From: an uncultured Dehalococcoidales bacterium | GTDB lineage: Bacteria > Chloroflexota > Dehalococcoidia > E44-bin15 | Assembly (NCBI GenBank): GCA_964443325.1 | Contig: CAYUCL010000004.1 | Coordinates: forward strand, 5,885-69,884 | Direction: 5' to 3' | DNA length: 64,000 nucleotides | Shown here: positions 1 through 64,000 of the stretch, piece by piece | How the letters are laid out: each line of letters begins with the position of its first letter | Position numbering within the stretch: the first letter of the stretch is position 1 | Made by a program: the position numbers and the translations under genes | The notes under the pieces: generated by a model | What the model saw: the letters and a program-made list of their open reading frames with translations, nothing else | What the model was told of the DNA's origin: nothing | The model's database searches: none

Positions 1-1
1 G

Positions 2-880
2 GACATCTTGAACTCCAGAGGTGGCCAGACAAGCTACCGCAAGAGTGCCTTTGCCATAGGCATCGAAGGGACTCTGATCCGCGATACGGATATGCTCTTC
101 GTCGGCGAGATGGATAGCTCCTGTCGCCCGTTAAGAGAGTTTGAGCCACTAGCAGACAGCGTCATTCAGCAGCTTGAGATGGCAAAGCATACCGCCTCGG
201 TATCCACAGGGCGATCGCCGGTGATTTTGACCCCCAAGGGAGTGAGCAGTACCCTCTTCGCCCCCCTGGCGGTCGCTTTCAATGGCAAGATAGTGGTAGA
301 GGGGGCATCTCCCTTGGTGGGCAGACAAGGAAAACAGCTCTTTAGCAATAGGCTCTCTTTATGGGACGATGCCACTATCGAATACCGCCCTACTAGCCGC
401 CCCTGTGATGATGAAGGCATACCAAGCCAGGGGATACCTCTCATCGAAAAGGGAATGGTGGCAAACTTTCTTTATGATCTACAAACCGCCGCTCACGCCG
501 GTGCCGAGAGCACAGGTAGCGCCAGCAGGGGTCGAGGGAGCATGCCTGCACCATCAATAAGTGCCATGGTATTTGAGCAGGGGGACACCCGTTTTGAGGA
601 TATGCTTCGAGATATAAAAGAGGGGATAGTTATTGAGGAACTAATCGGGGCAGGCCAGGGGAATGTTTTGGGCGGCGACTTCAGTGGGAATGTGCTCCTG
701 GGATACAAGGTTGAGAATGGGGAAATCGTGGGGCGGGTAAAGGATACAATGATTTCAGGAAATATTTACAAGGCCCTCAAGGAGCTTATTGCCATCGGGC
801 AAGAGGCTAAGTGGGTTGGCAGTTCATTGAAAACGCCTGCTATCTATTTGGCTGGTTTGTCGGTGGTCAGCAAAACATGA
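2..880 (+). CDS. TldD/PmbA-family metalloprotease, C-terminal portion (5' end lies outside the window)
   Basis: Reading frame is open from the window edge. The C-terminal region (GNVLGGDFSGNVLLGYKVENGEIVGRVKD...) is typical of the PmbA/TldD family. Confidence 0.6.
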   Translation, partial: DILNSRGGQTSYRKSAFAIGIEGTLIRDTDMLFVGEMDSSCRPLREFEPLADSVIQQLEMAKHTASVSTGRSPVILTPKGVSSTLFAPLAVAFNGKIVVEGASPLVGRQGKQLFSNRLSLWDDATIEYRPTSRPCDDEGIPSQGIPLIEKGMVANFLYDLQTAAHAGAESTGSASRGRGSMPAPSISAMVFEQGDTRFEDMLRDIKEGIVIEELIGAGQGNVLGGDFSGNVLLGYKVENGEIVGRVKDTMISGNIYKALKELIAIGQEAKWVGSSLKTPAIYLAGLSVVSKT

Positions 881-896
881 CAACGGAGGTATCCCT

Positions 897-1817
897 TTGC
901 CGTTAGAGAGGTACTTCGCTGAGATCAGCGATAGTAAGAAACCTCTGGTTATCTCAAAGCTTGCTAACCTGTCAACCCTTTCATCTGAGGAGTTAACGTT
1001 ATTTTTGGAGACGTGGGTTAAGATGGATGTTGACAGGCAGAGGCAGATCGTGGGTCACCTCGTCGAACTGGCCGAAGAGAACCCTAATCTGAATTTCGAT
1101 GACATCTTTATTGCCTCTCTCCATGACCCCGACGAGACAGTCAGGACAAAGTCTATCGACGGCTTGTGGGAATGTGAGAGTTGCTCCCTAATTGACTCCT
1201 TTATCACCCTTCTCAGAGAGGATAGCAAGGAATCGGTGCGCGCTGCTGCAGCAATGGCGCTGGGCAAGTTTGCCATGCTTGCTGAACTGGGGAAATTACG
1301 CCCCGAACACAGACAAAAGGTGGAAAGTGCGCTGTCTGCTATTATCGATGACCAGGATGAGCAGATTGAGGTAGTGAGACGTGCTATAGAGGCGATAGCA
1401 CCCCTTAGTTTGCCGAGGGTGAATGAGATCATCCAAGAAGCCTACATGAGCGACGATGCCGTAATGCGAGTGAGCGCTGTCTACGCTATGGGCAAGAATA
1501 GCGACCTGGCCTGGCTTCCAACGCTGCTGAGGGAACTTGGTAGCGCAGATGCGGAGATGCGCTATGAAGCCGCAGAGGCCTGCGGAGAGCTTGGAGAGGA
1601 GGACGCGGTGCCTCATCTAAGCAGGCTCATCCATGATATCGATAGTCAGGTCTGCCTCTCCGCTATAGCTGCACTGGGAAAGATCGGGGGCAGCGAGGCT
1701 GAGGATATACTGCAAGAATGCCTGACTAATTCCGAAGAGCATATTCGTCAAGCAGCGGCGGAAGCCTTGGAAGAACTCGACTTCGAAAAGGACCCGTTAT
1801 CTTTCAGAATTCTTTAA
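897..1817 (+). CDS. HEAT/PBS-lyase-like repeat protein
   Basis: Repeated ~30-aa helical units (VRxxAAxALGKxG...) are characteristic of HEAT-like repeats. Confidence 0.55.
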   Translation: MPLERYFAEISDSKKPLVISKLANLSTLSSEELTLFLETWVKMDVDRQRQIVGHLVELAEENPNLNFDDIFIASLHDPDETVRTKSIDGLWECESCSLIDSFITLLREDSKESVRAAAAMALGKFAMLAELGKLRPEHRQKVESALSAIIDDQDEQIEVVRRAIEAIAPLSLPRVNEIIQEAYMSDDAVMRVSAVYAMGKNSDLAWLPTLLRELGSADAEMRYEAAEACGELGEEDAVPHLSRLIHDIDSQVCLSAIAALGKIGGSEAEDILQECLTNSEEHIRQAAAEALEELDFEKDPLSFRIL

Positions 1818-2381
1818 GTGGGTGTTCTTATGTTGAAGGGCAAGAAGGTAGTTCTCAGGGAAAAGAAATGGGAGGATGTCACCAACGATTATGCCTGGCG
1901 TAGTGATGAGGAGCTTGCTCGCCTCGATGCTGCCGAGCCTATAAGGATACCCTATACGGAGTATCTTTTTGAACACGCCACTGAGTTGGGTAGTCCAAGT
2001 GAGCGGCGACGCCGCTTTGCTATCGAGAGCTTAGACGGTAAGCACATAGGCAATTGCATGTACTATGACATCGATAAAAAGAGGAACCAGGCGGAACTAG
2101 GCATAATGATCGGCGACCGTAACTACTGGAAGCAGGGTTATGGCGCCGACGCTGTGACCGTTCTCTTAAACCACATCTTCAGCGCAACGAGCCTCAACAG
2201 AGTCTATCTCAAAACCCTCAACTGGAACGTCAGAGCGCAGGCCTGCTTTCAGAAATGCGGCTTTGTCCCCTATGGCCAAGTGAAAAAGCGAAACAACAAC
2301 TTCATAACGATGGAGCTAATGCGAAAAGATTGGGAGAGGCGAAATTTGGCCTCTCCCAATGATAACCCACCAAATCCTTAA
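1818..2381 (+). CDS. GNAT family N-acetyltransferase
   Basis: Length and motifs (GYGADAVTVLLNHIF, RVYLKTLNWN) fit the GNAT fold. The start codon directly abuts the stop of the preceding gene. Confidence 0.6.
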   Translation: MGVLMLKGKKVVLREKKWEDVTNDYAWRSDEELARLDAAEPIRIPYTEYLFEHATELGSPSERRRRFAIESLDGKHIGNCMYYDIDKKRNQAELGIMIGDRNYWKQGYGADAVTVLLNHIFSATSLNRVYLKTLNWNVRAQACFQKCGFVPYGQVKKRNNNFITMELMRKDWERRNLASPNDNPPNP

Positions 2382-2388
2382 AGGTCCT

Positions 2389-3300
2389 CTATTGCTTTGG
2401 CGCTGCCGGTGGCGATGGATTCTCCAAGCCCCGTGCCAGTGTCTTCGGAATCAGATCACAGAGCTCGTCGACGGTCCACATACCCTCTTTGAAGATGGAA
2501 CGGAAGTTCTCGGGCTCTGTATAGAGGCCTACGTTCCCGCCACCGATATCGAACGTGCGGCCGTTGATGTTGGCCGCTTCGTCGGTGCACAGGAATACCA
2601 CCAGCGGTGAAACATCCTCAGGTTGTGGGAACATCCCTTGTATCTGTTCCTCGGTCATGCCCCGCTTCTTCCAGGCCTCAAACAGCTCAGTAGTCAGTGT
2701 CAGCCTTGTGCCTGCCAAGGGGCGAATGGCATTGCATGTGATGCCGTATCTACCCATGTCTATGGCTACTGTCCTGGTCAAGCCAATTATTCCTTCTTTG
2801 GCCGCGCTATAGTTAGCCTGCCCCATGTTCCCCAGACCCGCTGATGAGGATGTATTTATAATACACCCGCTCCTCTGCTGCCTCATGACGACGCAGGCGT
2901 GCTTGGTGGTGTTGAAATGGCCATAGAGATGGACCTTAAGTGCCGTGTCCCACTCCTCTTCGGTCATGTTGAACACCATACGGTCTCGGAGCACACCAGC
3001 ATTGTTCACCAAGATGTCTAACTTGCCAAAACTGTCAATGGCGGTTTTAACTATGTTCTCCCCAGCTTCGTAGCTAGCCACGCTGTCATAGTTAGCAACA
3101 GCCTCTCCACCCATCTTCTTGATCTCTTCCACCACCTCGTCGGCTGGCCCCTTGGCCGCCCCGGTGCCATCTACAGCGCCACCAAGGTCATTAATAACCA
3201 GCTTTGCCCCCTCAGCGGCAAGCGCCAGAGCGTGGCATTTGCCGAGGCCACGACCTGAGCCCGTTACTATTGCAACTTTTCCTTTTAGTCTATCACCCAT
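2389..3300 (-). CDS. SDR-family NAD(P)-dependent oxidoreductase (MFE-2-type hydroxyacyl-CoA dehydrogenase-like), paralog 1
   Basis: N-terminal GKVAIVTGSGRGLG Rossmann motif, NNAG motif and a Y..K catalytic pair. A ~50-aa C-terminal extension is shared by all three paralogs. Confidence 0.8.
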   Translation of the reverse strand: MGDRLKGKVAIVTGSGRGLGKCHALALAAEGAKLVINDLGGAVDGTGAAKGPADEVVEEIKKMGGEAVANYDSVASYEAGENIVKTAIDSFGKLDILVNNAGVLRDRMVFNMTEEEWDTALKVHLYGHFNTTKHACVVMRQQRSGCIINTSSSAGLGNMGQANYSAAKEGIIGLTRTVAIDMGRYGITCNAIRPLAGTRLTLTTELFEAWKKRGMTEEQIQGMFPQPEDVSPLVVFLCTDEAANINGRTFDIGGGNVGLYTEPENFRSIFKEGMWTVDELCDLIPKTLARGLENPSPPAAPKQ

Positions 3301-3330
3301 TTTGCCTCCTTAGCCTCGTTGAACTTCCTA

Positions 3331-4248
3331 TTACTTCGGTGGTTCCGCTGGCGATGGATTTACCAGGCCTACCGCCAGTGACTGTGGGACATCCCTGCAA
3401 AGCTCGTCCACAGTCCATCTCCCGTCTTTGTGGATACTTCTGCATATTGTTGGATCAGTCATAAGACTGATCTGGCCGGAACGAACATAGAAGATATGCC
3501 CATTTATATTTGCCGCCTCGTCGGTGCACAAGAACGCCACCAAGGGCGCGATCGCTTCAGGCGCCAAGCTTGTGAGGTCATATGCTGGCGGCGGCTGTCC
3601 CGTTTCTTCTCTTTTCTTCCGAGCAGCCTCCATCTCAGGGGATACTGTCATCCTCGTGGCGGCAGCCGGGCGAATAGCGTTGCAGGTGACGCCATATCTG
3701 CCCATATCCCTAGCCACTGTCCTGGTGAACCCAGCGATACCCTCCTTGGCCGCAGCATAATTGGCTTGACCTCTATTACCGAGACCCGATGTAGAAGAGG
3801 TATTCACTATGCGGCCGCCTCTCTGCTGCCTCATGACGACACAGGCGGGTTTGGTGCAATGAAAGTGCCCATAAAGATGGACTTTCAGCACTGTGTCCCA
3901 TTCCTCTTCGGTCATGTTGAAGACCATGCGGTCTCGGAGCACACCAGCGTTGTTCACCAGAATGTCCAGCCTGCCAAAATTGTCAATGGCAGTTTTAATT
4001 ATGTTCTCTCCACCCTCCGGTGTAGTCACCGAGTCGTAGTTGGCAACGGCCTCTCCACCTGCCTTCTTAATCTCCTCTACCACCTCATCGGCTGGCCCCT
4101 TAGCTGCCCCTGTGCCATCTGGAGCGCCACCAAGGTCATTAACCACCACCTTTGCCCCCTCAGCAGCGAACAATAGCGCATGGCCCCTGCCAATACCCCG
4201 ACCTGCGCCTGTTATCACTGCGACTTTCCCTTTTAACCTATCACCCAT
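3331..4248 (-). CDS. SDR-family oxidoreductase, paralog 2
   Basis: About 75% identical to paralog 1 across its length, with the same motifs. Confidence 0.8.
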   Translation of the reverse strand: MGDRLKGKVAVITGAGRGIGRGHALLFAAEGAKVVVNDLGGAPDGTGAAKGPADEVVEEIKKAGGEAVANYDSVTTPEGGENIIKTAIDNFGRLDILVNNAGVLRDRMVFNMTEEEWDTVLKVHLYGHFHCTKPACVVMRQQRGGRIVNTSSTSGLGNRGQANYAAAKEGIAGFTRTVARDMGRYGVTCNAIRPAAATRMTVSPEMEAARKKREETGQPPPAYDLTSLAPEAIAPLVAFLCTDEAANINGHIFYVRSGQISLMTDPTICRSIHKDGRWTVDELCRDVPQSLAVGLVNPSPAEPPK

Positions 4249-4404
4249 TTTGCCTCCTTATCTATTTAGCCTCGCTAGCTCCACAACTCTGCATTATATT
4301 CTATCAATAGCTGAGGTAATGTTCCAACTGAGCGCTCACCTAACCGAGATTAGTTCCGACTTATACAGTTTGATTTACTCCCCAGCCCTGTTTAATGCAG
4401 TGTC

Positions 4405-5352
4405 CTAGAAAAGCCCTGCTTCCCTGAAGGGCGTCGATACGTCTTCTTTTGGAGGAGCTTTCTTCATCAACTCCTTGACTGCCTTATCAAGCTCCTCCGG
4501 GGTCCATCTAGCCTTCTCTTCTTTAGCTTGCACATCTACTGTGTGCCAGCCCCCAAGTAACCAAACCTTGTTCCCTACAAGCCTGAAGACATTGCCATTT
4601 ATGTCCTTGGCTTTATCGGATGCCAGGTAAACTACAAGGGGAGCCATGTTTTCTGGGTCAAGCATGTCAAACTCGCCTGGCGGTGGAGTCTTCTCCATAA
4701 ATGCCCTCATCGATGGGGTAGCATCAGTTGTCAGTCTTGTCCGTGCCACCGGGACAATGACGTTGCAGGTTACGCCGTATCTTTCCATTTCCCTGGCGAG
4801 GATATTAGTAAGGGCAGCAATTCCTGCCTTAGCTGCTCCATAATTGGTTTGACCAACATTTCCCAAGAGCCCAGCATCAGAAGTAGTGTTTATAATTCTC
4901 CCCTCATGGACCCTCTCAGCTTTGTGTTCTTCCCTCCAGTAGGCACAAGCATGCCTAGAACAGTTAAAAGTACCCTTCAGGTGAACATTTAGCACGGCAT
5001 CCCACTCCTCCTCTGCCATGTTGAAGAACATCCTATCCCGCAGGATGCCGGCGTTATTGACTAAAATGTTCAATTTGCCAAAGTTCTCGACAGCGCATTC
5101 AATAATCTTCTTTGCCGCCTGAAAATCGGTTACACTCTCGTAGTTGGCCACTGCTTCTCCACCAAAGGACTTGATCTCTGCCACTACTTCATCTGCCGGA
5201 CCCGCAGCGGCCCCCGCGCCATCAAAGCCTCCACCGAGGTCATTAACCACTACTTTAGCTCCCTCTTTTGCTAACAGTAGTGCTTCCCCTCTTCCTAATC
5301 CTCTTCCCGCTCCCGTAACAATCGCTACTTTTCCTTCCAGCAACTTTGCCAC
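4405..5352 (-). CDS. SDR-family oxidoreductase, paralog 3 (more divergent)
   Basis: TGAGRGLG, NNAG and Y..K motifs are present. It has a longer C-terminal tail than the other two. Confidence 0.8.
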   Translation of the reverse strand: MAKLLEGKVAIVTGAGRGLGRGEALLLAKEGAKVVVNDLGGGFDGAGAAAGPADEVVAEIKSFGGEAVANYESVTDFQAAKKIIECAVENFGKLNILVNNAGILRDRMFFNMAEEEWDAVLNVHLKGTFNCSRHACAYWREEHKAERVHEGRIINTTSDAGLLGNVGQTNYGAAKAGIAALTNILAREMERYGVTCNVIVPVARTRLTTDATPSMRAFMEKTPPPGEFDMLDPENMAPLVVYLASDKAKDINGNVFRLVGNKVWLLGGWHTVDVQAKEEKARWTPEELDKAVKELMKKAPPKEDVSTPFREAGLF

Positions 5353-5486
5353 CTTTATCCCCTTTCAATTAGATCCCTATTATTAATCTTCCCCACCCAA
5401 ATTAGTAATCTCCTTTTTATCACCCCCCATTTATCATCAATGAGATGAAATTGTCTCTCTATCTATTTACAGCCTGCACCTCAGGC

Positions 5487-5957
5487 TTAAGCCTTCTTCG
5501 AGGGAAGGATAACCGTGGCACTGCCTGGTGTGGTCTTTTCCCCTTTCCCATTCTCCACCCATATGTCACACTCAACAAGGTGCTGGCCATCCTCTACTTT
5601 CTTATTGGCAACCGTCCCCTTACAAAGCCATGTTTCCCCTTCTGCAGGATCTCCCATAGTCGCCATCCTTCGAGGATAGTCCATGCCTCGATACTGGCAG
5701 GCGAACTTCTTAACTCGTCCCTCGGCACCTATCCAGTCAGTCACTAGCTGGACCAGCCATGCCCTTTTGAGAGCGCCGTGGGTAATGATGCCGCCCGTCC
5801 CCTGAGTTGCAGCGAAGCTCTCATCCCAGTGAAGGGGATTAAAGTCTCCTGATGCCCCAGCCCATCTAACCGCCATCTGGGTTGTGGAGATCTTCTCCAG
5901 AGTAGGCACTTCACTGCCAACCTCCACATCTTCGTAATAAATTTGCTTTTTCGCCAT
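5487..5957 (-). CDS. MaoC-like (R)-specific enoyl-CoA hydratase, hot-dog fold
   Basis: Hot-dog hydratase motif region (GDFNPLHWDESFA...). Confidence 0.7.
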   Translation of the reverse strand: MAKKQIYYEDVEVGSEVPTLEKISTTQMAVRWAGASGDFNPLHWDESFAATQGTGGIITHGALKRAWLVQLVTDWIGAEGRVKKFACQYRGMDYPRRMATMGDPAEGETWLCKGTVANKKVEDGQHLVECDIWVENGKGEKTTPGSATVILPSKKA

Positions 5958-5967
5958 TTCTTCCCCC

Positions 5968-6447
5968 TTATCTAGCGATAATCGTTGCCCGGTTTACAGC
6001 TACTGTGTCGCCGTTCTGGTTCAAATAGGTGGTCTCTACCGTGGTAAATATCATCTTTCCCGCCTTCCCCTCCCTCTCCCTGATATCTGCGATCTTCGAG
6101 TAGGCGGTGAGGATATCACCGGCACGGATGGGAATGTAGAACTCCTGGTCCACGCCGCCATCGAGAATACGGAAGAGGCCAGCTTTTACCAGCACAGCCC
6201 CAACTATGGACATGCCTCCTATAGTTGCCCTCCCCTTGATAGGCCAACCCCAGAAACCAGGCGGGCAGATGATATCCTCATATCCAGCAGCCTTTGCATC
6301 CTCCACCTCATGGAAAAGAGGGTTTTCATCGCCCACAGCATCGGCATACCTTCTTATCGCTACCCTCCCCACCTCCATTATGACTGGTTCCGACAACGTA
6401 CCAATCATCGCCTTAATCTCATCCGTCATTATCGACTCGTCAGCCAA
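5968..6447 (-). CDS. MaoC N-terminal-like hot-dog dehydratase subunit
   Basis: Second hot-dog-fold protein (RYADAVGDENPLFH). It is adjacent to and co-oriented with the MaoC hydratase, as in split hydratase-2 systems. Confidence 0.6.
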   Translation of the reverse strand: MADESIMTDEIKAMIGTLSEPVIMEVGRVAIRRYADAVGDENPLFHEVEDAKAAGYEDIICPPGFWGWPIKGRATIGGMSIVGAVLVKAGLFRILDGGVDQEFYIPIRAGDILTAYSKIADIREREGKAGKMIFTTVETTYLNQNGDTVAVNRATIIAR

Positions 6448-6609
6448 TTCGCTACCTCCTTATTTTTTCTTTGGCTAGAGTAAATCTTACCTTCCTAAAA
6501 CACAGTAAAAAGCACCAAACAGACTCCATCCAAGCCATCGAAAGTCTACACAAACCCAATCGCCCTGTCAAGTATCTTAGGTCTGTTTTGCTTCGCTGGA
6601 CCACGACTA

Positions 6610-8751
6610 TCATATCCTCTCCAGAGGTGCCAAGCTCAACAGCAATCTCTTCAGCCCGGCATCTCCCTTGAACGCTACAGTGACCTCATGGTCGTCCTTA
6701 GAGTGCCAACAGTTGATTACTATTCCTTCACCGAATACAGCGTGGCGCACATGGTCCCCTGCATTTAGAGGCGGCTTTACTGTCGAATTTGTGGTTAAGG
6801 TTGGCTGTGCAGCCTTTGCCTGGTTACGCCCCGTAGGTGTCATTACCAGGTGAGAGGGAATATCAAGGAGAAAGCGTGAAGGAAGCGTTGGCCCACTGCT
6901 TCCCATCAGTCTACGTCGGAAGGCACGGACAAGATAAAGACGCTCCTTGGCTCGAGTAATCCCAACATAGCACAGACGGCGTTCCTCCTCCATCTGGTAT
7001 GGATCATCAAAAGACTTCCGATGAGGAAGCAGCCCTTCCTCCATACCAACTATGAACACTACCGGAAACTCCAGACCCTTGGCTGCGTGAAGTGTGATTA
7101 ATGTCACCGCGTCAATCTTCTCTTCGTAACTGTCTACATCAGAGACCAGTGCCACCCCTTCAAGAAAAGAGGAAAGGCTATCTTCAGGTGCCAGATAGCG
7201 ATAATCATTTGCTACCGTTCGCAACTCCATGATATTTTCCCACCTATCCTCCCCATCGTCCTTATCCAAGATATATTCTTTGTAACCAGAGCGCTCCACC
7301 ACCAGGTCGAAAAGCTCGATGACGTTTAGCTCCTTGCTTCTCATGATCAGTTCGTTGAGAATGGTCAGAAAGCTGGTTAAAACTTTGGCAAAGCGGGGGC
7401 CAAAAGGAGATTTATCGCCTTCATCAGCGAGCGTCTGCAAAGCAGCATAAACAGGTAGAGATTGCCCCTTTGCCCACTGCGACAGCTCATCTATTGTGCG
7501 CTTGCCGATCCCCCGCGTCGGCACATTGATAATCCTTAAGAGGCTCACGCTATCATATGGGTTGTGGACCAGCCGGAGGTAAGCGATGACATCCCTGACC
7601 TCCCGCCGCTCGTAAAAGCGGGTGCCGCCTACCAGCCGGTAGGACATCCCATAGCGAATAAAAGCCTCCTCAATGACCCTCGACTGGGCATTGGTGCGAT
7701 ACATCACAGCGCAATCGCCCCGCTTGAAATGTTCCTGAGTAGTGAGCTTCTCCACTTCACTCACCACAGACTGGGCCTCTTCTTCCTCGGTGTAGGTCTC
7801 AGCAACAGTAATCTGCACCCCCTCCTCATTCTCAGTCCACAGTCCCTTCTCCTTTCGTTTACTATTGGCCGAGATCACATGATGTGCCACTTCGAGGATT
7901 GTCTTGGTGGAGCGGTAGTTCTGCTCAAGATATACCACCGTTGCATCGGGGTAATCCCGCTCGAAGCTCATGATGTTTCTCATATCGGCGAATCGCCATG
8001 AGTAGATCGATTGATCTGGGTCGCCAACTACACATATATTGCGATATCCCCCAGCCAGTTGTTTTGCCAGGACATACTGCGCAATATTGGTATCCTGAAA
8101 TTCATCGATAAGCACATGATAGTAGCGTTGCTGGTACTTGGAGAGAACCTCAGGGCGGTGGCGGAAGAGGTAGACGGCCTTCATTAAAAGGTCATCGAAA
8201 TCAAGGGCCTTGCTCTCGCCAAGGAGGTTCTGGTAGCGCTGGTACACCCGCTGCACTACCTCATCGAAGTAGGAGTTATTGACATAATCATCGGGCGCGA
8301 TAAGGCGGCTCTTGGCTGCGGATATTGCGGAAAGCATGACGCGAGGCAGATAGCGCTTTGGGTCGAGATCCAATTCCTGAAGGCTGCGCTTGACCAGAGT
8401 GAGTTGATCATCACCATCGTAAATAACAAACCTTGGATCAAGACCTATATGTGCCCCCTCTATTCGCAGGATGCGAGCGCAGGTAGCATGGAAGGTGCCC
8501 AAGGTCAAGTCCTCTACTGAGCTGCCAAGAAGCTGGTACAGGCGCTCCTTCATCTCTCTGGCTGCCTTGTTGGTAAAAGTAACAGCCATGATATGGTAGG
8601 GACTGATGCCCCAAACCTTGATCAGGCAGGCCACACGATGGGCAATAACCCGTGTCTTGCCGCTGCCGGGGCCAGCCAGTATGAGTAGCGGCCCCTCAAT
8701 AGACTCCACTGCCTCCCGCTGCGCCCGATTCAACCCCTCAAGAACATCCAC
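6610..8751 (-). CDS. pcrA: ATP-dependent DNA helicase PcrA/UvrD
   Basis: Walker A motif GPGSGKT. UvrD helicase motifs are present (DEFQDTN, VGDPDQSIY, conserved C-terminal region). Confidence 0.85.
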   Translation of the reverse strand: MDVLEGLNRAQREAVESIEGPLLILAGPGSGKTRVIAHRVACLIKVWGISPYHIMAVTFTNKAAREMKERLYQLLGSSVEDLTLGTFHATCARILRIEGAHIGLDPRFVIYDGDDQLTLVKRSLQELDLDPKRYLPRVMLSAISAAKSRLIAPDDYVNNSYFDEVVQRVYQRYQNLLGESKALDFDDLLMKAVYLFRHRPEVLSKYQQRYYHVLIDEFQDTNIAQYVLAKQLAGGYRNICVVGDPDQSIYSWRFADMRNIMSFERDYPDATVVYLEQNYRSTKTILEVAHHVISANSKRKEKGLWTENEEGVQITVAETYTEEEEAQSVVSEVEKLTTQEHFKRGDCAVMYRTNAQSRVIEEAFIRYGMSYRLVGGTRFYERREVRDVIAYLRLVHNPYDSVSLLRIINVPTRGIGKRTIDELSQWAKGQSLPVYAALQTLADEGDKSPFGPRFAKVLTSFLTILNELIMRSKELNVIELFDLVVERSGYKEYILDKDDGEDRWENIMELRTVANDYRYLAPEDSLSSFLEGVALVSDVDSYEEKIDAVTLITLHAAKGLEFPVVFIVGMEEGLLPHRKSFDDPYQMEEERRLCYVGITRAKERLYLVRAFRRRLMGSSGPTLPSRFLLDIPSHLVMTPTGRNQAKAAQPTLTTNSTVKPPLNAGDHVRHAVFGEGIVINCWHSKDDHEVTVAFKGDAGLKRLLLSLAPLERI

Positions 8752-8862
8752 ACCCAGATTATAGCATCCTGGGGTAATCTGAAAAAGGGATGCGCCTCCT
8801 TGACTTATGACCGAATGTTATCAACAATGGGCGTTGCAAAGTAACTTAAAAGGAGGTAGCAA

Positions 8863-10083
8863 ATGGCAAACCATCTTGCAATCGATGTGCTGGACACCGA
8901 AGAGGCTAAAATGGCTCGTTCGCTGGCACGACAGTTCGTGGACAACGAGATCCTCCCGGTGAGGCAGCAGATCGACGACGACAAGGATCATAGCAAGGTC
9001 ATCGAACCATTGTTCAGGAAGATAATGATTGAACTTGGCATGGGAAGAGTCATGGCGGCAGACCAAACTTTGGCCTTGACCAATCAAATGGGATTTCTGG
9101 AGGAGCTGTCCCGTGGCGATAGTGGCATAGCCGTTGCCATGGCGTGCACTGGCTGGTGCCTGTTTCCCATCAGAATTGATCCATATAGAAGACCGGACCT
9201 GATAGAGGAACTGGCTGGCGTTTTCCCCGAGGACGAAGTTGCATTCGGCTGTTTCGCCATGACGGAACCTGAAGGTGGTTGCGACATCGAGAATCCTCGG
9301 ATGGAGGGACACAAAATCCACACCACCGCACGCCTTGATGGTGAGGAGTGGGTGATAAACGGGGTTAAGCAGTGGCCCACCAATAGCGGTGTATCTTACC
9401 TTTATCTCACCGTGTGCACCACCGATCCCAACCTGGGAGATGATGGGATCGCCCTTATCTACGTCCCTTATCCTATCGATGGTGTCTCCTTCGGCAGGTT
9501 CGAGAACAAGTCGGGGATGCAGGCAGATAGAAACTGCTCCATCTTCTACGATAACGTGAGGGTGCCCAAGAGGTATCGAGCAGCAGGGCCAGGGGATGAT
9601 GCCAACCTTCTTCACCAAAACCTGGTCCTGGGTTCCATCGGCAGCGCTGCGATGTCGATAGGAACAGCCCAGAACATCTTTGAAATTGTTACCGATTACG
9701 CCACAAAAAGGGTGGCCGGTGGGAAACCGATCAAGGAGCACAGTGTAATTGCATGCAGCTTGGCGGACATGGTCACCGGTATCGAGACCGCCAGGACCTA
9801 TGCATTAAGTGTTTCCTACATGTGGGATCGCCCTGAGATATACGGGCCGCGATGGTCAGCGGAGATGTTGGCCAAATCAAGAATTGCCAAGACCTATGCT
9901 GCCGATATAAGCGTCATGGTGGCCAACAGGGCGATGGAGATGATGGGCTCCTATGGCTATACCAGGGACGCAGACGTGGAGAAGCACTGGCGAGACAACA
10001 AGATGATGCAACAGTGGCTGGGAGGGTCGCACGTGGCGCGGCTGGACATCGCCCGTCACTTTTGCAATCTGGAAACGCTTTAA
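8863..10083 (+). CDS. Acyl-CoA dehydrogenase family protein
   Basis: ACAD fold, 406 aa, with conserved N-terminal and middle-domain regions. Confidence 0.7.
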   Translation: MANHLAIDVLDTEEAKMARSLARQFVDNEILPVRQQIDDDKDHSKVIEPLFRKIMIELGMGRVMAADQTLALTNQMGFLEELSRGDSGIAVAMACTGWCLFPIRIDPYRRPDLIEELAGVFPEDEVAFGCFAMTEPEGGCDIENPRMEGHKIHTTARLDGEEWVINGVKQWPTNSGVSYLYLTVCTTDPNLGDDGIALIYVPYPIDGVSFGRFENKSGMQADRNCSIFYDNVRVPKRYRAAGPGDDANLLHQNLVLGSIGSAAMSIGTAQNIFEIVTDYATKRVAGGKPIKEHSVIACSLADMVTGIETARTYALSVSYMWDRPEIYGPRWSAEMLAKSRIAKTYAADISVMVANRAMEMMGSYGYTRDADVEKHWRDNKMMQQWLGGSHVARLDIARHFCNLETL

Positions 10084-10112
10084 CCATTCATCGAAGCTGG
10101 GGATGCCCAAAT

Positions 10113-11021
10113 TCAGGGCTGATAGATAAAGAAAGGCTCTTGCTCAGTTATTATTCTCTCTTCTTGGTCTATAGCCTCCCTCAAGGTCTTGGGGAGCGTG
10201 AAAAGGCCCCGGTGGGTGAGGCCATCATAGAACCTCAGCCCCTCTTTCATTCTTGAGGAGAGCTTGCGGTCTATCCCCTTTGAGGGGAGAAGGTTCAGCG
10301 TCTGTGAAGCGACAGCAAAGCCCCATACGCTGGCATAGCTTGGAATATGAGTAGCATAAGGGTAGACATGGGAGAAAACTGATTTCAGAGTATTGATAAT
10401 CGCGGTAAAGCACTCGTGACTTCCCCAGGAACTGGAGCCTGCCTGGAGGGAAAGGACACCTTCTGGGCCTAGCTTATCGGCAACAAGTTGATAGAACTCC
10501 TTAGTGTGCAGCGTACTGGCTGGCCCTTCCTCTATAGGCTCAGGCAGATCGAGAATAATCACATCGAACTTCTCCTGGCACTTCTCAAGATACCCTTTGA
10601 CATCAACGATGTGCAGCTCCAAACGGCTATCGTCAAAGGAGCCCTGGTGAAAGGAGGGGAGGAAACGGCGGCAGATATCGATTACCTCTTTGTCGATGTC
10701 AACCATAACCACCCTTTTCACCGAGGGATGCCTCAGCACCTCCCTGGCGGTCGCCCCCTCGCCACCCCCAGCGATGAATACGCTTTCGGGGTAGGGCTGA
10801 GTAATCATTGCGGGGTGAACCAGGGCTTCATGGTAGATAAATTCATCCTTTTCGCTCGACTGGATTTTGCCATCCAAGACTAAACATCTGCCAAAGCCGC
10901 CAGTGTCGATAATCTCAATAGATTGAAACTGAGTTTTCCCAGAATAGATCGTCTCTTTGATGCTATGGAGTTGAACCATATCAGGGGTGATATGGTCATA
11001 AAACCAGCTACTTTCACTCAT
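10113..11021 (-). CDS. speE: Polyamine aminopropyltransferase (spermidine synthase)
   Basis: FIAGGGEGATAREVL and VDIDKEVI motifs. The start overlaps the upstream speH by 8 nt. Confidence 0.85.
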   Translation of the reverse strand: MSESSWFYDHITPDMVQLHSIKETIYSGKTQFQSIEIIDTGGFGRCLVLDGKIQSSEKDEFIYHEALVHPAMITQPYPESVFIAGGGEGATAREVLRHPSVKRVVMVDIDKEVIDICRRFLPSFHQGSFDDSRLELHIVDVKGYLEKCQEKFDVIILDLPEPIEEGPASTLHTKEFYQLVADKLGPEGVLSLQAGSSSWGSHECFTAIINTLKSVFSHVYPYATHIPSYASVWGFAVASQTLNLLPSKGIDRKLSSRMKEGLRFYDGLTHRGLFTLPKTLREAIDQEERIITEQEPFFIYQP

Positions 11022-11385
11022 GGCTTACCGGGGATTTCACAATCCCCCTCTTTAGCTCTACAATAGAGGAGTCTTTAGCTTGAAGCTCTCTTACCAGGAG
11101 GTCTACTGCCATCTCTGGGCGAACGCGGCTGCCACAGGTGAAGATATCCACCGCAGCGTAGCCATGCTCCGGCCATGTATGAACCGAGAGGTGGGATTCA
11201 AGGACGATCACCACGCCGCTTACGCCGCCATAAGGCGGGAAAGTATGAAAGGAGTCGCTTATTATAGTAGCGCCTGCCTCTCTAGCAGCAGAGAGCAGAG
11301 CATCTCTCAGGAAATCTATGTCGCTTAAACGCTCCCTATTACAATCATTGAGTTCTAAGAGCACATGTTTTGCCAAAGCATCCAA
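11014..11385 (-). CDS. speH: S-adenosylmethionine decarboxylase proenzyme (small, class 1A)
   Basis: The SHLSVHTWPE self-processing motif (pyruvoyl-forming serine) is present. Confidence 0.8.
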   Translation of the reverse strand: MDALAKHVLLELNDCNRERLSDIDFLRDALLSAAREAGATIISDSFHTFPPYGGVSGVVIVLESHLSVHTWPEHGYAAVDIFTCGSRVRPEMAVDLLVRELQAKDSSIVELKRGIVKSPVSHE

Positions 11386-11475
11386 TCGGCCTACCTCCTC
11401 TAGTAAACACTGATCTACGTCTAGTTGTAGATTTTATATAATATCAGGCAGTTTAGCAATACATACCGCCGCTCA

Positions 11476-12207
11476 ATGGAACCGGTTGAAATGGAAAAGC
11501 TGCTATTTGAGAGCGAAAAAATAGACCTTGCTCAGGGAGCTTTGATCGCCTCAGGAGTGAACGAGGTACGTGAATTCAATAGCTGTATGGCTAAGATAGA
11601 CCAGTTCTGCCAGGAAATCGCTCACAATCTAAAAGGAAGCGAGGTAGAAAGGGCAAAGGAAATCTTCCACTGGCTATGGAAGTCTAAACCACATCGCTAC
11701 CAACAGCGTGGGAGCTTCAAGTTAAACGATGTTATAGATGCCCAGCTTGGTGAAACAGAGCCAGTAGGCAATTGCCTGGGACTAACAGTCCTCTATAACG
11801 TGCTCGTACAGAGATTCGGACTTGAGGTAAAGGCAGTTCACCTGGAATATGCCTTTGGTATTGGGCCTCATGTGTTCACTGTACTACACGCTGGGTCGCG
11901 CTCCATCGATATCGAGCACAGTCTCTCTTACGGCTTTGAATACCGTGTGCACAAGTATAATCCGCAAAGGGAGGAGTGGGGAGATAGGGAGCTTGTCGCC
12001 GATATTTACCATAGCGTGGCAAATAGTTCTGCTGAAGTTGGGAAGTGGGCAAAAGCCATCGAAGGTTACGATAAGGCAATTGGGTTGAACCCAGAATATA
12101 ACAAAGCACGCCTTAATAAAGGGATCGCCTTAGCCGAACTCGGTCGAGTTGAGGAGGCGAAGGACTGGTTTAAAGAGAAGTCGCCCGGAGCGCCCTGCGG
12201 CTCTTGA
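11476..12207 (+). CDS. Transglutaminase-like domain protein with C-terminal TPR
   Basis: GNCLGLT...H...D core consistent with a transglutaminase-like cysteine-protease fold. C-terminal TPR-like helices. Confidence 0.4.
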   Translation: MEPVEMEKLLFESEKIDLAQGALIASGVNEVREFNSCMAKIDQFCQEIAHNLKGSEVERAKEIFHWLWKSKPHRYQQRGSFKLNDVIDAQLGETEPVGNCLGLTVLYNVLVQRFGLEVKAVHLEYAFGIGPHVFTVLHAGSRSIDIEHSLSYGFEYRVHKYNPQREEWGDRELVADIYHSVANSSAEVGKWAKAIEGYDKAIGLNPEYNKARLNKGIALAELGRVEEAKDWFKEKSPGAPCGS

Positions 12208-12673
12208 GCCACGGCCCCAGAGCGAGGAACTCGCCTCGGTGAAATAGTATTTGGAAAGCCAGGGCGAGGAGGAAAAAGTCGAGGGCTAGAGTTTGCGACC
12301 CCAGCACCACCGCTACCTCACCGAAGCAGCCGCAGGGCATTTCCATCCCCCTGGCAAAGGCCATGCTCTTAGCAATAACGAAGCTGATAAGCACCAGAAT
12401 GCTCAACGAGGAGCTGATTCTTAATAGTAATCCTGAGACCAGAAAAACGCCAAAGGCCACCTCAAGTGGAGGAAGAACATAGCCATAAATCTGAACAAAC
12501 GAATAGTAGGGAAATACTTGATATTCGTTGACAATCTGTACGAACCCCTGAAGCTGTCCTAGTTTGGCCGCTCCGGCAAAGATAAATACACCACCCAGCG
12601 CAAACCTGGTGAAAAGAGTGAGGTAGCGATGGGTCAGCACTTGCCCGATTCGGTTGATGCTTGGTGCAGGCAC
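12170..12673 (-). CDS. DoxX/MauE-like membrane protein
   Basis: Four predicted TM helices and a CGCFG motif. Confidence 0.45.
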   Translation of the reverse strand: MPAPSINRIGQVLTHRYLTLFTRFALGGVFIFAGAAKLGQLQGFVQIVNEYQVFPYYSFVQIYGYVLPPLEVAFGVFLVSGLLLRISSSLSILVLISFVIAKSMAFARGMEMPCGCFGEVAVVLGSQTLALDFFLLALAFQILFHRGEFLALGPWLKSRRALRATSL

Positions 12674-12750
12674 GCTGAAATTATACCACAGTTCGCCTTA
12701 CCTTTCTCTCTTTGTTGACATCATAATAGGCGAGAACATAAAATACTCCT

Positions 12751-12828
<78 letters not shown>

Positions 12829-12873
12829 TAAAGCAACCAGCAACTCCTTGAGAGACATGACGTAGATAAAAAG

Positions 12874-12959
12874 GCCGGAGTGGCGGAATAGGTAGACGCG
12901 ACGGTCTCAAAAACCGTTGGGGGGCGACTCCCGTGTCGGTTCGATCCCGACCTTCGGCA
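12874..12959 (+). tRNA. tRNA-Leu (CAA)
   Basis: Long variable arm, anticodon loop CTCAAAA, T-loop GGTTCGATCC. CCA is not encoded. Confidence 0.8.
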
Positions 12960-13048
12960 TTGTTTCGAGCGCTGGCATATATAGCTGTTCCTCAGCAACG
13001 AAAAGCGTTAAGTCCAAAGAGAAACTGGAACACAAAAGGGTGAGAGAT

Positions 13049-13122
13049 TGCCGAGTTGTGTAGTGGTAGCACGGGGGACTTTGGATCCCTAAGCCCAGGT
13101 TCGAATCCTGGCTCGGCAGCCA
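13049..13122 (+). tRNA. tRNA-Gln (TTG)
   Basis: U1:A72 pair with a G73 discriminator, typical of bacterial tRNA-Gln. Anticodon loop CTTTGGA and an encoded CCA. Confidence 0.7.
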
Positions 13123-13152
13123 CGTGAGGATAATCAGCAAGAGGGTTTCATT

Positions 13153-14340
13153 TTGGCTACAGCATTGCAGCATATCAAGGTATTGGATTTCACCAGGGCC
13201 CTGGCCGGCCCTTTTTGCACATTTAAGTTAGCACAACTGGGGGCGGAGGTAATCAAAATCGAGATACCCGGGGAGGGGGATGCATCCAGAACGAACGATC
13301 CCCAGACAGAGGGTGGGGAAAGCTATATGTTCATCAGCGTGAATCGCGGAAAGAAAAGCATCACCTTGAATCTGGCCGCTGAGAAGGGTCGGGAGATATG
13401 CAAACAGTTGGTTGAAAAGGTGGACGTTGTAGTCGAGAATTTTAGCCCCGGGGTGATGGTCAGGCTTGGCCTTGATTATGAAGAACTCAGTAGAGTTACC
13501 CCAGGATTGATATATGCTTCATCGTCAGGGTTTGGGCACACCGGTCCTTACAGTGCACGACCAGCATACGACACAATAGCTCAAGCCATGGGAGGGCTGA
13601 TGAGCCAAAATGGGTTTCCTGATGGCCCACCTACTATGGTGGGAGTGGCAGTATCGGATATGCTCGCTGGCCTCTATAATACAATCTCTATTCTAGCAGC
13701 ATTACAACACCGGTCGATAACAGGCGAAGGCCAATACATCGACATATCGATGCAGGACTGCACATGGGATGTTGCCGGCGCGGGGGCCGCTGCCTTGTAC
13801 TATGGGACCGGCCAGATTCCGCAGAGAAAGGGCAATCGCTACTTCGGTACCTTTGGTGTTTTTCCCGCCAAGGATGGCGATGTGGTGATAGACGTTGTCA
13901 CCATTGGACAATGGGAAAACCTAATGCGGGTTATGGGAAGAGAGGACTTGTTAGAGATTGAACAGTATGTGGACCGAACAAAGCGAACGGAAGTTTCGGG
14001 GGAAATAAGTGCCCTGGTGGAGGCATGGACTGGAGAAAGGACTATAGAAGAGATAGTTAAGCTGCTCAGCGACGCTCACTTGCCAGCGTCACCGGTTCCT
14101 CCATTTGAACAGGTGGCTAATGACCCTCAACTCCTGAGTCGAAATATGGTAGCCGAAGTCGACCAGGTTATCTCAGGCAAAGTCAAGGTGACTGGATCCC
14201 CCTTTAAATTGTCAAAAACGCCAGGTGACCCAACGCTCCCTGCCCCTTTTCTTGGCCAGCATAACCACGAGATATACTGCGATGTCCTGGGATATAGCGA
14301 ACAAGAAATACGGCAATTATCCGATGATGGTATAATATAA
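13153..14340 (+). CDS. CoA-transferase family III (CaiB/BaiF-like)
   Basis: An N-terminal FTRALAGPFC-type motif and the 395-aa length are typical of CoA-transferase family III. Confidence 0.8.
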   Translation: MATALQHIKVLDFTRALAGPFCTFKLAQLGAEVIKIEIPGEGDASRTNDPQTEGGESYMFISVNRGKKSITLNLAAEKGREICKQLVEKVDVVVENFSPGVMVRLGLDYEELSRVTPGLIYASSSGFGHTGPYSARPAYDTIAQAMGGLMSQNGFPDGPPTMVGVAVSDMLAGLYNTISILAALQHRSITGEGQYIDISMQDCTWDVAGAGAAALYYGTGQIPQRKGNRYFGTFGVFPAKDGDVVIDVVTIGQWENLMRVMGREDLLEIEQYVDRTKRTEVSGEISALVEAWTGERTIEEIVKLLSDAHLPASPVPPFEQVANDPQLLSRNMVAEVDQVISGKVKVTGSPFKLSKTPGDPTLPAPFLGQHNHEIYCDVLGYSEQEIRQLSDDGII

Positions 14341-14384
14341 AGAGTAGCCAGCGTCTTCTTATGACGTCATTATGAACAACAGGT

Positions 14385-14459
14385 TCCCCGGTAGCTCAAT
14401 GGTAGAGCGGGCGGCTGTTAACCGCTAGGTTGTAGGTTCGAATCCTTCCCGGGGAGCCA
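14385..14459 (+). tRNA. tRNA-Asn (GTT)
   Basis: Acceptor TCCCCGG/CCGGGGA, anticodon loop CTGTTAA, T-loop GGTTCGAATCC, CCA encoded. Confidence 0.85.
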
Positions 14460-14682
14460 TTTTGCTTTCTTTAAAACTGACTAGATACAAAATGCTCCGA
14501 AATTTGGGATTTTGCCCTATAAGACCAAAATTTGCTTGTTGAAGGGGAGCTTACTATAATAGATCTGATAGAAATAAAAGCGATATGAAGAAAACAGGTA
14601 CTGAAGACAATAGACATAAAGTTTAATGTTTTCATTGTGAGGTGATTTTACCTTAGAATCTTCTGTAAATTGGGAGGCACCA

Positions 14683-15453
14683 ATGCGATATTGGGTACTT
14701 AAAACTACGGAAGGCCGATACGGAACAGATTACTGGGAACGATTCTTGCAGAAAAAGGTTATTGCCATAGGGTGGCACGAGATCCCCGTGAGTCCAGATA
14801 AGGTTAGCCAAGAAGAGCTTGAATCATCTCTGAGGGAGACATATCCCTGTACTGAACGAGGTGCTAAGTACGCTGCTAGGACGGTCAGAAGGTTTGTAAA
14901 CATTGGTGAGAAAGATATCATTCTACTGTGCCGAGGATATCCAGCCAACTATGACGGGGACATCCACATTTATGGAGTTGCTCAGGTAGCTGGACCTTTC
15001 TACGACGATCGAGATTCTGATTGGTGGAGATTTAAACATAAAGCAAATATTCAAGTCATAGAAAGATATGTTCCAAAGAGCCTTCTAGTAAAAACACTTA
15101 AGAAAGCCAGTATGCTCCAGACGTTACACAAGATCGACGTAAAGGGATTTGACGAACTTCTATCAGCGCTGCGCTCAGACTACGGGATCAACATTGACAT
15201 TATTGAGGGACGAGGAGGTGATTTTAAGGTTCGTCAATTTAAAATAATAGTTGAAAAGGCCCCAGATGGCTATGTGGCGTATCCTTTAGGGTTAAAAGGC
15301 GTTGTGATAGGGCAAGGGGATACCTATGAGGAAGCCGTCTCTGACGTAAAATCTGCAATCCAGTTCCATATTGAGACTTTCGGCAAAGAAGTCGTTGAAC
15401 TGGAGCCCCCTGTTCTTGAAGCCTTCATTGCTGAGGTAGGAGTAACTGTTTGA
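14683..15453 (+). CDS. HicB-family antitoxin with a ~165-aa N-terminal PUA/EVE-like extension
   Basis: The C-terminal ~70 aa (GYVAYPLGLKGVVIGQGDTYEEAVSDVKSAIQFHIE) match the HicB/UPF0150 fold. The N-terminus (MRYWVLKT...IAIGW...DIILL...IYGVAQV) resembles the EVE/PUA pattern. The stop overlaps the hicA start by 4 nt. Confidence 0.6.
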   Translation: MRYWVLKTTEGRYGTDYWERFLQKKVIAIGWHEIPVSPDKVSQEELESSLRETYPCTERGAKYAARTVRRFVNIGEKDIILLCRGYPANYDGDIHIYGVAQVAGPFYDDRDSDWWRFKHKANIQVIERYVPKSLLVKTLKKASMLQTLHKIDVKGFDELLSALRSDYGINIDIIEGRGGDFKVRQFKIIVEKAPDGYVAYPLGLKGVVIGQGDTYEEAVSDVKSAIQFHIETFGKEVVELEPPVLEAFIAEVGVTV

Positions 15454-15692
15454 CAGAGAAGTTTCCTGTGGATGCGCCCAAGTCACGGGTCATAAAGGCA
15501 TTTGAGATTCTGGGCTTCAGACTGGTTAGGGAAAAGGAACATATTTCGATGGTACGCGAAAACCCTGACGGGAGTAAAACGCCTCTGACAATGCCAGGTC
15601 ATCAGAGGATAAAGAGTTCAACATTGAGGACAATATGTGCTAAAGCAGGGATACCGAGAGACGACTTTTTAAAAGCCTACAATAAGACATAG
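15450..15692 (+). CDS. hicA: HicA-family mRNA interferase toxin
   Basis: An 80-aa YcfA/HicA fold with RVIKAFEILGFRLVREKEHISMVRENPDG...TMPGH...TLRTICAKAGI. Confidence 0.8.
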   Translation: MTEKFPVDAPKSRVIKAFEILGFRLVREKEHISMVRENPDGSKTPLTMPGHQRIKSSTLRTICAKAGIPRDDFLKAYNKT

Positions 15693-15858
15693 CTTATGTA
15701 ATAGCATTTGTCACCGCATATACGCATCACGCTAACAAACCACACATTGAAAAAAGTTCGAGTTTTCCCACTGCTCGGGGAGCCAAGACTATTTAAACAA
15801 AGAACTTTCTCACTCACCGCTAGCTACTCCATCTTCAAGAGGAGGAGCGCCGACCACG

Positions 15859-17040
15859 TCATCGCGTTCTGGTGAATGCCGGGATACCAGTAATATCAGA
15901 CCCCAGAATGAGTGTGTGGATATGATCGGTGCCCTGATACGTATACACTGACTCAATATTTGCCATGTGTCTCATCGGAGAATAATCCAGAGATATGCCA
16001 TTTGCCCCCAGCAGTTCACGCGCCGTGCTGACACACATGCGGGCAACAGAGACATTGTTCTTCTTAGCCATAGAAATCTGCTGGTGCCTGGCTTTCCCCT
16101 CATCAAGGAGTCTTCCCAACCTGTAGGCTAAGAGTTGCCCTTTGGTAATCTCCATCAACATTGTTACAAGTTTATCCTGCACCAATTGGTAGGAAGCGAT
16201 GGGCGACCCAAACTGTTCCCTTTCCTTAGCGTAATTCAAGGCTGTCTCATAGCAATCCATGGCAGCACCAATCGCTCCCCATGCTATGGCATACCGCGCC
16301 TGATTAAGGCACATAAACGTAGACCGCAAACCTGTTGTTTCTGGCAGTGCGTTCTCGCCTGCTATAACGCAGTCTGAAAACCCGAGTTCGCCAACATCGC
16401 CGGCTCTCATTGAGCCCTTGTGATCTTGGAAACTTTGAGTGAATCCCTCCGTGCCTCGTTCCACCAGAAACCCTCTTACTCCATCATCCGTCCGCGCCCA
16501 AACAACCGCGATATCAGCGACCGACGCTTCGCTTATCCACTGTTTTGTTCCATTGATAACCCATTTGTTGCCATCCTTTCTCGCCACCACTTCCATTGAG
16601 GCTACGTCTGAGCCGTAGTTTGGCTCCGTTAGCCCAAAGCACCCTATGACTTCTCCTTTAGCGATGGATGGCAGCCATTTATTCTTCTGCTCTTCGGACC
16701 CAAATCTCCATATGGGATACATCACCAATCCCGATTGAACACCGACAAAGCTCCTGAGAGCGCTGTCCACCCTCTCCAGCTCCTGGCATATAAGTCCAAA
16801 TGTCATATAGTTTGCACCGGCGGCACCATACTCTTTGGGAACAACGGGGCCAATTATACCCAACTCCCCCATCCTGGGAGCAAGTTCCCGCGTATTCAAC
16901 GGCTCCTCCTGGTGGAAGGCGTTAACAATAAGCGGCTCAATATCTTTTTCCAGGAAATCCCTTACCATGTTTCTGGTCATCTTCTCTTCATCGGAAAGCA
17001 ACTCATCGATATCATAGTAATCTACACCTTCGAACTTCAT
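15859..17040 (-). CDS. Acyl-CoA dehydrogenase (glutaryl-CoA dehydrogenase-like)
   Basis: ACAD domains, 393 aa, with a conserved C-terminal helical domain. Confidence 0.75.
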   Translation of the reverse strand: MKFEGVDYYDIDELLSDEEKMTRNMVRDFLEKDIEPLIVNAFHQEEPLNTRELAPRMGELGIIGPVVPKEYGAAGANYMTFGLICQELERVDSALRSFVGVQSGLVMYPIWRFGSEEQKNKWLPSIAKGEVIGCFGLTEPNYGSDVASMEVVARKDGNKWVINGTKQWISEASVADIAVVWARTDDGVRGFLVERGTEGFTQSFQDHKGSMRAGDVGELGFSDCVIAGENALPETTGLRSTFMCLNQARYAIAWGAIGAAMDCYETALNYAKEREQFGSPIASYQLVQDKLVTMLMEITKGQLLAYRLGRLLDEGKARHQQISMAKKNNVSVARMCVSTARELLGANGISLDYSPMRHMANIESVYTYQGTDHIHTLILGSDITGIPAFTRTR

Positions 17041-17160
17041 GCGAGATTCACCTCCTCAAAGCTTCGTTCTGCACTTCGCCAGCAGCGCTGGCGCAACATG
17101 ATGGATGGCTTACCGACAAGCTTTACCCTGCTTGTCACGAATACAACCACTGGTTACCAA

Positions 17161-17532
17161 TTACTTTATCTCGTAGGAGCCAAAGATAAAGTCTAAGTCC
17201 TCTTCCAACGCCGAGACATTGGCGGGACGAAACAGCTTCTCATCGATATCAAGCATCATTTTCGTTTCACCGATGGCCGACCCCACAATGTGCACCCTTA
17301 CACACTCCTTTTGCCCTTTGCCTCCCTGGGTAGGCATTTTGAATGTAATAGTCGCCCGGGAAACGTGCGATGACCCTCCGGGAAGCGAGTATGTTTCCAG
17401 TTTTCTTTCCCCTAATGTTGCACCCTGCTTTATGACAAGGTCTTGCACCTCGTCATAGAGCATCTCCGGGTTAATGTTCTTGTATGCTTTTTTCACCTGC
17501 ATTCTTTTCCTTCTCCCTTTCCAAATCTCCAC
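17161..17532 (-). CDS. Hypothetical protein
   Basis: Open frame of 123 aa with no recognisable family. Tightly spaced with the downstream GGCT-like gene. Confidence 0.3.
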   Translation of the reverse strand: MEIWKGRRKRMQVKKAYKNINPEMLYDEVQDLVIKQGATLGERKLETYSLPGGSSHVSRATITFKMPTQGGKGQKECVRVHIVGSAIGETKMMLDIDEKLFRPANVSALEEDLDFIFGSYEIK

Positions 17533-17535
17533 GGT

Positions 17536-17937
17536 TCATACGATTCCCCAGTCTTTGTAACCCTGCTGTATTATTGCCACATATTCCAGAGAAGGCTGTG
17601 TCTCCTCTGATTGCTCCCGCATAATGTAGGTTATGGATTCCACACGCTCAGCATCCTCTGTTATCACCATCTTATTCACCCGATTGTAAATGGTGGGGTA
17701 GCCCTCATGCTTATCCAGCGACCTCAAGCATTTGTCCGAAATTTCATAAATAGCTCCGATAACTTTCTCACCTTGAAATGGCCTGATGGTGGCAGTTCCA
17801 CCGTGCCAATTTCTTGACCATCCAGAAAATATCAGCTTATGATTCGGCAAGGTAGCTACGAATTTGGGCTGACAATCAGGGCAGCGTGCCGACATCTGCC
17901 TACGACTTAGATTGGAGGCATAGGCAAAATAATTCAT
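17536..17937 (-). CDS. Gamma-glutamyl cyclotransferase-like (AIG2/GGCT) protein
   Basis: The MNYFAYASNL start matches the family's YGSNM motif region. The tracked ORF has a 32-aa N-terminal extension that is probably not translated. Confidence 0.6.
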   Translation of the reverse strand: MNYFAYASNLSRRQMSARCPDCQPKFVATLPNHKLIFSGWSRNWHGGTATIRPFQGEKVIGAIYEISDKCLRSLDKHEGYPTIYNRVNKMVITEDAERVESITYIMREQSEETQPSLEYVAIIQQGYKDWGIV

Positions 17938-18191
17938 TATGCTCTCTCTCCCCACCTGCCTGACTGGACCTACAGCGTACTTCACGGTATTATAACATCT
18001 TGCAGTTCCGTTTATAACTGTTGAAGACGACAAGCCGCTTGTTTGCAGGCTGGCAGGAAAATCCTCTGTGGATTGCGGCCTCTTGGCCTTCCCATCATTG
18101 ACCCAGCAGATACATTCTGTTACAGTGCACGTTAACTACAGACAATCTACTTATCATCAAGTCAAGGAGCTATGCTCGGCAAGGTACGACA

Positions 18192-20195
18192 ATGAACGAT
18201 AAAGCTGATACTGTTAAGGAAACAAACCGGTTATTACAAGGCATCGGATGGCTGGCAGATCGACCCCTTTTGACCGAGCTCAGTCTTCTAGCGCTAACGG
18301 TTCTTTTCGGGCTACAGGTGCTGAGGATGCTGGTGCCTGGTCTCGTCTGGTTGCTGGGCGACCGAATGGGCTGGAGCGCAATAGAGGCGGGCGGACTTGC
18401 CGCCATTATATTCCTCACCGCTTTCCTGGCAGGGCCACTCCGCCGTTTGCTGGGCAACCGCCTGGTAGTGATGGTCACCGCCGGCGGACTAGGTCTATTG
18501 CGATTAGTCATGCAGATTTGCCCGGGTATGCCATTGGTCCATCTGATCCTGGCAATGGTGGCAACAGCGCTGTTCGTTCTTTTCCTACCACCTTATCTGC
18601 GCAATTTGCGTAGCCGTGGCCGCCGGAGCATGGGCCACCTTGCTCTAGCACTATTAGTGGGTCTGATATTGGATACCGCCATTCACGGCGCCTTTAATAC
18701 CTATGACATAGGCTGGCAATCAGGTTTGCTGCCCTTGCTATTGACGCTATTCCTGGTACTGGTTCAATGGATAATGTTAGCAGGTATGACGTTCACGAGG
18801 AGTGTACATGCTGCCGGGACGCCCGATACCACAGCTCACGGAGTGCCAATGGGAAAGTCGTTTACCTGGTTGGCTATCGGACCCTTCCTGTTCCTTCAGT
18901 TGGTGATTTTCCAGAACATAGCCCGTCTGGCAGTGCTAACTGGTTGGCGGCTACCTTTAGCTTTTGGCTGGATACTGCTGGGCCAACTAGTTGGTCTAAT
19001 CGCCGCCGTATGGGTGCTACGTTGGAGACCGCGGACCTCGTGGCCCCTGGCCCTGATCTGCGGCCTTGGTCTGGTTGTCATTCTGGCGTTACAACACGTT
19101 CAAGTCGAGGTGCCAGCAGCCGTACTGTTCCTGGTCGGACAGATACTGTTATCGCTGCTAATCGTTCTGGTTTTCATTGGCATTGGAGAGAGCGCCCCGA
19201 AAGCGGGCTTCTCTAGCATCAACGTGGCCAATGGCCTGGGTATGATCCTTTTGCTGCTATTTATCCTCGCCTATTATGCGGTCTATGACATGAATCTTCC
19301 TTATAGTAACACCATCATAGAGCCCATAGCAGCTTTCGTTGTGGCAGCCTGCGCCATAGGTGCGTCTACTGGCCTGCGCCAAAGGATAAGGCTCCCCCGC
19401 AGGGTATGGCTGGCACCAGCCCTGGCGCTGCTCCTGCTGATAATACCCCTGGTAGGGGCTACCACCTGGCGGGCGCCGACTGCGGTCTCCGGTGAAGGCT
19501 TTCCAGTTCGCGTAATGACCTACAATCTGCACAACGGCTTCAACACGGAGGGGCGTCTTGATATGGAGGCGCTGGCCCAGGTCATTGAGGATAGCGATCC
19601 TGATATCGTAGCGCTACAAGAGATATCCAGGGGATGGGTAGTCAGCGGCAGACTCGATATGCTGATATGGCTATCGCAGCGGCTCGACTTGCCATATATT
19701 TTTGGCCCCACTGCAGACCCCTGCTGGGGAAATGCAATCCTCAGCCGCTACCCTATCGTAGAATATACCCAGCATGATTTGCCGCCTCGCGATCTAATCG
19801 TACCACGAGGCTTCACCGCGGCACTGATAGACCTGGGCAACGGCGATAGCCTGTGGGTCATCGCCACCCACTATCATCACATCGAGGGAGACACCGATAT
19901 TCGCCAGGTTCAATCCCATAGCATCATTGCCTTCTGGGAGGGTGAAGAGCGTACTGTGCTAATGGGAGACCTGAACGCGGAACCCAACGATGTTGAGATG
20001 GAGATGCTGCAGACCGTCGGCCTTGCGGATGCTATGGCAGGAATAGACCCTCCAGAATATACTTTCCCCTCGTTCGATCCCGACAGACGTATCGATTATA
20101 TACGAGTCTCGCCTGACCTAAGTGCCAGCAATGCTCACGTGCCGGTGAGCACCGCCTCTGATCACCTACCCGTAGTCGTAGAAATTGACCGCTAA
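18192..20195 (+). CDS. Polytopic membrane protein with C-terminal endonuclease/exonuclease/phosphatase (EEP) domain
   Basis: About 12 hydrophobic helices. The C-terminus has EEP motifs (VMTYNLHNGFN, ALQEISRGW, GDLNAEPN, SDHLPV). Confidence 0.7.
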   Translation: MNDKADTVKETNRLLQGIGWLADRPLLTELSLLALTVLFGLQVLRMLVPGLVWLLGDRMGWSAIEAGGLAAIIFLTAFLAGPLRRLLGNRLVVMVTAGGLGLLRLVMQICPGMPLVHLILAMVATALFVLFLPPYLRNLRSRGRRSMGHLALALLVGLILDTAIHGAFNTYDIGWQSGLLPLLLTLFLVLVQWIMLAGMTFTRSVHAAGTPDTTAHGVPMGKSFTWLAIGPFLFLQLVIFQNIARLAVLTGWRLPLAFGWILLGQLVGLIAAVWVLRWRPRTSWPLALICGLGLVVILALQHVQVEVPAAVLFLVGQILLSLLIVLVFIGIGESAPKAGFSSINVANGLGMILLLLFILAYYAVYDMNLPYSNTIIEPIAAFVVAACAIGASTGLRQRIRLPRRVWLAPALALLLLIIPLVGATTWRAPTAVSGEGFPVRVMTYNLHNGFNTEGRLDMEALAQVIEDSDPDIVALQEISRGWVVSGRLDMLIWLSQRLDLPYIFGPTADPCWGNAILSRYPIVEYTQHDLPPRDLIVPRGFTAALIDLGNGDSLWVIATHYHHIEGDTDIRQVQSHSIIAFWEGEERTVLMGDLNAEPNDVEMEMLQTVGLADAMAGIDPPEYTFPSFDPDRRIDYIRVSPDLSASNAHVPVSTASDHLPVVVEIDR

Positions 20196-20299
20196 ACCAG
20201 GAGGGCAGCTTCCAACCCCATTACAGAGATGGGTGCTGCTCTCGCCTTTGAGATTTCGTTGCCACACGAATCCTTGGGGAGCTTTCCTGTTTAGCTATA

Positions 20300-21556
20300 T
20301 TACTCCCTCTCCACTATGGTCGCGATGCCACATCCCGCACCACCGCATAACGTCTGCATACCCCATCTGAGGTTGTTGCGCACCATCCAGTGAACCATCT
20401 CGGTGAAGTAGAGGACACCAGAACAGCCTATTGGATGCCCGATGGCTATCGCTCCACCCGTGGGGTTAATTCGCGGGTCGTCATAAGCTATGCCGAACTC
20501 GTCACAGAAGGCCATGACTGGTGATGCAAAGGCTTCGTTAGGCTCCCAAACTTCCATATCATCCATGGTGCGCCCGGCACGAGCGAGTGCCTTCTTCATC
20601 GCTGGTATTGGGGCAAGAAGCTGTATCTTGGGCTCGCCACCAGCCACCGCCATCGATCTTATGGTCGCCATGGGCTCCAATCCCAATTCCTTCGCCTTCT
20701 CCTTTGACATCAGCATGCAGGCTGCCGCACAATCGACAATGCCCGACGAACTCCCGGCGGTCACCTTCCCTCCCTCTTCCGCTTTCTTGAACCTCGGTTC
20801 AAGCTTCTGCATCCTCTCCCACGCAGCATCAGGGTTATCCAGTGCCTCAGCCCTTGGGGTCTCATCCTTGTCGACGATCACCGGTGGCTGGCCATCAACC
20901 TCCACCTTGGCGGGGATGACCCTCTTCCTGTACCACTCCTCATCTCTGATGGCCTTAACCGCCTTCTGATGGCTCCACAGCCCTAACCTGTCCATGTCCT
21001 CGCGCGAATAGTCATATCTCTGGGCAATCGCCTCAGCGGAGAGACCCATGTTCAGAATCTCAGCACCCCCTCTCCTCACAACATCGGGGTGGAAGGACAC
21101 AGGCAATCCCGCTTTCATCGCCGCCTGAACCTGGGAGCCCATGGCGTAGTGGCTCATGTTCTCCACCCCGCAAGCAATGAAGATGTCGCCGCAGCCGGTC
21201 ATGATCGCCTGTGCCTGAGAGTTGACCGCCTGGAGGCCCCCATTGCAGTAGCGGTCAATTGTCCAACCGGGAACCTCGTCTGGGAGCCCCGATGCCAGAA
21301 CGGCAAACCTACCGATATTTCCCCCTTGCTCGCCGATTTGCATCGAGCACCCACAGGCTACATCCTCGATCCAAAGAGGATCGAATTCGGGGCACTTCTC
21401 CTTCACACGCGCCATCAATCCCTGTATCGCCTGGGCGATGAGGACTTGCGCCGAGACGTTCATGTAGGCCCCGGCCTTCTCCATCCCCTTCCATCCCGAC
21501 TTCCCGCTTGGAAGCCGGACCGCATCTACGACCACAGCTTCAGTTAGTTCTTTCAA
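20300..21556 (-). CDS. Thiolase-like protein (SCP-x/lipid-transfer-type thiolase)
   Basis: Thiolase fold with an active-site Cys region and a C-terminal GHPIGCSG motif. Confidence 0.7.
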   Translation of the reverse strand: MKELTEAVVVDAVRLPSGKSGWKGMEKAGAYMNVSAQVLIAQAIQGLMARVKEKCPEFDPLWIEDVACGCSMQIGEQGGNIGRFAVLASGLPDEVPGWTIDRYCNGGLQAVNSQAQAIMTGCGDIFIACGVENMSHYAMGSQVQAAMKAGLPVSFHPDVVRRGGAEILNMGLSAEAIAQRYDYSREDMDRLGLWSHQKAVKAIRDEEWYRKRVIPAKVEVDGQPPVIVDKDETPRAEALDNPDAAWERMQKLEPRFKKAEEGGKVTAGSSSGIVDCAAACMLMSKEKAKELGLEPMATIRSMAVAGGEPKIQLLAPIPAMKKALARAGRTMDDMEVWEPNEAFASPVMAFCDEFGIAYDDPRINPTGGAIAIGHPIGCSGVLYFTEMVHWMVRNNLRWGMQTLCGGAGCGIATIVERE

Positions 21557-21748
21557 CTTTTCCCCTCCTTAATATTATCTCTAAGAAGCCTCCATATTAT
21601 CTGCTTAGCTTCCATTACCACCCTCGCTGCTTCCCGTCCAAATCGACCCGTATCGTCTTAGCGTACACTATGCAGTAGTATACCATCTTATGCTGGCAAA
21701 GACAGCTTAAAAGAGCGCAGGCCTCATTTTTTTCAGACGTTGCCAAGA

Positions 21749-21837
21749 CACTATTTTTATTGATATTGACAGTAGATAGGAACGAGCCTAGACTTATCAT
21801 TGGATATGGATATACGAAATCTGAATAGTGCCCTGGA
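21749..21837 (+). repeat. Direct repeat, left copy (~90 bp); includes a truncated duplicate of the 5' end of the 24027 gene
   Basis: CACTATTTT...ACAGTAGATAG-GAACGAGCCTAGACTTATCATTGGATATGGATATACGAAATCTGAATAGTGCCCTGGAA matches 23970–24059 with a few substitutions and one indel. It encodes MDIRNLNSALEGQ* from an ATG at 21805. Confidence 0.85.
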
Positions 21838-21948
21838 AGGACAATGATAGATAAGGAAAAAGGAAATGAGTTTTAAAAATGAACCACAGCAAAAGATTGA
21901 TATTGAATAAGTAGAAGAGGTTCATACCAAACCAGTTTTATACAATTT

Positions 21949-22323
21949 GAATAGTCCCCAATAATTGACATAAAAATTACCAATTGCGATGGAAAAGGTC
22001 AGACATCCGGTCAATCAAAAAGATGGGAGGCTACAGTCTGGATTTGCTTAAAGATCAGGGAAGATAGAGTTTGGAAAGCAACTTGGTTTTCAACAGGGCT
22101 TGGAGGACTTATTACGGCATATGGAAGTGCCCTGACTGAAATGGTGAAAGGGAAAACAATAAGCGAAGCTTTGCGGATTCAAGCCGAGGATATATCTACA
22201 AGTTTGGATTTACATGAAACTGGATTTGGAGCTTGGTTTACAAGAACATTAGTAGAGGCAATCAACAATTACAATATTTATAAGTCAGCTCCATGGAAGA
22301 GAATGTATGAAAAGAAATATTAG
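21949..22323 (+). pseudogene. IscU/NifU-like scaffold remnant lacking the conserved cysteines and an in-frame start
   Basis: Translation (…TWFSTGLGGLITAYGSALTEMVKGKTISEALRIQAEDISTSLDLHETGFGAWFTRTLVEAINNY) aligns with IscU (…[62 protein letters not shown]). The first ATG in this frame is at 22141, and the Cys ligands are replaced. Confidence 0.35.
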
Positions 22324-22348
22324 AAGAATGGGGAAAGGAGGTGAAAGT

Positions 22349-22744
22349 ATGGAATTGTTAATAGCTTTCAGTACCGATGATGGTGAGAATTTGAACAATG
22401 GTCATGCAGGTGACGCCAAGTATTTCTATCTCTATAACTTTTTCGATAATAAGGAAGAGTTTGTTGAACAAAGAATGAATATCGAATTGAGGAGAGATCA
22501 ATCTCTAAAACCTGGAAGTCCAGAAATGGCCAAGGCTAGAGCTGCTGTTTTTAAGAACTTGGATGCATTGGTTGGTAAGGAATTCGGCCCAGGTCTTCCC
22601 AATTTGTTGAAGCAATTTGTCTGTGTATTGATAAGGGTAGACACTATCAGTAAGGCAATTGAAGTCGTGCGTAACAATCTGGACAGAATAAGGGAAGAGA
22701 AGGAGAAAAAAGAAGGTAGAAAACATATTGTGCTGAGACCATAG
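22349..22744 (+). CDS. NifX/NifB-like dinitrogenase FeMo-cofactor-binding domain protein with KE-rich tail
   Basis: MELLIAFSTDDGENLNNGHAGDAKYFYLY follows the MKIAxxSxDGxxxxxHFGxAxxFxIY pattern. A strong AAGGAGGTG RBS lies 7 nt upstream of the ATG at 22349 (the tracked ORF starts 42 nt earlier). Confidence 0.5.
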   Translation: MELLIAFSTDDGENLNNGHAGDAKYFYLYNFFDNKEEFVEQRMNIELRRDQSLKPGSPEMAKARAAVFKNLDALVGKEFGPGLPNLLKQFVCVLIRVDTISKAIEVVRNNLDRIREEKEKKEGRKHIVLRP

Positions 22745-22857
22745 CGGATAGTAGAGACCAATTGCAAAGATGGAGGTTGGAAGTTATTCTAAACAAGTAA
22801 AATAGCAGCAGAATAAGGGCGTTTTTTTAAACTTTAACAATGGAAGGTAAATAGAAA

Positions 22858-23247
22858 ATGGTAGCTAGAACAGACGTTAAAGAAAAGATAAAGAAAATTT
22901 ATGAGGTTTTGCCCAAATTGGATGACCAGCGATGTGGTTATAAAACTTGTGGGAAATTTGCTAAGGCAGTAGCTGAAGGAAAGGCGCCATGTTATGGATG
23001 TGTTAGTGGTGGGCCGGAGGTAGCTGCTAAAGTGTGTGAAATTATGGGAGCCAGAGTCCCTGAACAAGCAACTCGTCAGTCTGGCATTAATGCTGGATTT
23101 TACCAGCCCGCATTCGGTGGAGGTGGAAGGGTAGGAAGGGGCATGGGGCAAGGTTTTGGTAAAGGTCGGGGCATTGGACCAGGCCGAGGTATGGGTCGAG
23201 GTGGTGGCATGGGCCGAGGTTTTGGCAGGGGGCGACCTAGAAGATAA
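22858..23247 (+). CDS. RnfB-N-terminal-like Fe–S cluster domain fused to a Gly/Arg-rich (GRG-repeat) tail
   Basis: LPKLDDQRCGYKTCGKFAKAVAEGKAPCYGCVSGGPEVAAKVCEIMG resembles the RnfB N-terminal FeS domain (LPxTxCGxCGYPGCRxYAEAIxxGxA..CP). The C-terminal ~45 aa are GRGMGQGFGKGRGIGPGRGMGRGGGMGRGFGRGRPRR. Confidence 0.5.
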   Translation: MVARTDVKEKIKKIYEVLPKLDDQRCGYKTCGKFAKAVAEGKAPCYGCVSGGPEVAAKVCEIMGARVPEQATRQSGINAGFYQPAFGGGGRVGRGMGQGFGKGRGIGPGRGMGRGGGMGRGFGRGRPRR

Positions 23248-23303
23248 AGTAGAAAAAGGCAATAGTAGATTCCCTAATCATCGGTGGATTTAAGGAAGGA
23301 TAA

Positions 23304-23873
23304 ATGTTCCCGATAATAAAAAATCAGAGAAGGACTAAAGTTTTTTATGCTTTAACCTCGATAATCTACGACTCAATAAATCCTCACATCTACACAAAAG
23401 AAATGAAAGATATTCTAATTAAAGAGATCGAGGGAGATAAGATATTGGATGTTGGAGTTGGAACTGGTTATACCACTAGGGAATCTGAAATAGCAATTGG
23501 GATAGATATATCCAAAAGGATGCTGTTTCGAGCTAATGATTATAGAGGCTCTTTAATTTTGGCTGATGCTCTCTATGCGCCCTTTATACCAGGAACTTTC
23601 GATACCATTATCTCTGCTGGCTCTCTTTATTATTTCCCTGAGCCCTTGGAAGGATTAAGAATATTTCATTCCTTGCTAAAGGCAAACGGGGTAGTTCTGT
23701 ACCTCGGCCCAAATATAAAATTTTTAAAGTTGTTGGTTCAGGTCTACAACCAAGCAGAGCTAGAAGAATTGTTTGGACATAGTAGATTTAGAATTGAGAA
23801 AATAATGGAGGTAGGACGGGGTAACATTGCCTATTTTGCTAAGGCGAGGAAGCAAAGAGAGCATACCGGGTAG
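23304..23873 (+). CDS. Class I SAM-dependent methyltransferase
   Basis: ILDVGVGTGYTT glycine-rich SAM-binding motif. Confidence 0.65.
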   Translation: MFPIIKNQRRTKVFYALTSIIYDSINPHIYTKEMKDILIKEIEGDKILDVGVGTGYTTRESEIAIGIDISKRMLFRANDYRGSLILADALYAPFIPGTFDTIISAGSLYYFPEPLEGLRIFHSLLKANGVVLYLGPNIKFLKLLVQVYNQAELEELFGHSRFRIEKIMEVGRGNIAYFAKARKQREHTG

Positions 23874-23969
23874 TGCCAGATAGTCAGAATAGGGATTAGA
23901 ATATTTAGAGAAAGTAGAGAGAAAATGTTGTGTTTCAATGGATGTCATTCAGTCAGCTTGCTACCCAGT

Positions 23970-24059
23970 CACTATTTTGGGGACATTTACAGTAGATAGA
24001 GTACGAGCCTAGACTTATCGTTAAATATGGATACACGAAATCTGAATAGTGCCCTGGAA
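23970..24059 (+). repeat. Direct repeat, right copy (~90 bp), spanning the promoter and 5' end of the 24027 gene
   Basis: See the left copy at 21749–21837. Confidence 0.85.
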
Positions 24060-24653
24060 ACCTTATTAAAAGAAAACGCCGTCAACCAGTTGGCAAAGAT
24101 CTTAGCCTACGCCTCAAAAAAAGGCAGGATCTCCTACGAAGAGGCAGAACACGTACTTGATGATGACCCCGAGGATGCTTTGATTCTAGCTGAGCAGCAG
24201 AGGTTACTGATTCCGCTGAGATCAGTCAAAGATACGCTGGAATGGGATCATTCAGTTTTACTTCTCAAACCAGGTGAAATTTACAAGATGCCCAACGTGG
24301 TTAGGTATTTAGTAGAACAAGCTAGTAGAACCGGTCAATGGGATCCAGAATATGCTGTGGCCCAGATCTTCAGGGAGATGGGAGAGCCAAGCTGGAATAT
24401 AATGCCAGCATTGGTTAAGAAACTGGGAGAGGAAGCTAGCTATAACAAGCTCAATGCTGTTCAGATAAAGCAAGTATGTAGCCAGCTTGGGCTGGGAGGT
24501 AGGGTGGATTCACTAATCGCTGGACTCAAGGGAGCTGGAGCGATGAGCCCTAAGTTGAGTTCGATTGTTGAAGTGATCAGGGCAGGATCACCTATATATG
24601 AACTCAATCCCTCTCTTTTCATGTCGACATCTGGCAACGCAACCTCCACTTGA
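24027..24653 (+). CDS. Hypothetical protein immediately upstream of cas10 (possible HTH N-terminus)
   Basis: 208-aa ORF with no recognisable family. Its first 11 codons are duplicated at 21805. Confidence 0.4.
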   Translation: MDTRNLNSALETLLKENAVNQLAKILAYASKKGRISYEEAEHVLDDDPEDALILAEQQRLLIPLRSVKDTLEWDHSVLLLKPGEIYKMPNVVRYLVEQASRTGQWDPEYAVAQIFREMGEPSWNIMPALVKKLGEEASYNKLNAVQIKQVCSQLGLGGRVDSLIAGLKGAGAMSPKLSSIVEVIRAGSPIYELNPSLFMSTSGNATST

Positions 24654-24780
24654 TACTATTTCACTGCCTGTTAGAGCACGTCATTGCCATCCTTCAATAC
24701 CGGCCTATTTGACATCTTCCTAAGTGCCTGAGATAATTTGGTAACCCCATGGCCCTGGTTGGGCTCATGGCGGAGATGAT

Positions 24781-27201
24781 ATGTCCCAAGAAGAGAGCCT
24801 CATTCTTGCTGCTTTGCTCCACGATGTAGGTAAGTTCTGGCAACGAACTTCTCACCCGCTCGAACGGAAGGACCAAGCCCATGCCCTCCTCTCCCATCAG
24901 TTTATTCTGGACCACTTTGGCCAGAAATGGAGCCAAAGCGCCAGCCTGGCATCTGCACATCACCAACCTGACGATTACCTGGGCAAGTTGATTCAGCTTG
25001 CAGACCATCTATCGTCCCAAGAAAGGGATCACCAAGAGGAGGGCAACCCCGCTGTCAAACAGCTCCTGTCGGTCTTCTCGCAGGTTGGCTCCGGTAGCAG
25101 CCCTTATTATCTGCCTCTAAAGCCTCTGGACATTCACAGGGATCCTATCTTTCCCAAGCAAGAGACAGACAAGGAACCAGAGAAGTCCTACACTGCATTG
25201 TGGGATAACTTTGTCCAAGAAACGGCAACGGTCACGGGACTGTATGGGACAGATTTCCCAGCACTCATCAATACGTTTTATCACCTTCTGTGCAAGTTCA
25301 CCTGGTGCATCCCCAGCGCCTACAATGCGGACATCCCCGATGTCTCGCTGTTTGACCATCTCCGCACCACATGCGCCATCGCCCTCAGCCTATATCGCTC
25401 CGGCATCTCTGAGGCTGATGTGGATTTACTGCTCGCAGGCAGCTCTGATGCAGCGAAAGAGAAACAGTACCTGTCCCTGATAGGCGGCGATATTTGCGGC
25501 GTGCAGCGTTTTCTCTACACACAAACTTCCAGGGGGGTAGCCAAAGGGATTCGCGGGCGCTCGTTCTATCTGGAGCTCCTGACTGAGTTAGCAGCCCTTT
25601 GGCTGTCACGCCAGTTAGGGCTCTACACCATCAACCTGCTCTATGTCGGCGGGGGGCACTTTTATATTCTAGCCCACCACATAGACGGTCAGACGCTATC
25701 ATCTCTACGTAGGGATTTTTCACAGGCGCTATTAGAGCATCACCACGGTGCGCTGCACCTGGCTCTTGCAACTCAAGAACTGTGCCCGCAGGACTTCGGC
25801 CATTTCTCCAAAGCATTGGCTGGTGTACACAAACAGCTTGGCTGGGCAAAGCGGCGGCCATTTGGCGACCTGGCACCAGGGAAATTCTACGAAGAGATTC
25901 TCAAACCAAAAGGTGCCAGAGAACCTGCAGACGTATGCGCGGTGTGCGGGGCTGAGGGTGCGCACCATAAGCTCGGAGAGGGAGAGGAGAGAGAATGTGA
26001 CCTGTGCCATTCTCTCAAGCACCTGGGAGAGCAACTGGCGGATGCCAACTACCTCCTTATCGCCCCCAGACAAGAGGGACGGCAAGATGTTCAGGTTCAA
26101 GGATGGCAAAAGCTCTTTTTCTTTGGCCTAGGATTTGTGGTGAAGCTCTTGGATGAACCCCATCACTCGGATTTGAACAGGCTTGGCCCAGGGGCGACAT
26201 TGCTGCGACTGAACTCCACCGACTTTCTGAGCACCGAGGTAGTCAACGCTATCAAGACCGTGAAGAATCCACCAGCGCTTGGGTTTCGTTTTCTAGCCCA
26301 GGCGTCACCACGAAAGAAGGTGGAGCCTGCAGAGATTGCGGATTTTGAGACCGTGGCCCAGGCTTCTGAAGGAGTGCCTTTATTGGGTGTCTTGCGCATG
26401 GACGTGGACGACGTAGGATGGCTTTTCCAGCATGGGCTTGGCGAAGATGCCAGCATATCCAGAGTCTGCTCAATGAGTTTCCTTCTCCGTCTTTTTTTCG
26501 AGGGCTGGCTCAATAGCCTGTGTACCAGGTGGAACCCCCATGACGGGAAAGACAAGGTCTACGCCATCTATTCCGGGGGTGATGACCTTCTTATCACCAG
26601 CAGTTGGAGTGAGATAGCCGAACTTGCCTGGAATATACACCGCGACTTTTCAGAGTTTACTTGCTATAACCCCCAGGTGCACATCTCCGGCGGTACGACA
26701 GTCGATGACCCCCACCTCCCTCTGTATCAACTAATTAAAGCAGCTACAGAATCTTTGGAGAGCGGCGCCAAAAGAATGCCGGGGAAGAACGCCTTCACCT
26801 TCCTCGGCCAAACGCTCAACTGGTCACAGTTTCAGAAGGCGGGCGAGTGGCGCGATATCTTGAAGAGTATAATAGCCATCAATGGACGGATTGAAAAGGA
26901 TAAGGCGCCTCGAACCGTCCTTAATCTTTTGATGGAGCTTCACCAAAGCTACCTCGAAGGACAGAGTATGAATGACAGCAGGCGGCTGTTCCATGGGCCA
27001 ACGATTCACTACGGCCCCTGGATGTGGCACGCAGCCTATCATCTTTCCCGTATGATGGAAGGGGTAGAAGGCCCGGCCCAGGCCCAACTAGCAGAGATAA
27101 GGGAAGCTCTAATGCAAGCCGAGCGCCTGTCAGTTGAGCTTCCCCAGCTAGCACTGGCGGCACGGTGGGTGGAACTGCTCACTCGCACGGAGGGACTATG
27201 A
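24781..27201 (+). CDS. cas10: Type III CRISPR Cas10/Csm1 (HD nuclease + Palm/cyclase)
   Basis: N-terminal HD motif (ALLHDVGKF). A treble-clef zinc finger (CAVCG...CDLCHS). GGDD cyclase motif (IYSGGDDLLI). 806 aa. Confidence 0.9.
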   Translation: MSQEESLILAALLHDVGKFWQRTSHPLERKDQAHALLSHQFILDHFGQKWSQSASLASAHHQPDDYLGKLIQLADHLSSQERDHQEEGNPAVKQLLSVFSQVGSGSSPYYLPLKPLDIHRDPIFPKQETDKEPEKSYTALWDNFVQETATVTGLYGTDFPALINTFYHLLCKFTWCIPSAYNADIPDVSLFDHLRTTCAIALSLYRSGISEADVDLLLAGSSDAAKEKQYLSLIGGDICGVQRFLYTQTSRGVAKGIRGRSFYLELLTELAALWLSRQLGLYTINLLYVGGGHFYILAHHIDGQTLSSLRRDFSQALLEHHHGALHLALATQELCPQDFGHFSKALAGVHKQLGWAKRRPFGDLAPGKFYEEILKPKGAREPADVCAVCGAEGAHHKLGEGEERECDLCHSLKHLGEQLADANYLLIAPRQEGRQDVQVQGWQKLFFFGLGFVVKLLDEPHHSDLNRLGPGATLLRLNSTDFLSTEVVNAIKTVKNPPALGFRFLAQASPRKKVEPAEIADFETVAQASEGVPLLGVLRMDVDDVGWLFQHGLGEDASISRVCSMSFLLRLFFEGWLNSLCTRWNPHDGKDKVYAIYSGGDDLLITSSWSEIAELAWNIHRDFSEFTCYNPQVHISGGTTVDDPHLPLYQLIKAATESLESGAKRMPGKNAFTFLGQTLNWSQFQKAGEWRDILKSIIAINGRIEKDKAPRTVLNLLMELHQSYLEGQSMNDSRRLFHGPTIHYGPWMWHAAYHLSRMMEGVEGPAQAQLAEIREALMQAERLSVELPQLALAARWVELLTRTEGL

Positions 27202-27698
27202 CGCAGGTGGAAGGGTCTTCAGCGGAGTCTCAGCCACAAAAGGAACCGGCGTCTTCAGAGGAACTGCGCAAGATCATTGTCGACGGAGATGCCGAGGTAC
27301 TGGTAAACTGCGCCGAGCGTATAGGGAGGAAGCTGAAAGAAATGAACCTGGCGACGCATCAAATACGAGGCATCCTCGGTGCTATTCATATGATCGAGAC
27401 GACCTGGTCCTCTAATCCGGCTGAAGCACAGCGGGAGCTCCGTCTGCTGAAGCCCAAGCTGGCATATCAGTCAAAGAAAGTGAAGGAAACACTGGATGGG
27501 CAGGATGTATTTCCCGTGGAGGAATTGCGAGAGGTCATTTGCGGCGCTATTGACATCGTGCTCAAGCAAACAGACGAGCCAGAGGCAGGCGGAAAGGCAA
27601 ATGCGGGGGGGACGGAGCGCCACAACTCCTTCAGGCGCTTGGTGAGTTTCTTTGAGGCCATTGTCGCATATCACCGCTACCACGGCGGCAGGGACTAG
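27165..27698 (+). CDS. csm2: Csm2 (Cas11 small subunit); true start probably at 27195
   Basis: Small alpha-helical protein containing the LLKPKLAYQSKK motif typical of Csm2. Positioned between cas10 and csm3. Confidence 0.75.
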   Translation: MGGTAHSHGGTMTQVEGSSAESQPQKEPASSEELRKIIVDGDAEVLVNCAERIGRKLKEMNLATHQIRGILGAIHMIETTWSSNPAEAQRELRLLKPKLAYQSKKVKETLDGQDVFPVEELREVICGAIDIVLKQTDEPEAGGKANAGGTERHNSFRRLVSFFEAIVAYHRYHGGRD

Positions 27699-27707
27699 GG
27701 GAGTGTA

Positions 27708-28523
27708 ATGGCAGAAACCGAACGTAAAATCCAGTTGCATGGAAGGATATTCATCACCGGCAGCATAGAAATCGTGACTGGCCTGCACATCAGAGCGGCA
27801 AGGAGAGCTTTAGCCATTGGCGGTTTGGACAATCCTGTAGTGCGAAACCCCATTACCGGCCGCCCTTATATCCCCGGCTCCTCGTTAAAGGGAAAACTGC
27901 GCTCCCTGCTGGAAAAGCACTACAACAAGTCTCAACAATGGGCAATGGGTGGAGTTCGTATCCATGCCTGTTACAAGTTTGACGAAAAGGGAAACAGAAT
28001 ACCCGACGAAGAAGCCTACTCGAATTGTCAAATCTGTCCCATCTTTGGCATACCTGCAGGGTTCGCCGTGCTACCAACCCGCCTCATAGTGCGGGATGTG
28101 CCTCTTGACGAGAACAGCGCACAAAGGCTAGCCAGGACCAGGACGGAACTCCCCTTCACCGAGGTCAAATGGGAAACATCCCTTGACCGGGTTACCGCGG
28201 CGGCTACTCCCCGCCAGGTCGAGCGGGTGCCTGCCGGTGCCATCTTCGCCCCTTTGGAACTGGTCTACAATGTGTACGAGGATGCCGATGTGGACCGTTT
28301 CATGCACCTGCTGGACGCCATGCGGTTTCTGGAGGATGACTATCTCGGTGGCCTGGGAACCCGCGGCAGTGGCAAGATCGCTTTCCAGGAGCTTTCACTG
28401 ACCGCCCGCACCCGCGAGCGGTATATGGAGGAGAAGACTTTCGAGACAGGGTTATCCCTGAGAGATCTCATGGCCAAGGAAGAGGAGACGATGAACTGGC
28501 TACACCAGACGTTCTCCCGGTAG
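27708..28523 (+). CDS. csm3: Csm3 (Cas7 backbone RAMP)
   Basis: GGLDNPVVRNPITGRPYIPGSSLKGKLRSLLE is near-canonical for Csm3, including the G-rich loop. Confidence 0.9.
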   Translation: MAETERKIQLHGRIFITGSIEIVTGLHIRAARRALAIGGLDNPVVRNPITGRPYIPGSSLKGKLRSLLEKHYNKSQQWAMGGVRIHACYKFDEKGNRIPDEEAYSNCQICPIFGIPAGFAVLPTRLIVRDVPLDENSAQRLARTRTELPFTEVKWETSLDRVTAAATPRQVERVPAGAIFAPLELVYNVYEDADVDRFMHLLDAMRFLEDDYLGGLGTRGSGKIAFQELSLTARTRERYMEEKTFETGLSLRDLMAKEEETMNWLHQTFSR

Positions 28524-29576
28524 ATGTTGATCATGGCAGAGACATGGCTGTACAAGCTTAAGCCCCGCTCTTCCTTTCACTTCGGTGAGGGGGGCCTGGG
28601 CATTGAGGCTACGGACGAAGTCTTCCATTCCGATTCCTTTTTTGGTGCTCTGGCCATAGGTGTGAGAATGTGGGAGGGCGAGAATGCGCTGGTTGAGCTC
28701 CTCTCCCAGTTTCAGGAGCAGCCACCTTTCAGAATCACTTCCCTGTTCCCCTATGCTGGTGAGGTGCTTCTTTTCCCCAATCCCATGGTCAATCTCCCCC
28801 TTGAGGGAGAAGCCGAGGAAAAGCAAGGTATTCGGCTTAAATACGTACGCTTCATCTCCCAGGGTATCTTAGAACCAGTGCTTCGTAGCGAGCCTCTGGA
28901 TGGGCATCTAATCAGGGATAACCTTTGTCAGGGTGGAAGGGTGTGGCTTACGCAGCAGGAGCGCACCGCCTTGCCGCTAGCAGGAAATGAACCTATCCTG
29001 TGGCGACGCCACATCGTGACCAAGGTTGCCGTGGATCGGCTGGGTATGGCTTCACATAGCTATTACGCCGCACAGGTTGGTTTCTCCCCTGGCTGTGGTC
29101 TCTATTTCCTCCTCGAAGTAGAAGACCCTGCTTCAAAAAGGCTTGTGGAAAGCGCACTATATTATTTATCTGAGGCTGGACTTGGTGGCGAAAGGAGCGC
29201 TGGTCATGGCCAGTTTTCGTTCGAGTCCGCCAGCCCATTTGCACCATTCTGGCCTACGGATGGGGACTCGTTCATCACCCTCTCGCTTTATCACCCCACA
29301 CTGCCTGAGCTGGAGGCCGGTGTCCTAGACGGACAGGCCGCCTACGAACTTACTCAGAGGGGCGGGTGGGTGAACTCTCCAGAGCGAGCGGGGCAGAGGC
29401 GCAAGTCCGCCTCCTTCATCGGTGAAGGGTCTGTGCTATGCTCCCTGGGCAAGCCAAGCTATGGGGAACTGGTAGATGTTACACCGGAACTAGAGCCCGA
29501 GAAGCACCCTGTATATCGCTACGGGTTTGCCTTCCCCATTGGAGTTCATAGAAGGGTGGAAGTCGATGAGCCGTGA
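28524..29576 (+). CDS. csm4: Csm4 (Cas5-group RAMP)
   Basis: N-terminal YKLKPRSSFHFGEGG...SDSFFGAL is typical of Csm4. Its position in the operon also fits. Confidence 0.8.
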   Translation: MLIMAETWLYKLKPRSSFHFGEGGLGIEATDEVFHSDSFFGALAIGVRMWEGENALVELLSQFQEQPPFRITSLFPYAGEVLLFPNPMVNLPLEGEAEEKQGIRLKYVRFISQGILEPVLRSEPLDGHLIRDNLCQGGRVWLTQQERTALPLAGNEPILWRRHIVTKVAVDRLGMASHSYYAAQVGFSPGCGLYFLLEVEDPASKRLVESALYYLSEAGLGGERSAGHGQFSFESASPFAPFWPTDGDSFITLSLYHPTLPELEAGVLDGQAAYELTQRGGWVNSPERAGQRRKSASFIGEGSVLCSLGKPSYGELVDVTPELEPEKHPVYRYGFAFPIGVHRRVEVDEP

Positions 29577-30669
29577 ACTGCACAGCACCTATCGGCTGAC
29601 CCTGGAGACCCTCTCACCTATTCACATCGGCTCAGGGAAAGGTGAGTTGCTCCTGGACTACGATTTCATTGTGGAGGGGAACCGTGCACTGGTGGTGAAC
29701 CTGGAACGGCTGCTGGGAGAGATAGACGACAAGAGGCTCAAAGCGGCAGGAGCGGATCCAAAGCTGAGTCTTCTGCTGGCCCCAGAAGAGATAGAGCGAG
29801 TCAAAGCCTATGAGATAGATATCGCCGCAGGGCACCCCGACCGGATTCGGGAGCATGTGAAGGATGCCTTCGACAAGCTTTACATTCCCGGAAGCTCGAT
29901 AAAGGGGGCGCTGCGCACCGCCCTGGCCTGGTCCGCCCACCACGGCGCACTAACGCTGGGCGGGCTGGGTGAGCGCAATGACCCCACAAAGGCCGATGAC
30001 TCGGTTGAGGCGGGAATATTCGACTACGATCCGAGAGACACCCATCGCGAACTGCTACGCGCTATGCGGTTAACCGACGCATACCCGCAGGACGGTGTCA
30101 TGCCCAGAGCATTGCCGGTTACCGTCTTTTCGCTTTACGGTCAGCCACCCTCTCTCAAACCAAGGGGAGAGCCAACTTTTTTAGAGGTGATCCCCAAAGG
30201 CACCACCATTGAGTCTACCCTGACTCTGGATAGATATGTTCTTCGGCCTGAACGCAGGGTACGGCGAATGTATCACTTTCGCAGGCGACACTTTTTCGAC
30301 CAGTTGGTGGAACGCTGCCGTGCATTCTCCGCAGAGATAGTTAAGCTCGAGCTTGACTTCTATAGCGATTGCGGCATCTGGAAGCTGCAGGGGTTCTACG
30401 AAACGTTGGCGAGGAGACAGGCAGCACTGAAAGATAGCGAATTCCTCCTGCCCATCGGTTGGGGCACCGGTTGGTTGGGCAAGACCCTGGGGACCAAGTT
30501 GACCCCAGGTGAGGTGAGCACGGTTGCCGAGACCTATCACCTGGAGAAGTGGCACGGCTCGCTATTCCCCAAAGTCTTCCCCAAGACCAGGCGGCTCGTT
30601 GGCGATGGGCAAGCTAGAGAACCTCTCGGCTGGGTGAGAATTAGCCTGCAGGGCCCCACCGGCCGTTGA
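29566..30669 (+). CDS. csm5: Csm5 (Cas7-group RAMP)
   Basis: YRLTLETLSPIHIGSG and LYIPGSSIKGALRTAL RAMP motifs. The likely ATG at 29566 overlaps the end of csm4. Confidence 0.8.
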   Translation: MSRELHSTYRLTLETLSPIHIGSGKGELLLDYDFIVEGNRALVVNLERLLGEIDDKRLKAAGADPKLSLLLAPEEIERVKAYEIDIAAGHPDRIREHVKDAFDKLYIPGSSIKGALRTALAWSAHHGALTLGGLGERNDPTKADDSVEAGIFDYDPRDTHRELLRAMRLTDAYPQDGVMPRALPVTVFSLYGQPPSLKPRGEPTFLEVIPKGTTIESTLTLDRYVLRPERRVRRMYHFRRRHFFDQLVERCRAFSAEIVKLELDFYSDCGIWKLQGFYETLARRQAALKDSEFLLPIGWGTGWLGKTLGTKLTPGEVSTVAETYHLEKWHGSLFPKVFPKTRRLVGDGQAREPLGWVRISLQGPTGR

Positions 30670-30780
30670 GCCTGCCTGGAAATAGCCATAAACGAAAGCT
30701 GGCTGCCATAAAGAACGCTAATAGTCACAAGGAGCGCCTGGTTCACTAATCCTCGACACTTTCTGGAGGTAACAAAACAA

Positions 30781-31623
30781 ATGCTGCTGAGCGCCATCAT
30801 AGCGCTACAAGCCCGCAAGGAAGCATTATTGCCCCCCTACCTGGGCAAGGCAGCACATGCGCTATTCCTTCGACTTGTGGCCACTACTGACCCCAACATG
30901 GGAGCAAAGCTACACGATGATAGTGAGGCCAAGCCCTTCACTGTGTCGGGCCTTGTGGGCCTGCCCAGGAGGAGCGCAACAATGCATATCAATGCTGGCC
31001 AGGTTTGCTTATTGCGCTTCACTAGCTATGAGGACGACCTCTCAAACCTGCTGGCGGAAAAGGTGTTGCCATCGTTGCCTCAGGAGTTTGAACTTGAGAA
31101 CGCCCTCTTTTCAGTCGAGGATGTCTTCATGCAAAGCGGCGCTCATCCCTTGAGCAGACAAACGTCATATCAGGAGTTAGCTCAAGGGCATCTGCTCGAT
31201 GCCAGAAGCGCCCCCACAAGAGTCAAACTCTTTTTCATGTCGCCTACTACATTCAGGTCGGGGGGGAAGAATATACCGTTGCCGCTTCCAGGATTGGTGT
31301 TTGGCAGCCTCGCCGACCGATGGAATGCCGTGTCGCCAATCACCATCTCCAGAGAGGTAAGACGTTACGCTGAGGAATTTGTGGCAATTTCCCAATGCCA
31401 GCTCAAAACACGTACGGTGGAAATTGCTGGAGGCAAACAGGTAGGTTTTATCGGTTCGTGCTCGTATGTCGCGCTGAGGCATGACGCATACTGGCGTAGG
31501 GTTATGAACCTGCTGGCGGAGTTCGCCTTTTACAGCGGCGTGGGCTATAAGACAACCATGGGGTTTGGCCAGACGTTCACCCACCGTTTCGCTGCAAAAC
31601 GCTCCACCTCGCAATCAAGCTGA
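30781..31623 (+). CDS. cas6: Cas6 crRNA endoribonuclease
   Basis: The C-terminal glycine-rich loop GVGYKTTMGFGQ matches the Cas6 GhGxxxxxGhG signature. 280 aa. Confidence 0.8.
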   Translation: MLLSAIIALQARKEALLPPYLGKAAHALFLRLVATTDPNMGAKLHDDSEAKPFTVSGLVGLPRRSATMHINAGQVCLLRFTSYEDDLSNLLAEKVLPSLPQEFELENALFSVEDVFMQSGAHPLSRQTSYQELAQGHLLDARSAPTRVKLFFMSPTTFRSGGKNIPLPLPGLVFGSLADRWNAVSPITISREVRRYAEEFVAISQCQLKTRTVEIAGGKQVGFIGSCSYVALRHDAYWRRVMNLLAEFAFYSGVGYKTTMGFGQTFTHRFAAKRSTSQSS

Positions 31624-31743
31624 GACTTGTTGTAACCTCACTATCAGCCCGGCAGCACAAACCACCAAGCAAATAAACCTCTAATCTTGTTAAGATATAT
31701 GAATGACATCTTCACGCTGTGCCAGGCTTGTCCCTAGAGAATT

Positions 31744-31767
31744 AGGGGCGTTCAATTGAACGCCCCT
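31744..31767. promoter_or_regulatory. Perfect 24-nt palindrome AGGGGCGTTCAATTGAACGCCCCT downstream of cas6
   Basis: Exact self-complementary sequence with no T-tract following it. It could be a transcript-end hairpin or a dimeric protein binding site. Confidence 0.4.
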
Positions 31768-32168
31768 ACAAACGCCACAGGTTTCAGAGAGAGTCAAGAG
31801 GGTCCCACACGCGCCACGTGTCATTGCGAGGAGCGGCAGCGACGAAGCAATCTGAGCGACGTATTACTAATAGATGAGCTTGCTTCGATGCCACTTGGTC
31901 CCTGTCCGCCTTGCGGATTCCGATACCCCGTTCGTCCTGAGCCTGTCGAAGGGTTTCCCTTCTAGCACAGATCAAGGTGTGTCCCTATAAGCACATCCCA
32001 GAGTGGGTGAAAAAAAATAACAAGTACGCTGCGAAGCAGATATCATAGGGATGGGGTAAGGTTTCATAAACGAGTACAGCCACTTGCCAATGTTGGTCGA
32101 AAGTGGTAGCATTTTGGTACCGCAAAATGGTGCATATAGCTTAGATTTCGCCACATTGTTGTCGTCAG

Positions 32169-32243
32169 GGGCTCGTAGCTCAGCGGCAGAGCGATCGGCT
32201 CATAACCGATTGGTCGTAGGTTCGAATCCTGCCGAGCCCACCA
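32169..32243 (+). tRNA. tRNA-Met (CAT), elongator-type (could alternatively be tRNA-Ile2)
   Basis: Acceptor GGGCTCG/CGAGCCC, anticodon loop CTCATAA, T-loop GGTTCGAATCC, CCA encoded. It lacks the initiator hallmarks. Confidence 0.8.
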
Positions 32244-32252
32244 CGAAATGGT

Positions 32253-32290
32253 CCCCCCTGACTTACAAGGGGGATTTTTTGTTTTTGTTG
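32253..32290 (+). terminator. Rho-independent terminator after tRNA-Met
   Basis: A CCCCCT...AGGGGG hairpin followed by TTTTTTGTTTTTG. Confidence 0.75.
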
Positions 32291-32572
32291 ACAACCATAG
32301 TTGCTTCATGATATATTCCTGAACGACTGATAAGCTCTCTTGTAGTTTTCCGTGAAGAGCTTCTTTACTCGTGGTCAGGTCATTTCGGCCAGACCCCATT
32401 ATTTTGGCGTGAAAGTGCGCCTCGGGGTCTGGCCTGTTCTTATCTACGATTGTGCTTGATTGCGCTTTATTTTTGCAGTAGCAATAGATTGAACAATATG
32501 GTAGTTTATGGTATAGTTTGGTATGAACATATTATATGACTATCGATTCATACAATGCAATAAGGGGGAGCG

Positions 32573-32827
32573 ATGACCAGAACTGTTAAAGTAACTCTGA
32601 GCTTACCACATGGATTACTTCGCTTTGCTGATGGATTGGCTGCCAGGGAAAAGGTTAGTCGCAGCAAATTCATAGCTGGTGTTCTACAGAAGCTGGCTGA
32701 CAATGAAGAGGAACGTCTAATGGCAGAAGGCTATCTGGCTATGGCAAACGAAAACCAGGAATTTGCCGAGACTGTTGTGCCATTGGTTGATGAAGTATTA
32801 TCGGATTGGAAGCGAAATGGCCATTAG
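32573..32827 (+). CDS. Ribbon-helix-helix (CopG/MazE-like) antitoxin
   Basis: 84-aa N-terminal RHH (TVKVTLSLPHGLLRFADGLAAREKVSRSKFI). The gene overlaps the mazF start. Confidence 0.65.
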   Translation: MTRTVKVTLSLPHGLLRFADGLAAREKVSRSKFIAGVLQKLADNEEERLMAEGYLAMANENQEFAETVVPLVDEVLSDWKRNGH

Positions 32828-33158
32828 CCGTGGTGAGATATACTGGGTAAACTGGAATCCGGGAAGGGGTAGAGAGCAGGTCGGCATACGACCTGCTCTC
32901 GTTATTCAGAACGATACAGGCAATCAATACAGTCCGACGACCATCGTTGCTGCTATTACTACAGCCCCAGTCAAGGCATATCCATTTATCGTGCCCATTA
33001 CAGCCTCTGAAAGCGGATTGCCGCAGGACAGCAGTGTGAATCTCTCTACCATATTGACTGTCTCGAGAGATAGACTGAAAGATAAGTGTAGTGAGCTCAG
33101 TGCCCAAAAGATGGCCGAAGTGAATGATGCGATCAACAAGAGCCTGGCACTGGATTGA
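32820..33158 (+). CDS. mazF: MazF/PemK-family endoribonuclease toxin
   Basis: RGEIYWVNWNPGRGREQVGIRPALVIQND...TIVAAITT fits the PemK/MazF fold. The ATG at 32820 overlaps the antitoxin by 8 nt; the tracked ORF begins 57 nt earlier. Confidence 0.8.
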   Translation, partial: AISRGEIYWVNWNPGRGREQVGIRPALVIQNDTGNQYSPTTIVAAITTAPVKAYPFIVPITASESGLPQDSSVNLSTILTVSRDRLKDKCSELSAQKMAEVNDAINKSLALD

Positions 33159-33250
33159 AACAAACGTAGTGTCGAGGTTTCGCTCGTTCGTGGTAGCAAT
33201 ATAGATATAAAGCCTGTCTGACTCTGCACACAAGGAGATAACAGCCCCTT

Positions 33251-33385
33251 GATCCGTGAGTCCGGATTCAAAAGAGTCGTATGTTAGTTGGTTTTTTCTG
33301 AGGCGTGAAGGTCCTTCTGTGAAGGATTCCTTCACCAAAGCTGAGGGAGAGGACTCCCTCAGTCCTCAAGAAGAATCCACGGATT
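33251..33385 (+). repeat. Dispersed ~130-bp structured repeat element, copy A (MITE-like or small RNA)
   Basis: About 90% identical to 41830–41960. Internal hairpins GTGAAGG..CCTTCAC and GAGGGAG..CTCCCTC, with short inverted termini (GATCCGTG … CACGGATT). Confidence 0.7.
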
Positions 33386-33473
33386 AAGGAGCCAATCAAG
33401 TATCGATAAGAGCGTTGTGTATGCTATAATACTGGTGTATCACGATGGAAGGGGGGACTATGGGTATTGAATC

Positions 33474-33800
33474 CTATAGTTGCCCCTTCTGCTTTTCAAA
33501 CTTCCATCGATCATAGTATATGAACATGATATTACATCTAGCAGCCTTCCTTAACAAATGAGAACAACTATCCTGTCGGCACGCTATAACCAATTTGAAT
33601 ATATCCACACTGCGCAAATAATCCACTAAACATGCTATATCTCCATCGCCTGTTATGACTACAGCCTTATGGTTATTGTTAATAATTATCATTGCGTGTA
33701 GAACTATCTCGGCATCACAATTCCCCTTGATTTTTCCGTCAAGCAATGGGAGCACAGTCTTGTAGACTAGAGTGTACTCATAATCTTTTATGTCACTCAA
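33474..33800 (-). CDS. NYN-domain (LabA-like) protein, probably a truncated fragment
   Basis: GNCDAEIVLHAMII...AVVITGDGDIACLVDYL matches the C-terminal half of NYN/LabA domains. It lies in an AT-rich region, and 108 aa is short for the family. Confidence 0.5.
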   Translation of the reverse strand: MSDIKDYEYTLVYKTVLPLLDGKIKGNCDAEIVLHAMIIINNNHKAVVITGDGDIACLVDYLRSVDIFKLVIACRQDSCSHLLRKAARCNIMFIYYDRWKFEKQKGQL

Positions 33801-33900
33801 ATAATATTGTCAACATTTCAAATTGATCCACTACCGGATTTTTGTTGTTGTTATTGACAGTCCCCCTACCCTAAATTAGAATGAGGTAAGACGGTGAAAG

Positions 33901-34602
33901 GTGAGCAAAGGAAGACAGCTATACGAGCTTCAAGAGGTTGACCTGGAGATAGAGGCGAAGCAGGAAGCTCTGTCTAACGTGCAGAGCCGATTAGGCCAGA
34001 GCCAGGCTCTTGATGAGGCTCGCGCTAATCTTGCTACACAGAAGAACTGCGTTTATGAGCTAAATGCAAGCCAGCGAGCTGGGGAGTGGGAGGTGGAGGA
34101 CCTGCGAACGAAGGTAGCCGATATAGAGCAGAAGCTTTATGGTGGCGCGCTGAAAAACCCCAAAGAGCTGGCAAGTCTTCAGGAGCAGGCGGAACATCTT
34201 AAAAAAAGACGTAGGGAAGAGGAAGATAAAGTACTTGACATAATGACTGAATTAGAGGCGGCACAGGCGAAATTAGCGATGATAAGCCAGGAGGTAGAAA
34301 GTTTTGAGAAAAGCTGGAAGGAGGAGCAGACCGAGCTTTCCAGGGAGCAGGATAGGTTGAGCACTAATTTAGCTAACCTTGAGCAGAAGCGAAAAGACCT
34401 CGGCTCAAGGATCGATGCAGCGAGCCTGAGGCTTTATGAAGAACTAAGGACAAAGAAACAGGGCAGGGCAGTGGCCAAGGTTGAACAGGGCATGTGTCAG
34501 GGATGCAGAATTGTCCTCCCGGTGAGAGAGTTACAGCGAGCAAGAGCAAGTCAAGAATTGGTGCAGTGTGGTAGTTGTGAGAGGATTCTTTTCGTGAGCT
34601 AG
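33901..34602 (+). CDS. COG1579-type coiled-coil protein with C-terminal C4 zinc ribbon
   Basis: Long coiled-coil region followed by CQGCRIVLP...CGSCERIL. Confidence 0.7.
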   Translation: MSKGRQLYELQEVDLEIEAKQEALSNVQSRLGQSQALDEARANLATQKNCVYELNASQRAGEWEVEDLRTKVADIEQKLYGGALKNPKELASLQEQAEHLKKRRREEEDKVLDIMTELEAAQAKLAMISQEVESFEKSWKEEQTELSREQDRLSTNLANLEQKRKDLGSRIDAASLRLYEELRTKKQGRAVAKVEQGMCQGCRIVLPVRELQRARASQELVQCGSCERILFVS

Positions 34603-34605
34603 GCG

Positions 34606-36018
34606 ATGAGAACGATTGGCTATTTTCGAGTAACCGAAGAGACTGGAAGGTCCCCCTCACTGGTGGAGCAGCAGGAGGGTTTTGCCCGCTTTTGCCAGGA
34701 ACGGGGTTACCAGCCGGTAATGACATTTGTTGATACGGGCTCAACAGGGAAAGTTGGCCGAACTCAGTATCAGCGCATGCTCAGCTACATCCGGAGGGAT
34801 GGAACGGACACTGTAGTTGTGGTGAAAAGTCTTAGCCACCTTCACCCCGACGTGCAGGAATTGATGTATCGCCTTATTGAAATTGATGCCCTCGGGGCAA
34901 AGGTTCTCTCAATCGATGAAGAGCTTGCCAGCCCCTTGGAAACGGTTATCCAGATTTGGTCTACCCGGCGCCAGAGTGGAATAAGAGGGGATGCTGTGAG
35001 GGAGGCGATGAAGCTCAGGGCAGTCAGAGGAAAAGGATTGGGCAAGCCACCCTATGGCTATAAGCTGGGTGCCGACAAGAGGCTGGAGATCGTCCCTGAG
35101 GAGGCAGCCAATGTAGAACTCATCTATCAGCTTTATGTTCAAAAAAACATGGGCGTGCGCCTCATCGCTCGATACCTGAATGAGCAGGGCATCACCACCA
35201 GAAGAGGTGGCCTGTGGAGCATCGTTGGCATCCGAGATATCCTGCGCAATCGGGCATATCTGGGGACATCCTCCCGTTTCGGCTTCAGGGTTCCTGACAG
35301 CCACCGACCGATAATCAATCATGAAACCTTCAACAAAGTGCAGGAACGACTTACCGCCAAGACAAAGCCAAGGGGTCGCGTCCAAAGGTCGCCCTTCCCT
35401 CTATCAGGTCTGGCTTACTGTGGATACTGTGGCAACAGGATGACCGGCGTGAACCGCAGTCAAACCTGGACAACGCTCAAGAAGGGAGGGAAGAGGAAGG
35501 GGGAGTATCGCTACTACCAGTGCCAGTCGAGAACTAATCAAAGCGTTTGCCAATACCATACAAGGAGAGCTGAAGATTTAGAGGGCTTTGTGCTCGGTAC
35601 ACTACGGAGTTATAACAACCTTGAGGCTCTGGTACAATTGACGAAGGTGCGTGATTTCAGTGACGAACCGTCAGAGCACACGCGGCTAGAGAGAAAGCTG
35701 AAGACTCTGGATCGAAAATTCCGAGATCATCTCAACCAGGCGACCGATGGTGCCATCCCCTTGGAAGAATTCCGTGTTGTGAGTGGGGATTTGATTTGGG
35801 AGAGGCGGCTTTTGGAGGAAAGGATCGCCCTTCTTAAAGCTGAAGCAAAGCAGGAGATAACCTCCGAGCACCGGAAGGATTATATGTTGGAGAAGCTAGA
35901 AGAGCTTCAAGAGCGATGGGACACCATGACCTCACCGGCAAGAAAAGCGTTGCTTCAGCATATAATCGAACGCATTGTTGTCTACGACGACCATGTGGAA
36001 ACTATCCTCAGGCTGTGA
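34606..36018 (+). CDS. Large serine recombinase homolog with substituted catalytic residues (probable pseudo-recombinase)
   Basis: Resolvase-like N-domain (GYFRVTEETG) followed by a recombinase domain (GKPPYGYKL) and a zinc ribbon (CGYCGNRM...CQSR). The nucleophile Ser is replaced by Thr, and the DRLGR motif is replaced by SLSHLHP. Confidence 0.6.
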   Translation: MRTIGYFRVTEETGRSPSLVEQQEGFARFCQERGYQPVMTFVDTGSTGKVGRTQYQRMLSYIRRDGTDTVVVVKSLSHLHPDVQELMYRLIEIDALGAKVLSIDEELASPLETVIQIWSTRRQSGIRGDAVREAMKLRAVRGKGLGKPPYGYKLGADKRLEIVPEEAANVELIYQLYVQKNMGVRLIARYLNEQGITTRRGGLWSIVGIRDILRNRAYLGTSSRFGFRVPDSHRPIINHETFNKVQERLTAKTKPRGRVQRSPFPLSGLAYCGYCGNRMTGVNRSQTWTTLKKGGKRKGEYRYYQCQSRTNQSVCQYHTRRAEDLEGFVLGTLRSYNNLEALVQLTKVRDFSDEPSEHTRLERKLKTLDRKFRDHLNQATDGAIPLEEFRVVSGDLIWERRLLEERIALLKAEAKQEITSEHRKDYMLEKLEELQERWDTMTSPARKALLQHIIERIVVYDDHVETILRL

Positions 36019-36025
36019 TTAGCCT

Positions 36026-36430
36026 ATGGCAAAACGCATAACCATCTATACCGACGGCGCTGCTCAGCCCAACCCAGGGCCTGCCGGCGTAGGCATCGTC
36101 ATCCTGAATGAATCAGGAGCGGTTATATTCGAGGCCTCGCATAGTATTGGCTACGCCACAAACAACCAGGCAGAATATAAAGCTGTCATCAAAGGTCTCG
36201 AGGAAGCAGCAAGGCTACGCGCAGAGCATATTGAGGTCAGGTCTGACTCAGAGCTTCTGGTGAAGCAGATCAAAGGCGAATACCGAGTAAAGAATCCGGG
36301 GCTGAAGCCCCTATTTCAGCAAATCCACCAGCTAATTATAGCATTTCCGTCTTTTTCTATCGTCCACATCCCCAGGGAGCAGAACAGAGCAGCGGACGCA
36401 TTAAGCCGCAAGGCATTGAGACGCAGTTAA
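36026..36430 (+). CDS. rnhA: Ribonuclease HI
   Basis: TDGAAQPNPGPAG, NNQAEYKAV and SDSELLV motifs, with catalytic D/E/D residues present. 134 aa. Confidence 0.85.
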   Translation: MAKRITIYTDGAAQPNPGPAGVGIVILNESGAVIFEASHSIGYATNNQAEYKAVIKGLEEAARLRAEHIEVRSDSELLVKQIKGEYRVKNPGLKPLFQQIHQLIIAFPSFSIVHIPREQNRAADALSRKALRRS

Positions 36431-36458
36431 TTGATTTGGCGTCGGTTTTATTGTAAAC

Positions 36459-36846
36459 TGAAGGTGGCCAGGTAAACCGGGTGACCGCTCCCCGATTATC
36501 GGGGGGAGGAAAGTCCGAGCTCCACCGGGCAGGAGGCTGGGTAACTCCCAGGCCCCGATAACGTGAGTTATCGGGGACGGAAAGTGCCACAGAAACACAC
36601 CGGTCGCCTTAGGCGACTAAGGGTGAAATGGCGAGGTAAGAGCTCACCGCCCCGGTGGTGACACCGGGGGCAGGGCAAACCCCCTCCGGAGCAAGACCAA
36701 ATAGCGGGGAAGAGGACGCCCGGCCTCGTTACAACCCCCGGGTGGGTCGCTTGACCCTGATGGTAACATCAGGGCTAGATAGATGGTCACCGCCCCAACA
36801 CTGTTGGGGTACAGAACTCGGCTTATAGGTTTGCTTGGCCGGCTCT
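36459..36846 (+). ncRNA. rnpB: RNase P RNA (bacterial type A)
   Basis: Conserved blocks GGAAAGTCCGAGCTCCACCGGGCAGG, AGTGCCACAGAAA, GGTAAGAGCTCACC, AGGGTGAAATGG and ACAGAACTCGGCTTA. P1 pairing GGCCAGG…CTTGGCC. Confidence 0.9.
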
Positions 36847-36856
36847 TATATATACA

Positions 36857-37645
36857 ATGGCGCATCAGATGTATTCAACTTACCCAATCGACGACCTCAG
36901 GACGAGATTCATCGGCCAGAAGACCCTCTACTATCCGGTTACCTCCTCCACTATGGATGTAGCAAAACAGGCGATAAGAGATGGTGCAAGAGAGGGTACC
37001 ATCATCATTGCAGACTACCAAACCTCCGGCCGAGGGCGTCTAGGCCGCAAGTGGATTACCTCTCCAGATGACAGTATTTTGCTCTCCATTATCCTCTACC
37101 CAGAGATGGAAGATCTCCGCCTGCTCAACATGGTCGCTGCTCTTGCTGTTGCCCAGAGCATTGAGAAGCTTACCGACCTCAAGCCGATTCTTAAATGGCC
37201 CAACGACGTCCTTATCGAGGGGAAAAAGGTAAGTGGTGCCCTGATTGAGAGCGATGTCCAGGGAGAACAAGCCAATTCCGCCATCGTGGGCATCGGGTTA
37301 AATGTCAATCTCGATCCATCATCGATGCCCGAGATTTCAGAAACCGCTACCAGCCTTAAGGAGATGCTTGGGCGGGATGTTTCCCGCCTGAATATACTCG
37401 AGTCCTTGCTTTGCGAATTCGAAGAGCTATGTCAGGCATTGCGCCACGGTGAGCCTATCCACAAGGAATGGCAACGGCGACTGGATACCATAGGCAGAGA
37501 GGTTTCGGTAAAACAGGGTAATGAGGTTTTGGAGGGCTATGCTGAATCGGTCGATAAGGATGGGAACCTGCTTCTGCGGTGCCCTGACGGCACCCTAGCA
37601 ACGATTATAGCCGGGGATGTCACGCTCAAAGCGAAGAGCTATTAG
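36857..37645 (+). CDS. birA: Biotin—[acetyl-CoA-carboxylase] ligase (group I, no HTH)
   Basis: GRGRLGRKW, KWPNDVL..GKKVSGAL motifs. Confidence 0.85.
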   Translation: MAHQMYSTYPIDDLRTRFIGQKTLYYPVTSSTMDVAKQAIRDGAREGTIIIADYQTSGRGRLGRKWITSPDDSILLSIILYPEMEDLRLLNMVAALAVAQSIEKLTDLKPILKWPNDVLIEGKKVSGALIESDVQGEQANSAIVGIGLNVNLDPSSMPEISETATSLKEMLGRDVSRLNILESLLCEFEELCQALRHGEPIHKEWQRRLDTIGREVSVKQGNEVLEGYAESVDKDGNLLLRCPDGTLATIIAGDVTLKAKSY

Positions 37646-39609
37646 GCTAGAAGACCTGCGCCCTCCAATTTCTTAGCAATCTCGCCAAGATTTAATTTTT
37701 CCAGTTTAGCCTTTGTTTGAAAACCAGTGGCTATATCCCAACCCCGGATTTGGTAATACTCATCTTTCATCTTTTCAAACTGGTCCCGTTCAACAACCAT
37801 CCCCTTTCTGGATAGAACCTCGCCATCCTTGCCAGGAACTATGCAATTCGGGTTGCCATAATCGCCTTTCAACGGGACGGTGAAATTGAACTCCTCTAGA
37901 GAATCATGCTCCCTTCCTTCGTGTCCTTCCCTGGCGAGGATGGCCCGCTGCAGATTCAAGACCCTCTCCCCAATTTCATATAGACCCTCCTCACCCACAT
38001 CCTTTCCCGTTACTGCCGCCAAAACCTGGCTCTCTAGAGAAGGGTCACCGACGTGGTCCGCAGATAGCGTGCTATGAATAATAGGCCAGTAGAAATCACA
38101 CAGAATGAGGCATTCCTTAGCGTACTGGCGGTCCTGAATCTTGGCTGCGGCCAGGGCCTTTCCTTCATATGTGGAGAAGTCTGCTGCTATTTCACTCCCC
38201 CAGAATTGTTTACCTATTGCCCGCATAACCTCAGATGTAACGTAGATATTCTCCATCCCCAAGGTCCCCACAGCCCAAAACATAACCAGCGCACTTATCT
38301 CGTGAAGCTGCTGAATGGGCAATCTTGGCTCCATCGCGTAGAAAAGGCCAGTGGTAATATATAACCTGGGCCCATAGATGGCATTGGAGTCATTTCTAGT
38401 AATATAATCTGTAAGCAACGCCTGGCCCTTGCTGCCGAGGGTTTCGGCAGCTTTATGGGTGCCTTCAGCTAGCACATCCCCAAATCCATCACGGTGAGCT
38501 ACTTTCCACAGAAATGTTTCGATAAATTCCTTGCTCCCCAGCTTAGAGAGAGGAATACCGGTTTGCTCATCAGTTAAGAGCTTTGCCTGGTAGCACCTGG
38601 AGAGCCACATGATCATGGTCTCAACGGCACGGGTATCGACTCCATATTCATCGCAGAGTTTGTTGGCTTCAAAGGGAACCTCGTTTATTTCGCCGTAATA
38701 GCGTTGCGCCCGGGCTTGATAGACCAAGCCAGCCTGACACATGAATTTCCCCGTGATCCCACTCATCGCGGTATAGTTTGCTCGCATACAGCCGCTGATG
38801 CAGCCGTAACATATATCTTTCTTGAGTTTATCTGGATCCACCACTGTGGGTATTATAGCTGAGTATAATTCAGGTCTGTCCTTTGCTTCTCGACGCAGCC
38901 GTTTCCTCAGATTTGTAACTCTCTCCGCATCAGCCACCTCAACCCTTCTTTTGCTTCCTCTAACCGCGATGGCCTTTAAATTCTTGGAGCCCATCACAGC
39001 TCCCAATCCACCCGAGCCAGTGGCATCATTATCGGCTAAAACAGTGGCAAAGGTCACCATATTTTCACCGGCTGGGCCCACAGCCACCACCCGCACTGAT
39101 TTGCCCAACTCGTCCTTGAGTCTCTCACGGCACGAAATAGCGCCTTGGCCAACAAGATGAGTTGCCTCCCTTATTTCTACACGATCATCATTGACCCACA
39201 GGTAGACTGGCTTATCCGCCTTCCCATAAACAACCATGCCATCATAACCAGCGAATTTAAGCTCAGCACCCCAAGAACCGCCCAGGTTGCAATAGGAGAA
39301 TTGGTTGTTAATGGGGGATTTTCCATAAACTTGCCATCGAGAACCAGCGAAACCGGGAACGCCACCAAGGGGACCCGTTATGAAAATGAGTCTATTCTCT
39401 GGATCGAATGCTGTAATACCTGGGGGAACCTCATCCCAATAGATCTTTGCCGCTACCCCCCTTCCCCCGAGAAATAGCTCTTCATAACCAGCGGTGGGTA
39501 CTTTGTTGACATCCCCGGTCGAAAGATTCACGTATAAGATATTTCCGGCATATCCTACAAAATGGGTCATTGCCCCCCTAATTCGCTTGGGCTGCTCGCC
39601 CATGTCCAA
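37642..39609 (-). CDS. Aldehyde:ferredoxin oxidoreductase family (tungstopterin)
   Basis: AOR N-terminal domain and a 655-aa length. Conserved Cys-containing regions are present. Confidence 0.8.
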   Translation of the reverse strand: MDMGEQPKRIRGAMTHFVGYAGNILYVNLSTGDVNKVPTAGYEELFLGGRGVAAKIYWDEVPPGITAFDPENRLIFITGPLGGVPGFAGSRWQVYGKSPINNQFSYCNLGGSWGAELKFAGYDGMVVYGKADKPVYLWVNDDRVEIREATHLVGQGAISCRERLKDELGKSVRVVAVGPAGENMVTFATVLADNDATGSGGLGAVMGSKNLKAIAVRGSKRRVEVADAERVTNLRKRLRREAKDRPELYSAIIPTVVDPDKLKKDICYGCISGCMRANYTAMSGITGKFMCQAGLVYQARAQRYYGEINEVPFEANKLCDEYGVDTRAVETMIMWLSRCYQAKLLTDEQTGIPLSKLGSKEFIETFLWKVAHRDGFGDVLAEGTHKAAETLGSKGQALLTDYITRNDSNAIYGPRLYITTGLFYAMEPRLPIQQLHEISALVMFWAVGTLGMENIYVTSEVMRAIGKQFWGSEIAADFSTYEGKALAAAKIQDRQYAKECLILCDFYWPIIHSTLSADHVGDPSLESQVLAAVTGKDVGEEGLYEIGERVLNLQRAILAREGHEGREHDSLEEFNFTVPLKGDYGNPNCIVPGKDGEVLSRKGMVVERDQFEKMKDEYYQIRGWDIATGFQTKAKLEKLNLGEIAKKLEGAGLLA

Positions 39610-39660
39610 TTAGCCAAGGGACAGTTTATATCCAGTCTGCCCCTTGGCTGAATTACTGGC

Positions 39661-40419
39661 TTACTTCTTTTTATCTGGCAGGAAGGCGCTGAGCAGGTCC
39701 AGCGGCAAGGGGAACACCAGGGTTTGGGTTTTCTCCGTAGCGATCTCAGTGAGAGTCTGTAGATAACGTAGCTGCAGCGTTGTCGGCTCCCTGCCGATGA
39801 CTTCGCCTGCCTGAGCCAGCTTCTCGGAAGCCTGTAGCTCACCCTCGGCGTGGATGATCTTGGCTCTCCTCTCCCTTTCCGCTTCAGCCTGGGCTGCCAT
39901 AGCCCGCTGCATCGTGCTGGGTAGTTCCACGTCCTTGACCTCCACCACACTCACCTTAATCCCCCACGGCTCCGTCTGGTCATCGATAATCTGCTGTAGT
40001 TGCTGATTTATCTTATCACGGTGCGCCAGCAGCTCATCAAGCTCCGATTGACCGAGCACGCTCCTTAAGGTGGTCTGGGCGATCTGATAGGTCGCCAATC
40101 TGTAGTCATAGACCTCAATCACTGCAGCCTCTGGATGCATCACCCTGAAGTAGACCACTGCATTGACCTTGAGGGTGACATTGTCCCTGGTGATGGCCTC
40201 CTGAGAGGGGACATCCATGGTAATGACGCGAGTGTCCACCTTACGCATCTTGTCAAAGAAGGGTATGATGAAACGCAATCCTGGCTTTCTTGTGCTCTCC
40301 AGTCGTCCCAGTCGAAACACCACGCCAGCCTCATACTGATAGATGACCTTTATGGCAGACGTCAGCAGAAAGAGCACTACTATCGCAATTATGACATATA
40401 CTATCCAGTCCATCTTCAT
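39661..40419 (-). CDS. SPFH/band-7 (stomatin-like) protein
   Basis: N-terminal TM helix followed by an SPFH domain. Its start overlaps the end of the upstream nfeD gene by 4 nt. Confidence 0.85.
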
Positions 40420-41723
40420 TCACCTCCTGTTTTATTTTCCCTGGTTACCACTAGTCTTAGTCCATCGACCTTTGTTATGACCACCTCCTCTCCTGATTCA
40501 ACTTTTCCTTCATCTACTGTTGCCTCCCAGAGTTCCCCGTGCACAAAGACCTCACCTTTTGGGTCAAGGGGTGTTCTAGCCACCGCCACCTTGTCCACCA
40601 TCGCGTCTCGCCCTGTCTGCTGCCGTGTTCGATGAGTGCGCAGGATCGATGCAATGACGAAGATGAAAAAGGCGGTAACAGCGATCACCACCCCGGCTAT
40701 AAGGCCAGGATTTATACGAAACAGTGGATCGGTCATCAAGACCATCGAGCCTATGGTCAAAGAAGCGATACCCCCCAAAGCAAGCAAACCATTGGTTGCA
40801 GTGAACATCTCCGCAATAAACAGACCAAAGGCAAGCAACACCAGTATAATACCAATATAATTAACCGGCAGCATCCCCAGGCCATAGAAGGCGAGCAAGA
40901 GACAGATTGCACCGACAACTCCGGGAAAGATCGTCCCTGGATTGAATAACTCTAACATTATTCCAAGCATGCCCAGGCTCAAAAGGATATAGGCAATATT
41001 GGGGTCAGTGATGGCGAATAGTAAGCGCTCTATAGAGCCCATGCCGATGTAATCGACACTGATACCCTTGGTCTCGAGGGTGACAACCTCCCCACTTAAT
41101 AGTGTTACCTGCCATCCATCAAGCTGAGCCAGCAGGTCGTCCATATTATCGGCCATAATATCGATGACCCCTAGCTCCAGGGCCTCTGAAGCGGGGCTTG
41201 ACTTGCTCTCCCTCACCGCGGCTTCAGCCCAGTCAGCGTTGCGCCCTCTCGTTTCAGCAATGCTTCTAATGTAAGCGACGGCGTCGTTTACCACCTTCTT
41301 CTCCATGGTTTCATCCATCCCGTCCTCGCCAAGGGCAACGGGGTGAGCCGCGCCAATTTCTGTTGCCGGCGCCATCGCCGCCACATGAGCCGCCAAAGTG
41401 ATAAAGGCCCCAGCCGAAGCAGCCCTCGCCCCCGAAGGCATGTAGACCACTACAGGAACATCGGCTCCCATAATATGTTTCACGATATCGCGCATCGAGC
41501 TATCAAGCCCCCCCGGTGTATCCATCTCGATGATACAAGCGGTAGCCCCGTGCTCCTCAGCCAGCTCAATCCCCCGGTCAATATAGCCAGCCAGCACTGG
41601 AGTGATCGCCCCATTAACCCTCAGGACAGCGACTTGGGAGCTCTCGGCGCTCACCCCTCCAGATACCAGGGTAAGAAACAGCCCAAGAAATATAACGAAA
41701 AGCCAAAACTTTCTCATAATCAA
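40416..41723 (-). CDS. NfeD-like membrane-bound ClpP-class serine protease
   Basis: N-terminal ClpP-like domain, membrane helices and a C-terminal OB domain. The stomatin operon partner follows it. Confidence 0.8.
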
Positions 41724-41829
41724 CGCTGCCGAAGTTTATAGGTTTATTATAGTGGCGTCAAGGTCTTTTTACAATTGAGCACCCTTGGAAAGAGCAAGGC
41801 GTCACCAATCATATGAACGCCGCTTAATA

Positions 41830-41960
41830 CGTGATTCCAGATTCAAAAGACTCACCTATCAGGTAGCTCTTCCTGAGGCGTGAAAGTCCTTCTGTGAAGG
41901 ATTCCTTCACGAAAGATGAGAGAGAGGACTCCCTCAGCCCCCAGAAAGACGCCACGGATC
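41830..41960 (+). repeat. Dispersed ~130-bp structured repeat element, copy B
   Basis: See copy A at 33251–33385. Confidence 0.7.
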
Positions 41961-42036
41961 AAAGATGGCTGTGTAGCGTTGAAGGCTTAAGGCAATTGGT
42001 GTAGAATGGCCTCAACTTTGTAAAAAGGCGGCAAGA

Positions 42037-43272
42037 ATGAAGGTATCCAAGTGTAAAGGGATGGTCGATCTGCTTCCTCTTGACATGACCAAGTTTCGGC
42101 ATATAGAGCAGGTGTTTCGAGACTCCTGCCTAAAACGGGGCTATGATGAGATAAGAACACCGACTCTCGAATATCTCCACCTTTTCACTGCAAGTGGGAC
42201 GCTGACCCCAGATATGCTTGGTAGAGTGTATTCCTTCCTCGACTGGGATGGCTGGAGCGGGGAGAGGGTAGTTCTAAGACCTGATGGTACTATACCTGCT
42301 GTCAGGCTTTACCTGGAAAAACTAGAGAGCGATAAGATAACGAAGCTTTTCTATGTAGAAAACACCTTCACCTTTGAGGAAACTGGAAGCGAACGGAGGG
42401 AACGCTGGCAATGTGGCGCTGAACTGATCGGCAGTAGCGAGCCACTAGCTGACGTGGAGCTAATGCTTTTGGCCACAGAGGTTCTGAGAGAGCTTGGCAT
42501 TGGTCCGCTGATGGTGAGGCTGTCCCACGCTGGCTTAATCAAGACGCTCCTGGCGGAGCTCGGGCTGGGGGCAGCCGAGCAGACAGAGATATTCGATCGG
42601 GTCTTGGAGGGAGACATAAAGGCATTGGGTGCAATAAAGACCGATAATGCTGAGCTAGAGAGAGCTCTAGCCCTTTTGCTGGATGTCAAGGGCATCTCGC
42701 CTGAATTTGTGGGGAATGTCCGGGCTCTATTGGGGAAAGCCTTACCCAATTTTGAGCCTAGCCTCAATGACCTTGCCAGTATTACTGAAATGCTCAGTGC
42801 TATGGATTGCCCTTATGAAATCGACATCACCTCTGGGAGAGGCTTCGAGTACTACACCGGCATTATGTTTCAATTCTATTCCTCCACAGAGCGGGTAGGG
42901 GGAGGGGGAAGGTACGACGATTTGATCCCTCTGGTGGGCGGCCCACCTATCCCCGCCTCTGGATTTGCCCTATATGTGGATCGACTAATGGATATGTTGA
43001 AGATGGAGGCAATCTCATATCAAAGAGTTTTAGTCAAGCCCCTGGCCAGTGATATGAGCGTATTGAAGACAAGCTTGGAGACCGCCCGCCTTTTGAGAGA
43101 GGCAGGCTACATTACCGAGCTGGATTTAGGTCAAGAAAAACCATCTGGTTATCGATGGCTTCTTTCTATGCCCAAACATGGCCTATTCCAGTTGGTAGAT
43201 CAGGTTACCGGGAAAAAGAGTAAGGCATCTTCTCAAGCAGAGGTCTTGAAGATAATGGAGGAATCCAATTGA
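42037..43272 (+). CDS. hisZ: ATP phosphoribosyltransferase regulatory subunit (HisRS paralog)
   Basis: Class II aaRS-like fold without an anticodon-binding domain. It sits immediately upstream of hisG and overlaps its start by 4 nt. Confidence 0.8.
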   Translation: MKVSKCKGMVDLLPLDMTKFRHIEQVFRDSCLKRGYDEIRTPTLEYLHLFTASGTLTPDMLGRVYSFLDWDGWSGERVVLRPDGTIPAVRLYLEKLESDKITKLFYVENTFTFEETGSERRERWQCGAELIGSSEPLADVELMLLATEVLRELGIGPLMVRLSHAGLIKTLLAELGLGAAEQTEIFDRVLEGDIKALGAIKTDNAELERALALLLDVKGISPEFVGNVRALLGKALPNFEPSLNDLASITEMLSAMDCPYEIDITSGRGFEYYTGIMFQFYSSTERVGGGGRYDDLIPLVGGPPIPASGFALYVDRLMDMLKMEAISYQRVLVKPLASDMSVLKTSLETARLLREAGYITELDLGQEKPSGYRWLLSMPKHGLFQLVDQVTGKKSKASSQAEVLKIMEESN

Positions 43273-44669
43273 AGCTGGCGTTACCAAAGGGGCGACTTCT
43301 CCAAGACACGGCAGCTTTGCTTGAGAAAGCGGGGCTTGGTCTTACGGGATATAATGAAAGCGCTCGCTCCTATCGCCCCACATCCACCAAATTTAGTGAC
43401 CTATTCCCCAAGGTATTTCAAGAGAAGGATATCCCCATCCAAGTGGCGATTGGAAATTATGATTTGGGGATATGCGGTCTCGACTGGGTGGAGGAACTCC
43501 TGGCCAAATACCCTAGCGGCGACCTGGTGAAGGTGGGAGAGTTGGGCTATGGCAAGAACGATTTGTATGTAGTTGCCAGCAGGTATGCCGGTGTATCCTC
43601 TGTTGGAGAAATCAACAACGGATTTGAAAAGGTGCGAATCGTAAGCGAATATCAGAACCTGGCTGAATTATTTGCTCTCAGGCAGAGGTTAAGGAGGTTC
43701 AGCATTCTCCCCATATGGGGGGCTGCTGAGGTCTATCCACCAGAGAGCGCAGAGCTCGCCATAATTGCCGAAGCCTCGGTGGGCAGCTTTGCAAAGTATG
43801 ATCTTGTCCCCTTAGCCAGAATTCTCATGTCCAAAGCAGTTCTAATCGCCAATCGGAATAGCCTGGCAAAAGCCGCTATGAGCAAGCTTCTTACTTACAT
43901 TCGCACCACCGAGGCAGTGACTGAGGAAGAGTCGCCTATGCCCATTGTTATGGGAGGAAGGTTAAAGAAGCTGCCTAAGGACGATAGCGTGATTCGCCTT
44001 GCTCTGCCCGACGGACACCAACAGCGCCCTACTATGGAGTTCTTAAAAGAAGCAGGAATTGGCATCCGTGGCTATTCTGAGCCATTGAAAACTCGCCGAC
44101 CCGCTATAGACATGAATGGTACGAGTGTAAAGGTGATCAGACCTCAAGATATGCCAAGCCAAGTGGCGAATGAGAACTTTGATCTGGCGGTCACCGGGGA
44201 AGACTGGCTCAAAGACCATCTTTATCGCTTCCCTTCAAGCCCCGCGAAAAAGATTTTAGGCTTGGGCTTTGGCAGGGTAACCATTGTTGCCGTTGTCAGC
44301 GAAGATTTGCCCATTAACGATGTCAATCAACTCAGGAATCAAGTGGGAAGATTGCTTGTAACGGTTAGGGTAGCTTCGGAGTACGTCAACATCGCCGATA
44401 AGTATGCCAGGGATAATCATCTGGAGCGCTATAAGATAATCCCCACCTGGGGAGCAAGTGAGGCTTTTCTCCCCGAAGATGCCGACCTGCTAATCGAAAA
44501 CACTGAGACGGGGAAGACCTTGAGTAAACATAAACTTAGAGTTATCGAAACCCTTTTCAAATCTTCAGCATGCCTCATCGGCAGTAACAGCGCTCTGTCA
44601 GATCCAATAAAAAGAGGCAGGATCGAGCATATTATTAAGATTATGGAAGAAACAGCCAAAAGAGGCTAA
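43269..44669 (+). CDS. hisG: ATP phosphoribosyltransferase, tandem-duplicated fused form (2 × short HisG)
   Basis: Both residues 1–~230 (KLALPKGRLLQDT...) and ~235–466 (IRLALPDGHQQRP...) are HisG-like. Only the second half keeps the PRPP-loop ETGKTL; the first half has SVGSFAKYDL at that position. Confidence 0.8.
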   Translation: MKLALPKGRLLQDTAALLEKAGLGLTGYNESARSYRPTSTKFSDLFPKVFQEKDIPIQVAIGNYDLGICGLDWVEELLAKYPSGDLVKVGELGYGKNDLYVVASRYAGVSSVGEINNGFEKVRIVSEYQNLAELFALRQRLRRFSILPIWGAAEVYPPESAELAIIAEASVGSFAKYDLVPLARILMSKAVLIANRNSLAKAAMSKLLTYIRTTEAVTEEESPMPIVMGGRLKKLPKDDSVIRLALPDGHQQRPTMEFLKEAGIGIRGYSEPLKTRRPAIDMNGTSVKVIRPQDMPSQVANENFDLAVTGEDWLKDHLYRFPSSPAKKILGLGFGRVTIVAVVSEDLPINDVNQLRNQVGRLLVTVRVASEYVNIADKYARDNHLERYKIIPTWGASEAFLPEDADLLIENTETGKTLSKHKLRVIETLFKSSACLIGSNSALSDPIKRGRIEHIIKIMEETAKRG

Positions 44670-44845
44670 GTTGACAAATCCTCACCGGCAGATGACCATA
44701 CCGAAACATGGCTGCGAAGCAGGTTGCAAATAGGCTGTGACAGATACCGTTCGTGGTGAGCTTGTCGAACCATGAATGGCCCTTCGACAGGCTCAGGGCG
44801 AACTGAATAAATATATTTTAAGAATGGAGCATCAAGGTTGAAGAA

Positions 44846-45607
44846 ATGCCACCGCTTTGCCTACATTTGAGTATAATAAAAGAAGCAGCAGAGCTGCTTC
44901 AAAATCCCATATTGAACCAAAACATGGGGGGTTACGCTTTTGGAGCCACCTTGCCTGATGTTCATATCATTACAGGTCTCGATCGAGAAGAGACCCACTT
45001 CTTTGACCTTAGTAAGGAAGACTGTGAGAGCGGCACCAAGACCATTTTTAAGGCTCACCCTAATCTTGCCCAAGTTGAGAAACTGGATGGCGCAACCAAG
45101 TCCGTCGTTGCAGGCTATCTTTCTCATCTCATTACAGACGAAATCTGGATACTGGATATCTATCGGCCTCTCTTTAGCGATTCATCACCTCTTAGGGAAA
45201 ACGCAATGGCTAATATGTTCGATAAGCTGATCCAGTATGAGCTCGACCGTCGGGAGCGAGAAGATAGGGCAGCGATGGAAAAAATCCGAACTTATGTCAT
45301 TGGCTGGGAGCCAGGGGATGACATCGATTTTATCGATAAGCCTGCTTTGATAGAGTGGCGAGATTTCGTGTGCTCTGCAGCAATTCGCGAACCAAACCTG
45401 GCCCTTTTCCCTTTCTTTGCTAAAAGGTTTCTGTTACCCAGGCTAGAGGTGGATCCTACGCAGTTGGAACAATTCTTTTCCTCATTACATGCCAATTTGG
45501 AGTGGATCATCCAATATGTCACCCCTGAGCGACTCACCGCCTTCAGAGAAAAAGCAGTAAGCCAGTCTGTAGTGCTGGCGAGGGAGTATCTAGGTGAGGA
45601 TTATTAG
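44846..45607 (+). CDS. Hypothetical protein inserted in the his operon
   Basis: 253 aa with no confident family assignment. It overlaps the hisD start by 14 nt. Confidence 0.35.
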   Translation: MPPLCLHLSIIKEAAELLQNPILNQNMGGYAFGATLPDVHIITGLDREETHFFDLSKEDCESGTKTIFKAHPNLAQVEKLDGATKSVVAGYLSHLITDEIWILDIYRPLFSDSSPLRENAMANMFDKLIQYELDRREREDRAAMEKIRTYVIGWEPGDDIDFIDKPALIEWRDFVCSAAIREPNLALFPFFAKRFLLPRLEVDPTQLEQFFSSLHANLEWIIQYVTPERLTAFREKAVSQSVVLAREYLGEDY

Positions 45608-46925
45608 GGACTTCGAGGAAGCGAAAGCCATATTGCAGCGTTCTCCCTTCGAGCCCGACGAAATCCCTATTAACATGAAACAAAGGATAAAGAACGTCTT
45701 TAGCAAGGAGCTTACTCCTGAGGAGGCAGTGAGACGGATTATCGCTGATGTGCGAAATAAAGGGGATGCCGCCCTTTTTGATTACACCAAAAGGATCGAT
45801 GGTGCATTGCTTACCTCCCTGGAGGTGAGCACAAAAGAGTTCGAAGAAGCCCATGAAAAGGTTGACAGCGAGCTTATTTCCGCCCTCAATACCGCTGCTG
45901 AGCAGGTGCGCTCCTTTCACCAGCTCCAGATACGCCATGCCGTCAAGGAATTCACCGAGGGTGGGCTGGGGCAAATTGTGCGTCCCCTGGAGAGGGTGGG
46001 CGTCTACGTGCCCGGCGGCACAGCCTGTTATCCTTCAACGGTGCTGATGACCGCTATCCCCGCTAAAGTAGCAGGGGTCAATGAGGTAATCGTCGCCACA
46101 CCACCAACGCAGGATGGCGAGATTCCAGCACCTACGCTGGCGGCAGCGAACATAGCCAAGGTAGACAGGCTGTTCAAGGTGGGAGGCGCTCAAGCGATCG
46201 CCGCCCTTGCCTTCGGCACCCAGTCCATTCCCAAGGTTGACAAAATCTGTGGACCCGGCGGTCTTTTCATCATTCTGGCGAAAAGGATGGTTTTTGGCAC
46301 TGTCGATATCGATGGCCTGGCGGGACCCACCGAGACAGTGATTATAGCTGATGAATTGGCGAGTCCCACTCTTTGCGCCGCCGATCTCCTGGCACAAGCG
46401 GAGCATGACGTGATTTCCTCCGCCATCCTGATAACCACGTCATCCAAGTTGGCTGAAGAGACGAGCCAGGAAGTCGAGCGCCAGCTCAAGGAGCTGGAGA
46501 GGGCCCAAATCGCCCGACAATCGCTGGATGAAACGGGCAGGATAATCCTGGTCACTGATATGGACCAGGCTATCGCGTTGGTGAACCTTTACGCCCCGGA
46601 GCACCTTTCCCTTATGGTGCAAAAAGCCTCGTCTTATATAGAGAAGATCCGCCATGCAGGGGGAATCTTCATCGGCGAAAGCACCCCTGAGACCTTGGGC
46701 GACTATGTTGCTGGGCCAAGTCATGTTATGCCCACGGAAGGCACCGCTCGCTTCCGCTCCCCCCTCGGCGTCGGCGATTTCCTCAAGCTCACTACTGTTG
46801 TATCTTTGAGCGGTGAGGACTTGGAGAAACTGGGGCCCGCAGCCGCCACTATCGCCAATGCTGAGGGGCTCACCGCCCATGCACGCTCAGTTGAGTTACG
46901 GCTCAAGAAAGGGGATACGCAGTGA
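45594..46925 (+). CDS. hisD: Histidinol dehydrogenase
   Basis: The family length is right. Its stop overlaps the start of hisC. Confidence 0.85.
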   Translation: MRIIRDFEEAKAILQRSPFEPDEIPINMKQRIKNVFSKELTPEEAVRRIIADVRNKGDAALFDYTKRIDGALLTSLEVSTKEFEEAHEKVDSELISALNTAAEQVRSFHQLQIRHAVKEFTEGGLGQIVRPLERVGVYVPGGTACYPSTVLMTAIPAKVAGVNEVIVATPPTQDGEIPAPTLAAANIAKVDRLFKVGGAQAIAALAFGTQSIPKVDKICGPGGLFIILAKRMVFGTVDIDGLAGPTETVIIADELASPTLCAADLLAQAEHDVISSAILITTSSKLAEETSQEVERQLKELERAQIARQSLDETGRIILVTDMDQAIALVNLYAPEHLSLMVQKASSYIEKIRHAGGIFIGESTPETLGDYVAGPSHVMPTEGTARFRSPLGVGDFLKLTTVVSLSGEDLEKLGPAAATIANAEGLTAHARSVELRLKKGDTQ

Positions 46926-48034
46926 ACACCCCGAATAGAGGCATCGAGAAGATAATCAGAGGCGACCTGTTGCGCCTCAATGCCTACCAGCCTATTGTCC
47001 CCCTCGATGTACTCAGCCTAGAGGCTGGCGTCCCTGTAGAGGGCGTTATAAAGCTGGATGGCAACGAGAATCCATATGGCTGCTCGCAAAGGGTGAGGGA
47101 CGCCCTCGCTGCTTATCCCTTCTATCATATCTATCCTGACCCGGAGCAGAGAGAGGTACGCCAGGCTTTGGAGGGATACGTTGGGGTCGGGGCAGAGTAT
47201 ATCCTTGCCGGTGCCGGCAGTGATGAGCTTATCGACCTGATACTGCGTCTGTTCCTTAATCCCGGAGATAAGGTGATCAACTGCGTCCCCACCTTCGGCA
47301 TGTACTCTTTTTGCACCGAGGTCTGTGGTGGAGAAATAGTCGATGTGCCGCGGGACAAGTCCTATGCCGTCGACGTCGCTGGAGTGAAACAGGCTATCGA
47401 CGAGAAGACAAAGGTCGTCTTCATCGCCTCGCCAAACAACCCCACAGGAAACATCGCTGCAGAGAGCGATATCCTTGAACTGGTGAAAACGGGTATCGCG
47501 GTCGTGGTCGATGAGGCATATTACGAGTTCAGCGGAGTCACTGTAGCCCCCCTGGTTACTCAGTACCAGAACCTGATAGTATTGCGGAGCTTCAGCAAGT
47601 GGGCAGGGCTTGCCGGTCTACGCATCGGCTATGGAGTATTTCCAACCTCACTTATTGAACACCTCTTGAAAATCAAGCAGCCCTATAATATAAATGTGGC
47701 AGCTCAAATTGCAGTCAAGGAATCTTTTGCCGACATCGATTACCTCAAGGATACAGTGAAGGCGATAGTTGCGGAAAGAGAGCGGCTTCTCACCGAACTG
47801 GAGAACGTCAGGTTTCTCAAGCCATGGCCTTCTCAGGCAAATTTCATTTATTGCGCCGTGCTTGATGGAGATGCCCAGACGATCCACAAAGAGTTGCAGA
47901 AGAAGGGCATCTTCATTCGCTACTTCGACACCCCTCTGTTGAAGAACTCGCTCCGCATCAGCGTGGGCAAGCCGGAGCATACCGATGCCCTTATAGAAGC
48001 GCTTCGAGAAATAGGAGGAAAAGGCAGTGGGTAA
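46922..48034 (+). CDS. hisC: Histidinol-phosphate aminotransferase
   Basis: Class II aminotransferase carrying a PLP lysine motif (SFSKWAGLAGLRIGY). Confidence 0.85.
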   Translation: MNTPNRGIEKIIRGDLLRLNAYQPIVPLDVLSLEAGVPVEGVIKLDGNENPYGCSQRVRDALAAYPFYHIYPDPEQREVRQALEGYVGVGAEYILAGAGSDELIDLILRLFLNPGDKVINCVPTFGMYSFCTEVCGGEIVDVPRDKSYAVDVAGVKQAIDEKTKVVFIASPNNPTGNIAAESDILELVKTGIAVVVDEAYYEFSGVTVAPLVTQYQNLIVLRSFSKWAGLAGLRIGYGVFPTSLIEHLLKIKQPYNINVAAQIAVKESFADIDYLKDTVKAIVAERERLLTELENVRFLKPWPSQANFIYCAVLDGDAQTIHKELQKKGIFIRYFDTPLLKNSLRISVGKPEHTDALIEALREIGGKGSG

Positions 48035-48617
48035 AAGATCGGCTACCATAACCCGCGAGACTACCGAGACCAAGATAAGCATCGAACTCTCCCTCGATGG
48101 CACAGGCAAGTTTGACATTAAAACCGGCAGCAAGATGTTCGACCACCTGCTTACCCAGCTAGCTCGGCATGGCTTATTTGACATAAAGATTCGTGCCTCT
48201 GGATGGGACCAGCACCATGTGGTGGAGGATGTCTCCATATCGCTGGGCAAGGCATTTGGCGAGGCGCTTGGAGACAAAAAGGGCATCGATAGGATGGGCC
48301 ATGCATTTGTGCCCATGGATGAGGCACTAGCACTAGTGGCAGTGGACATCGGGGGTAGGGGATATGCCGTGGTCGAAGTCCCATTCAAGCGAAAGAAGAT
48401 CGGCGACCTGGAAAGCGACATGGTACGCCATTTCCTCGAGAGCTTCGCCATCGAGGCGAAGATGAACATACATGCCTGGGTGCTCGCTGGCATCAATGAG
48501 CATCACAAGGCGGAGGCGATGTTCAAGGCGCTAGGCCGGGCGCTGGATGCAGCTACCAAGCTGGACGAGCGAATCGCCGGGGCAGTGCCCAGCACCAAAG
48601 GATTAATCGAGAGCTAG
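48027..48617 (+). CDS. hisB: Imidazoleglycerol-phosphate dehydratase
   Basis: Two histidine-rich repeats (HHVVEDV, NIHAW...HHKAEA). 196 aa. Confidence 0.85.
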   Translation: MGKRSATITRETTETKISIELSLDGTGKFDIKTGSKMFDHLLTQLARHGLFDIKIRASGWDQHHVVEDVSISLGKAFGEALGDKKGIDRMGHAFVPMDEALALVAVDIGGRGYAVVEVPFKRKKIGDLESDMVRHFLESFAIEAKMNIHAWVLAGINEHHKAEAMFKALGRALDAATKLDERIAGAVPSTKGLIES

Positions 48618-49513
48618 AGTTCCTTTCCTACGAGATGGCGGTAGGCTTCGCGGTACCTCTTTGTCGTCTGCTCTATGACGTCAGGGGTCGGCGTGGGTGC
48701 CGGCGGCTGCTTGTTCCAGCCCGTAGCGGCGGCCCAGTCACGCACCGGCTGTTTGTCGAAGCTTGGCTGAGAGTGCCCCGGCTCGTAGAGGCTGGCTTCC
48801 CAGAAGCGGCTTGAGTCCGGGGTCAATAGCTCATCGATAAGTATCAGCTTACCATCGATCAACCCAAACTCCATTTTGGTATCGGCGATTATGATACTCC
48901 GCTCCAGCGCATAGTCGTGGGCGTAGCGATATACAAACAGGCACTTCTCCATCAGTTCCTCGGTGCGCGTCTCACCCAGAATCCCATTCACTTCATCGAT
49001 TGTCATAGGCTCATCGTGACCGCTTTCCGCCTTTGTCGTTGGGGTGAATATCGGCTCGGGAAGCTTCTCGCTCTCTACGAGCCGTTTTGGCAGAGAGATA
49101 CCGCAAATACTACCTTTCTCTTTATACTCGGCCCATCCCGAGCCAGAGATGTAGCCCCGAACCACGCATTCGATGTCGATGCGTTCAGCCTTGCGCACGA
49201 CCATGGAGCGCCGCGCCAGGAAGGGATAGTGCTCATCCTCCTCCACCACCTCAATAAAGTGGTTGGCAACAAGGTGAGCCGTCTTTTCGAACCAGAAAGC
49301 GGATAGCATGTTTAAAACGACTCCCTTGTCGGGGATGCCGCAGGGGAGGACCACATCGAAGACGGAGATGCGGTCGGTGGCCACGATGAGCAGCCTGTCG
49401 TCTCCGATGTCGTAGCCATCCCGCACCTTCCCCCGGAAGTACCGATTGGGCAAATTGGTTTCAATGACTGGTTCCATAGCTCCCCTCTTTCTTGGCTGTA
49501 AACACCTTGCCAA
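48614..49513 (-). CDS. purC: Phosphoribosylaminoimidazole-succinocarboxamide synthase
   Basis: YRGKVRD start region and the long SAICAR-synthetase form, 299 aa. Confidence 0.85.
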   Translation of the reverse strand: MARCLQPRKRGAMEPVIETNLPNRYFRGKVRDGYDIGDDRLLIVATDRISVFDVVLPCGIPDKGVVLNMLSAFWFEKTAHLVANHFIEVVEEDEHYPFLARRSMVVRKAERIDIECVVRGYISGSGWAEYKEKGSICGISLPKRLVESEKLPEPIFTPTTKAESGHDEPMTIDEVNGILGETRTEELMEKCLFVYRYAHDYALERSIIIADTKMEFGLIDGKLILIDELLTPDSSRFWEASLYEPGHSQPSFDKQPVRDWAAATGWNKQPPAPTPTPDVIEQTTKRYREAYRHLVGKEL

Positions 49514-49522
49514 AGTGACCAG

Positions 49523-50053
49523 CTAGTCTTGCCCTACCCCAGGCTCAGGCGGGCGAAGATCGCGTCGACATGGCGTGGAGGCTAGCCTAGCTTTTACCCC
49601 TGCCTCACCCACCATTTTTTTACGCCTCACAAAGAGCCTGAGCCCCTCCAGCCCCACCACTAACACCTCCTCGTCAGCGTTTAAAGCATAGTTGTTGGTC
49701 GATGATGCCTTCCAAAGCTCTCCACGGACTTTAATGAGACCCTCCGGGGTCAGGGGTGTCACCACCCTCCCCTCGAGGTCGATCATGCCCTCGGCGCCGG
49801 TTACTTGCTTCTGCTTCAGCACCGGGGGAATGAGTCTGTATAATATCACAGAAAGCACCACCAGCCCAACTACCAGGATGATTAGAGCCCATAGCGGCAG
49901 GCTTAGCCCCAACCTCCATAGGATGAGAAGTATAATCAGCACTATGGCTACATCGTCCAGAAGCAGAGCAAAAACAGCGAGTAGAGTCCTCATTGCTTCC
50001 TTCGTTCCTATAAGCCTATCCCAGCCCCAATGTTTCGAAGACAGCATCGACAT
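49523..50053 (-). CDS. NfeD-like short membrane protein (C-terminal OB-fold)
   Basis: Two or three TM helices followed by an OB-like segment (VTPLTPEGLIKVRGELWKA). Confidence 0.5.
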   Translation of the reverse strand: MSMLSSKHWGWDRLIGTKEAMRTLLAVFALLLDDVAIVLIILLILWRLGLSLPLWALIILVVGLVVLSVILYRLIPPVLKQKQVTGAEGMIDLEGRVVTPLTPEGLIKVRGELWKASSTNNYALNADEEVLVVGLEGLRLFVRRKKMVGEAGVKARLASTPCRRDLRPPEPGVGQD

Positions 50054-50234
50054 GGCGCAGGAAATATCAACGCTTTCCCCCCTTCAGTTGTGCGGCTCGC
50101 ATTTTCTCCACGATTTCTATCTTCTTAGCGAAGGGTAGATTCCTCAACTGCTTCCTCCTCGCCTGACGCTCTTCACTGAAGACTTTCCAAAATTCTTCCG
50201 AGTCTGTTATCGAGAGGAGTTTTTTCATCGCTCA

Positions 50235-50348
50235 CTCCTGTCATTGCGAGCGAAGCGAAGCAATCTCACCCCTCTTACCCTTAAAAAGATTGCTTCGTCG
50301 AGTTCCCTCACTTCGTTCGGGACAAGCCTCGCAATGATAAGCGTAACA
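50235..50348. repeat. Nested palindromic element (CATTGCGAG / CGAAGCAATC arms)
   Basis: GTCATTGCGAGCGAAGCGAAGCAATCT … AGATTGCTTCGTCGAG … CTCGCAATGA forms a long imperfect hairpin. A related copy lies at 31817–31895. Confidence 0.6.
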
Positions 50349-50486
50349 ATCCCAAACCCCTACCACTGCGAAGCATATTCCAACAAGCCTCGCTTCTCTG
50401 CATTCTCCCCTACACCAGCCCCAACCGCTCGAAGACCGCATCCACGTGGCGTAGGTAGCTGTCAAAGTTGAAAGGCCTCTGCGGGT

Positions 50487-51191
50487 TCACTTTTGCCATG
50501 CCAAGAACAACATGGGGCCACTAAAGAAAAACAGCCTGTAGCCAATGGTTTTCCAGAAAGGGAGTCCTGCTATCTCAGGAAACCAGAACCTGATTTTGCA
50601 CCGGAACCCATTTTGGCTAAGGGTTCGCCGCAGCGAAAAGGGGCTCTGTTCATTAACATGCATGGTACGAAGGTAATACGCCAAGTCGGGGCTGAGTAGC
50701 GTCAGCAACTGTGGCTGAAAAACGAGCCTGTCCCACCATCGGATGAGTCGGCGTAGCCTATTCGGGGTCTCGATAAGGAGAATGCCTCCCGTCTTCAAGA
50801 CTCGGCTTATCTCCATCAGGCAAGCGTTGAAATCGTGTTGGTCAAGGTGCTCAACCACATCGATGAGAGCCACCTTATCGAAGGTTGCGTCTGTGAAGGG
50901 GAGGTAGGTAGCGTTGGCAGCGATGGTAGCTCCGCTGTCTCTCGAGAGCTTTATTGCCGCAGGGGAGTAGTCTATACCTACCGCATAAGCTCCCAGTCGC
51001 TCACTTTCCCTGACTAGCTCGCCCCGTCCACAGCCAATATCGAGAACCCTCTCTCCAGGCTTCACATTTAGATACTTGAGCACTATCCGGTGCCGTGGCG
51101 AGAGCTCCCCCATCTGGAATTCACGGAAGCCTTCGCAGGCGTTTAGGTAATATTCGCGAGTATATTCCTCAGGGAGTGGCGTTTTCCTCAT
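50487..51191 (-). CDS. Class I SAM-dependent methyltransferase
   Basis: VLDIGCGRGEL motif. Translationally coupled to the upstream purB (4-nt overlap). Confidence 0.7.
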   Translation of the reverse strand: MRKTPLPEEYTREYYLNACEGFREFQMGELSPRHRIVLKYLNVKPGERVLDIGCGRGELVRESERLGAYAVGIDYSPAAIKLSRDSGATIAANATYLPFTDATFDKVALIDVVEHLDQHDFNACLMEISRVLKTGGILLIETPNRLRRLIRWWDRLVFQPQLLTLLSPDLAYYLRTMHVNEQSPFSLRRTLSQNGFRCKIRFWFPEIAGLPFWKTIGYRLFFFSGPMLFLAWQK

Positions 51192-52480
51192 ACCAGCCCT
51201 AGCCGCTCAAAGATTGCATCGACATGGCGGATGAAGTAGGCGTAATCGAAAATGTCCTCCAGTTCGGCCTTTGACAGGTGCTTGCCGACTTCGGCATCGC
51301 CTATTAGAAGGTCAAGGAAGCTCGCCCTATCTTTCCACGCCTGCATCGCATTGCGCTGCACTATCCTGTAAGCCTCCTCCCGGCTGAGGCCCTTCTCAAT
51401 CAGCGCCAGCATCACCCGCTGGGAAAAGACAAGCCCCTTAGTCAACTCAAGGTTCTCCCTCATGCGTTCGGGGTAGACCTGGAGTCCCTTCATAATGTAG
51501 GTAAAGATGTACATGACATAGTCAAGCACCAGGCAGGAATCGGGGAGGATGATACGCTCGGTGGAAGAGTGGCTGATGTCCCGTTCATGCCACAGAGCGA
51601 TATTCTCCATCGATGTCAGGGCATGTCCCCTAACCAGCCTTGCCAGGCCGCAGACTCGCTCGCAAAGCTCAGGGTTTCGCTTATGCGGCATCGCCGAAGA
51701 GCCCGTCTGCCCCGCTTCGAAGGGCTCTTCAGCCTCCAGAATCTCTGTTTGCTGCAAGCCCCTGATCTCCAAGGCGAACTTCTCCAGCGAGCTGGCGATG
51801 ATGGCTAATGTTGTTACAAACTGGGCATGGCGGTCGCGCTGTATAATCTGAGTGGAAACCAGCGCTGGCTCAAGCCCCAGCTTGGAACAGGCGATCCTCT
51901 CCACATCGGGGCTCAGGGTAGCATAGGTGCCCACCACGCCTGAGATTTTTCCTACAGAGATCGCCTTCCTGGCCTCTTCTAGCCTGTGTGCGTTCCTCTT
52001 CATCTCCTCCACCCACAGAGCAAGCTTCAAACCGAAGGTGATAGGCTCAGCATGTACGCCGTGGGTGCGACCTATCATGATGGTCTTCTTGTGCTCTATC
52101 GCCTTCTCCTTCAACACCTCGATAAGCTCGGCTATGGCTCGAGTGAGTATGTCGCACGCCTCACGCAACTGCAGATTGAGGGCTGTGTCCCAGACATCGT
52201 TGGTGGTGAGCCCCAAGTGAATGAAGCGGCTCTCCTCCCCCAGGCTCTCCGCCACCGAACCGAGGAAGGCAGTCATATCGTGGTGGGTTTTCTTGAGAAT
52301 CTCGCCGAAGCGCCCGAGGTCGAAGCGTGCCTTTCGGATCTGGGGGATCGCCTCCCTGGGAATGGCTCCCAGCTCAGCCCAGGCTTCGCAAACTGCGATC
52401 TCAACCTGGAGCCACTTGTCGAACTTCGTTTCATCGGACCAGACTTTTTTCATCTCTGGCCTTGAGTATCTCTCGATCAT
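51188..52480 (-). CDS. purB: Adenylosuccinate lyase
   Basis: Fumarase/ASL family with a signature serine loop region (GSSAMPHKRNP). 430 aa. Confidence 0.9.
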   Translation of the reverse strand: MIERYSRPEMKKVWSDETKFDKWLQVEIAVCEAWAELGAIPREAIPQIRKARFDLGRFGEILKKTHHDMTAFLGSVAESLGEESRFIHLGLTTNDVWDTALNLQLREACDILTRAIAELIEVLKEKAIEHKKTIMIGRTHGVHAEPITFGLKLALWVEEMKRNAHRLEEARKAISVGKISGVVGTYATLSPDVERIACSKLGLEPALVSTQIIQRDRHAQFVTTLAIIASSLEKFALEIRGLQQTEILEAEEPFEAGQTGSSAMPHKRNPELCERVCGLARLVRGHALTSMENIALWHERDISHSSTERIILPDSCLVLDYVMYIFTYIMKGLQVYPERMRENLELTKGLVFSQRVMLALIEKGLSREEAYRIVQRNAMQAWKDRASFLDLLIGDAEVGKHLSKAELEDIFDYAYFIRHVDAIFERLGLV

Positions 52481-52582
52481 CTTCTCAACCTTTTTTGAGT
52501 TTTAAACCGGATTCAATGTTGGGCTTTGTTGTCCTGCATTAGTATATCATGTCCACCGTCGACGCTAAAGGCTCGATGAGAC

Positions 52583-53944
52583 CTAGAGTGTAGCCTTTCT
52601 GACCAGCTTTGGCTTACGGGCAAGAAGAAGCGCCGAAATCGACACAATATATGCACCAAGGAAGACGACTAGACCAACAAAGTAGCTTCCCGAAACATCA
52701 TAGATAGCTCCCATTATGATTGGTCCCAGAGCGGAGCCTACAGCAGCGGCGGCTAGAACCCAGCCGAAGATAGTGCCAAAGGATGCCATCCCGAAGAACT
52801 GTCCGGTAACGAGAGGCTCTAAAGTAAGCCATCCTCCCATGGCGAACCCGTAGACGAAGACAAAGACCCAGACCATAGCCGTCGTATGAGTCATCATGAG
52901 GATAACAAGTCCGACAATTTGCAGGGCAATGCAGAGAATACTGGCATACTTTGGGGTAAATCTGTCCGCTACAAAACCAAAGACTACTTTGCCTACGCCA
53001 CCTATCCCTCCGGTCAAACCCAGAGCGAACGAAGCAGTCGCCAACGGAACTTCCATGTCTTTCAGAATGTTGACCTCATGCTGGAGCACGCCAGCTACCA
53101 CCGAGCCAGCACAAAAAAAGGTAGCCAGCACCAACCAGAATGGAAGGCTGCGGAATGCCATGGAGAGTGTCCAGCTCTCCTCATTGGCGCTGGTAGTTCG
53201 GTTTGGATTGGAAGGAGCAGGCACACCAGCCGTTGCAGGCACCGTCTCACCTTCTCCAGGCTTGGCACCATAAGGCAATAGTCCCAATTCCTTTGGCCTG
53301 TTCCTCATGACAAACATGACTGGGATGATGATTAGAACCGCAGTAAGCACTCCCAGAATTACAAATGCCATCCGCCATCCAGTGTATACTATTAAATAAT
53401 GGGCCAAAGGGGCAATAACTATGGCTCCCAGGGATACCCCTGCCATAGTAATACCCATAGCTATGCCTCTTCTTCTGTCGAACCAGTTGGAGATGGCAAC
53501 GCCCACTGGTACAAACCCTGCCCCACTCATCCCTATCCCCACAATGAAGTAGAAGACATACAAATGCCAGACGGCATTAGCCACGCCGAGGAGCATTAAC
53601 CCAGCGGCACCAATCGCGGCGCCTATAAGTATCAGCTTCTTGGGCCCGTATTTATCCGTCAATTTGCCCGCTATCGGTCCAGTCAGTCCCACCATCAACA
53701 TATAGAGCGAACCTGCTCCTGCGATAACCGTTGCGCCAGATTTGAACTCATCGAGCAGCGTAGGCAAGAATCTACTGAATGCGTAGAAGGCAGCCCCTGC
53801 ATGAAACATGGTAACGAGTATGCATACCACGACAATCCACCAGCCATAGAAGATTCTTCCCTTTCCCAGTGATTGCGTCATAACCTCTCCTTTATTGCCA
53901 AATACTTCCTGCCGTCCTTGGCAGAGTATAGCCTGCCACACCAC
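52583..53944 (-). CDS. MFS transporter (oxalate/formate antiporter-like), paralog A
   Basis: 12 TM helices. The MFS motif DRRRG is present. Confidence 0.75.
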   Translation of the reverse strand: MVWQAILCQGRQEVFGNKGEVMTQSLGKGRIFYGWWIVVVCILVTMFHAGAAFYAFSRFLPTLLDEFKSGATVIAGAGSLYMLMVGLTGPIAGKLTDKYGPKKLILIGAAIGAAGLMLLGVANAVWHLYVFYFIVGIGMSGAGFVPVGVAISNWFDRRRGIAMGITMAGVSLGAIVIAPLAHYLIVYTGWRMAFVILGVLTAVLIIIPVMFVMRNRPKELGLLPYGAKPGEGETVPATAGVPAPSNPNRTTSANEESWTLSMAFRSLPFWLVLATFFCAGSVVAGVLQHEVNILKDMEVPLATASFALGLTGGIGGVGKVVFGFVADRFTPKYASILCIALQIVGLVILMMTHTTAMVWVFVFVYGFAMGGWLTLEPLVTGQFFGMASFGTIFGWVLAAAAVGSALGPIIMGAIYDVSGSYFVGLVVFLGAYIVSISALLLARKPKLVRKATL

Positions 53945-53972
53945 AATGAAGGTACCAAAGGCTTCTTGAAGG

Positions 53973-55265
53973 CTAGGTCGTGGAATCCCCAGTTGCTAGT
54001 TTCGGTTTTCTGGCGAAAAGGAGAGCGGCAAACGCCACAGCATACGCCACAATGAAGATGATAAGACCCAGTGTGTAGCTCCCTGAAGCATCATATATTA
54101 GCCCCATCAGAACCGGACCCAAGGCCGAGCCGATCGCCCCACCAAGTAGCACCCAACCAAAGATGGCACCGAAAGAGCGTACACCAAAGAATTGCCCGGT
54201 AATAAGAGGCTGTACAGCGATATTCCCTCCCATGGCAAACCCGAAGACGAATACGAAGACCCAGACCATAGCCGTGGTATGGGTAAACATAAGAATGACT
54301 ACCCCGATTAGTTGCAAGGCGATACAGACGATAGCCGTATATTTGGGTGACATTTTGTCTGCTATGAAGCCGAAACCTATCTTGCCCCCGCCACCTATAA
54401 ATCCAGTCAAACCCAAAGCGAACGAAGCAGTCGCCAATGATACTTCCATGTCTTTCAGAATGTTGACCTCGTGCTGGAGCACACCTGCTACCCCAGCGCC
54501 AGCGAAGAAGAAAGTTACCAGCACCAACCAGAACGGTAAGGTCTTCATGGCCCTGCCCATGGACCAGTCTGCCTCGATACTACCCCTCGTTTCTTTTACC
54601 TGAGACGAGCTCACCTGCTCTGATGATGCCTCATCACCTGTGGCCCTTGCGCCATCGGGCAATAGGCCAATATCCTCAGGCCTCTTCTTCAGCACTAGCA
54701 GCGCCAATGGGATGAGCAATACTGCGGTGAGCACCCCGAGGACCATGTATGCCATATGCCAGCCGATTTCCTCGATAAGATAATTAGCAAGTGGGGCCAT
54801 GACTATTGCTCCTACGGATATCCCAGCCAGGGTGATTCCCATAGCTAGCCCCCGCCTCCTGTCGAACCAGTTAGCAATGGTGACACTTACCGGTGCAATC
54901 CCAGCCCCACTGAACCCTATCCCCAGCACAAAGTAGAGGACATATAGCTGCCACAGCGCACTGGTCAGGCTCAGCAGCATGAGCCCAGCGGCAGCGACCA
55001 CAGCCCCCGAGACTATCACCTTCTTAGGGCCATATTTATCGGTCAGTTTGCCCACTATCGGACCAGTAAGCCCCATCACGAGCAAATAGATCGATACTGC
55101 CGCGGAGATTGCCGCTGTGCTGGATCCCAACGCGTCTATGAGGGTAGGCATAAACCTCCCGAAGGCATAGAATGCAACTCCCGCGTGAAACATGAGTACA
55201 ATTATGCCTACCGCGACAATCCACCAGCCATAAAAGATCCTTCCCCTTCTCGGTGCCTGCTCCAT
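53973..55265 (-). CDS. MFS transporter, paralog B (tandem duplicate)
   Basis: Highly similar to paralog A along the whole length. Confidence 0.75.
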   Translation of the reverse strand: MEQAPRRGRIFYGWWIVAVGIIVLMFHAGVAFYAFGRFMPTLIDALGSSTAAISAAVSIYLLVMGLTGPIVGKLTDKYGPKKVIVSGAVVAAAGLMLLSLTSALWQLYVLYFVLGIGFSGAGIAPVSVTIANWFDRRRGLAMGITLAGISVGAIVMAPLANYLIEEIGWHMAYMVLGVLTAVLLIPLALLVLKKRPEDIGLLPDGARATGDEASSEQVSSSQVKETRGSIEADWSMGRAMKTLPFWLVLVTFFFAGAGVAGVLQHEVNILKDMEVSLATASFALGLTGFIGGGGKIGFGFIADKMSPKYTAIVCIALQLIGVVILMFTHTTAMVWVFVFVFGFAMGGNIAVQPLITGQFFGVRSFGAIFGWVLLGGAIGSALGPVLMGLIYDASGSYTLGLIIFIVAYAVAFAALLFARKPKLATGDSTT

Positions 55266-55445
55266 ATCCTCTCCTCTAATTCGAAAATAGATTCTCCTAC
55301 TTCACCTTGGGTGGATTGGTCGCCTTATACTACCGATCACACCTAGAGCACCCCGATATAATCGGGTTAGGCTACCCTCTGTTCTTATGGTTTGTCAGCG
55401 GGCAACTGCCCATTGAGAGTTTACTATGAGGTACTTCCACGCCAT

Positions 55446-55898
55446 CTACTGATTCGTTAAACGTTGCCGATACCCTTCATATGCCTGTCTAATATCCTCG
55501 TGTTTGAGGCCGAGGATCGCAGCAGCAAGGAGTGCGGCGTTTTTGGCACCGTCGATGGCGACGCAGGCTACTGGCACACCAGCGGGCATCTGAACCACGG
55601 AATAGATGGCATCTACTCCCTTGAGTTCGCTCGTTGCAAGAGGAACGCCGATCACCGGAAGGGGGGTCCAGCTAGCGATAACACCAGGCAGGTGTGCTGC
55701 CCATCCAGCTCCAGCGATAATAACCTCAAATCCCTTTTCTCGAGCATTTTGCCCATATTCCCTGGCCTTCTCCGGCGTTCGATGTGCCGAAATGATGGAT
55801 ACCTCATACTCAATCCCCAGCTCACCGAGCATATCCAGCGCTGGTTGCATCAACGGCTCATCCGATTTGCTTCCCATGACTACTCCAACGAGTGCCAT
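55446..55898 (-). CDS. purE: N5-carboxyaminoimidazole ribonucleotide mutase
   Basis: VGVVMGSKSD..., SAHRTPE motifs. Confidence 0.9.
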   Translation of the reverse strand: MALVGVVMGSKSDEPLMQPALDMLGELGIEYEVSIISAHRTPEKAREYGQNAREKGFEVIIAGAGWAAHLPGVIASWTPLPVIGVPLATSELKGVDAIYSVVQMPAGVPVACVAIDGAKNAALLAAAILGLKHEDIRQAYEGYRQRLTNQ

Positions 55899-55901
55899 TT
55901 C

Positions 55902-57164
55902 TTAACCAACCTCCCTTTGGGCGATGTCTTTCCTATAATGGCAACCTTGAAAACGAATGCGAGGCAGATTGCCATAGACCTTTTCCTTCGCCTCAACAAT
56001 GCTTTTACCTCTAGCGGTAACTGTGAGTACCCTTCCCCCATCGGTATAAATCACGCCTCCCTCTGCCCTCGTCCCAGCATGGAAGACCAGGATGTCTTTA
56101 TCAACCATGTCCAGGCCAGTGATGGGGAAACCTGTTTTATAGCTGCCGGGATAGCCTCCTGAAGCCACAACCACACCAACACAGGCTTCATCGCTCCACT
56201 CAACCTTGATCTCATCCAGCCTGCCTTCGATGACTGCTAGCATGATTTCCACCAGGTCGCTTTCGAGGCGGGGCATCATCACCTGATTCTCAGGATCACC
56301 AAAACGAGCGTTAAATTCTAAAGCCTTGGGACCATCATCAGTGACCATCAATCCGGCATAGAGAACACCTTTATAAGGCTTCCCCTCTTTCGCCATCGCC
56401 CGCACTGCAGGTTCAAGGATGGTCTCCTTTACCATATTCATCATCTCTGTATCGAAGAAATTTGGAGGGCTGTAAGCCCCCATACCGCCGGTATTCGGGC
56501 CTTGGTCTCCATCGAACACCCTCTTGTAATCGCAGGCAGGCACCATAGGAACGACTGCCTTGCCATCGGTGAGGGCGAGAAGGCTTACCTCCTTCCCCTC
56601 GAGGCACTCCTCCACCAGCACCTGATCGCCAGCGCTACCCAAGATGCGATCCTGCATAATGGCGGACAATGCATTTAGCGCATCATCGATAGAGTAGGCT
56701 ACAATGGCCCCTTTGCCTGCCGCTAACCCATCAGCCTTGACCACGATAGGGGGCTTTTGCGAGCTAGTATAGTCCTTCGCCTCACGATAGGACGAAAAAA
56801 TCCTGCTCTTGGCGCAGGGGATGCCATATTTCTGCATCAATTCCTTGGCGAAGACCTTGCTTGACTCTATCTTCGTAGCTTCTCTATCGGGGCCAAAGAT
56901 GGGGATATCACGACCTTGAAAGAGGTCCACAATGCCTGCTGCTAGCGGTACTTCGGGGCCAACAACCGCTAGCCCGATCTTTTTCTCTTTTGCGACGTGG
57001 GTCAGAGCATGGATATCTGTAGCTTGAATACCAAGGTTTTCTGCTATAAGCCCAGTGCCTGCATTTCCTGGAGCAACATACAGCTTGGTGACCCTAGGGC
57101 TCTGACTGAGCTTCCACACCAAGCTGTGTTCTCTTGCTCCGCTGCCAATGACAAGGATCTTCAT
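55902..57164 (-). CDS. purD: Phosphoribosylamine—glycine ligase
   Basis: ATP-grasp fold, MKILVIGSGAREH start. Confidence 0.9.
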   Translation of the reverse strand: MKILVIGSGAREHSLVWKLSQSPRVTKLYVAPGNAGTGLIAENLGIQATDIHALTHVAKEKKIGLAVVGPEVPLAAGIVDLFQGRDIPIFGPDREATKIESSKVFAKELMQKYGIPCAKSRIFSSYREAKDYTSSQKPPIVVKADGLAAGKGAIVAYSIDDALNALSAIMQDRILGSAGDQVLVEECLEGKEVSLLALTDGKAVVPMVPACDYKRVFDGDQGPNTGGMGAYSPPNFFDTEMMNMVKETILEPAVRAMAKEGKPYKGVLYAGLMVTDDGPKALEFNARFGDPENQVMMPRLESDLVEIMLAVIEGRLDEIKVEWSDEACVGVVVASGGYPGSYKTGFPITGLDMVDKDILVFHAGTRAEGGVIYTDGGRVLTVTARGKSIVEAKEKVYGNLPRIRFQGCHYRKDIAQREVG

Positions 57165-57180
57165 TCAATTCCTGTTTAAG

Positions 57181-57441
57181 CTATAGCCCCTCTCTCTTAA
57201 ACATTTCGGCCTGGATGGGATCCAGCTTCTGAATGAGTTTGGTTAGCTCGGCAACATGCTCTTTTTCATCATCGCGGATATGCTCTAGAACCTTTATCGA
57301 CTCTTCGTCATCCATGCTGTCGATATGCTCCTGATACTGATTAATGGCCTGAAGCTCCCCGACAAGGTCTTCCCGCAACATCTCCAGAACTATGTCTGTG
57401 TCTTCATCATCTTCATAGTCAGACTCGTATGTCATATGCAA
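57181..57441 (-). CDS. Small acidic protein with two ExxH motifs (ferritin-like half-domain?)
   Basis: 86 aa, with ELQAINQYQEH and DDEKEHVAEL pairs. Confidence 0.35.
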   Translation of the reverse strand: MHMTYESDYEDDEDTDIVLEMLREDLVGELQAINQYQEHIDSMDDEESIKVLEHIRDDEKEHVAELTKLIQKLDPIQAEMFKREGL

Positions 57442-57457
57442 CCTCCTTCAGCTTATT

Positions 57458-59128
57458 TCATTCCCACTCTATTGTTGACGGCGGCTTTGATGAGATATCA
57501 TAAACCACCCGGTTCACTCCATGTACCTCATTGACGATGCGATTGGCGATGCGAGCCAACAGGTCATAGGGCAGACGGGCCCAGTCTGCAGTCATAGCAT
57601 CCTCAGAGGTTACTGCACGGAGGGCAATAAGGTAACCATAAGTTCGATAATCCCCCATCACCCCAACGCTCTTGGTGTCAGTCAAGATAGCGAAGCTCTG
57701 CCAAAGATCGCGGTAGAGCTTAGCTTGTTTTATCTCATTCATCACAATCCAGTCGGCAGCCCGCAATATATCCAGCTTCTCCTTGGTCACCTCGCCGATG
57801 ATACGTATAGCAAGGCCGGGGCCAGGGAAAGGTTGGCGCAGTACCATCTCCTCTGGCATGCCCAAGGCGAGCCCGACCTCCCTCACCTCGTCTTTGAATA
57901 GATACCTAAGCGGCTCGATCAAGTTGAAGGTCATACTTGTGGGTAGCCCACCTACGTTGTGATGGGTCTTAATCTTTGCAGAGGCCATACTTTCTGGAGC
58001 AGTGCTCTCAATAACATCGGGGTAAAGGGTGCCTTGAGCAAGGAAACCTACCTTCCCCATCTTCGCAGCCTGTTCCTCGAAGACAGCTATGAATTCCTCG
58101 CCTATCAGGCGGCGCTTCATCTCAGGATCGGTAACCCCATTAAGACGCCCTAAGAACCTATCGGTGGCATCAATATAGTCAATATTCATCCTCAGATTTC
58201 GCCGAAAGGTATTGATGGTTCGCTCGGCCTCGTCACGGCGAAGGAGGCCGTTGTTAACAAAGATGCAGGTTAGCCGATCGCCAATGGCGCGGTGAACCAG
58301 CGCGGCTGTAACTGCGGAATCAACGCCACCAGAGAGAGCACAGATAACCCTTCCCTCCCCCACCTGCTTCCTGATACGCTCTATGCTTTCAGCGATAAAG
58401 CTGCCCAATGTCCAGTTACCGCTACAACCGCAGATACGATGAAGAAAGTTCGCTAGGATATTTTTCCCCTGAGGGGTATGTGACACCTCAGGGTGAAACT
58501 GCAGTCCGATAAGCCCATGCTTATTGCCCATAACCGCAATAGGTGAGTTTTCAGTATAACCAAGAGAGGTGAAGTCAGGCGGCAACTCCACTATCTGGTC
58601 TCCATGGCTCATCCAAACTGGCATGGAAGCAGGCAAATCGGCGAAAATGGGCGACTCTACATCCCCCTGATGGAGGATGGCATGACCATACTCGCGCCTC
58701 GTCCCTAGGGCAACCCTCCCGCCAAGCTGATGGGCGAGCACCTGCATCCCGTAGCAGATTCCCAATATCGGGAGATGGGTTTCATAGATATATGCTGGAG
58801 CCAGAGGCGCCCCCGGCTCATACACACTGCCCGGCCCTCCGGAGAAGATGAATCCCCTGGGTTTAAGGGATGCAATCTTTTGCCAAGGGGCATCATAGGG
58901 CAATACCTCACTATAGACATGACACTCCCGCACCCTTCTGGCGATGAGCATGTTATATTGGGAGCCGAAGTCGATGACCAACACCGTCTCGCGATCAGCC
59001 TCAGGTGCCTCAGCAGGAATTGGCTGCTCACCCGCTTTTTGCTTGGCGATCTCTAAATAGGTAGAGACCTCCAAGTCGTCGCTGGTAGTGATTCGAAGAC
59101 TCGTATTCTCTTGACTTTCCGCCGTCAT
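57458..59128 (-). CDS. guaA: GMP synthase (glutamine-hydrolysing)
   Basis: GATase1 domain (catalytic triad Cys in GICYGMQ), ATP-PPase SGGVDS motif and a C-terminal dimerisation domain. Confidence 0.9.
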
Positions 59129-59543
59129 CTCAAGGTCAACCTTACTACATAATAAGCCATGTAAGTATCATATTGGTGATACCCTTACTCAAAATCAGAA
59201 ACCCCTCACCCCTAATCCACTCCACGGATAGCACATACATCTTCTCAACTGGCCTGGGATGAAGTCCTAGCTTGTATCTCAGCATACTATCGTATGTAAG
59301 GATATGTTAAGAAGTTTATCAGCAAGATGTCGACAAACCAGCTACCACACGTAGCAGCTCTAAACTTGAATTATAGCCCATATTTGAGTTGGGGGTCAAT
59401 GGCTTAGCGGAGCGCACCTTCGTTGACAGGTCAAATCACCTGTGATAACATGCTTGGCTGCCACCAATAGAACGGGGGTATAGCAGCTGACAAGAACAAA
59501 GCTCATCGGCCTCATATTAGGGCTCGCGATATTTGCTCTGTTC

Positions 59544-60959
59544 TTGGTAATACCCCCGATTGGGGCAATGACACCGCTGGGCATGAGGACGGTGGGAGTA
59601 TTCCTGCTCGTTCTATGCTGGTGGCTGTTCACGCCGGTGCCTATCGGTGTTTCCTCTTTCTTTGGCCTAGCGTTATGGGTGGTAGTAGGTGTGCTGCCAG
59701 CCAAGGATGCTTTTGGCTACTTCGGCCACTGGATCAACATCTTCCTTATCGCTTCGTTCGGCATCGCTGCCGCCCTGCACACCACCGGGGCAGCGCGGCG
59801 CTACGCCCTTACTATGCTCAACCTCTCCTTCATCAGGGGAAGACCGTGGCGCCTTTTCACCATATACTTCGTGGCCTGCGGCATCTTGAGCGCCTTCACC
59901 TCCAATACCGCCTCCACCATTATATTTGTCAGCCTGGCCCTTCCTCTCCTAGAGACCGCTGGTATCAAGAAGGGCGATAAGTTCGCCTTGTTCTTCATCC
60001 TCAGCATCGCTTGGGCAGCTAACTTTGGCGGGATGATCACTCCAGTGGGTACCGTCATAAACATCGTGGCCATGGGTATAGTGGAGGAGATGGCGGGCTA
60101 CTACATGGGCTTCGGCCAGTGGTGTATCCCCGGTATACTCATTTTCATCACCACCACTATCGTCACCATCCTGGTTGTCCGATATGTGATGAGGCCCGAT
60201 ATCTCAGCGTTGAAGGCCCTGGATAGTAAATTTCTCACCGAGGAACTAAAGAAGATGGGGCCAATGCACCTTGGTGAAAAGCTGGCCTGGGGATTCCTGG
60301 CCCTGGCGGTAATCTGCTGGATGATCCCCGACCCTATCCGGTATATCAGCACAGACATCTATGCAGTCATAAAGGAGCCCCTGAACTGGGGAGTTACTGC
60401 CATCATCATCGTCACCATCATGTGCATGGTGCCTTACAAGGCAGGGGGTGAGAGGAGAACGCTGCTCACCTTCCGAGATTGGGCCGCCAACGTGGACCTC
60501 GGCACGGTCAGCCTGGTGGCCATATGTCTCGCCCTTGCCGGCGTCTTGGGCAACCCAGAGACGGGCATCATAGAGACCCTCAGCAGTACCTTATCGCCTG
60601 TCGTCAGCGGGTTAGCGCCGCTGGCAATGGTGGTGGTACTCAGCCTAGTTACAGTAATGATGGCCAACTTCATGTCACACATGACCTCGATGACGGTGTG
60701 GGTTTTGGTGGGTGTAACTCTCTCTACACAACTTGGCGTGGGCAATCCCATTGCCCTTGCGGTTGCCCTCACCGGCGCCGCTAACATGGGTGGGGCCTTC
60801 CCATCCGCCACCACTACCACAGCAATAGTCTACGGCACGGGCTTCATCACAATACCGGAGATGCTCAGGTCGGGGCTACTAATCACAATAATATCCGCTA
60901 TTTTAGCTGGACTCATCGGATACTTGGTGGCGTGCGTCGTTTTCCCTTGGCCCGTTTAG
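59544..60959 (+). CDS. DASS/SLC13-type anion permease
   Basis: Polytopic protein with repeated SNTAST-type re-entrant hairpin motifs. Confidence 0.6.
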   Translation: MVIPPIGAMTPLGMRTVGVFLLVLCWWLFTPVPIGVSSFFGLALWVVVGVLPAKDAFGYFGHWINIFLIASFGIAAALHTTGAARRYALTMLNLSFIRGRPWRLFTIYFVACGILSAFTSNTASTIIFVSLALPLLETAGIKKGDKFALFFILSIAWAANFGGMITPVGTVINIVAMGIVEEMAGYYMGFGQWCIPGILIFITTTIVTILVVRYVMRPDISALKALDSKFLTEELKKMGPMHLGEKLAWGFLALAVICWMIPDPIRYISTDIYAVIKEPLNWGVTAIIIVTIMCMVPYKAGGERRTLLTFRDWAANVDLGTVSLVAICLALAGVLGNPETGIIETLSSTLSPVVSGLAPLAMVVVLSLVTVMMANFMSHMTSMTVWVLVGVTLSTQLGVGNPIALAVALTGAANMGGAFPSATTTTAIVYGTGFITIPEMLRSGLLITIISAILAGLIGYLVACVVFPWPV

Positions 60960-61310
60960 TGATTGCTGGGATACCCAGGCCATCAGCTCAATGGCGGTGT
61001 ATTGTTTAAGATATGGGTAACACTTTTTGCAGATGACGTGTACAATGTATAACAACACTAAATGCGGTGCAGAGAGAGTATGTTTATCAAGCTACTACCG
61101 ATGTTCCCCCTGGTCTCAAGGATGAGAGCCTCACCACTTTAAACTGATACTTTTATATATTAGAGCAGTGTATCACCGGCAAGAACTTCCCCATTCTCGT
61201 TGACCGGTCATATCTATGGTAGTAGAATCCAACCAAAGAGGTCGAGGCCGACACGGTAGTAAATCTTTAACTTCGGAGCCAACGAAACTGAAGGAAAGGA
61301 GAGGTAATAT

Positions 61311-61622
61311 ATGGAGTGGTATGCTTATCTTGCTTACTTCTTTGCCGGCATTTTTCTGGCCAACGGCGTGCCCCACTTCGTTCATGGCATATCTGGGAAT
61401 AGATTTCAAAGCCCTTTCGCCTCACCACCCGCTGTTGGAGAATCATCCCCGTTAGTGAACGTCATCTGGGGGCTGGTCAACTTCATTATTGGCTATGCGC
61501 TCATCTATGGAGTAGGGGACTTCACCTTTGGCTTTAGCCCTGATGTCCTGATGGTTGGTCTGGGCACAATCGTCGCCGCAGTGGCACTGGCCTTCCATTT
61601 TGGGCGCGTGCGCAGTCGCTGA
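61311..61622 (+). CDS. Small membrane protein
   Basis: Three predicted TM helices. Confidence 0.35.
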   Translation: MEWYAYLAYFFAGIFLANGVPHFVHGISGNRFQSPFASPPAVGESSPLVNVIWGLVNFIIGYALIYGVGDFTFGFSPDVLMVGLGTIVAAVALAFHFGRVRSR

Positions 61623-61944
61623 GTTCCCCTATAGTGCTTACACCTCGGAGTTTTACGCCGACACATCTACATCGTAGATGTGAAACACACTGCCAGCCTG
61701 GAATTAGCGACTCTCATCGAGGACACCGTAGTTCGGCAGACATGTCTTATAATTGTCTGGCTGTACCTAAGTCAGAGGACCGGCAAGTATTCCTTGAGCT
61801 CATAGTCGGTCACTTGAGCCCGATACCTGTCCCACTCGATTTTCTTGTTTTTGATGAAGGCATCGAAAACGTGATCGCCGAGGGCCTTTCGCACAACTTC
61901 GCTCCCCTCGGTGATTGGAGCCCGTTTGCTACGCATTGCTATAC

Positions 61945-62313
61945 TCAGTTCTCAACGGTGACTTCTACCACATTCTCCCTCGCGATGGCTCGTTCGACAT
62001 CACCTTCCCTTATAAAGACATGCATCATTCCGAACACCTCGTATTGCCCGTTCTCCAACTTTGACGTGTCCCATCTTACTGCGAAGTTCTCGCTCCTTTC
62101 GCTGGACTCCCCAATCTTGACCCAAGTATGCGTGCCCTTCTTGCGGTAGTACCACGGGTTGCTCACCCTCGTGATGGGGCCATGGATACCAAGTTCCTCC
62201 AACTCCTTGGCTAGCAACTGTTCATCGTACTGCTCCCGCAGGCGGACCACGCCCGAGAAATTCTTGAGAATCTCAGAAGGCACAATATATTGCGGTCCCC
62301 AATCGTATGGCAT
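61945..62313 (-). CDS. Hypothetical protein
   Basis: 122-aa open frame with no recognisable family. Confidence 0.3.
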   Translation of the reverse strand: MPYDWGPQYIVPSEILKNFSGVVRLREQYDEQLLAKELEELGIHGPITRVSNPWYYRKKGTHTWVKIGESSERSENFAVRWDTSKLENGQYEVFGMMHVFIREGDVERAIARENVVEVTVEN

Positions 62314-62518
62314 AGTTAACCTCCTTTGTCTTTTTTTGTGGAATGTAACACGTGCATTTCAACTGAGCCGAAGTCTCGCTACAACTCTAGGAAATTCGTC
62401 ATTTGTTCATAATCGACCATCCCACTCTAGGCTATGCTTTTGACTTCTATCCCGACTTTCACCGCTGCAGCCATGCCAACCTCCTTCTTAGGGGAAAAAA
62501 AATAGAGAGATAATACAT

Positions 62519-64000
62519 TTACCATCCTTTGAACCGATTTGTAATTGGCAACCTCCTGTCTCGCCCAAATGCCTTGGTAGTTATCTTAATTCCTGGTGGC
62601 GCCTGACGACGCTTGTACTCGCTTCTGTCTACCAATCGGGCCACCTGCTCGACCACAGCCTCATCAAATCCCATGGCAACAATCTGCTCTACGCTCTTAT
62701 CTTCCTCCACGTAGGCCATCAGTACTGGATCCAGAACGTCGTAGGTCGGCAGGCTGTCGGTATCCACCTGGTCAGTCCGCAGCTCGGCTGAAGGCGGCTT
62801 GGCTATCACGCACGACGGGATGAGGTCCTGGCCTGCGATTGAGTTTCGATATCTGGCAAGCTGGTACACCATCGTTTTGGTCACATCCTTGATGACCGCA
62901 AATCCACCCGCCATATCCCCATATAAAGTGGCATAGCCAGTGGCCATTTCACTCTTATTCCCGGTGGTCAGAACAAGCCAGCCGAATTTGTTTGATAACG
63001 CCATAAGCAGGTTACCCCTAATACGAGCTTGGATGTTTTCCTCAGCTACGTTAGGCCCCGTCCCGGTAAAAGGCTCAGCCAGAGCATCCAGGTAGGCCTG
63101 GAACGGCGTTTCGATGGGAATGCTAATCAGCCTGATGCCGATGTTCTGCGCAAGAAGCTCCGCGTCGGACGTACTCCCCGCAGAGGAATACCTGGACGGC
63201 ATTGACACGCCAACCACGTTGGAAGGCTCCAATGCGTCGACTGCAATGACTGCTACGAGGCTGGAATCAATTCCGCCTGATAGGCCAATGACAACCTTGT
63301 CAAAGCCGTTCTTCCAGATGTAGTCATGCGTACCCAGCACCAGCGCGTTGTACACCTCTTCCAGACCATTTCTCTTGGTAGGACGACTCTTCCGCAGCGG
63401 CGGTCTTGCAACTGCAGAACGTTCTTGAGACACCTCCTTTCTGGTTGTCTTCCATTCCTTGCTGCCTGGTAGTGGTGCTTCCTTTCTTAACCTTGAGTCC
63501 CGCAGGCGGCTTCGCAAGACTGCCTCGACGTCGAGATCCACCACAACTAGGTCTTCCTCAAACTGCTTGCCTCTCGCCAGCAACCTGCCCTGCTCGTCGA
63601 GCGCCATGCTGTTGCCATCAAAGACCAACTCATCTTGGCCACCGACTAGGTTACAGTGGACTACTAGAGCTACGTTGTCCGCAGCACGCGTCGCCAGCAT
63701 CCTTTCCCTATAGTCCCCTTTGCCGGAGTGATAGGGCGATGCGCTTATATTTACGATGACTTCAGCGCCAGCATATGCTTGTGCCGTCGCTGGCCCTGCC
63801 TCAAACCAGATGTCCTCACAGATGTTGACGCCTGTTCGGACACCGTTGATCACGTACACAGGACACTCGCTGCCCGCCCTGAAATAGCGGTTCTCGTCGA
63901 ACACGCCGTAGTTAGGGAGGTAGATCTTGCGATAGACGTCGACCAGACTGCCGTCGTAGATGACCGCCGCAGCATTATAGATGTCCTCCGCAGCGTCGAC
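62519..64000 (-). CDS. nadE: Glutamine-dependent NAD+ synthetase (CN-hydrolase + NAD synthetase domains), N-terminus beyond window
   Basis: C-terminal NAD synthetase domain ([13 protein letters not shown]-loop). The upstream frame remains open through a CN-hydrolase domain to the window edge. Confidence 0.8.

Follow-up and report, generated by a model that had tools for sequence, protein, structure and literature searches.

An intact type III-A (Csm) effector operon with its own cas6 in an uncultured Dehalococcoidales bacterium, with no CRISPR array, adaptation genes or CARF effector close by

A 64,000-nucleotide stretch of DNA from an uncultured Dehalococcoidales bacterium, referred to below as the window, carries a type III-A (Csm) operon standing apart from any CRISPR array. 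The locus raises the questions of whether it is a working module or a remnant, where its guide RNAs would come from, and whether a receptor for the cyclic oligoadenylate (cOA) that its Cas10 may produce is encoded among its neighbours.

Composition of the operon and its catalytic motifs

Six contiguous + strand genes at 24781-31623 were identified as cas10/csm1, csm2, csm3, csm4, csm5 and cas6. Identities were assigned with NCBIfam equivalogs, whose curated cut-offs are exceeded by all six genes, and both Pfam and PADLOC concur, the latter naming the large subunit Cas10a. The starts of csm2 (27198) and csm5 (29566) follow the gene calls made on metagenome contigs of identical sequence. The operon and the features around it are as follows.

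24027..24653, + strand: ORF 24027, PF27374 (AF_2141), a neighbour outside the Csm system; predicted tandem winged-helix protein
24709..24737, + strand: candidate promoter-like site (TTGACA, 17 nt, GATAAT, with TG; 11/12 matches in a consensus scan)
24781..27201, + strand: cas10/csm1, 806 aa (TIGR02578, 611 bits against a cut-off of 170, full model length covered; Pfam Cas10 palm2, Csm1_B and HD)
27198..27698, + strand: csm2, small subunit, 166 aa (TIGR01870, 48 bits; PF03750)
27708..28523, + strand: csm3, predicted Cas7 backbone RNase, 271 aa (TIGR02582, 221 bits)
28524..29576, + strand: csm4, Cas5-like, 350 aa (TIGR01903, 220 bits; PF17953)
29566..30669, + strand: csm5, 367 aa (TIGR01899, 102 bits)
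30781..31623, + strand: cas6, predicted endoribonuclease, 280 aa (TIGR01877, 60 bits; PF10040, PF19308)
31744..31767, + strand: perfect 24-nt palindrome AGGGGCGTTCAATTGAACGCCCCT, seen in the sequence 3′ of cas6
31900..31953, + strand: one copy of a REP-like unit (...CCGTTCGTCCTGAGCCTGTCGAAGGG), the sole repeat-like sequence near cas6

The first 4 nt of csm2 overlap the end of cas10, stop codon included, and csm5 and cas6 are separated by only 111 nt, at the spot where complete relatives have csm6. TIGR02578, PADLOC Cas10a and the PDB match to Csm1 of T. onnurineus (ToCsm1, E 5e-41) all identify a III-A Cas10/Csm1 large subunit, which shares a single operon with Csm2 and the RAMP subunits Csm3, Csm4 and Csm5. 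For the cas6 product, the top PADLOC model is Cas6d (1e-42) and the nearest solved structure is T. thermophilus Cas6B (4c98). The initial annotation had described cas10-csm2-csm3-csm4-csm5-cas6 as complete and in canonical order, which NCBIfam, Pfam and PADLOC bear out, and the locus is genuine: a type III-A effector module, intact and accompanied by cas6.

Cas10 contains the motifs LLHDVGKF, GDICGVQRF, CxxC...CxxC, MDVDDVG and IYSGGDDLL, comprising the HD nuclease motif (H13 D14), palm1, a four-Cys zinc finger, DVD and the GGDD cyclase motif. Alignment to PDB 6kc0, and to 6kbd as well, matched these motifs to T. onnurineus Csm1 position by position, in keeping with the earlier claim that HD and GGDD are intact. 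Csm3 GGLDNP lines up with GGIDNP of ToCsm3 (PDB 6muu, 6iqw; top PDB sequence match, E 4e-42), and its catalytic Asp is conserved. At the level of sequence, then, the Cas10 HD and GGDD motifs and the Csm3 Asp are all in place. The same five Csm subunits in the same order, Cas6, the Cas10 HD, zinc-finger, palm1 and palm2 GGDD elements and the Csm3 catalytic Asp are shared with the canonical III-A systems of S. epidermidis, S. thermophilus, T. onnurineus and M. tuberculosis, whereas the operon in the window is without csm6, cas1/cas2 and an adjacent array and has low identity to characterised systems.

The promoter-like site lies 44 nt 5′ of the cas10 ATG, between ORF 24027 and cas10, within a segment (from 24701 on) that is 84-90% identical in relatives without ORF 24027, and its consensus elements suggest that it may act as a promoter. 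The palindrome AGGGGCGTTCAATTGAACGCCCCT is conserved among close relatives in the intergenic alignment; it occurs once, is not a CRISPR repeat, and is probably the terminal hairpin of the operon. A repeat-like signal 3′ of cas6 in the related contig L014 was rejected as CRISPR, consisting of three 35-nt head-to-tail REP-like copies with no spacers.

The array, the adaptation genes and the effector

III-A loci typically have an array beside them, which is not needed to class an effector module; cas1/cas2 and the ancillary csm6 are likewise typical of III-A and not obligatory. No CRISPR-like repeats were found in the 64 kb window by TRF, repeat search, an 11-mer scan at 45-110 nt spacing or Rfam CRISPR-DR models, and no CARF, SAVED, Csm6, Cas1 or Cas2 domains were detected in ~60 ORFs scanned (Pfam, E<=1e-3). 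Searching the window by tblastn with Csm6, Cas1 and Cas2 of the complete locus L114, described below, gave no match at E<=1. Beyond the window, ~6 kb on the left and 7.6 kb on the right, read from identical metagenome contigs, hold only housekeeping genes and no repeats; across the resulting ~78 kb, there is no array, cas1/cas2, csm6 or CARF/SAVED gene. In eight syntenic relatives, up to 10 kb on each side was searched and no array was found, and a fuzzy search with the L114 repeat (<=14/37 mismatches) found no solitary or degenerate repeat in the window or the relatives. The repeat, Pfam and tblastn searches thus uphold the initial annotation, which had reported no array, cas1/cas2 or CARF effector in the window, and an array plus CARF effector just outside it is not present in the two flanks. 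Because none is near the operon, we infer that the array, as that annotation held, and any receptor must be located elsewhere.

What the operon has lost relative to a full locus is shown by L114 (metagenome contig Ga0556612_000128), with the order cas10-csm2-csm3-csm4-csm5-csm6-cas6-cas1-cas2-array and an array of 13 copies of GTTGAAAAGGCGCTAATCCCCCGAGGGGGATTGAAAC. L114 shares the backbone and the Cas6 family with the window (identity 49% for Cas6, 51% for Csm3 and 39% for Cas10) and differs in possessing csm6 (with a HEPN domain), cas1, cas2 and the 13-repeat array; the window has a tRNA gene at the cas1/cas2/array spot. A second of these more distant relatives, the Chloroflexota MAG locus L016, has the same cas10-csm2-csm3-csm4-csm5...cas6 backbone and Cas6 family and differs by its csm6 homologue, and in both L114 and L016 csm6 sits between csm5 and cas6. 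This comparison suggests that an L114-type ancestor gave rise to the operon by losing csm6, its adaptation genes and the array beside them. Together with L114 and L016, the operon provides a clean comparative series on the role of a cyclase-intact Csm complex without Csm6.

Reduction of this kind has precedents, and the rarity implied by the initial annotation was overstated, since array-less type III modules (PMC5576922) and effector-less cyclase loci (PMC11229360) are both documented. Array-less type III modules take crRNAs in trans, as in a Marinomonas III-B system with I-F arrays and in S. islandicus Cmr (PMC5576922). Like the module in the window, these are interference modules without their own array or adaptation genes and presumed reliant on distant arrays; unlike it, they are III-B and often lack cas6, whereas the window module is III-A and retains a cas6 of its own. 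Neither a partner array nor a co-resident type I system was identified for the latter. III-A loci keep cas1, cas2 and array more often than III-B (PMC5576922), which makes the reduction of the window operon a little unusual for its subtype. Type III loci that have the cyclase and no known effector are common, and effectors acting in trans have been proposed for them (Hoikkala et al. 2024, PMC11229360). The window operon resembles such loci in combining an intact GGDD cyclase with no known cOA effector in the locus. HD is found in 65% of III-A Cas10 proteins, and the 133 loci singled out in that study are without it (PMC11229360), unlike the window Cas10, in which HD is intact; an intact HD nuclease would offer an effector-independent route to immunity.

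Conservation of the locus among related Dehalococcoidia

In eight contigs of related Dehalococcoidia (L012, L013, L014, L031, L032, L035, and L011 and L033, which are of a single assembly), the array-less, csm6-less operon occupies one and the same chromosomal site, flanked by thiolase and tRNA-Met genes, with Cas10 identity to these syntenic relatives of 50-90%. The MAGs CAZZJX01, DAOUVR01 and JAUWRG01 are the sources of L012-L014, and CAZYLE01 is that of L011 and L033. HD and GGDD are present in all 8, and the Cas10 catalytic motifs persist in lineages in which Cas10 identity is down to 50-58%. Against the three closest relatives (L012-L014), dN/dS of the six operon genes is 0.10-0.53; for the flanking genes it is 0.09-0.45, with dS similar to that of the operon genes.

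These data bear on whether the operon is the non-functional, decaying relic of an earlier CRISPR-Cas locus. Loss of csm6, cas1, cas2 and the array would fit decay, as would the csm5 match in L012, which is broken into two segments. However, all six ORFs are undisrupted, both in the window and in the majority of its relatives, their dN/dS is on par with that of neighbouring housekeeping genes, and the catalytic motifs have outlasted the divergence of Cas10, all of which make decay very unlikely. Given the shared site, the flank-like dN/dS and the retention of HD and GGDD, the operon is a maintained module rather than debris. A serine recombinase, MazEF and a tRNA gene lie nearby, and membership of a recent mobile island was also considered; it was rejected on clade-wide synteny and flank-like dS. 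The csm genes, a CT398-like gene, the recombinase and an RNase H gene are syntenic clade-wide, with dS as in the flanks, and the only insertions near the operon are a MazEF + NYN segment and the cassette upstream of ORF 24027. Selection and synteny across species show that a module reduced in this way can persist stably and need not be a transitional stage.

The operon is thus likely to be a vertically inherited, reduced III-A module with its own Cas6, derived from an L114-like full locus and served by an array and any effector in trans, in a marine-sediment Dehalococcoidia lineage. Its transcription would be driven by its own promoter just 5′ of cas10. Pre-crRNA from an array >30 kb away in the genome would be cut by Cas6, and the crRNA taken up by Cas10, Csm2, Csm3, Csm4 and Csm5, which would assemble on it. 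Binding of a complementary invader transcript would elicit RNA cleavage by Csm3 and single-strand DNase activity of the Cas10 HD domain, and the same trigger would probably start cyclic-oligoadenylate synthesis at the GGDD palm. As no CARF effector is linked, immunity would rely on the HD DNase and the Csm3 RNase, any cOA receptor being encoded in trans. Supply of crRNA in trans is an assumption here, because no array was found in the ~78 kb searched. The retention of GGDD with no known receptor in that span also counts against this reading, having no explanation if the HD nuclease alone suffices.

The same pattern could be read as an array-free module, guided by a non-CRISPR RNA, having a non-defence role, or signalling to an unlinked new receptor class. 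Long vertical retention, clade-wide and at a fixed site, of an operon that is array-less, csm6-less and cyclase-intact would agree with this, as would the lack of an array in any contig examined. Nevertheless, the search spanned <=10 kb on each side in the relatives and ~78 kb here, and arrays are commonly remote; cas6 is kept, which argues for ordinary repeat processing; and arrays and effectors acting in trans are well documented (PMC5576922, PMC11229360). We consider the array-free reading unlikely. Should complete genomes contain no array or CARF/SAVED gene, a non-CRISPR guide RNA or an undescribed receptor class would be implied, an outcome to which we give equally little weight; a compatible array elsewhere, for example one with a ATTGAAAC-tag repeat, would speak for crRNA supply in trans. 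As a reduced module served in trans, the operon belongs to a kind of reduced locus already known and opens no new mechanism; with it, an uncultured Dehalococcoidia lineage from marine sediment joins the carriers of minimal array-less, effector-less III-A modules.

Neighbouring genes as candidate receptors

The initial annotation had proposed ORF 24027 and the cassette genes upstream of it as candidates for the signal receptor, and had suggested a structural prediction of the ORF for a Rossmann-like CARF fold. PF27374 (AF_2141) is assigned to the protein P0001, identical to the ORF 24027 product, and to all 120 homologues listed. The predicted structure is instead a helical tandem winged-helix (pLDDT 87.6), and the Rossmann-like alpha/beta fold of CARF/SAVED sensors, whose central parallel sheet makes the ligand pocket, is absent from this model.

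A role for ORF 24027, with or without the cassette genes, as the cOA receptor that is lacking, or as an accessory or regulator dedicated to Csm, is suggested by the position of the ORF on the same strand as cas10, 127 nt upstream, and by orthologues at the corresponding position in L034 (89% identity) and in L031 and L035 (57%); a winged-helix protein, as modelled, could moreover be a transcription regulator. Against this stand the confident model without a Rossmann/CARF sheet and the fact that L012, L013, L014 and L032 lack the ORF at this site and have an operon that is still intact and under selection. The AF_2141 family is mostly unlinked to csm, with 78/80 metagenomic loci having no csm neighbours and 2/80 having them; the genes typically found beside it are FeS PF04060, NifX-like, methyltransferase, DUF1638 and nitroreductase genes. 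Among 82 sequences, the four copies located next to csm genes group together in a single clade of 4, which indicates one juxtaposition event, and cas10 has its own promoter-like site 3′ of ORF 24027. The upstream cassette (21842-23959) is a lineage-specific, recent insertion flanked by a ~100-nt direct repeat. A receptor or dedicated Csm role for ORF 24027 or the cassette is accordingly highly improbable. If the array-free reading were true, the lineage-specific winged-helix AF_2141 protein would be a possible regulator.

Three other neighbouring ORFs were considered as sensors and rejected. The NYN ORF at 33474-33800 is a 5′-truncated fragment inside an insertion, and the ORF at 18192-20195 encodes a polytopic membrane protein that carries an EEP domain at its C terminus. 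The ORF at 14683-15453 has no CARF match and is variably present; it scores against the PADLOC candidate PDC-S02, with a weak match to HicB.

The type III-A operon and its catalytic motifs

The six ORFs at 24781-31623 all run in one direction, and each scored above the curated cut-off of its NCBIfam equivalog (Cas10/Csm1, with a full-length match of 611 bits, Csm2, Csm3, Csm4, Csm5 and Cas6); Pfam and PADLOC searches concurred with these names. Gene calls on identical metagenome contigs placed two of the starts:

27198 (+), start of csm2, overlapping the cas10 stop
29566 (+), start of csm5

The translated Cas10 carries LLHDVGKF at residues 11-18 and, further, GDICGVQRF, a CxxC...CxxC zinc finger, MDVDDVG and IYSGGDDLL, and alignment to T. 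onnurineus Csm1 (PDB 6kc0) revealed a residue-for-residue match in the HD, palm1, metal-binding and GGDD motifs. The catalytic Asp of Csm3 is retained (GGLDNP opposite GGIDNP of ToCsm3), and Cas6, whose closest solved relative is T. thermophilus Cas6B, conserves the glycine-rich loop. The gene names and the alignments to solved structures therefore confirm the initial annotation of a complete cas10-csm2-csm3-csm4-csm5-cas6 operon with HD and GGDD motifs.

Array, adaptation genes and effectors in the window and its relatives

No CRISPR-like array was detected in the 64 kb window by Tandem Repeats Finder, a direct-repeat search, a search for exact 11-mer copies at array-like spacing (45-110 nt) or Rfam including its CRISPR-DR families. 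A Pfam scan of ~60 ORFs spanning the window found no CARF, SAVED, Csm6, Cas1 or Cas2 domains; outside the operon the ORFs have housekeeping or metabolic roles or encode, among others, MazEF, a serine recombinase and RNase H. With Csm6, Cas1 and Cas2 from a relative whose locus is complete as queries, tblastn gave no window match at E ≤ 1, in agreement with the initial reading of the window. Contigs encoding proteins identical to window proteins extended the view by ~6 kb to the left (TldD/PmbA, Na/H exchanger, HhH-GPD) and 7.6 kb to the right (NadE, GlnA, P-II, Amt, GOGAT). Both flanks hold housekeeping-type genes and no repeats; therefore, no array with a CARF effector lies just outside the window within that range.

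Cas6 homologues beyond the clade display a fuller III-A layout. The metagenome contig L114 (Cas6 49%, Csm3 51% and Cas10 39% identical to the window) has cas10-csm2-csm3-csm4-csm5 followed by Csm6 (483 aa, with HEPN domain matches), cas6, cas1, cas2 and 13 copies of GTTGAAAAGGCGCTAATCCCCCGAGGGGGATTGAAAC, and a homologue of its Csm6 also sits between csm5 and cas6 in the Chloroflexota MAG locus L016, whereas 111 nt separate csm5 from cas6 in the window. With up to 14 of 37 mismatches allowed, no copy of the L114 repeat was found in the window or its relatives. The window sequence 3' of cas6 contains:

a conserved 24-nt palindrome, a putative hairpin noted as a sequence feature
31900-31953, a REP-like element, one copy, ending in CCTGAGCCTGTCGAAGGG
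tRNA-Met

Of the relatives, only L014, a related Dehalococcoidia contig, shows anything repeat-like close to cas6: three head-to-tail 35-nt REP-like units at 17009-17125. The units in the window and L014 might be taken for a mini-array, yet they have no spacers.

The closest genomes, in which Cas10 is 79-90% identical, are MAGs of uncultured Dehalococcoidia/Dehalococcoidales. In seven related contigs (L012-L014, L031-L033 and L035) the operon is housed in one chromosomal block, in the order ACAD, orf123, GGACT, membrane EEP protein, thiolase, csm operon, tRNA-Met, CT398-like, serine recombinase, RNase H, RNase P RNA, BirA and AFOR; an eighth, L011, covers cas10-csm4 only. In the sequence covered, which reaches up to 10 kb to either side of the operon, none of these eight loci contains an array, cas1/cas2 or csm6. 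Pairwise dN/dS against L012-L014 was 0.10-0.53 for the six operon genes and 0.09-0.45 for flanking genes, with similar dS, and HD and GGDD are kept even where Cas10 identity falls to 50-58%. By synteny, dN/dS and motif retention, then, the reduced operon is an old one that has been passed on vertically and kept by selection.

In the deep clade members L031, L032 and L035 the Csm proteins are far more divergent than some of the flanking genes: Cas10 is 50-58% and Csm2 39-59% identical to the window, whereas thiolase reaches 85-92% and ACAD 83%. This fits either defence genes that evolve more quickly or a replacement of alleles at one fixed site. The csm5 match of L012 (10951-12040) falls in two segments, possibly through an indel or frameshift, and the thiolase gene of L014 (9255-9817) is in three pieces; misassembly or pseudogene formation in the MAGs concerned may account for both.

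Genes upstream of cas10

ORF 24027 and the cassette preceding it had been proposed as sources of the signal receptor. The ORF 24027 product (208 aa) had no match in profile searches of local Pfam, NCBIfam and PADLOC libraries, and its populous family bears the precomputed Pfam label PF27374 (AF_2141). Three sampled homologues neighbour methyltransferase, FeS (PF04060), DUF1638, nitroreductase and FUR genes and no cas genes, and csm genes occur at 2 of 80 metagenomic family loci, a count limited by many short contigs; both (L034 and L035) lie within the syntenic Dehalococcoidia block. The gene is missing at the operon site in four relatives (L012, L013, L014 and L032). In a neighbour-joining tree of 82 sequences the Csm-adjacent copies (window, L034, L031 and L035) form a clade of four, which indicates a single juxtaposition event with later losses. 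ORF 24027 was therefore rejected as a receptor candidate. A near-consensus promoter-like site (TTGACA, 17 nt, GATAAT) between it and cas10 falls in a segment conserved in relatives lacking ORF 24027, and is a putative promoter by consensus.

The 2.1 kb cassette (21842-23959) is an insertion that separates the thiolase gene from ORF 24027 and is absent from the 90%-identical relative L034; its genes were likewise set aside as receptor candidates. A direct repeat of ~100 nt flanks it (21742-21841 and 23960-24059), a duplication of the region upstream of ORF 24027 together with its first 11 codons. The cassette encodes a 60-aa ORF and NifX-like, FeS (PF04060) and SAM-methyltransferase genes, types that usually neighbour AF_2141-family genes elsewhere. 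ORF 24027 and the cassette genes adjoin the Csm system through insertion history, not as partners. The stand-alone character of the module, with no array, adaptation genes or CARF effector nearby, thus stands, whereas comparative data speak against both proposed receptors.

Predicted mode of action and other features of the window

An ordinary Csm interference module reliant on components in trans is the best-supported reading. A distant array would provide the pre-crRNA that Cas6 processes, and the Csm complex would cut target RNA via Csm3, switch on the HD DNase of Cas10 and probably synthesise cyclic oligoadenylates. What the analysis shows are features at the level of sequence; we infer these activities and the trans crRNA supply from family knowledge and documented array sharing by type III systems (PMC5576922). 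Among 1113 type III loci surveyed, HD occurs in 65% of III-A Cas10 proteins and HD with cyclase in 34% of all Cas10 proteins, and 133 cyclase-positive loci lacked any effector, known or candidate, so that effectors acting in trans were proposed for them (PMC11229360). Those 133 are HD-negative, whereas the present locus keeps HD; from the survey figures, an effector-less locus retaining HD thus lies inside the known range. A III-A locus without array and adaptation genes is less usual than a III-B locus without them (PMC5576922), but it is not new in kind.

Several other features of the window were recorded:

14683-15453 (+), 256-aa ORF beside tRNA-Asn in a low-GC stretch
18192-20195 (+), 667-aa membrane protein
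32573-32827, HicB/MazE-like antitoxin
~32817-33158, PemK/MazF toxin
33474-33800 (-), NYN-domain ORF, 5'-truncated
36469-36841, RNase P RNA (Rfam, 291 bits)

The 256-aa ORF has a match to PDC-S02, a defence candidate of PADLOC (E 7e-8), and a weakly HicB-like C-terminus; L014 carries it, whereas L013 has a second CoA-transferase gene in its place, and it may be a small gene of variable occurrence with a defence or TA-like role. The 667-aa protein joins a polytopic membrane N-terminal region of ~440 aa to a C-terminal, PGAP2IP-like endonuclease/exonuclease/phosphatase domain, and in the covering relatives L012-L014, L031, L032 and L035 it is conserved at a position two genes upstream of cas10. 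The antitoxin/toxin/NYN segment (32573-33800) is an insertion immediately 3' of tRNA-Met, absent in L013, L033 and L035. Next to it, 33901-36841 holds a CT398-like zinc-ribbon protein, a 470-aa large serine recombinase, the RNase H gene and RNase P RNA; the genes are syntenic, at 70-92% amino-acid identity, in the relatives reaching that far (L013, L032, L033 and L035), and the recombinase has the look of a fixed chromosomal gene, not of one carried by a mobile element that arrived recently.

Follow-up and report, generated by a model that had tools for sequence, protein, structure and literature searches.

The two related sequences located in intergenic gaps of the 64-kb stretch of DNA analyzed here (hereafter the window) are probably copies of a 143-bp MITE, i.e. 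a non-autonomous DNA transposon without a gene of its own, which would be moved in trans by a putative transposase. The family was previously undescribed and is confined to a narrow clade of uncultured Dehalococcoidia; our literature search found no paper linking Dehalococcoidia or Dehalococcoides to MITEs. It displays the features by which such elements are recognized, namely small size (143 bp) with no frame open across the copies, terminal inverted repeats, target-site duplications, dispersed copies and insertion polymorphism. In the mechanism favored here, a transposase encoded elsewhere in the genome would bind the 12-bp ends (CCTTAATCCGTG...CACGGATTAAGG) and move the element, each insertion would duplicate 4-5 bp of target DNA, and the 72-nt core would outlast the erosion of its arms as a remnant or module standing on its own. 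Such movement might proceed by either cut-and-paste or copy-paste chemistry, with the existence of a mobilizing transposase, and any family to which it might belong, being presumed. The sequence-only reading had called the element MITE- or sRNA-like; its termini, flanking direct repeats, dispersed copies, filled and empty sites and non-coding nature uphold the first of these designations, and the second is left unsupported.

The repeat is real, with both copies lying co-oriented on the plus strand (Table 1) and their exact 143-bp extents being set by anchoring on the conserved termini. A repeat search recovered 33231-33390 and 41806-41965 as a two-copy family, and MAFFT and nhmmer agree on both copies (nhmmer E = 1e-55 for copy B), with no third copy being detected by nhmmer in the 64-kb window. 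The two intergenic placements and the shared orientation originally proposed were thereby borne out, with true extents slightly wider than the 33251-33385 and 41830-41960 first delimited; the figure of ~90% identity holds for the 72-nt core (92%) but not for the entire element (80% gapless identity over 143 bp) or its arms (69-71%). The flanking genes are also those named at the outset: Pfam places copy A between a MazF/PemK gene (32763-33158, plus strand) and a truncated NYN ORF (33474-33800, minus strand), and copy B between NfeD (40416-41723, minus strand) and a HisS-like protein (42037-43272, plus strand), which is taken to be HisZ. The DNA between the two copies encodes a bacterial class A RNase P RNA (36469-36841; 291 bits), an ordinary housekeeping feature, and elsewhere the window contains a 57-nt direct repeat whose two occurrences (21782-21838 and 24003-24059) are 93% identical and 2.2 kb apart.

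Table 1. Coordinates, in the window, of the probable MITE copies and their parts
Feature	Position	Strand	Basis or remark
Probable MITE copy A, complete, 143 bp	33247..33389	+	termini anchored; nhmmer E = 5e-57; fold
Left terminal inverted repeat, copy A (CCTTGATCCGTG)	33247..33258	+	11/12 vs reverse complement of 33378-33389
Core module, copy A, 72 nt	33297..33368	+	TGAGG/CCTCA closing stem round two hairpins
Hairpin 1, copy A (GTGAAGG TCCTTC TGT GAAGGA TT CCTTCAC)	33305..33335	+	nested 7+6 bp
Hairpin 2, copy A (CTGAGGGAG AGGA CTCCCTCAG)	33341..33362	+	9 bp
Right terminal inverted repeat, copy A (CACGGATTAAGG)	33378..33389	+	matched to 33247-33258
Putative target-site duplication AGCC, left of copy A	33243..33246	.	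4-bp chance match 0.5%
Putative target-site duplication AGCC, right of copy A	33390..33393	.	pairs with 33243-33246
Probable MITE copy B, full length but decaying, 143 bp	41822..41964	+	termini anchored; orthologs in relatives
Core module, copy B	41872..41943	+	hairpins 41880-41910, 41916-41937, one G-to-A change each
Left pentamer ACGCC, putative degenerate target-site duplication of copy B	41817..41821	.	relatives 4/5, window 3/5
Right pentamer ATGGC, copy B (ACGAC in relatives)	41965..41969	.	pairs with 41817-41821

The consensus of the element begins with CCTTAATCCGTG and a 5' arm of ~50 nt, which is followed by TCTGAGGC, hairpin 1 (GTGAAGG-TCCTTC-TGT-GAAGGA-TT-CCTTCAC), a GAAAG linker and hairpin 2 (CTGAGGGAG-AGGA-CTCCCTCAG); the core ends with TCCTCA, after which a 3' arm of ~20 nt carries the terminal CACGGATTAAGG. 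Taken whole, the element is an imperfect palindrome, in which a short stem (TGAGG/CCTCA) closes around the two hairpins. Both of the internal hairpins formerly pointed out are present in copy A, and hairpin 1 has its stem shortened to 9 bp in two relatives. The 12-bp terminal inverted repeats match at 12/12 positions in a copy from a metagenome contig (L009), at 11/12 in copy A, where short inverted termini had already been noticed, and at 8/12 in copy B, in which they are degraded. The same termini recur in all full-length copies, all of which are 143 bp long, with the sole exception of a 154-bp copy containing an 11-nt internal duplication. The lack of coding potential was likewise confirmed: there is no conserved ORF, since the frames open in one copy differ from those in another and are broken elsewhere by stops or the 11-nt duplication, and non-synonymous changes occur in those frames that some copies leave open. 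A protein-coding mini-gene was hence rejected, the 43-aa ORFs being conserved neither in frame nor in openness.

Direct repeats flank the termini. In copy A AGCC abuts both of them (...ataacAGCC/CCTTGATCC...ATTAAGG/AGCCaatc, with the slash marking the element boundary), while in L009 an exact TGATC is found on both sides (...GATGATC/CCTTAAT...ATTAAGG/TGATCTC). The orthologs of copy B have ACGCC on the left and ACGAC on the right (4/5 positions), and copy B itself ACGCC and ATGGC (3/5). By chance, flanks so spaced in the window match over a full 4-mer in 0.5% of cases, over a full 5-mer in 0.1% and at 4/5 positions in 1.5%. Target-site duplication could be tested at three sites only, with clean duplications seen in only two copies and differing in length (4 and 5 bp).

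The enzyme that would recognize these termini is hypothetical, as no autonomous element with the same termini occurs in ~300 kb of fetched DNA. Similarly, the window and the loci fetched from fragmentary MAGs contained neither a second pair of termini 0.7-3 kb apart nor a transposase gene. Termini starting with CC and a duplication of 4-5 bp are features of the IS1380 family, which may be a candidate mobilizer; several other IS families also make duplications of 4-5 bp. ISEcp1, a member of the IS1380 family, makes 5-bp duplications (PMC2887853). This family is a lead only, since no transposase gene, full-length IS or other partner element with matching termini was found.

The phyletic distribution of the element was surveyed by an exact-pattern scan of one genome per species in 185,579 species, which recovered the core in only three Dehalococcoidia MAGs; a further match in a Nitrospirae MAG (L007) is a chance hairpin match and not a copy. 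A pattern scan of metagenomes added one true copy (L009), with two other matches (L010 and L011) being chance hairpins, and no matches were obtained in viral contigs by scanning or in plasmid and phage collections by blastn. A protein search with three concatenated pseudo-frames returned a single match, a spurious 68-aa gene call; this call pointed to a further MAG, the fourth (JBARQE01), in which one locus (L012) contains five copies within 10 kb. The MAG CAZZJX01 has four copies, and the window two in 64 kb. Further copies thus occur at unrelated sites in related MAGs and metagenome contigs, and they occupy at least seven distinct insertion sites, with unrelated flanks and neighboring genes and in both orientations relative to genes. 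The neighbors include a histidine kinase, a pilin-like gene, an alpha/beta hydrolase, a glycosyltransferase, leuA with a DUF3795 gene, and hrcA-grpE-dnaK. The presence of only two copies in the 64-kb window might by itself suggest a chance similarity or a one-off segmental duplication in this genome; the probability of either is negligible in light of the nhmmer E-value of ~1e-55 and the at least ten further copies at other sites in at least five related genomes, and these related loci refute it. The hairpins are kept in every related copy found, and the combination of only two copies and unconserved hairpins, proposed earlier as the outcome that would tell against the element, is not what is observed.

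All the carriers are close relatives, the compared neighboring proteins being 84-95% identical to those of the window. No copy was found at the L025, L031 and L032 loci, which come from more distant organisms (CT398-like or HisZ proteins 78-85% identical), or in the L035 locus from a close relative. The window's species is also represented by GCA_034430535.1 and several JGI/Logan assemblies, in which, as located by exact-protein look-ups, both copies are identical to those of the window. All of the comparison genomes are fragmentary MAGs, and three contigs (L003, L006 and L033) end inside the element, as is expected for a multi-copy repeat.

Comparisons of orthologous sites revealed both filled and empty states. 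Copy B has orthologs in JAUWRG01, DAOUVR01, CAZZJX01 and L023 and is missing from L031 and L032; with the element the nfeD-hisZ spacer measures 313 nt in five lineages, and without it 142-146 nt in L031 and L032. Two promoter-like sites bound the insertion, one for nfeD (TTGTAA-17-TATAAT, 41774 to 41746, minus strand) and one for hisZ (TTGAAG-17-TAGAAT, 41979-42007), and both blocks are conserved in L031 and L032, where copy B is absent. As it lies between these two divergent sites, copy B is upstream of both and outside both 5' UTRs, which rejects its interpretation as a riboswitch or other 5'-UTR element. It differs from its orthologs at 11-14 of 143 nt (7.7-9.8%), compared to 3.5-6.5% for the flanking intergenic DNA; copy B is decaying in a near-neutral manner at nfeD-hisZ, diverging at least as fast as the intergenic DNA around it. 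It is best read as an older insertion, which became fixed prior to the divergence of four to five sister species and is harmless between the promoter-like sites.

In contrast to copy B, the site of copy A is without the element in every relative examined (JAUWRG01, CAZZJX01, L025, L030 and JBARQE01). In JAUWRG01 the NYN gene is intact and unrelated DNA takes up this position, CAZZJX01, L025 and L030 are without the NYN segment, with MazF leading straight into the next gene, and in JBARQE01 tRNA-Met leads straight into the next gene. This variability among relatives indicates that the DNA next to tRNA-Met in which copy A lies is a variable accessory segment, and copy A is best read as a fairly intact insertion in such DNA. 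The empty sites of both copies are not base-precise, the relatives showing replacements or spacers of variable length. An att site or integration scar was considered for copy A and rejected, as the supposed repeat (D7) is a similarity of one tRNA to another and the element recurs at unrelated loci.

The surroundings of copy A show several other peculiarities. The segment from tRNA-Met to the CT398-like gene (window 32243-33900) varies across L021, L025, L026, L027 and L030 and is empty in JBARQE01; the relatives other than JBARQE01 have an antitoxin-MazF pair with or without NYN, with AbiEii, Cas6/RAMP or SLFN/AlbA genes upstream, and the segment looks like a defense-island hot spot. Just downstream of it lies a conserved large serine recombinase (34606-36018). 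The NYN ORF of the window is truncated to 108 aa, compared to 168 aa for its JAUWRG01 ortholog (L021 5325-5831), and the gene is absent in CAZZJX01, L025, L030 and JBARQE01. At the position of copy A JAUWRG01 shows ~110 nt of unrelated DNA containing an inverted repeat of its own (L021 5130-5250), and further left a GTAG-headed palindrome that is missing from the window (L021 4975-5060); the presence of several small elements suggests that this spacer is a hot spot for them. Right of copy A the window displays a promoter-like site with a TG-extended -10 (33403-33430), a strong RBS (GGAAGGGGGG) and an 18-codon ORF (33460-33516; MGIESYSCPFCFSNFHRS), which overlaps the NYN ORF of the other strand at that ORF's 3' end; all of these are conserved in JAUWRG01 (L021). 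Further along, an AFOR (aldehyde:ferredoxin oxidoreductase) gene (37642-39609, minus strand; window 37727-39381) is present in the window's species, L025 and L031 and missing from the otherwise syntenic JAUWRG01 contig (L002/L021). A second, unrelated family of short repeats (CCGTTCGTCCTGAGCCTGTCGAAGGG and variants) is common to the window and the related MAGs, with sites at window 31900-31960, upstream of tRNA-Met (32169-32243), and at L027 1-170, L012 9480-9530 and 9918-9953, and L037 9040-9190; it often accompanies the core module of the 143-bp element within one intergenic cluster.

The MITE mechanism does not by itself explain the spread or persistence of copies consisting of the core alone. 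Such copies, which have neither the 12-bp termini nor visible duplications, are found in L008, four times in L012 and twice in L037, where they lie within clusters that also contain further families of short palindromic repeats, including GTAG-headed ones. Three of the L012 cores are identical at 72/72 positions, and the core of copy A differs from them by one base. Across 14 cores, stem positions have changed less than unpaired ones (11/54 versus 9/18; Fisher p = 0.03). Hairpin 1 also switches form, for downstream of dnaK L012 has the long version, and at the corresponding site of L037 the hairpin has been rebuilt with 9 bp and an AGGA loop; the short form is found as well between hrcA and grpE in L012. 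At the end of the L001 contig (2513-2804) a complete 143-bp copy is immediately preceded by at least two tandem 127-nt units without the 3' arm; transposition does not account for this arrangement, which is possibly an assembly artifact. Together these observations could be accommodated by a mosaic repeat of the REP/BIME/BOX type, in which the 72-nt core would be the true unit, the 143-bp form one composite arrangement, and the spread due to a Y1 (RAYT-like) transposase with hairpin DNA as its substrate, to recombination or to gene conversion, the last of which would suit the alternation of hairpin 1 and the retention of the core while the arms differ at orthologous sites. We regard this alternative as improbable. 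The sharp 12-bp inverted termini with abutting 4-5 bp repeats are not made by hairpin-dependent Y1 transposition, and no RAYT gene was seen among the fragmentary MAG loci. Classical REPs are palindromes of 20-40 nt with a conserved GTAG head, often arranged as inverted doublets; the core, at 72 nt, has two different hairpins and no such head, and the GTAG-headed repeats neighboring it in L012, L021 and L035 are separate families. Moreover, upstream of hrcA L012 keeps the core with one arm and its terminus, while L037 and L033 at the same site have an almost unchanged core and have largely lost the arm, indicating that core-only copies can arise by erosion of a fuller copy.

Under the MITE interpretation the core-only form can arise by decay, yet the core itself is spared; this sparing and the switching of its hairpin are features that fit either gene conversion among copies or selection on the hairpins at the DNA or RNA level. 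In keeping with the latter, the core might be a selected functional module, for instance one that acts as an attenuator, affects the stability or processing of RNA, or is bound by a host protein. This idea, which we consider unlikely, draws on the near-invariance of the core while the arms erode at the same orthologous site, the retention of the hairpin shape even where hairpin 1 has been rebuilt shorter, and the co-directional build-up of copies in and around the hrcA-grpE-dnaK heat-shock operon, with all five L012 copies running in the direction of these genes and one of them placed between hrcA and grpE. In L035 the region downstream of dnaK (8900-9335) is instead taken up by a long array in which roughly 60-nt units with abundant G and C tracts (CCCCCTTACCCCCTTTACCAAAGGGGGG...) follow one another in tandem, the same place that contains the core-containing mosaic in L012 and L037.

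A stronger version of the RNA proposal would make the entire element a functional structured RNA, either a multi-copy sRNA or a cis-acting mRNA stabilizer, processing site or attenuator, for which the minus strand of the window would most likely be the sense strand. The predicted folds are indeed very stable. The plus strand of copy A folds at -67.9 kcal/mol (z = -7.5 versus shuffles); copy B, with a G-to-A change in each hairpin, folds on the plus strand at -39.2 kcal/mol, no better than shuffles (z = -1.4), and still folds well on the minus strand (-59.2 kcal/mol). Likewise, the proportion of paired cells is 98.2% on the minus and 96.4% on the plus strand, and on the minus strand hairpin 2 followed by CUUUC is weakly terminator-like; the shared direction of the five L012 copies and the conservation of the core amidst decaying arms might be cited in the same vein. 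Nevertheless, this reading has very little probability, for a range of RNA-level signals fail to appear. Rfam gave nothing at the gathering score for both copies on both strands, and only noise at E<=10 (14 bits, E >= 1). In RNAalifold analysis of seven full-length copies 0/48 pairs were changed on both sides on either strand. The check for covariation across copies that had been suggested at the outset also came out negative: the 28 pairs examined across 12 distinct cores show no double, i.e. compensatory, change on either strand, with counts equal to those of shuffled controls, in a test for which the structure was specified by hand and the copies are too similar for a strong negative. Stem transitions keeping a G-U pair, counted as independent events, favor the minus over the plus strand by only 6 to 3 (p = 0.5); an initial 6:1 ratio for the minus strand fell to this value with all 14 cores, and the choice of strand from wobble pairs was abandoned. 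No promoter-like or terminator-like site is present inside copy A, and inside copy B there is no promoter-like site and only a weak terminator-like match on the minus strand. The orientation of the copies to neighboring genes is inconsistent, close relatives differ in having or lacking the element at housekeeping loci, copy B is decaying, and both copy B and the L012 copy near hrcA lie upstream of promoter -35 boxes, the latter also upstream of the CIRCE operator.

Seen as a MITE, the element is reminiscent of several well-known families of intergenic repeats. Closest in its overall plan is the Correia/NEMIS element of Neisseria, which is similarly non-coding and ~100-155 bp long, has inverted termini, a short target duplication and a long imperfect hairpin, lacks its own transposase and occurs as many intergenic copies in either orientation. 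However, there is no sequence similarity between the two; the Correia termini are ~26 bp long as opposed to 12 bp, the target duplication is TA as opposed to a variable 4-5 bp, and the host here is an uncultured Dehalococcoidia clade. The promoter, IHF-site and RNase III functions are points of comparison with Correia elements that have no counterpart evidence in the present one. ERIC/IRU sequences of enterobacteria are again intergenic imperfect palindromes of ~127-143 bp, present or absent at orthologous sites and with shorter and longer variants, but they too show no sequence similarity; they typically occur in transcribed regions without clear target duplications, unlike this element with its defined termini and flanking direct repeats. 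BOX/RUP of Streptococcus pneumoniae and the BIMEs/REPs of E. coli share a modular build with the present family, in which the core may be found by itself, accompanied by one arm or both, or repeated in tandem, and joins further repeat families in clusters downstream of operons, for example that of dnaK. In these cases the differences lie in the REP head motif and size, which are not seen here, the lack of a detected RAYT and the behavior of the full-length form, which is like that of a DDE-type MITE.

In conclusion, the uncultured Dehalococcoidia of this clade probably harbor miniature transposons that are, or recently were, active, together with several further families of short palindromic repeats concentrated in particular intergenic hot spots. 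In practical terms the family accounts for contig breaks and spurious small "genes" in the MAGs of the clade, and it offers a marker for strain-level insertion polymorphism. If the core were to act on the transcripts of the heat-shock operon, it would represent a regulatory module delivered by a transposon in an uncultivated lineage; otherwise, the element would be ordinary selfish DNA, a common kind of genomic parasite.

What the first reader, a model, noticed from the sequence alone, without database searches (positions are those of the whole stretch)
34606..36018. Large serine recombinase homolog with all key catalytic residues substituted, wedged between COG1579 and rnhA/rnpB
Its domain order (resolvase-like N-domain, recombinase domain, Zn ribbon, coiled coil) matches large serine recombinases. 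However, the nucleophilic Ser of the YxRVS motif is Thr (GYFRVTEETG), and the LDRLGRS arginine motif is SLSHLHP. This suggests a domesticated, non-catalytic recombinase. It is tightly packed (4-nt and 8-nt gaps) between a COG1579 zinc-ribbon protein and RNase HI, a gene pair that is otherwise commonly adjacent, and next to RNase P RNA.
Basis: partly seen in the sequence, partly recalled or inferred. Interest (0 to 1): 0.7.

Follow-up and report, generated by a model that had tools for sequence, protein, structure and literature searches.

The report
Inactive recombinase kept as host gene
This gene has the full build of a phage-type DNA-integrating enzyme but lacks the residues needed to cut DNA, and a whole bacterial lineage (Chloroflexota, mostly Dehalococcoidia) keeps it locked next to an RNA-polymerase-associated zinc-ribbon gene and the RNase P RNA gene, so it appears to have been repurposed as a DNA-binding host protein.

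Summary
ORF 34606-36018 (+, 470 aa) has the full large-serine-recombinase (LSR) architecture: resolvase-fold N-domain, recombinase domain, four-Cys zinc ribbon and coiled-coil hairpin. The nucleophile Ser is Thr10, and D67/R68/R71 (gamma-delta resolvase numbering) are S77/H78/P81. Y6, R8, D36 and R45 equivalents are kept, so "all key residues substituted" is overstated.

This is not a one-off. None of 116 homologs, and none of the top 91 cluster representatives, combines Ser10 with R68 and R71. The nucleophile column is hypervariable, while the DNA-binding domains are strongly conserved. dN/dS is 0.05-0.45 in every domain.

In 79 of 80 Chloroflexota species representatives a COG1579/CT398-type gene abuts it upstream. 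RNase H follows in 62 of 77 and rnpB in 55 of 66. Outer flanks differ, no att repeats bracket it, and no relative was found in viral contigs. In a neighbour-joining tree (no bootstrap) the inactive proteins form one clade apart from the nearest active LSRs.

It is most likely a domesticated, non-catalytic DNA-binding protein that works with its COG1579 partner, which the literature links to RNA polymerase. That function is inferred. I found no published description of the family.

The parts
33854..33882 (+). Sigma-70-type promoter-like site (TTGACA-17-TAGAAT, 11 of 12) upstream of the COG1579 gene. It is the likely operon promoter.
   Evidence: The same TTGACA...TAGAAT element is conserved upstream of the COG1579 gene in L006, L008, L011, L014-L026. 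No + strand terminator-like site lies between it and rnpB.
33901..34602 (+). COG1579/CT398-family gene (233 aa): coiled-coil hairpin plus a C4 zinc ribbon (CxxC at 199/202 and 223/226). It is the obligate upstream partner.
   Evidence: Pfam CT398_CC 1e-15 and Zn_ribbon_9 2.4e-07, both above cut-off. Cys positions. Directly upstream on the same strand in 79 of 80 loci, and also in the divergent loci L085-L087.
34606..36018 (+). Catalytically inactive large-serine-recombinase homolog (470 aa). This is the finding itself.
34606..34938 (+). Resolvase-fold N-domain (aa 1-111) with a degenerate active site: T10 (34633-34635) in place of the nucleophile Ser, and S77/H78/P81 (34834-34848) in place of D67/R68/R71.
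   Evidence: The beta-alpha-beta fold is predicted confidently and superposes on the TP901-1 catalytic domain with TMt 0.70-0.72. dN/dS is 0.15-0.28.
35095..35355 (+). Recombinase (DNA-binding) domain, aa 164-250. It is the most conserved part of the family.
   Evidence: Pfam PF07508 at 7.6e-19. Mean column entropy 0.98 against 1.92 for the N-domain. dN/dS 0.05-0.19. Aligns to the DNA-bound A118 integrase structure 4kis.
35398..35607 (+). Zinc-ribbon domain, aa 265-334, with invariant C272, C275, C306 and C315.
   Evidence: Pfam PF13408 at 9.9e-14. Invariant columns. Codons.
35665..35847 (+). Predicted coiled-coil hairpin, aa 354-414, the equivalent of the LSR CC motif.
   Evidence: AlphaFold2 helices H354-380 and H386-414 with block pLDDT of about 87-92. 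This is the most variable region (entropy 2.12, dN/dS 0.21-0.45).
36026..36430 (+). RNase HI gene (134 aa) with D10, E50, D74 and D124 present. A frequent but dispensable downstream member of the cluster.
   Evidence: Pfam RVT_3 1e-29 and RNase_H 5e-14. NCBIfam hits to RNase HI models. Residues. Directly downstream in 62 of 77 loci and absent in L085-L087 and L002.
36469..36841 (+). RNase P RNA gene (rnpB, bacterial class A). A conserved downstream neighbour on the same strand.
   Evidence: Rfam RF00010, 291 bits, full length. Downstream on the same strand in 55 of 66 loci, median 517 nt after the recombinase-like stop codon. Only 20-103 nt after the stop in L085-L087, which lack rnhA.
32169..32243 (+). 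tRNA-Met(CAT). In the closer relatives it lies within about 90 nt of the COG1579 gene. Here a 1.5 kb island separates them.

Best explanation
The ORF encodes a full-length large serine recombinase (LSR) that lost its chemistry and was kept as a host protein.

Shown:
- It cannot perform serine-recombinase strand cleavage. The nucleophile Ser and the two motif arginines (R68, R71) are missing in this protein, and no family member has all three.
- It is nonetheless a maintained, vertically inherited gene with a single apparent origin in Chloroflexota, mainly Dehalococcoidia.
- It abuts or slightly overlaps the upstream COG1579/CT398-type gene, which suggests translational coupling.
- It lies in one gene cluster with rnhA (usually) and rnpB.
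- Its recombinase and zinc-ribbon DNA-binding domains are the most constrained parts. The resolvase-fold N-domain, the long alpha-E helix and the coiled-coil hairpin are preserved.

Inferred: it works as a sequence-specific DNA-binding protein, probably dimeric and possibly DNA-bridging, that acts together with the COG1579 protein in a stoichiometric complex.

Further inferred: COG1579-family proteins are reported to associate with RNA polymerase and sigma factors. The pair would therefore be a transcription regulator or adaptor, with the inactive recombinase supplying DNA-site recognition and the COG1579 protein supplying the polymerase contact. The likely origin is an LSR-bearing element that integrated between COG1579 and rnhA/rnpB, after which only the integrase gene survived.
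For: Inactivity:
- T10, S77, H78 and P81 occupy the S10, D67, R68 and R71 positions.
- In 116 homologs the nucleophile column reads T23, gap 14, E10, A10, G8, L8, S7, D7. The R68 column is mostly His and the R71 column mostly Pro. None has S10 together with R68 and R71.
- 15 of 116 have no Ser anywhere in the loop, so a shifted nucleophile is excluded.
- In the exhaustive representative search, ranks 1-91 are all inactive. Canonical Y.RVS...LDRFGR proteins first appear at rank 92, at about 170 bits and 30% identity.

Maintained gene:
- dN/dS is 0.05-0.45 in every domain.
- 79 of 80 relatives have an ORF of at least 450 aa.
- GC content is 0.52 against 0.51 for the window.

Architecture kept:
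- Pfam domains.
- AlphaFold2 mean pLDDT 81.4.
- Foldseek top hits are SPbeta, Bxb1, phiC31 and A118 integrases at E down to 2e-21.
- The Zn-ribbon cysteines are invariant and the recombinase domain is highly conserved.

Host operon, not a mobile element:
- A COG1579 gene is adjacent upstream in 79 of 80 loci, with junctions mostly 0-4 nt.
- The same pair occurs in the divergent subgroup L085-L087.
- rnhA follows in 62 of 77 loci and rnpB in 55 of 66.
- Outer flanks differ among Mb-scale contigs.
- No flanking repeats and no relative found in the viral contig scan.
- A neighbour-joining tree gives 79 inactive against 19 active proteins as a clean split.

Partner biology, from the literature:
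- MSMEG_4306 was recovered in an RNA polymerase beta-subunit pull-down and cross-links to DNA (PMC7092591).
- ML1638 and CT398 are predicted to dock on RNA polymerase beta-prime and reach the sigma-factor site (bioRxiv 10.64898/2026.07.15.738315).
- FlgZ protects sigma-54 from turnover (PMC3372290).
Against: - DNA binding, the interaction with the COG1579 protein and any regulatory effect are all untested here.
- I found no conserved operator-like element. No non-coding k-mer is shared across the family, and the window has no recurrent palindromes of att half-site size.
- The recurrent neighbours (tRNA-Met, RNase HI, RNase P RNA) are all RNA-related, which fits an RNA-centred role about as well.
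- The RNA polymerase link of COG1579 rests on one affinity-purification/cross-linking study and on structure predictions in Actinobacteria and Chlamydia, not in Chloroflexota.
- The single-origin tree has a short separating branch (0.019) and no bootstrap support.
Confidence: 0.6

Rival explanations
1. RNA-centred role. The inactive recombinase and the COG1579 protein belong to an RNA-processing or RNA:DNA-hybrid module with RNase HI and RNase P RNA. They might recognise R-loops or nascent stable-RNA transcripts, or assist rnpB expression or maturation, and would not be general DNA-site-specific regulators.
For: - The conserved neighbours are tRNA-Met, RNase HI and rnpB.
- rnpB stays immediately downstream (20-103 nt) even in the divergent subgroup that has lost rnhA.
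- No + strand terminator lies between the operon promoter and rnpB, so co-transcription is possible.
- The COG1579 homolog HP0958 has been proposed as an RNA chaperone for flaA mRNA (PMC3372290).
Against: - The best-conserved domains are the ones that bind duplex DNA in solved LSR-DNA complexes.
- No RNA-binding domain was detected.
- rnhA is dispensable for the pairing, and some loci lack both rnhA and rnpB nearby (L002).
- COG1579 is linked to rnhA and rnpB in phyla where no recombinase-like gene was reported as a neighbour, so that linkage may belong to COG1579 alone (PMC3372290, PMC8469502).
Confidence: 0.2
2. Decoy against mobile elements. The inactive recombinase binds att-like sites, or forms mixed inactive oligomers with incoming active LSRs. 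This would block integration or excision of mobile elements.
For: - The dimerisation helix and the coiled-coil motif, which mediate subunit contacts in LSRs, are retained.
- The region just upstream, between tRNA-Met and COG1579, varies among relatives and holds an inserted MazEF island here.
Against: - The gene's context is housekeeping, not a defence island, and is fixed across the lineage.
- The nearest active LSRs are only about 30% identical, which makes mixed oligomers unlikely.
- The window has no other serine-recombinase gene.
- The segment at the same spot in L012 carries ordinary metabolic genes.
- The obligate pairing with COG1579 is left unexplained.
Confidence: 0.07
3. It is still an active recombinase that uses unconventional chemistry, with Thr10 as the nucleophile.
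For: - Thr carries a hydroxyl group.
- The equivalents of Y6, R8 and D36 are retained.
Against: - Position 10 is Thr in only 23 of 116 homologs and is often Ala, Gly, Leu, Glu or a gap.
- R68 and R71 are replaced family-wide.
- No att sites flank the gene and its genomic position is fixed.
Confidence: 0.02
4. It is a decaying remnant (pseudogene) of an integrated element, with no function.
For: The active-site residues are lost.
Against: - The ORF is full-length in 79 of 80 species representatives.
- dN/dS is well below 1 in all domains.
- 54 columns are invariant across sequences only 40-79% identical to this one.
- The synteny and the tight gene junctions with the upstream partner are conserved.
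Confidence: 0.02

Closest known systems
Large serine recombinases / serine integrases (SPbeta SprA, Bxb1 Int, phiC31 Int, A118/LI Int, TP901-1 Int)
   Same: The domain order and fold match over the whole length: resolvase-type N-domain with a long alpha-E helix, recombinase domain, four-Cys zinc ribbon and an inserted coiled-coil hairpin.
   Different: - No nucleophile Ser and no R68/R71 equivalents.
- Not associated with a phage or mobile element, and no att sites.
- Fixed chromosomal position in a housekeeping operon.
- Only 14-24% identity to the solved LSR structures.
CcrB, CcrA and XisF (best NCBIfam models)
   Same: These are the best-scoring curated LSR models, with E-values of 5e-24 to 6e-20 spanning most of the protein.
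   Different: Scores of 72-85 bits are far below the curated cut-offs of 375-900 bits. It belongs to none of these equivalog families.
Small serine recombinases that also act as repressors (gamma-delta/Tn3 resolvase binding res to repress tnpA/tnpR). This comparison is from my own knowledge.
   Same: It gives a precedent for a serine-recombinase scaffold acting as a site-specific DNA-binding regulator.
   Different: Those enzymes remain catalytically active and are encoded on transposons. This protein is inactive, host-encoded and built on the large (LSR) architecture.
Nuclease-dead, domesticated mobile-element proteins reused as regulators (for example TnpB-derived TldR repressors). This comparison is from my own knowledge and is an analogy only.
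   Same: The evolutionary logic is the same: loss of catalysis, retention of nucleic-acid targeting, and fixation next to a host gene.
   Different: The protein family is unrelated and uses RNA-guided targeting. There is no homology.
COG1579 / DUF164 / CT398-CdsZ / HP0958-FlgZ / MSMEG_4306 neighbourhoods
   Same: The partner gene is a member of this family. Its reported neighbours in other phyla include rnhA, tRNA-Met and RNase P RNA (PMC3372290), and it shares NIF3 operons with RNase HI (PMC8469502).
   Different: None of those descriptions mentions a recombinase-like gene. The insertion of an inactive LSR directly after COG1579 appears specific to Chloroflexota.

Membership tests
Large serine recombinase (LSR) family | N-terminal resolvase-fold (catalytic) domain | tested here: met
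   Pfam PF00239 at 1.2e-15, above cut-off. The predicted beta-alpha-beta fold superposes on TP901-1 3bvp with TMt 0.70-0.72.
Large serine recombinase (LSR) family | Nucleophilic Ser in the Y-x-R-V-S motif | tested here: not met
   The position is Thr10 here. The column is hypervariable across 116 homologs, with Ser in only 7.
Large serine recombinase (LSR) family | Active-site arginines R8, R68 and R71 and Asp D67 (gamma-delta resolvase numbering) | tested here: not met
   R8 is kept, but D67, R68 and R71 are S77, H78 and P81. No family member has S10 with R68 and R71.
Large serine recombinase (LSR) family | Recombinase (RD) DNA-binding domain | tested here: met
   PF07508 at 7.6e-19. Aligns to the A118 integrase-DNA complex structure.
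Large serine recombinase (LSR) family | Zinc-ribbon domain with four Cys and an embedded coiled-coil motif | tested here: met
   PF13408 at 9.9e-14. C272, C275, C306 and C315 are invariant. The hairpin H354-380/H386-414 is predicted.
Large serine recombinase (LSR) family | Encoded at the edge of a mobile element or rearranging segment bounded by att sites | tested here: not met
   No flanking repeats. Same operon slot in 79 of 80 species with unrelated outer flanks. No relative found in the viral contig scan.
Large serine recombinase (LSR) family | Catalyses site-specific recombination | not testable with these tools
   This needs an in vitro or in vivo recombination assay. The sequence evidence predicts no activity.
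NCBIfam equivalogs CcrB / CcrA / CcrC / XisF | Score at or above the curated cut-off | tested here: not met
   Scores of 67-85 bits against cut-offs of 375-900 bits.
COG1579 / CT398 (DUF164) family, for the upstream partner gene 33901-34602 | Coiled-coil hairpin followed by a CxxC-x(18-26)-CxxC zinc ribbon | tested here: met
   PF24481 at 58.5 bits (cut-off 27) and PF02591 at 31.1 bits (cut-off 29.1). C199/C202 and C223/C226 are present.
Bacterial RNase P RNA class A, for the downstream neighbour 36469-36841 | Rfam RF00010 gathering score with a full-length model match | tested here: met
   291 bits against a gathering score of 100, model positions 1-367 of 367.

The most novel reading that the evidence does not exclude
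The inactive recombinase is the DNA-recognition subunit of a two-protein transcription factor whose other subunit, the COG1579 coiled-coil/zinc-ribbon protein, clamps onto RNA polymerase. That would make it a new class of polymerase-tethered regulator or DNA-bridging factor built from an integrase scaffold. It might control stable-RNA genes such as rnpB, and it would give the first concrete molecular handle on the widespread and, in M. tuberculosis, essential COG1579 family.
Probability: 0.25. Interest if true: 0.8.

Novelty: new variant of a known kind. Interest (0 to 1): 0.66.

Why it matters
Large serine recombinases are known as enzymes of phages and mobile elements and are widely used as genome-engineering tools. 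A lineage-wide, vertically inherited, catalytically inactive LSR fixed in a housekeeping operon would be a clear bacterial case of an integrase turned into a host DNA-binding protein.

It would also bear on the COG1579/CT398/Rv2229c family, whose molecular function is unresolved. An obligate partner with well-understood DNA-binding domains suggests what that family does and gives a tractable experiment.

There is a practical point as well. Public annotation calls these proteins "site-specific DNA recombinase" or "DNA invertase Pin-like". That miscounts mobile elements in Dehalococcoidia genomes and pollutes LSR-mining pipelines.

Tried and rejected
1. Shifted nucleophile. I checked every loop column between R8 and V20. 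No column has a conserved Ser, and 15 of 116 sequences have none at all. Rejected.

2. att sites around the gene. The repeat finder on 31500-38500 gave only short, chance-level repeats, none bracketing the gene. Rejected.

3. A conserved operator in cis. An 11-mer survey of non-coding DNA in 80 loci found only clade-specific elements: the tRNA-Met gene, a T-rich element upstream of the promoter, and a TATAAT-type promoter. A palindrome scan of the whole window found only an rnpB-internal helix and one unrelated site. No candidate binding site emerged.

4. Direct check of COG1579-rnhA adjacency in other phyla. The last homolog search returned only Dehalococcoidia relatives at 61% identity or more. 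I had to rely on the literature.

5. Literature searches for a prior description of inactive or domesticated serine recombinases, or of this Chloroflexota family. Nothing relevant in the held library.

6. Naming the nearest active LSR clade through cluster members. No organism names were available.

7. Integration hot spot. I checked whether the variable segment between tRNA-Met and COG1579 in L012 holds mobile genes. It holds a methyltransferase and SnoaL, rubrerythrin and Rieske proteins, so it is not obviously mobile.

8. Co-folding the recombinase-like protein with the COG1579 protein.
Full report
**1. Observation**

- Pfam finds Resolvase (aa 4-111), Recombinase (164-250) and Zn_ribbon_recom (265-334), all above their gathering scores.
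- An AlphaFold2 model built from a 32-sequence alignment is confident (mean pLDDT 81.4). It shows a beta-alpha-beta N-domain with a long alpha-E helix, a helical recombinase domain, a beta-rich zinc ribbon and a helical hairpin at H354-380/H386-414.
- Its best matches among solved structures are full-length large serine integrases: SPbeta, Bxb1, phiC31 and A118, with E down to 2e-21. The N-domain superposes on the TP901-1 catalytic domain at TMt about 0.7.

The neighbours are as described.

- A COG1579/CT398-type gene lies at 33901-34602 (CT398_CC plus Zn_ribbon_9).
- An RNase H gene lies at 36026-36430.
- RNase P RNA lies at 36469-36841.

**2. Catalytic residues**

I aligned the protein with gamma-delta resolvase and the TP901-1 integrase N-domain. 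HMMER alignments to solved structures are and MAFFT alignments.

- YFRVT falls on the Y-x-R-V-S motif, so the nucleophile Ser is Thr10 (codon ACC, 34633-34635).
- KSLSHLHP falls on K-x-L-D-R-L-G-R, so D67, R68 and R71 are S77, H78 and P81 (34834-34848).
- The equivalents of Y6, R8, D36 and R45 are retained.

**3. The loss is a family property**

A homolog search returned more than 1200 relatives. The best 120 are about 470 aa and 40-89% identical, and those that carry a name are from Chloroflexota/Dehalococcoidia.

- Across 116 full-length members the nucleophile column reads T23, gap 14, E10, A10, G8, L8, S7, D7.
- The R68 column is mostly His and the R71 column mostly Pro.
- No sequence combines S10, R68 and R71.
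- No neighbouring loop column carries a conserved Ser, and 15 members have no Ser in the loop at all. That excludes a shifted nucleophile.
- The recombinase and zinc-ribbon domains are the most conserved parts (column entropy about 1.0, against 1.9 for the N-domain), and all four zinc-ribbon cysteines are invariant.

**4. The gene is maintained**

- Pairwise dN/dS against orthologs at 64-90% identity is 0.05-0.45 in every domain, and 0.15-0.28 in the inactive N-domain.
- The ORF is full-length in 79 of 80 species representatives.
- GC content matches the window (0.52 against 0.51).

**5. Family boundary and origin**

An exhaustive HMMER search of 1.84 billion cluster representatives found 27,885 hits at E ≤ 1e-3 but only 178 at E ≤ 1e-30.

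- Ranks 1-91 all lack the Ser/Arg/Arg set.
- Canonical Y.RVS...LDRFGR recombinases first appear at rank 92, at about 170 bits and 30% identity.
- A second inactive subgroup is interleaved there, with an IPDS.HLA.D motif and an N-domain that Pfam no longer recognises. It is also Chloroflexota wherever a name is given.
- A neighbour-joining tree of 98 full-length sequences separates 79 inactive from 19 active proteins without mixing. This fits a single loss of activity. The separating branch is short and I did not bootstrap it.

**6. Genomic context**

On three Mb-scale contigs carrying 42-51% identical homologs, the COG1579 gene directly precedes the recombinase-like gene while the outer flanks are unrelated. 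A scan of GTDB species representatives found 568 candidate loci. The best 80 are all Chloroflexota.

- 79 of 80 have the COG1579 gene immediately upstream on the same strand.
- 62 of 77 have RNase H directly downstream.
- 55 of 66 have rnpB downstream on the same strand, at a median of 517 nt.
- The COG1579-to-recombinase junction is 0-4 nt in most loci, which is consistent with translational coupling.
- In the divergent subgroup (L085-L087) rnhA is absent. The COG1579/recombinase pair persists, and rnpB follows 20-103 nt after the stop codon.

The deep core is therefore COG1579, the inactive recombinase and rnpB. No att-like repeats bracket the gene. The family-specific peptide patterns found no relative in 2.9 million viral contigs. 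The window holds no other serine-recombinase gene.

**7. Operon features**

A strong sigma-70-like promoter (TTGACA-17-TAGAAT, 33854-33882) precedes the COG1579 gene. No + strand terminator-like site occurs before rnpB. The promoter is conserved in the closer relatives.

**8. What it most likely does**

Shown: the protein lacks the nucleophile and two active-site arginines that define the serine-recombinase motif, so recombination chemistry is not expected. It keeps the LSR DNA-binding and oligomerisation architecture under selection, and it is genetically locked to a COG1579 protein.

Inferred: it is a site-specific DNA-binding protein, possibly one that bridges DNA, and it acts in complex with the COG1579 protein.

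The literature connects the COG1579 family to the transcription machinery.

- MSMEG_4306 was recovered in an RNA polymerase beta-subunit pull-down and cross-links to DNA (PMC7092591).
- ML1638 and CT398 are predicted to bind RNA polymerase beta-prime, with the coiled-coil tip at the sigma-factor site (bioRxiv 10.64898/2026.07.15.738315).
- FlgZ protects sigma-54 from turnover (PMC3372290).
- Rv2229c is reported as essential (PMC5947703).

The same family is reported next to rnhA, tRNA-Met and RNase P RNA in other phyla (PMC3372290). It shares NIF3 operons with RNase HI (PMC8469502, Table 3). Neither paper mentions a recombinase-like gene.

My preferred model is a two-part regulator in which the former integrase supplies DNA-site recognition and the COG1579 protein supplies the polymerase contact. 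The likely history is an LSR element that integrated between COG1579 and rnhA/rnpB and left only its integrase gene.

The main rival is an RNA or R-loop-centred role tied to RNase HI and RNase P RNA. I could not find a conserved operator, so the target remains unknown.

**9. Comparison and novelty**

By fold and domain order this is an LSR. It fails three defining tests: the nucleophile, the arginine motif and mobile-element context. It also scores far below the curated cut-offs of the nearest named families, CcrB and XisF.

Public sources annotate it as an ordinary recombinase or invertase. Three literature searches found no description of it.

I rate it a new variant of a known kind: a lineage-wide, domesticated, non-catalytic large serine recombinase.

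**10. Verdict**

The inactivity, conservation and synteny are well established. The function is inferred. Interest: 0.66.

Noticed in passing
window 32272-33859: A small island sits between tRNA-Met and the COG1579 gene. Relatives L006 and L008 go from tRNA-Met to the COG1579 start in about 90 nt. Here a 22-24 nt segment (GGATTTTT(T)GTT..GTTGACA) occurs twice, at 32272-32293 and 33836-33859. The two copies flank a roughly 1.54 kb low-GC insert (0.44 against 0.51 for the window) that carries a MazE-like gene (32573-32827), a MazF/PemK gene (32763-33158) and an NYN-domain fragment (33474-33800, - strand). The duplicated segment ends at the -35 hexamer of the operon promoter, and the left copy forms a new promoter-like site with island sequence (32288-32317). 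The island contains no integrase.
   Followed up: partly
L012 913-3296 and L023 449-3182: Two relatives also have tRNA-Met 2.2-2.7 kb upstream of COG1579 instead of about 90 nt. In L012 the intervening genes are ordinary: a methyltransferase and SnoaL, rubrerythrin and Rieske proteins. The spot is variable but not clearly a mobile-element hot spot.
   Followed up: partly
window 34600-34608: The COG1579 ORF and the recombinase-like ORF are in the same reading frame, separated only by TAG GCG. Stop-codon read-through would produce a fusion protein. The 3-nt gap recurs in 24 of 75 loci, but other loci have 0, 1, 2 or 4 nt gaps or overlaps, so the shared frame is not conserved.
   Followed up: partly
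L085, L086, L087; proteins P0218, P0312, P0199, P0365-P0376: A second, more degenerate inactive subgroup exists in Chloroflexota. Pfam no longer detects the Resolvase domain. Some members are 536-547 aa long, rnhA is absent, and rnpB lies 20-103 nt after the stop codon.
   Followed up: partly
window 34606-34960 (aa 1-118 of the ORF): The inactive N-domain has family-specific invariant or near-invariant residues that are not part of the serine-recombinase catalytic set: G5, F7, F26, C30, G34, F41, G97 and W118. This hints that the domain has acquired a new constrained surface.
   Followed up: no
L002 (same contig as L041), 4245-6464: Some genomes keep the COG1579/recombinase pair but have neither rnhA nor rnpB within 5 kb downstream, where two cyclase genes sit instead. 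The pair is therefore the tightest linkage.
   Followed up: no
window 36857-37645: A BirA-like biotin-protein ligase gene starts 16 nt after rnpB. A BirA-like gene lies downstream on the same strand in 31 of 80 relatives, so it is a looser member of the neighbourhood.
   Followed up: no
window 30781-31623: A Cas6 endoribonuclease gene (CRISPR_Cas6 and Cas6_N domains) lies about 550 nt upstream of tRNA-Met. I did not examine whether a CRISPR array or other cas genes are adjacent.
   Followed up: no
window 36431-36468: The 38-nt spacer between rnhA and rnpB contains a weak promoter-like element, TTGATT-17-TAAACT preceded by TG, which I read by eye from the sequence printed. At 8 of 12 matches it falls below the scan threshold. 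rnpB may therefore have its own promoter as well as possible read-through from the operon.
   Followed up: no

Follow-up and report, generated by a model that had tools for sequence, protein, structure and literature searches.

A single gene in the histidine cluster of the window (the whole 64-kb stretch of DNA analyzed here) encodes two HisG-like halves, which by alignment have undergone complementary losses: the N-terminal half keeps the trans-acting arginine and the C-terminal half keeps the PRPP-binding loop. We consider it rather likely that this fused gene specifies a covalent pseudo-heterodimer of old HisG paralogues, with one composite active site per chain and under the control of HisZ. 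ATP phosphoribosyltransferase (ATP-PRT) is a textbook allosteric enzyme, the first in histidine synthesis, and two forms of it have been described, namely the long form HisGL and the short form HisGS, which is accompanied by HisZ.

The fused gene and its neighborhood

The fused hisG lies in a run of histidine genes, and its TTG start codon, with GGAGGA 6 nt 5' of it, overlaps the stop codon of a hisZ-like gene. The features discussed below are as follows:

42037..43272, + strand: hisZ-like gene, 411 aa (Pfam match to tRNA-synt_His only; a HisRS paralogue without the anticodon-binding domain)
43269..44669, + strand: fused double hisG, 466 aa plus stop (Pfam, TIGR, BLASTP of the halves, homologues)
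43269..43883, + strand: N-type HisG core, residues 1-205, predicted non-catalytic (alignment, entropy, dN/dS, clade)
43365..43367, + strand: Arg33 codon at the trans-acting Arg position, aligned with A. baumannii HisGS Arg53 = P. arcticus HisGS Arg56
43761..43802, + strand: degenerate stretch IIAEASVGSFAKYD at the place of the PRPP loop, residues 165-178 (entropy, alignment)
43884..43988, + strand: variable linker, residues 206-240, about 35 residues (entropy, dN/dS, AF2)
43989..44666, + strand: C-type HisG core, residues 241-466, predicted catalytic (Pfam/TIGR, entropy, clade)
44007..44018, + strand: invariant P-D-G-H, residues 247-250, where canonical HisG has P-K-G-(R/S)
44496..44522, + strand: PRPP-binding loop ENTETGKTL, residues 410-418, aligned with the canonical D..TG.TL motif
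44846..45607, + strand: orf253, a conserved his-operon gene (weak match, Zn-dependent phospholipase C-like)
45594..46925, + strand: hisD (Pfam Histidinol_dh, 541 bits)
46922..48034, + strand: hisC (Pfam Aminotran_1_2)
48027..48617, + strand: hisB, IGPD domain only (Pfam IGPD, 192 bits)

The fused HisG scores 193.3 bits against PF01634 (cut-off 25.5) and 228.8 bits against the equivalog model TIGR00070 (cut-off 75.75), in two stretches each, the best of which fall in the C-terminal half. When residues 1-233 were aligned with residues 234-466, a comparison of the halves much like the one that the initial annotation had suggested, they proved 33% identical over 204 columns (BLASTP, E 5e-40), a value that places the duplication far beyond chance and bears out the description of 43269-44669 as a 466-aa protein of two HisG-like halves. 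Each half separately matches HisG structures in the PDB, with phmmer scores of only 24-48 bits. An AF2 model of the whole protein (pLDDT 78.6, pTM 0.70) has an identical order of secondary-structure elements in both halves and, in Foldseek, the two-domain periplasmic-binding-protein-like fold of HisG, matching HisGS chains with E ~1e-16 and target-normalized TM-scores of 0.77-0.83; residues 212-240 of the linker are modeled without secondary structure, at pLDDT ~50-65. The top PDB match was 2VD3, both in the structure search with the whole model and in the sequence search with the C-half. No Pfam match to the HisG_C regulatory domain was found in the fused HisG, and its C-half stops about 25 residues past the core. 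A chain of 466 aa with two non-equivalent halves is also no homodimer of 205-230-aa subunits with two equivalent active sites, as HisGS is.

Upstream, a hisZ-like gene does directly adjoin the fused gene, where hisZ had been annotated. Its product scores 224 bits against the NCBIfam hisS model and 200 bits against the hisZ model, both under the cut-off (271.65 for hisZ), and its sequence matches in the PDB are a mixture of HisRS and HisZ. In essentially all related loci with upstream sequence, the hisZ-like gene stands directly 5' of the fused hisG; the gene order of intact fused loci is always hisZ-hisG-(orf)-hisD-hisC, and a separate full-length HisRS is also encoded in related loci. An Rfam scan of 40-50 kb gave no matches to a T-box or his leader. 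The single-sequence structure model of orf253 had a pLDDT of 36.7.

Complementary losses in the two halves

Column conservation was taken from an alignment of 92 fused homologues. In the C-half loop, hardly any variation is seen at E/D, N, T, T, G and T (consensus E-N-T-E/Q-T-G-x-T-L), and the loop agrees with D-x-x-x-[ST]-G-x-T-[LM] apart from a D-to-E change at position one (E410, T414, G415, T417, L418). Opposite ENTETGKTL, the N-half has SVGSFAKYDL (residues 170-179), and the entropy of the loop is 0.90 bit in the C-half vs 2.70 bit in the N-half, with the linker at 3.15 bit. C-type sequences preserve the canonical D, T, G and T columns, none of which survives in N-type, and the N-type proteins encoded by separate genes in other genomes (split pairs, described below) have 8 different sequences at this place (n=8). 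The earlier observation that only the C-half retains the PRPP loop is thus corroborated, and its interpretation as a pseudo-enzyme domain fused to an active one is supported by a loop that is nearly invariant in one half and variable in the other. The N-type core has nevertheless kept LPKGR, SRSYR, DIPIQVAIGNYDLGICGLDW and PPESA(D/E), and most domain-I motifs, including the canonical G..D.G..G.DW. Some residues on the PRPP side (E154, and A161 with D/E162 after it) are retained in it as well; a role in structure only would not obviously call for them.

HisGS dimers are arranged head-to-tail, with two active sites in the inter-subunit crevice (PMC10795190). One HisGS subunit of P. arcticus extends Arg56 over the dimer interface as far as the pyrophosphate of the PRPP held by its partner, and activity falls 42-fold on the R56A substitution (PMC9734150); the A. 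baumannii counterparts of Arg56 and Arg32 are Arg53 and Arg29 (PMC10795190). R33 of the fused protein was placed opposite A. baumannii Arg53 by phmmer, by multiple alignment and by hhalign profile alignment, and its column holds R in 83 of the 92 fused homologues and in 8/8 split N-type proteins. In the multiple alignment, N-type sequences have 100% R at the canonical Arg column and C-type sequences show no conservation there, the aligned C-half residue being K274, at a position that varies among the 92 fused proteins (G in 40, A in 11, V in 9, and others). The complementary pattern of arginine and loop was confirmed by an ungapped profile-profile alignment (hhalign). Two conserved arginines, R276 (76/92) and R277 (88/92), lie two and three residues past the Arg56 column in the C-half, and since one pairwise phmmer alignment sets R276 opposite A. 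baumannii Arg53, the "loss" of the trans-acting arginine from this half depends on the alignment. The conservation of R276 has no explanation if the N-site is dead.

The first motif of the C-half is distinctive. Its D, G and H are each present in 92/92 fused proteins, and D-G-H in 8/8 split C-type proteins, with P replaced by A in one of them (L088). H250 occupies the position of P. arcticus Arg32 and an Asp that of the preceding Lys, so that the C-half active site is not fully canonical. Complementarity of motif 1 (KGR in the N-half, DGH in the C-half) was considered as evidence for a shared site and dropped: Arg9 is unconserved in split N-type proteins, unlike in the fused N-half, and D-G-H or D-G-S is present in single-copy HisG homologues (e.g. 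P0268).

Distribution, selection and split pairs

A search for double-length hisG in other genomes, proposed with the initial annotation, returned 571 confirmed matches among the species genomes of GTDB. Intact fused genes are present in several hundred such genomes, nearly all of which are Dehalococcoidia. All 80 loci that were fetched (80 GTDB species genomes) are single-frame, with 78 complete ORFs of 463-483 aa; more than 120 protein clusters align over the full fused length at no less than 56% identity, and a protein identical to the fused HisG (P0001) was found on 7 contigs. Fused hisG is a large old family and no one-off. Among the database entries that look single-domain, some are fragments; P0156, for instance, belongs to a 473-aa cluster and is truncated. 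A further protein search, seeded with a Dehalococcoidaceae member, gave no named cultured carriers (e.g. Dehalococcoides, Dehalogenimonas); such organism labels as it returned belong to MAGs or to an unnamed Dehalococcoidales bacterium.

Mean column entropy among the 92 fused homologues is 1.47 bit for the N-core, 1.18 bit for the C-core and 3.15 bit for the linker. In five comparisons, dN/dS was 0.04-0.12 for the N-half and 0.10-0.14 for the C-half; for the linker it was 0.29-0.78 in four of the five, and 0.09 in the remaining one (against the locus L002). Purifying selection on the N-half, the PRPP-loop stretch aside, equals that on the C-half, at dN/dS ~0.1.

Split pairs were found in other Chloroflexota-like MAGs (L081-L094). 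In all eight split loci examined, an N-type and a C-type gene are adjacent and follow hisZ (order hisZ-N-C), at spacings from a 26-nt overlap to a 118-nt gap, and the loci often share with the fused ones a neighborhood of nfeD...hisZ...Zn_dep_PLPC-like...hisD. These pairs have the same paralogue clades, motif pattern and gene order as fused hisG, but as two genes, and 8/8 repeat the arrangement of loop in the C-type and arginine in the N-type protein. In a neighbor-joining tree the N-type clade had a bootstrap of 98/100 and the C-type clade 83/100, and these separate clades point to a single old duplication behind N-type and C-type HisG. Identity to canonical HisG is 25.6% for the N-type and 30.6% for the C-type. 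The size and age of the family, the split pairs, the complementary losses and the probable role of the N-half in the active site were all missed in the initial annotation.

A candidate pseudo-heterodimeric ATP-PRT

Because the losses are complementary, the "degenerate" N-half is probably a working part of a single active site and not mere ballast. In the model that we favor, the two positions of the HisGS dimer would be filled by diverged copies within one polypeptide. The C-type half, with its own PRPP loop, would carry out catalysis; the N-type half, its loop gone, would have a dead site of its own and would donate R33 into the C-half site, thereby completing it. By keeping the fold and the interface, the N-half would also preserve a dimer-shaped surface for HisZ binding, and the holoenzyme would have a fused chain on either side of a HisZ tetramer, giving two active sites in place of four, with HisZ still supplying activation and histidine feedback. 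The dimer-like packing of the halves, the donation of R33, the inactivity of the N-half, the binding of HisZ and the stoichiometry are what we infer, the packing and the reach of R33 from sequence alignment alone. The non-canonical motif 1 of the C-half, the PRPP-side residues retained in the N-half and the hisZ score under the cut-off fit this model less well.

One alternative, which we regard as rather unlikely, is that the N-half is mainly a regulatory ligand module, whose disabled cleft would sense AMP/ADP, ppGpp, histidine or PR-ATP and modulate the catalytic half, with donation of the arginine secondary or absent. The strong purifying selection (dN/dS ~0.1) and the retention of most domain-I motifs, of E154 and of A161-D/E162 would agree with such a role, as would the binding of AMP by long-form HisG across the PRPP and ATP sites (reviewed in PMC3896937). 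However, the gene for HisZ, the usual regulatory partner, has stayed next to the fused gene at essentially every locus, loop 165-178, which lines the pocket, varies nearly as much as the linker does, a poor fit to a conserved ligand site, and outside the loop the sole residue that distinguishes N-type from C-type is the trans-acting arginine.

Less probable again seems a reading in which both halves are active, the protein being a covalent HisG dimer with two working sites and an N-half that would bind PRPP via a non-canonical loop. Both halves match HisG models, and the PE.A(D/E) segment and the K-G motif are kept in the N-half, but the D, T, G and T of the N-type loop have been lost with no replacement consensus (2.7 bit; 8 sequences in 8 split proteins), and N-type sequences are farther from canonical HisG than C-type ones (25.6% vs 30.6%). 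We hold it to be very unlikely that the ATP-PRT of the cell is some other protein, encoded by a canonical hisG at another place in the genome, and that the fused protein is a neofunctionalized paralogue with a different substrate or a purely regulatory role. The distance of both halves from characterized HisG (phmmer 24-48 bits to PDB chains) and the D-G-H in place of K-G-R in motif 1 of the C-half would suit that reading; against it, the gene always sits between hisZ and hisD-hisC-hisB, its TIGR00070 equivalog score exceeds the cut-off (228.8 vs 75.75 bits), canonical columns, those of the PRPP loop among them, persist in the C-half, and the 64-kb window holds no HisG-like sequence besides the fused gene. 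An artefact of assembly or sequencing (two genes falsely joined, or a frameshift between them overlooked), which the initial annotation had named as fatal to its reading and which has in its favor only its a priori possibility and the existence of fragments among seemingly single-domain entries (P0156), is excluded to near certainty by a single-frame fusion conserved across independent assemblies, in 78 complete ORFs from independent MAGs, >120 clusters and 7 contigs bearing the identical protein.

Returning to the pseudo-heterodimer, we suggest, with slightly less assurance than we attach to the model itself, that it represents a third natural architecture of ATP-PRT: a catalytic unit that is obligately pseudo-heterodimeric, encoded as a fusion in Dehalococcoidia and as separate genes elsewhere, in which a pseudo-HisG beside a catalytic HisG would provide the trans-acting arginine and the HisZ-binding shape. 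The holoenzyme would then contain two different pseudoenzymes, HisZ and the N-type HisG, and half as many active sites as usual. The searchable literature, within which most subscription papers do not fall, held nothing relevant on duplicated, tandem or fused HisG, on a HisG pseudoenzyme or on hisG in Dehalococcoidia/Chloroflexi, which is absence of evidence only. If true, a widespread third form would revise the two-form picture of the enzyme. It would also offer a natural experiment on how HisZ activates a distant site via a cross-dimer arginine and on whether both dimer sites are needed, evolution appearing to have retained one site and one donor arginine, as well as a clean example of the path from a shared-site homodimer to an enzyme/pseudoenzyme pair and on to a fusion. 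Annotation and metabolic models of Dehalococcoidia label the fused genes plainly "ATP phosphoribosyltransferase", and for split N-type genes annotation as an active enzyme is probably wrong.

Among the known forms, the fused HisG resembles the short form (HisGS2-HisZ4-HisGS2; P. arcticus, A. baumannii, L. lactis, T. maritima), with which it shares the fold of the catalytic core, the lack of a C-terminal regulatory domain, the trans-acting arginine (P. arcticus Arg56) and the PRPP loop, kept in its C-half; a hisZ-like gene is adjacent, the functional unit of the short form being a dimer. Unlike in the short form, the dimer positions are paralogues ~29-33% identical in one 466-aa chain, one PRPP loop is lost, the half without the loop is the only one with the trans-acting arginine, D-G-H replaces K-G-R as motif 1 of the catalytic half, and one active site is predicted per dimer-equivalent, or two per holoenzyme. 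Organisms with the long form have no hisZ (PMC8305728); the fused hisG has a hisZ-like gene beside it. The long form (HisGL homo-hexamer; E. coli, M. tuberculosis, C. jejuni, M. thermautotrophicus 2VD3) has the same core and is likewise a single chain longer than HisGS, but the extra length of the fused HisG is a second, N-terminal catalytic core and not a C-terminal histidine-binding domain. A further parallel is the "prozyme" pattern of heteromers between an enzyme and its inactive paralogue, such as trypanosomatid AdoMetDC/prozyme and the deoxyhypusine synthase pairs, in which a homo-oligomer with sites at its interfaces is duplicated and undergoes complementary losses, leaving one complete site per pair and a dead copy that is required. 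Those systems differ from the fused HisG in fold, chemistry and lineage, and the HisG pair is often fused and would be partnered with a second pseudoenzyme, HisZ, itself a HisRS paralogue.

A double-length hisG within a histidine operon

The operon in the window runs in the order hisZ, fused hisG, orf253, hisD, hisC and hisB (IGPD only), and includes the following genes:

42037-43272, + strand: hisZ-like gene, with a HisRS catalytic-domain match only and no anticodon-binding domain
43269-44669, + strand: fused hisG, a single ORF of 466 aa
44846-45607, + strand: orf253, a conserved gene of 253 aa between fused hisG and hisD, its 3' end overlapping the hisD start

The initial annotation had described a 466-aa protein with two HisG-like halves, a PRPP loop in the C-terminal half only and hisZ upstream, and it was right in every element. 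Two matches in the protein come from Pfam HisG (PF01634) and two from the NCBIfam equivalog TIGR00070, whose score of 228.8 bits is well over its cut-off of 75.75, and the pairwise alignment that it had proposed gave 33% identity between the halves over 204 columns (BLASTP, E 5e-40). ENTETGKTL occupies C-half residues 410-418, while the aligned N-half residues 170-179 read SVGSFAKYDL. The start codon, a TTG, shares bases with the TGA that ends the upstream gene, and GGAGGA sits six bases 5' of this TTG. In an AF2 model (pLDDT 78.6, pTM 0.70; 12-sequence alignment) both halves have an identical order of strands and helices and residues 212-240 are unstructured; the top Foldseek PDB matches are HisG chains only, with target-normalised TM-scores of 0.77-0.83 for short-form subunits.

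The hisZ-like gene lies directly 5' of fused hisG, here and in essentially every locus having upstream sequence, and related loci carry hisD and hisC downstream. A separate full-length HisRS is also encoded in related loci. The product of the hisZ-like gene scores higher with NCBIfam hisS (224 bits) than with hisZ (200 bits); as it is under the cut-offs of both models, the HisZ assignment rests on context and architecture. The gene appears to represent a divergent HisZ lineage travelling with the duplicated HisG. No further HisG-like or HisRS-like sequence was found within the 64-kb window. Divergently upstream of hisZ are genes for an NfeD-like membrane protease (40416-41723, - strand) and an SPFH/band-7 protein (39661-40419, - strand), and even distant loci with unfused hisG pairs (L090, L092, L094) retain this nfeD-hisZ arrangement, a synteny that is unusually stable for unrelated functions.

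Counterparts of orf253 occur in two such unfused loci (L090:3747-4502, L094:3977-4735) and in about 25 of the fetched fused-gene loci L001-L080. Its sole match is a weak one to the Zn-dependent phospholipase C in Pfam (23.9 bits, cut-off 26.8), and H7, D38, H51, H94 and D98 are invariant among 12 homologues. As the operon holds no known histidinol-phosphate phosphatase, hisB being IGPD only, the missing step has a candidate in this metal-phosphoesterase-like protein.

Distribution and ancestry of the paired HisG

Other double-length genes, which the initial annotation had suggested seeking, are numerous. When GTDB species were scanned, each represented by one genome, at least 571 matches were confirmed; two patterns were used, so the genomes involved number anywhere from about 285 to 571 or more. 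All of the best 80 loci match in a single frame from residue 1 to about 460, with complete ORFs of 463-483 aa in 78, and in the protein collection > 120 clusters span the full length at 56-100% identity (458-493 aa, save two truncated entries), those labelled being Dehalococcoidia or Chloroflexota. L001, a Dehalococcoidales MAG, shares 94% identity with the window. With so many full-length, single-frame examples, an artefact as the source of the fusion is excluded for practical purposes. A few carriers (loci L031, L033 and L088, and protein P0294) are labelled Deltaproteobacteria, Calditrichales, Tectomicrobia or Bathyarchaeota, which could be due to mis-binning or horizontal transfer.

Some single-domain database matches are fragments, and eight loci are genuine two-gene versions (L081-L084, L085, L086/L087, L088, L089, L090/L091, L092/L093 and L094), one pair being found in four independent assemblies and another in an NCBI genome as well as a Logan assembly. 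All eight have the order hisZ, N-type hisG (219-254 aa, resembling the N-half) and C-type hisG (229-253 aa), in differing frames, the two hisG genes overlapping by as much as 26 nt or standing up to 118 nt apart. In every pair SR.YR goes with a scrambled loop in the N-type protein, and D-G-H with an intact loop in the C-type. Several pairs have the same surroundings as the fused gene of the window, among them a divergent nfeD and a Zn_dep_PLPC-like gene before hisD. Where split N-type genes have any annotation, it is simply ATP phosphoribosyltransferase.

In a neighbour-joining tree of 76 sequences over 215 columns, all N-type sequences form one clade (98/100) and all C-type sequences a second (83/100), with ordinary HisG apart (71/100) and fused and split members interleaved, which indicates a single old duplication with several fusions or fissions after it. 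N-type sequences are more distant from ordinary HisG than C-type (25.6% vs 30.6% identity).

Complementary losses in the two halves

Mean column entropy, by region, among 92 aligned fused homologues:

N-half, residues 1-205: 1.47 bit
Linker, residues 206-240: 3.15 bit
C-half, residues 241-445: 1.18 bit
C-half PRPP loop, residues 409-422: 0.90 bit
N-half equivalent of the PRPP loop, residues 165-178: 2.70 bit

The N-half is therefore well conserved except at its would-be PRPP-binding place. It is not decaying; dN/dS was 0.04-0.12 for the N-half (five relatives) and 0.10-0.14 for the C-half (four comparisons with estimable dS), with dS saturated in all but the closest comparison.

The structure of A. 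baumannii HisGS, the short-form subunit that partners HisZ, is a head-to-tail dimer whose crevice between subunits houses both active sites, with Arg53 in the active site and Arg29 equivalent to P. arcticus Arg32 (PMC10795190). With HisZ bound, P. arcticus Arg56 crosses the subunit interface of the dimer and reaches the PRPP pyrophosphate of the other subunit, and R56A lowers activity 42-fold (PMC9734150). When N-type and C-type were aligned with 13 ordinary single-copy HisG sequences, the canonical PRPP-loop D, T, G and T were kept in C-type (D replaced by E) and all four were lost in N-type. One canonical Arg column is R in 85% of ordinary HisG and 100% of N-type, and is unconserved in C-type. 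Profile-profile alignment (hhalign), gap-free in that region, reproduced this pattern: N-type 'sR.YR' aligns with canonical 'R.yrp', and C-type '..rRP' with just the final three positions of it. With phmmer, N-half R33 lies opposite A. baumannii Arg53, and R9 opposite Arg29. C-half R276 and R277 are nevertheless conserved just after the aligned Arg56 column, R276 being opposite Arg53 in one pairwise alignment, and a few PRPP-side residues are kept in the N-half.

The combined pattern is that expected if only one active site of the dimer's pair has survived: the half with the PRPP loop could dispense with the donor arginine because a dead partner would not need it, and the loop-less half would keep it because a live partner does. 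Where P. arcticus has K-G-Arg32, the C-half has an invariant D-G-H, which is probably compatible with activity, being also found in P0268, a long-form homologue. This 308-aa protein, of long-form length, bears the P-D-G-H otherwise typical of the C-type half, so a particular long-form clade may be the source of the C-type lineage or share an ancestor with it.

We propose that the fused protein would imitate the HisGS dimer within one covalent chain, its single composite active site being formed by the C-half cleft and N-half R33, and that its chains would dock on a HisZ tetramer to give HisZ4:(HisG-HisG)2; what we infer is how the halves pack, how far R33 reaches, that the N-half is inactive and that the protein interacts with HisZ. 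That the N-half is instead a reused ligand sensor seems improbable, given its variable pocket loop and the retention of HisZ. Activity in both halves is a good deal less likely, with all four PRPP-loop positions lost in N-type, and a function other than ATP-PRT is slightly less likely again, in view of the equivalog score and of where the gene lies in the operon.

Relation to known ATP-PRT forms

The double HisG is widespread, cleanly interpretable and directly testable, in a well understood enzyme family and with a familiar evolutionary pattern. Reviews of his-gene structure give long and short forms only (PMC8305728; PMC3896937), and we found no report of a duplicated, tandem or fused HisG, or of a HisG pseudoenzyme, in the searchable literature, outside which most subscription papers lie. 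The fused protein is not of the long form, since it lacks a regulatory domain and is accompanied by hisZ. It is predicted to work like the short-form ATP-PRT, but departs from its defining feature, a homodimer of about 210-aa chains.
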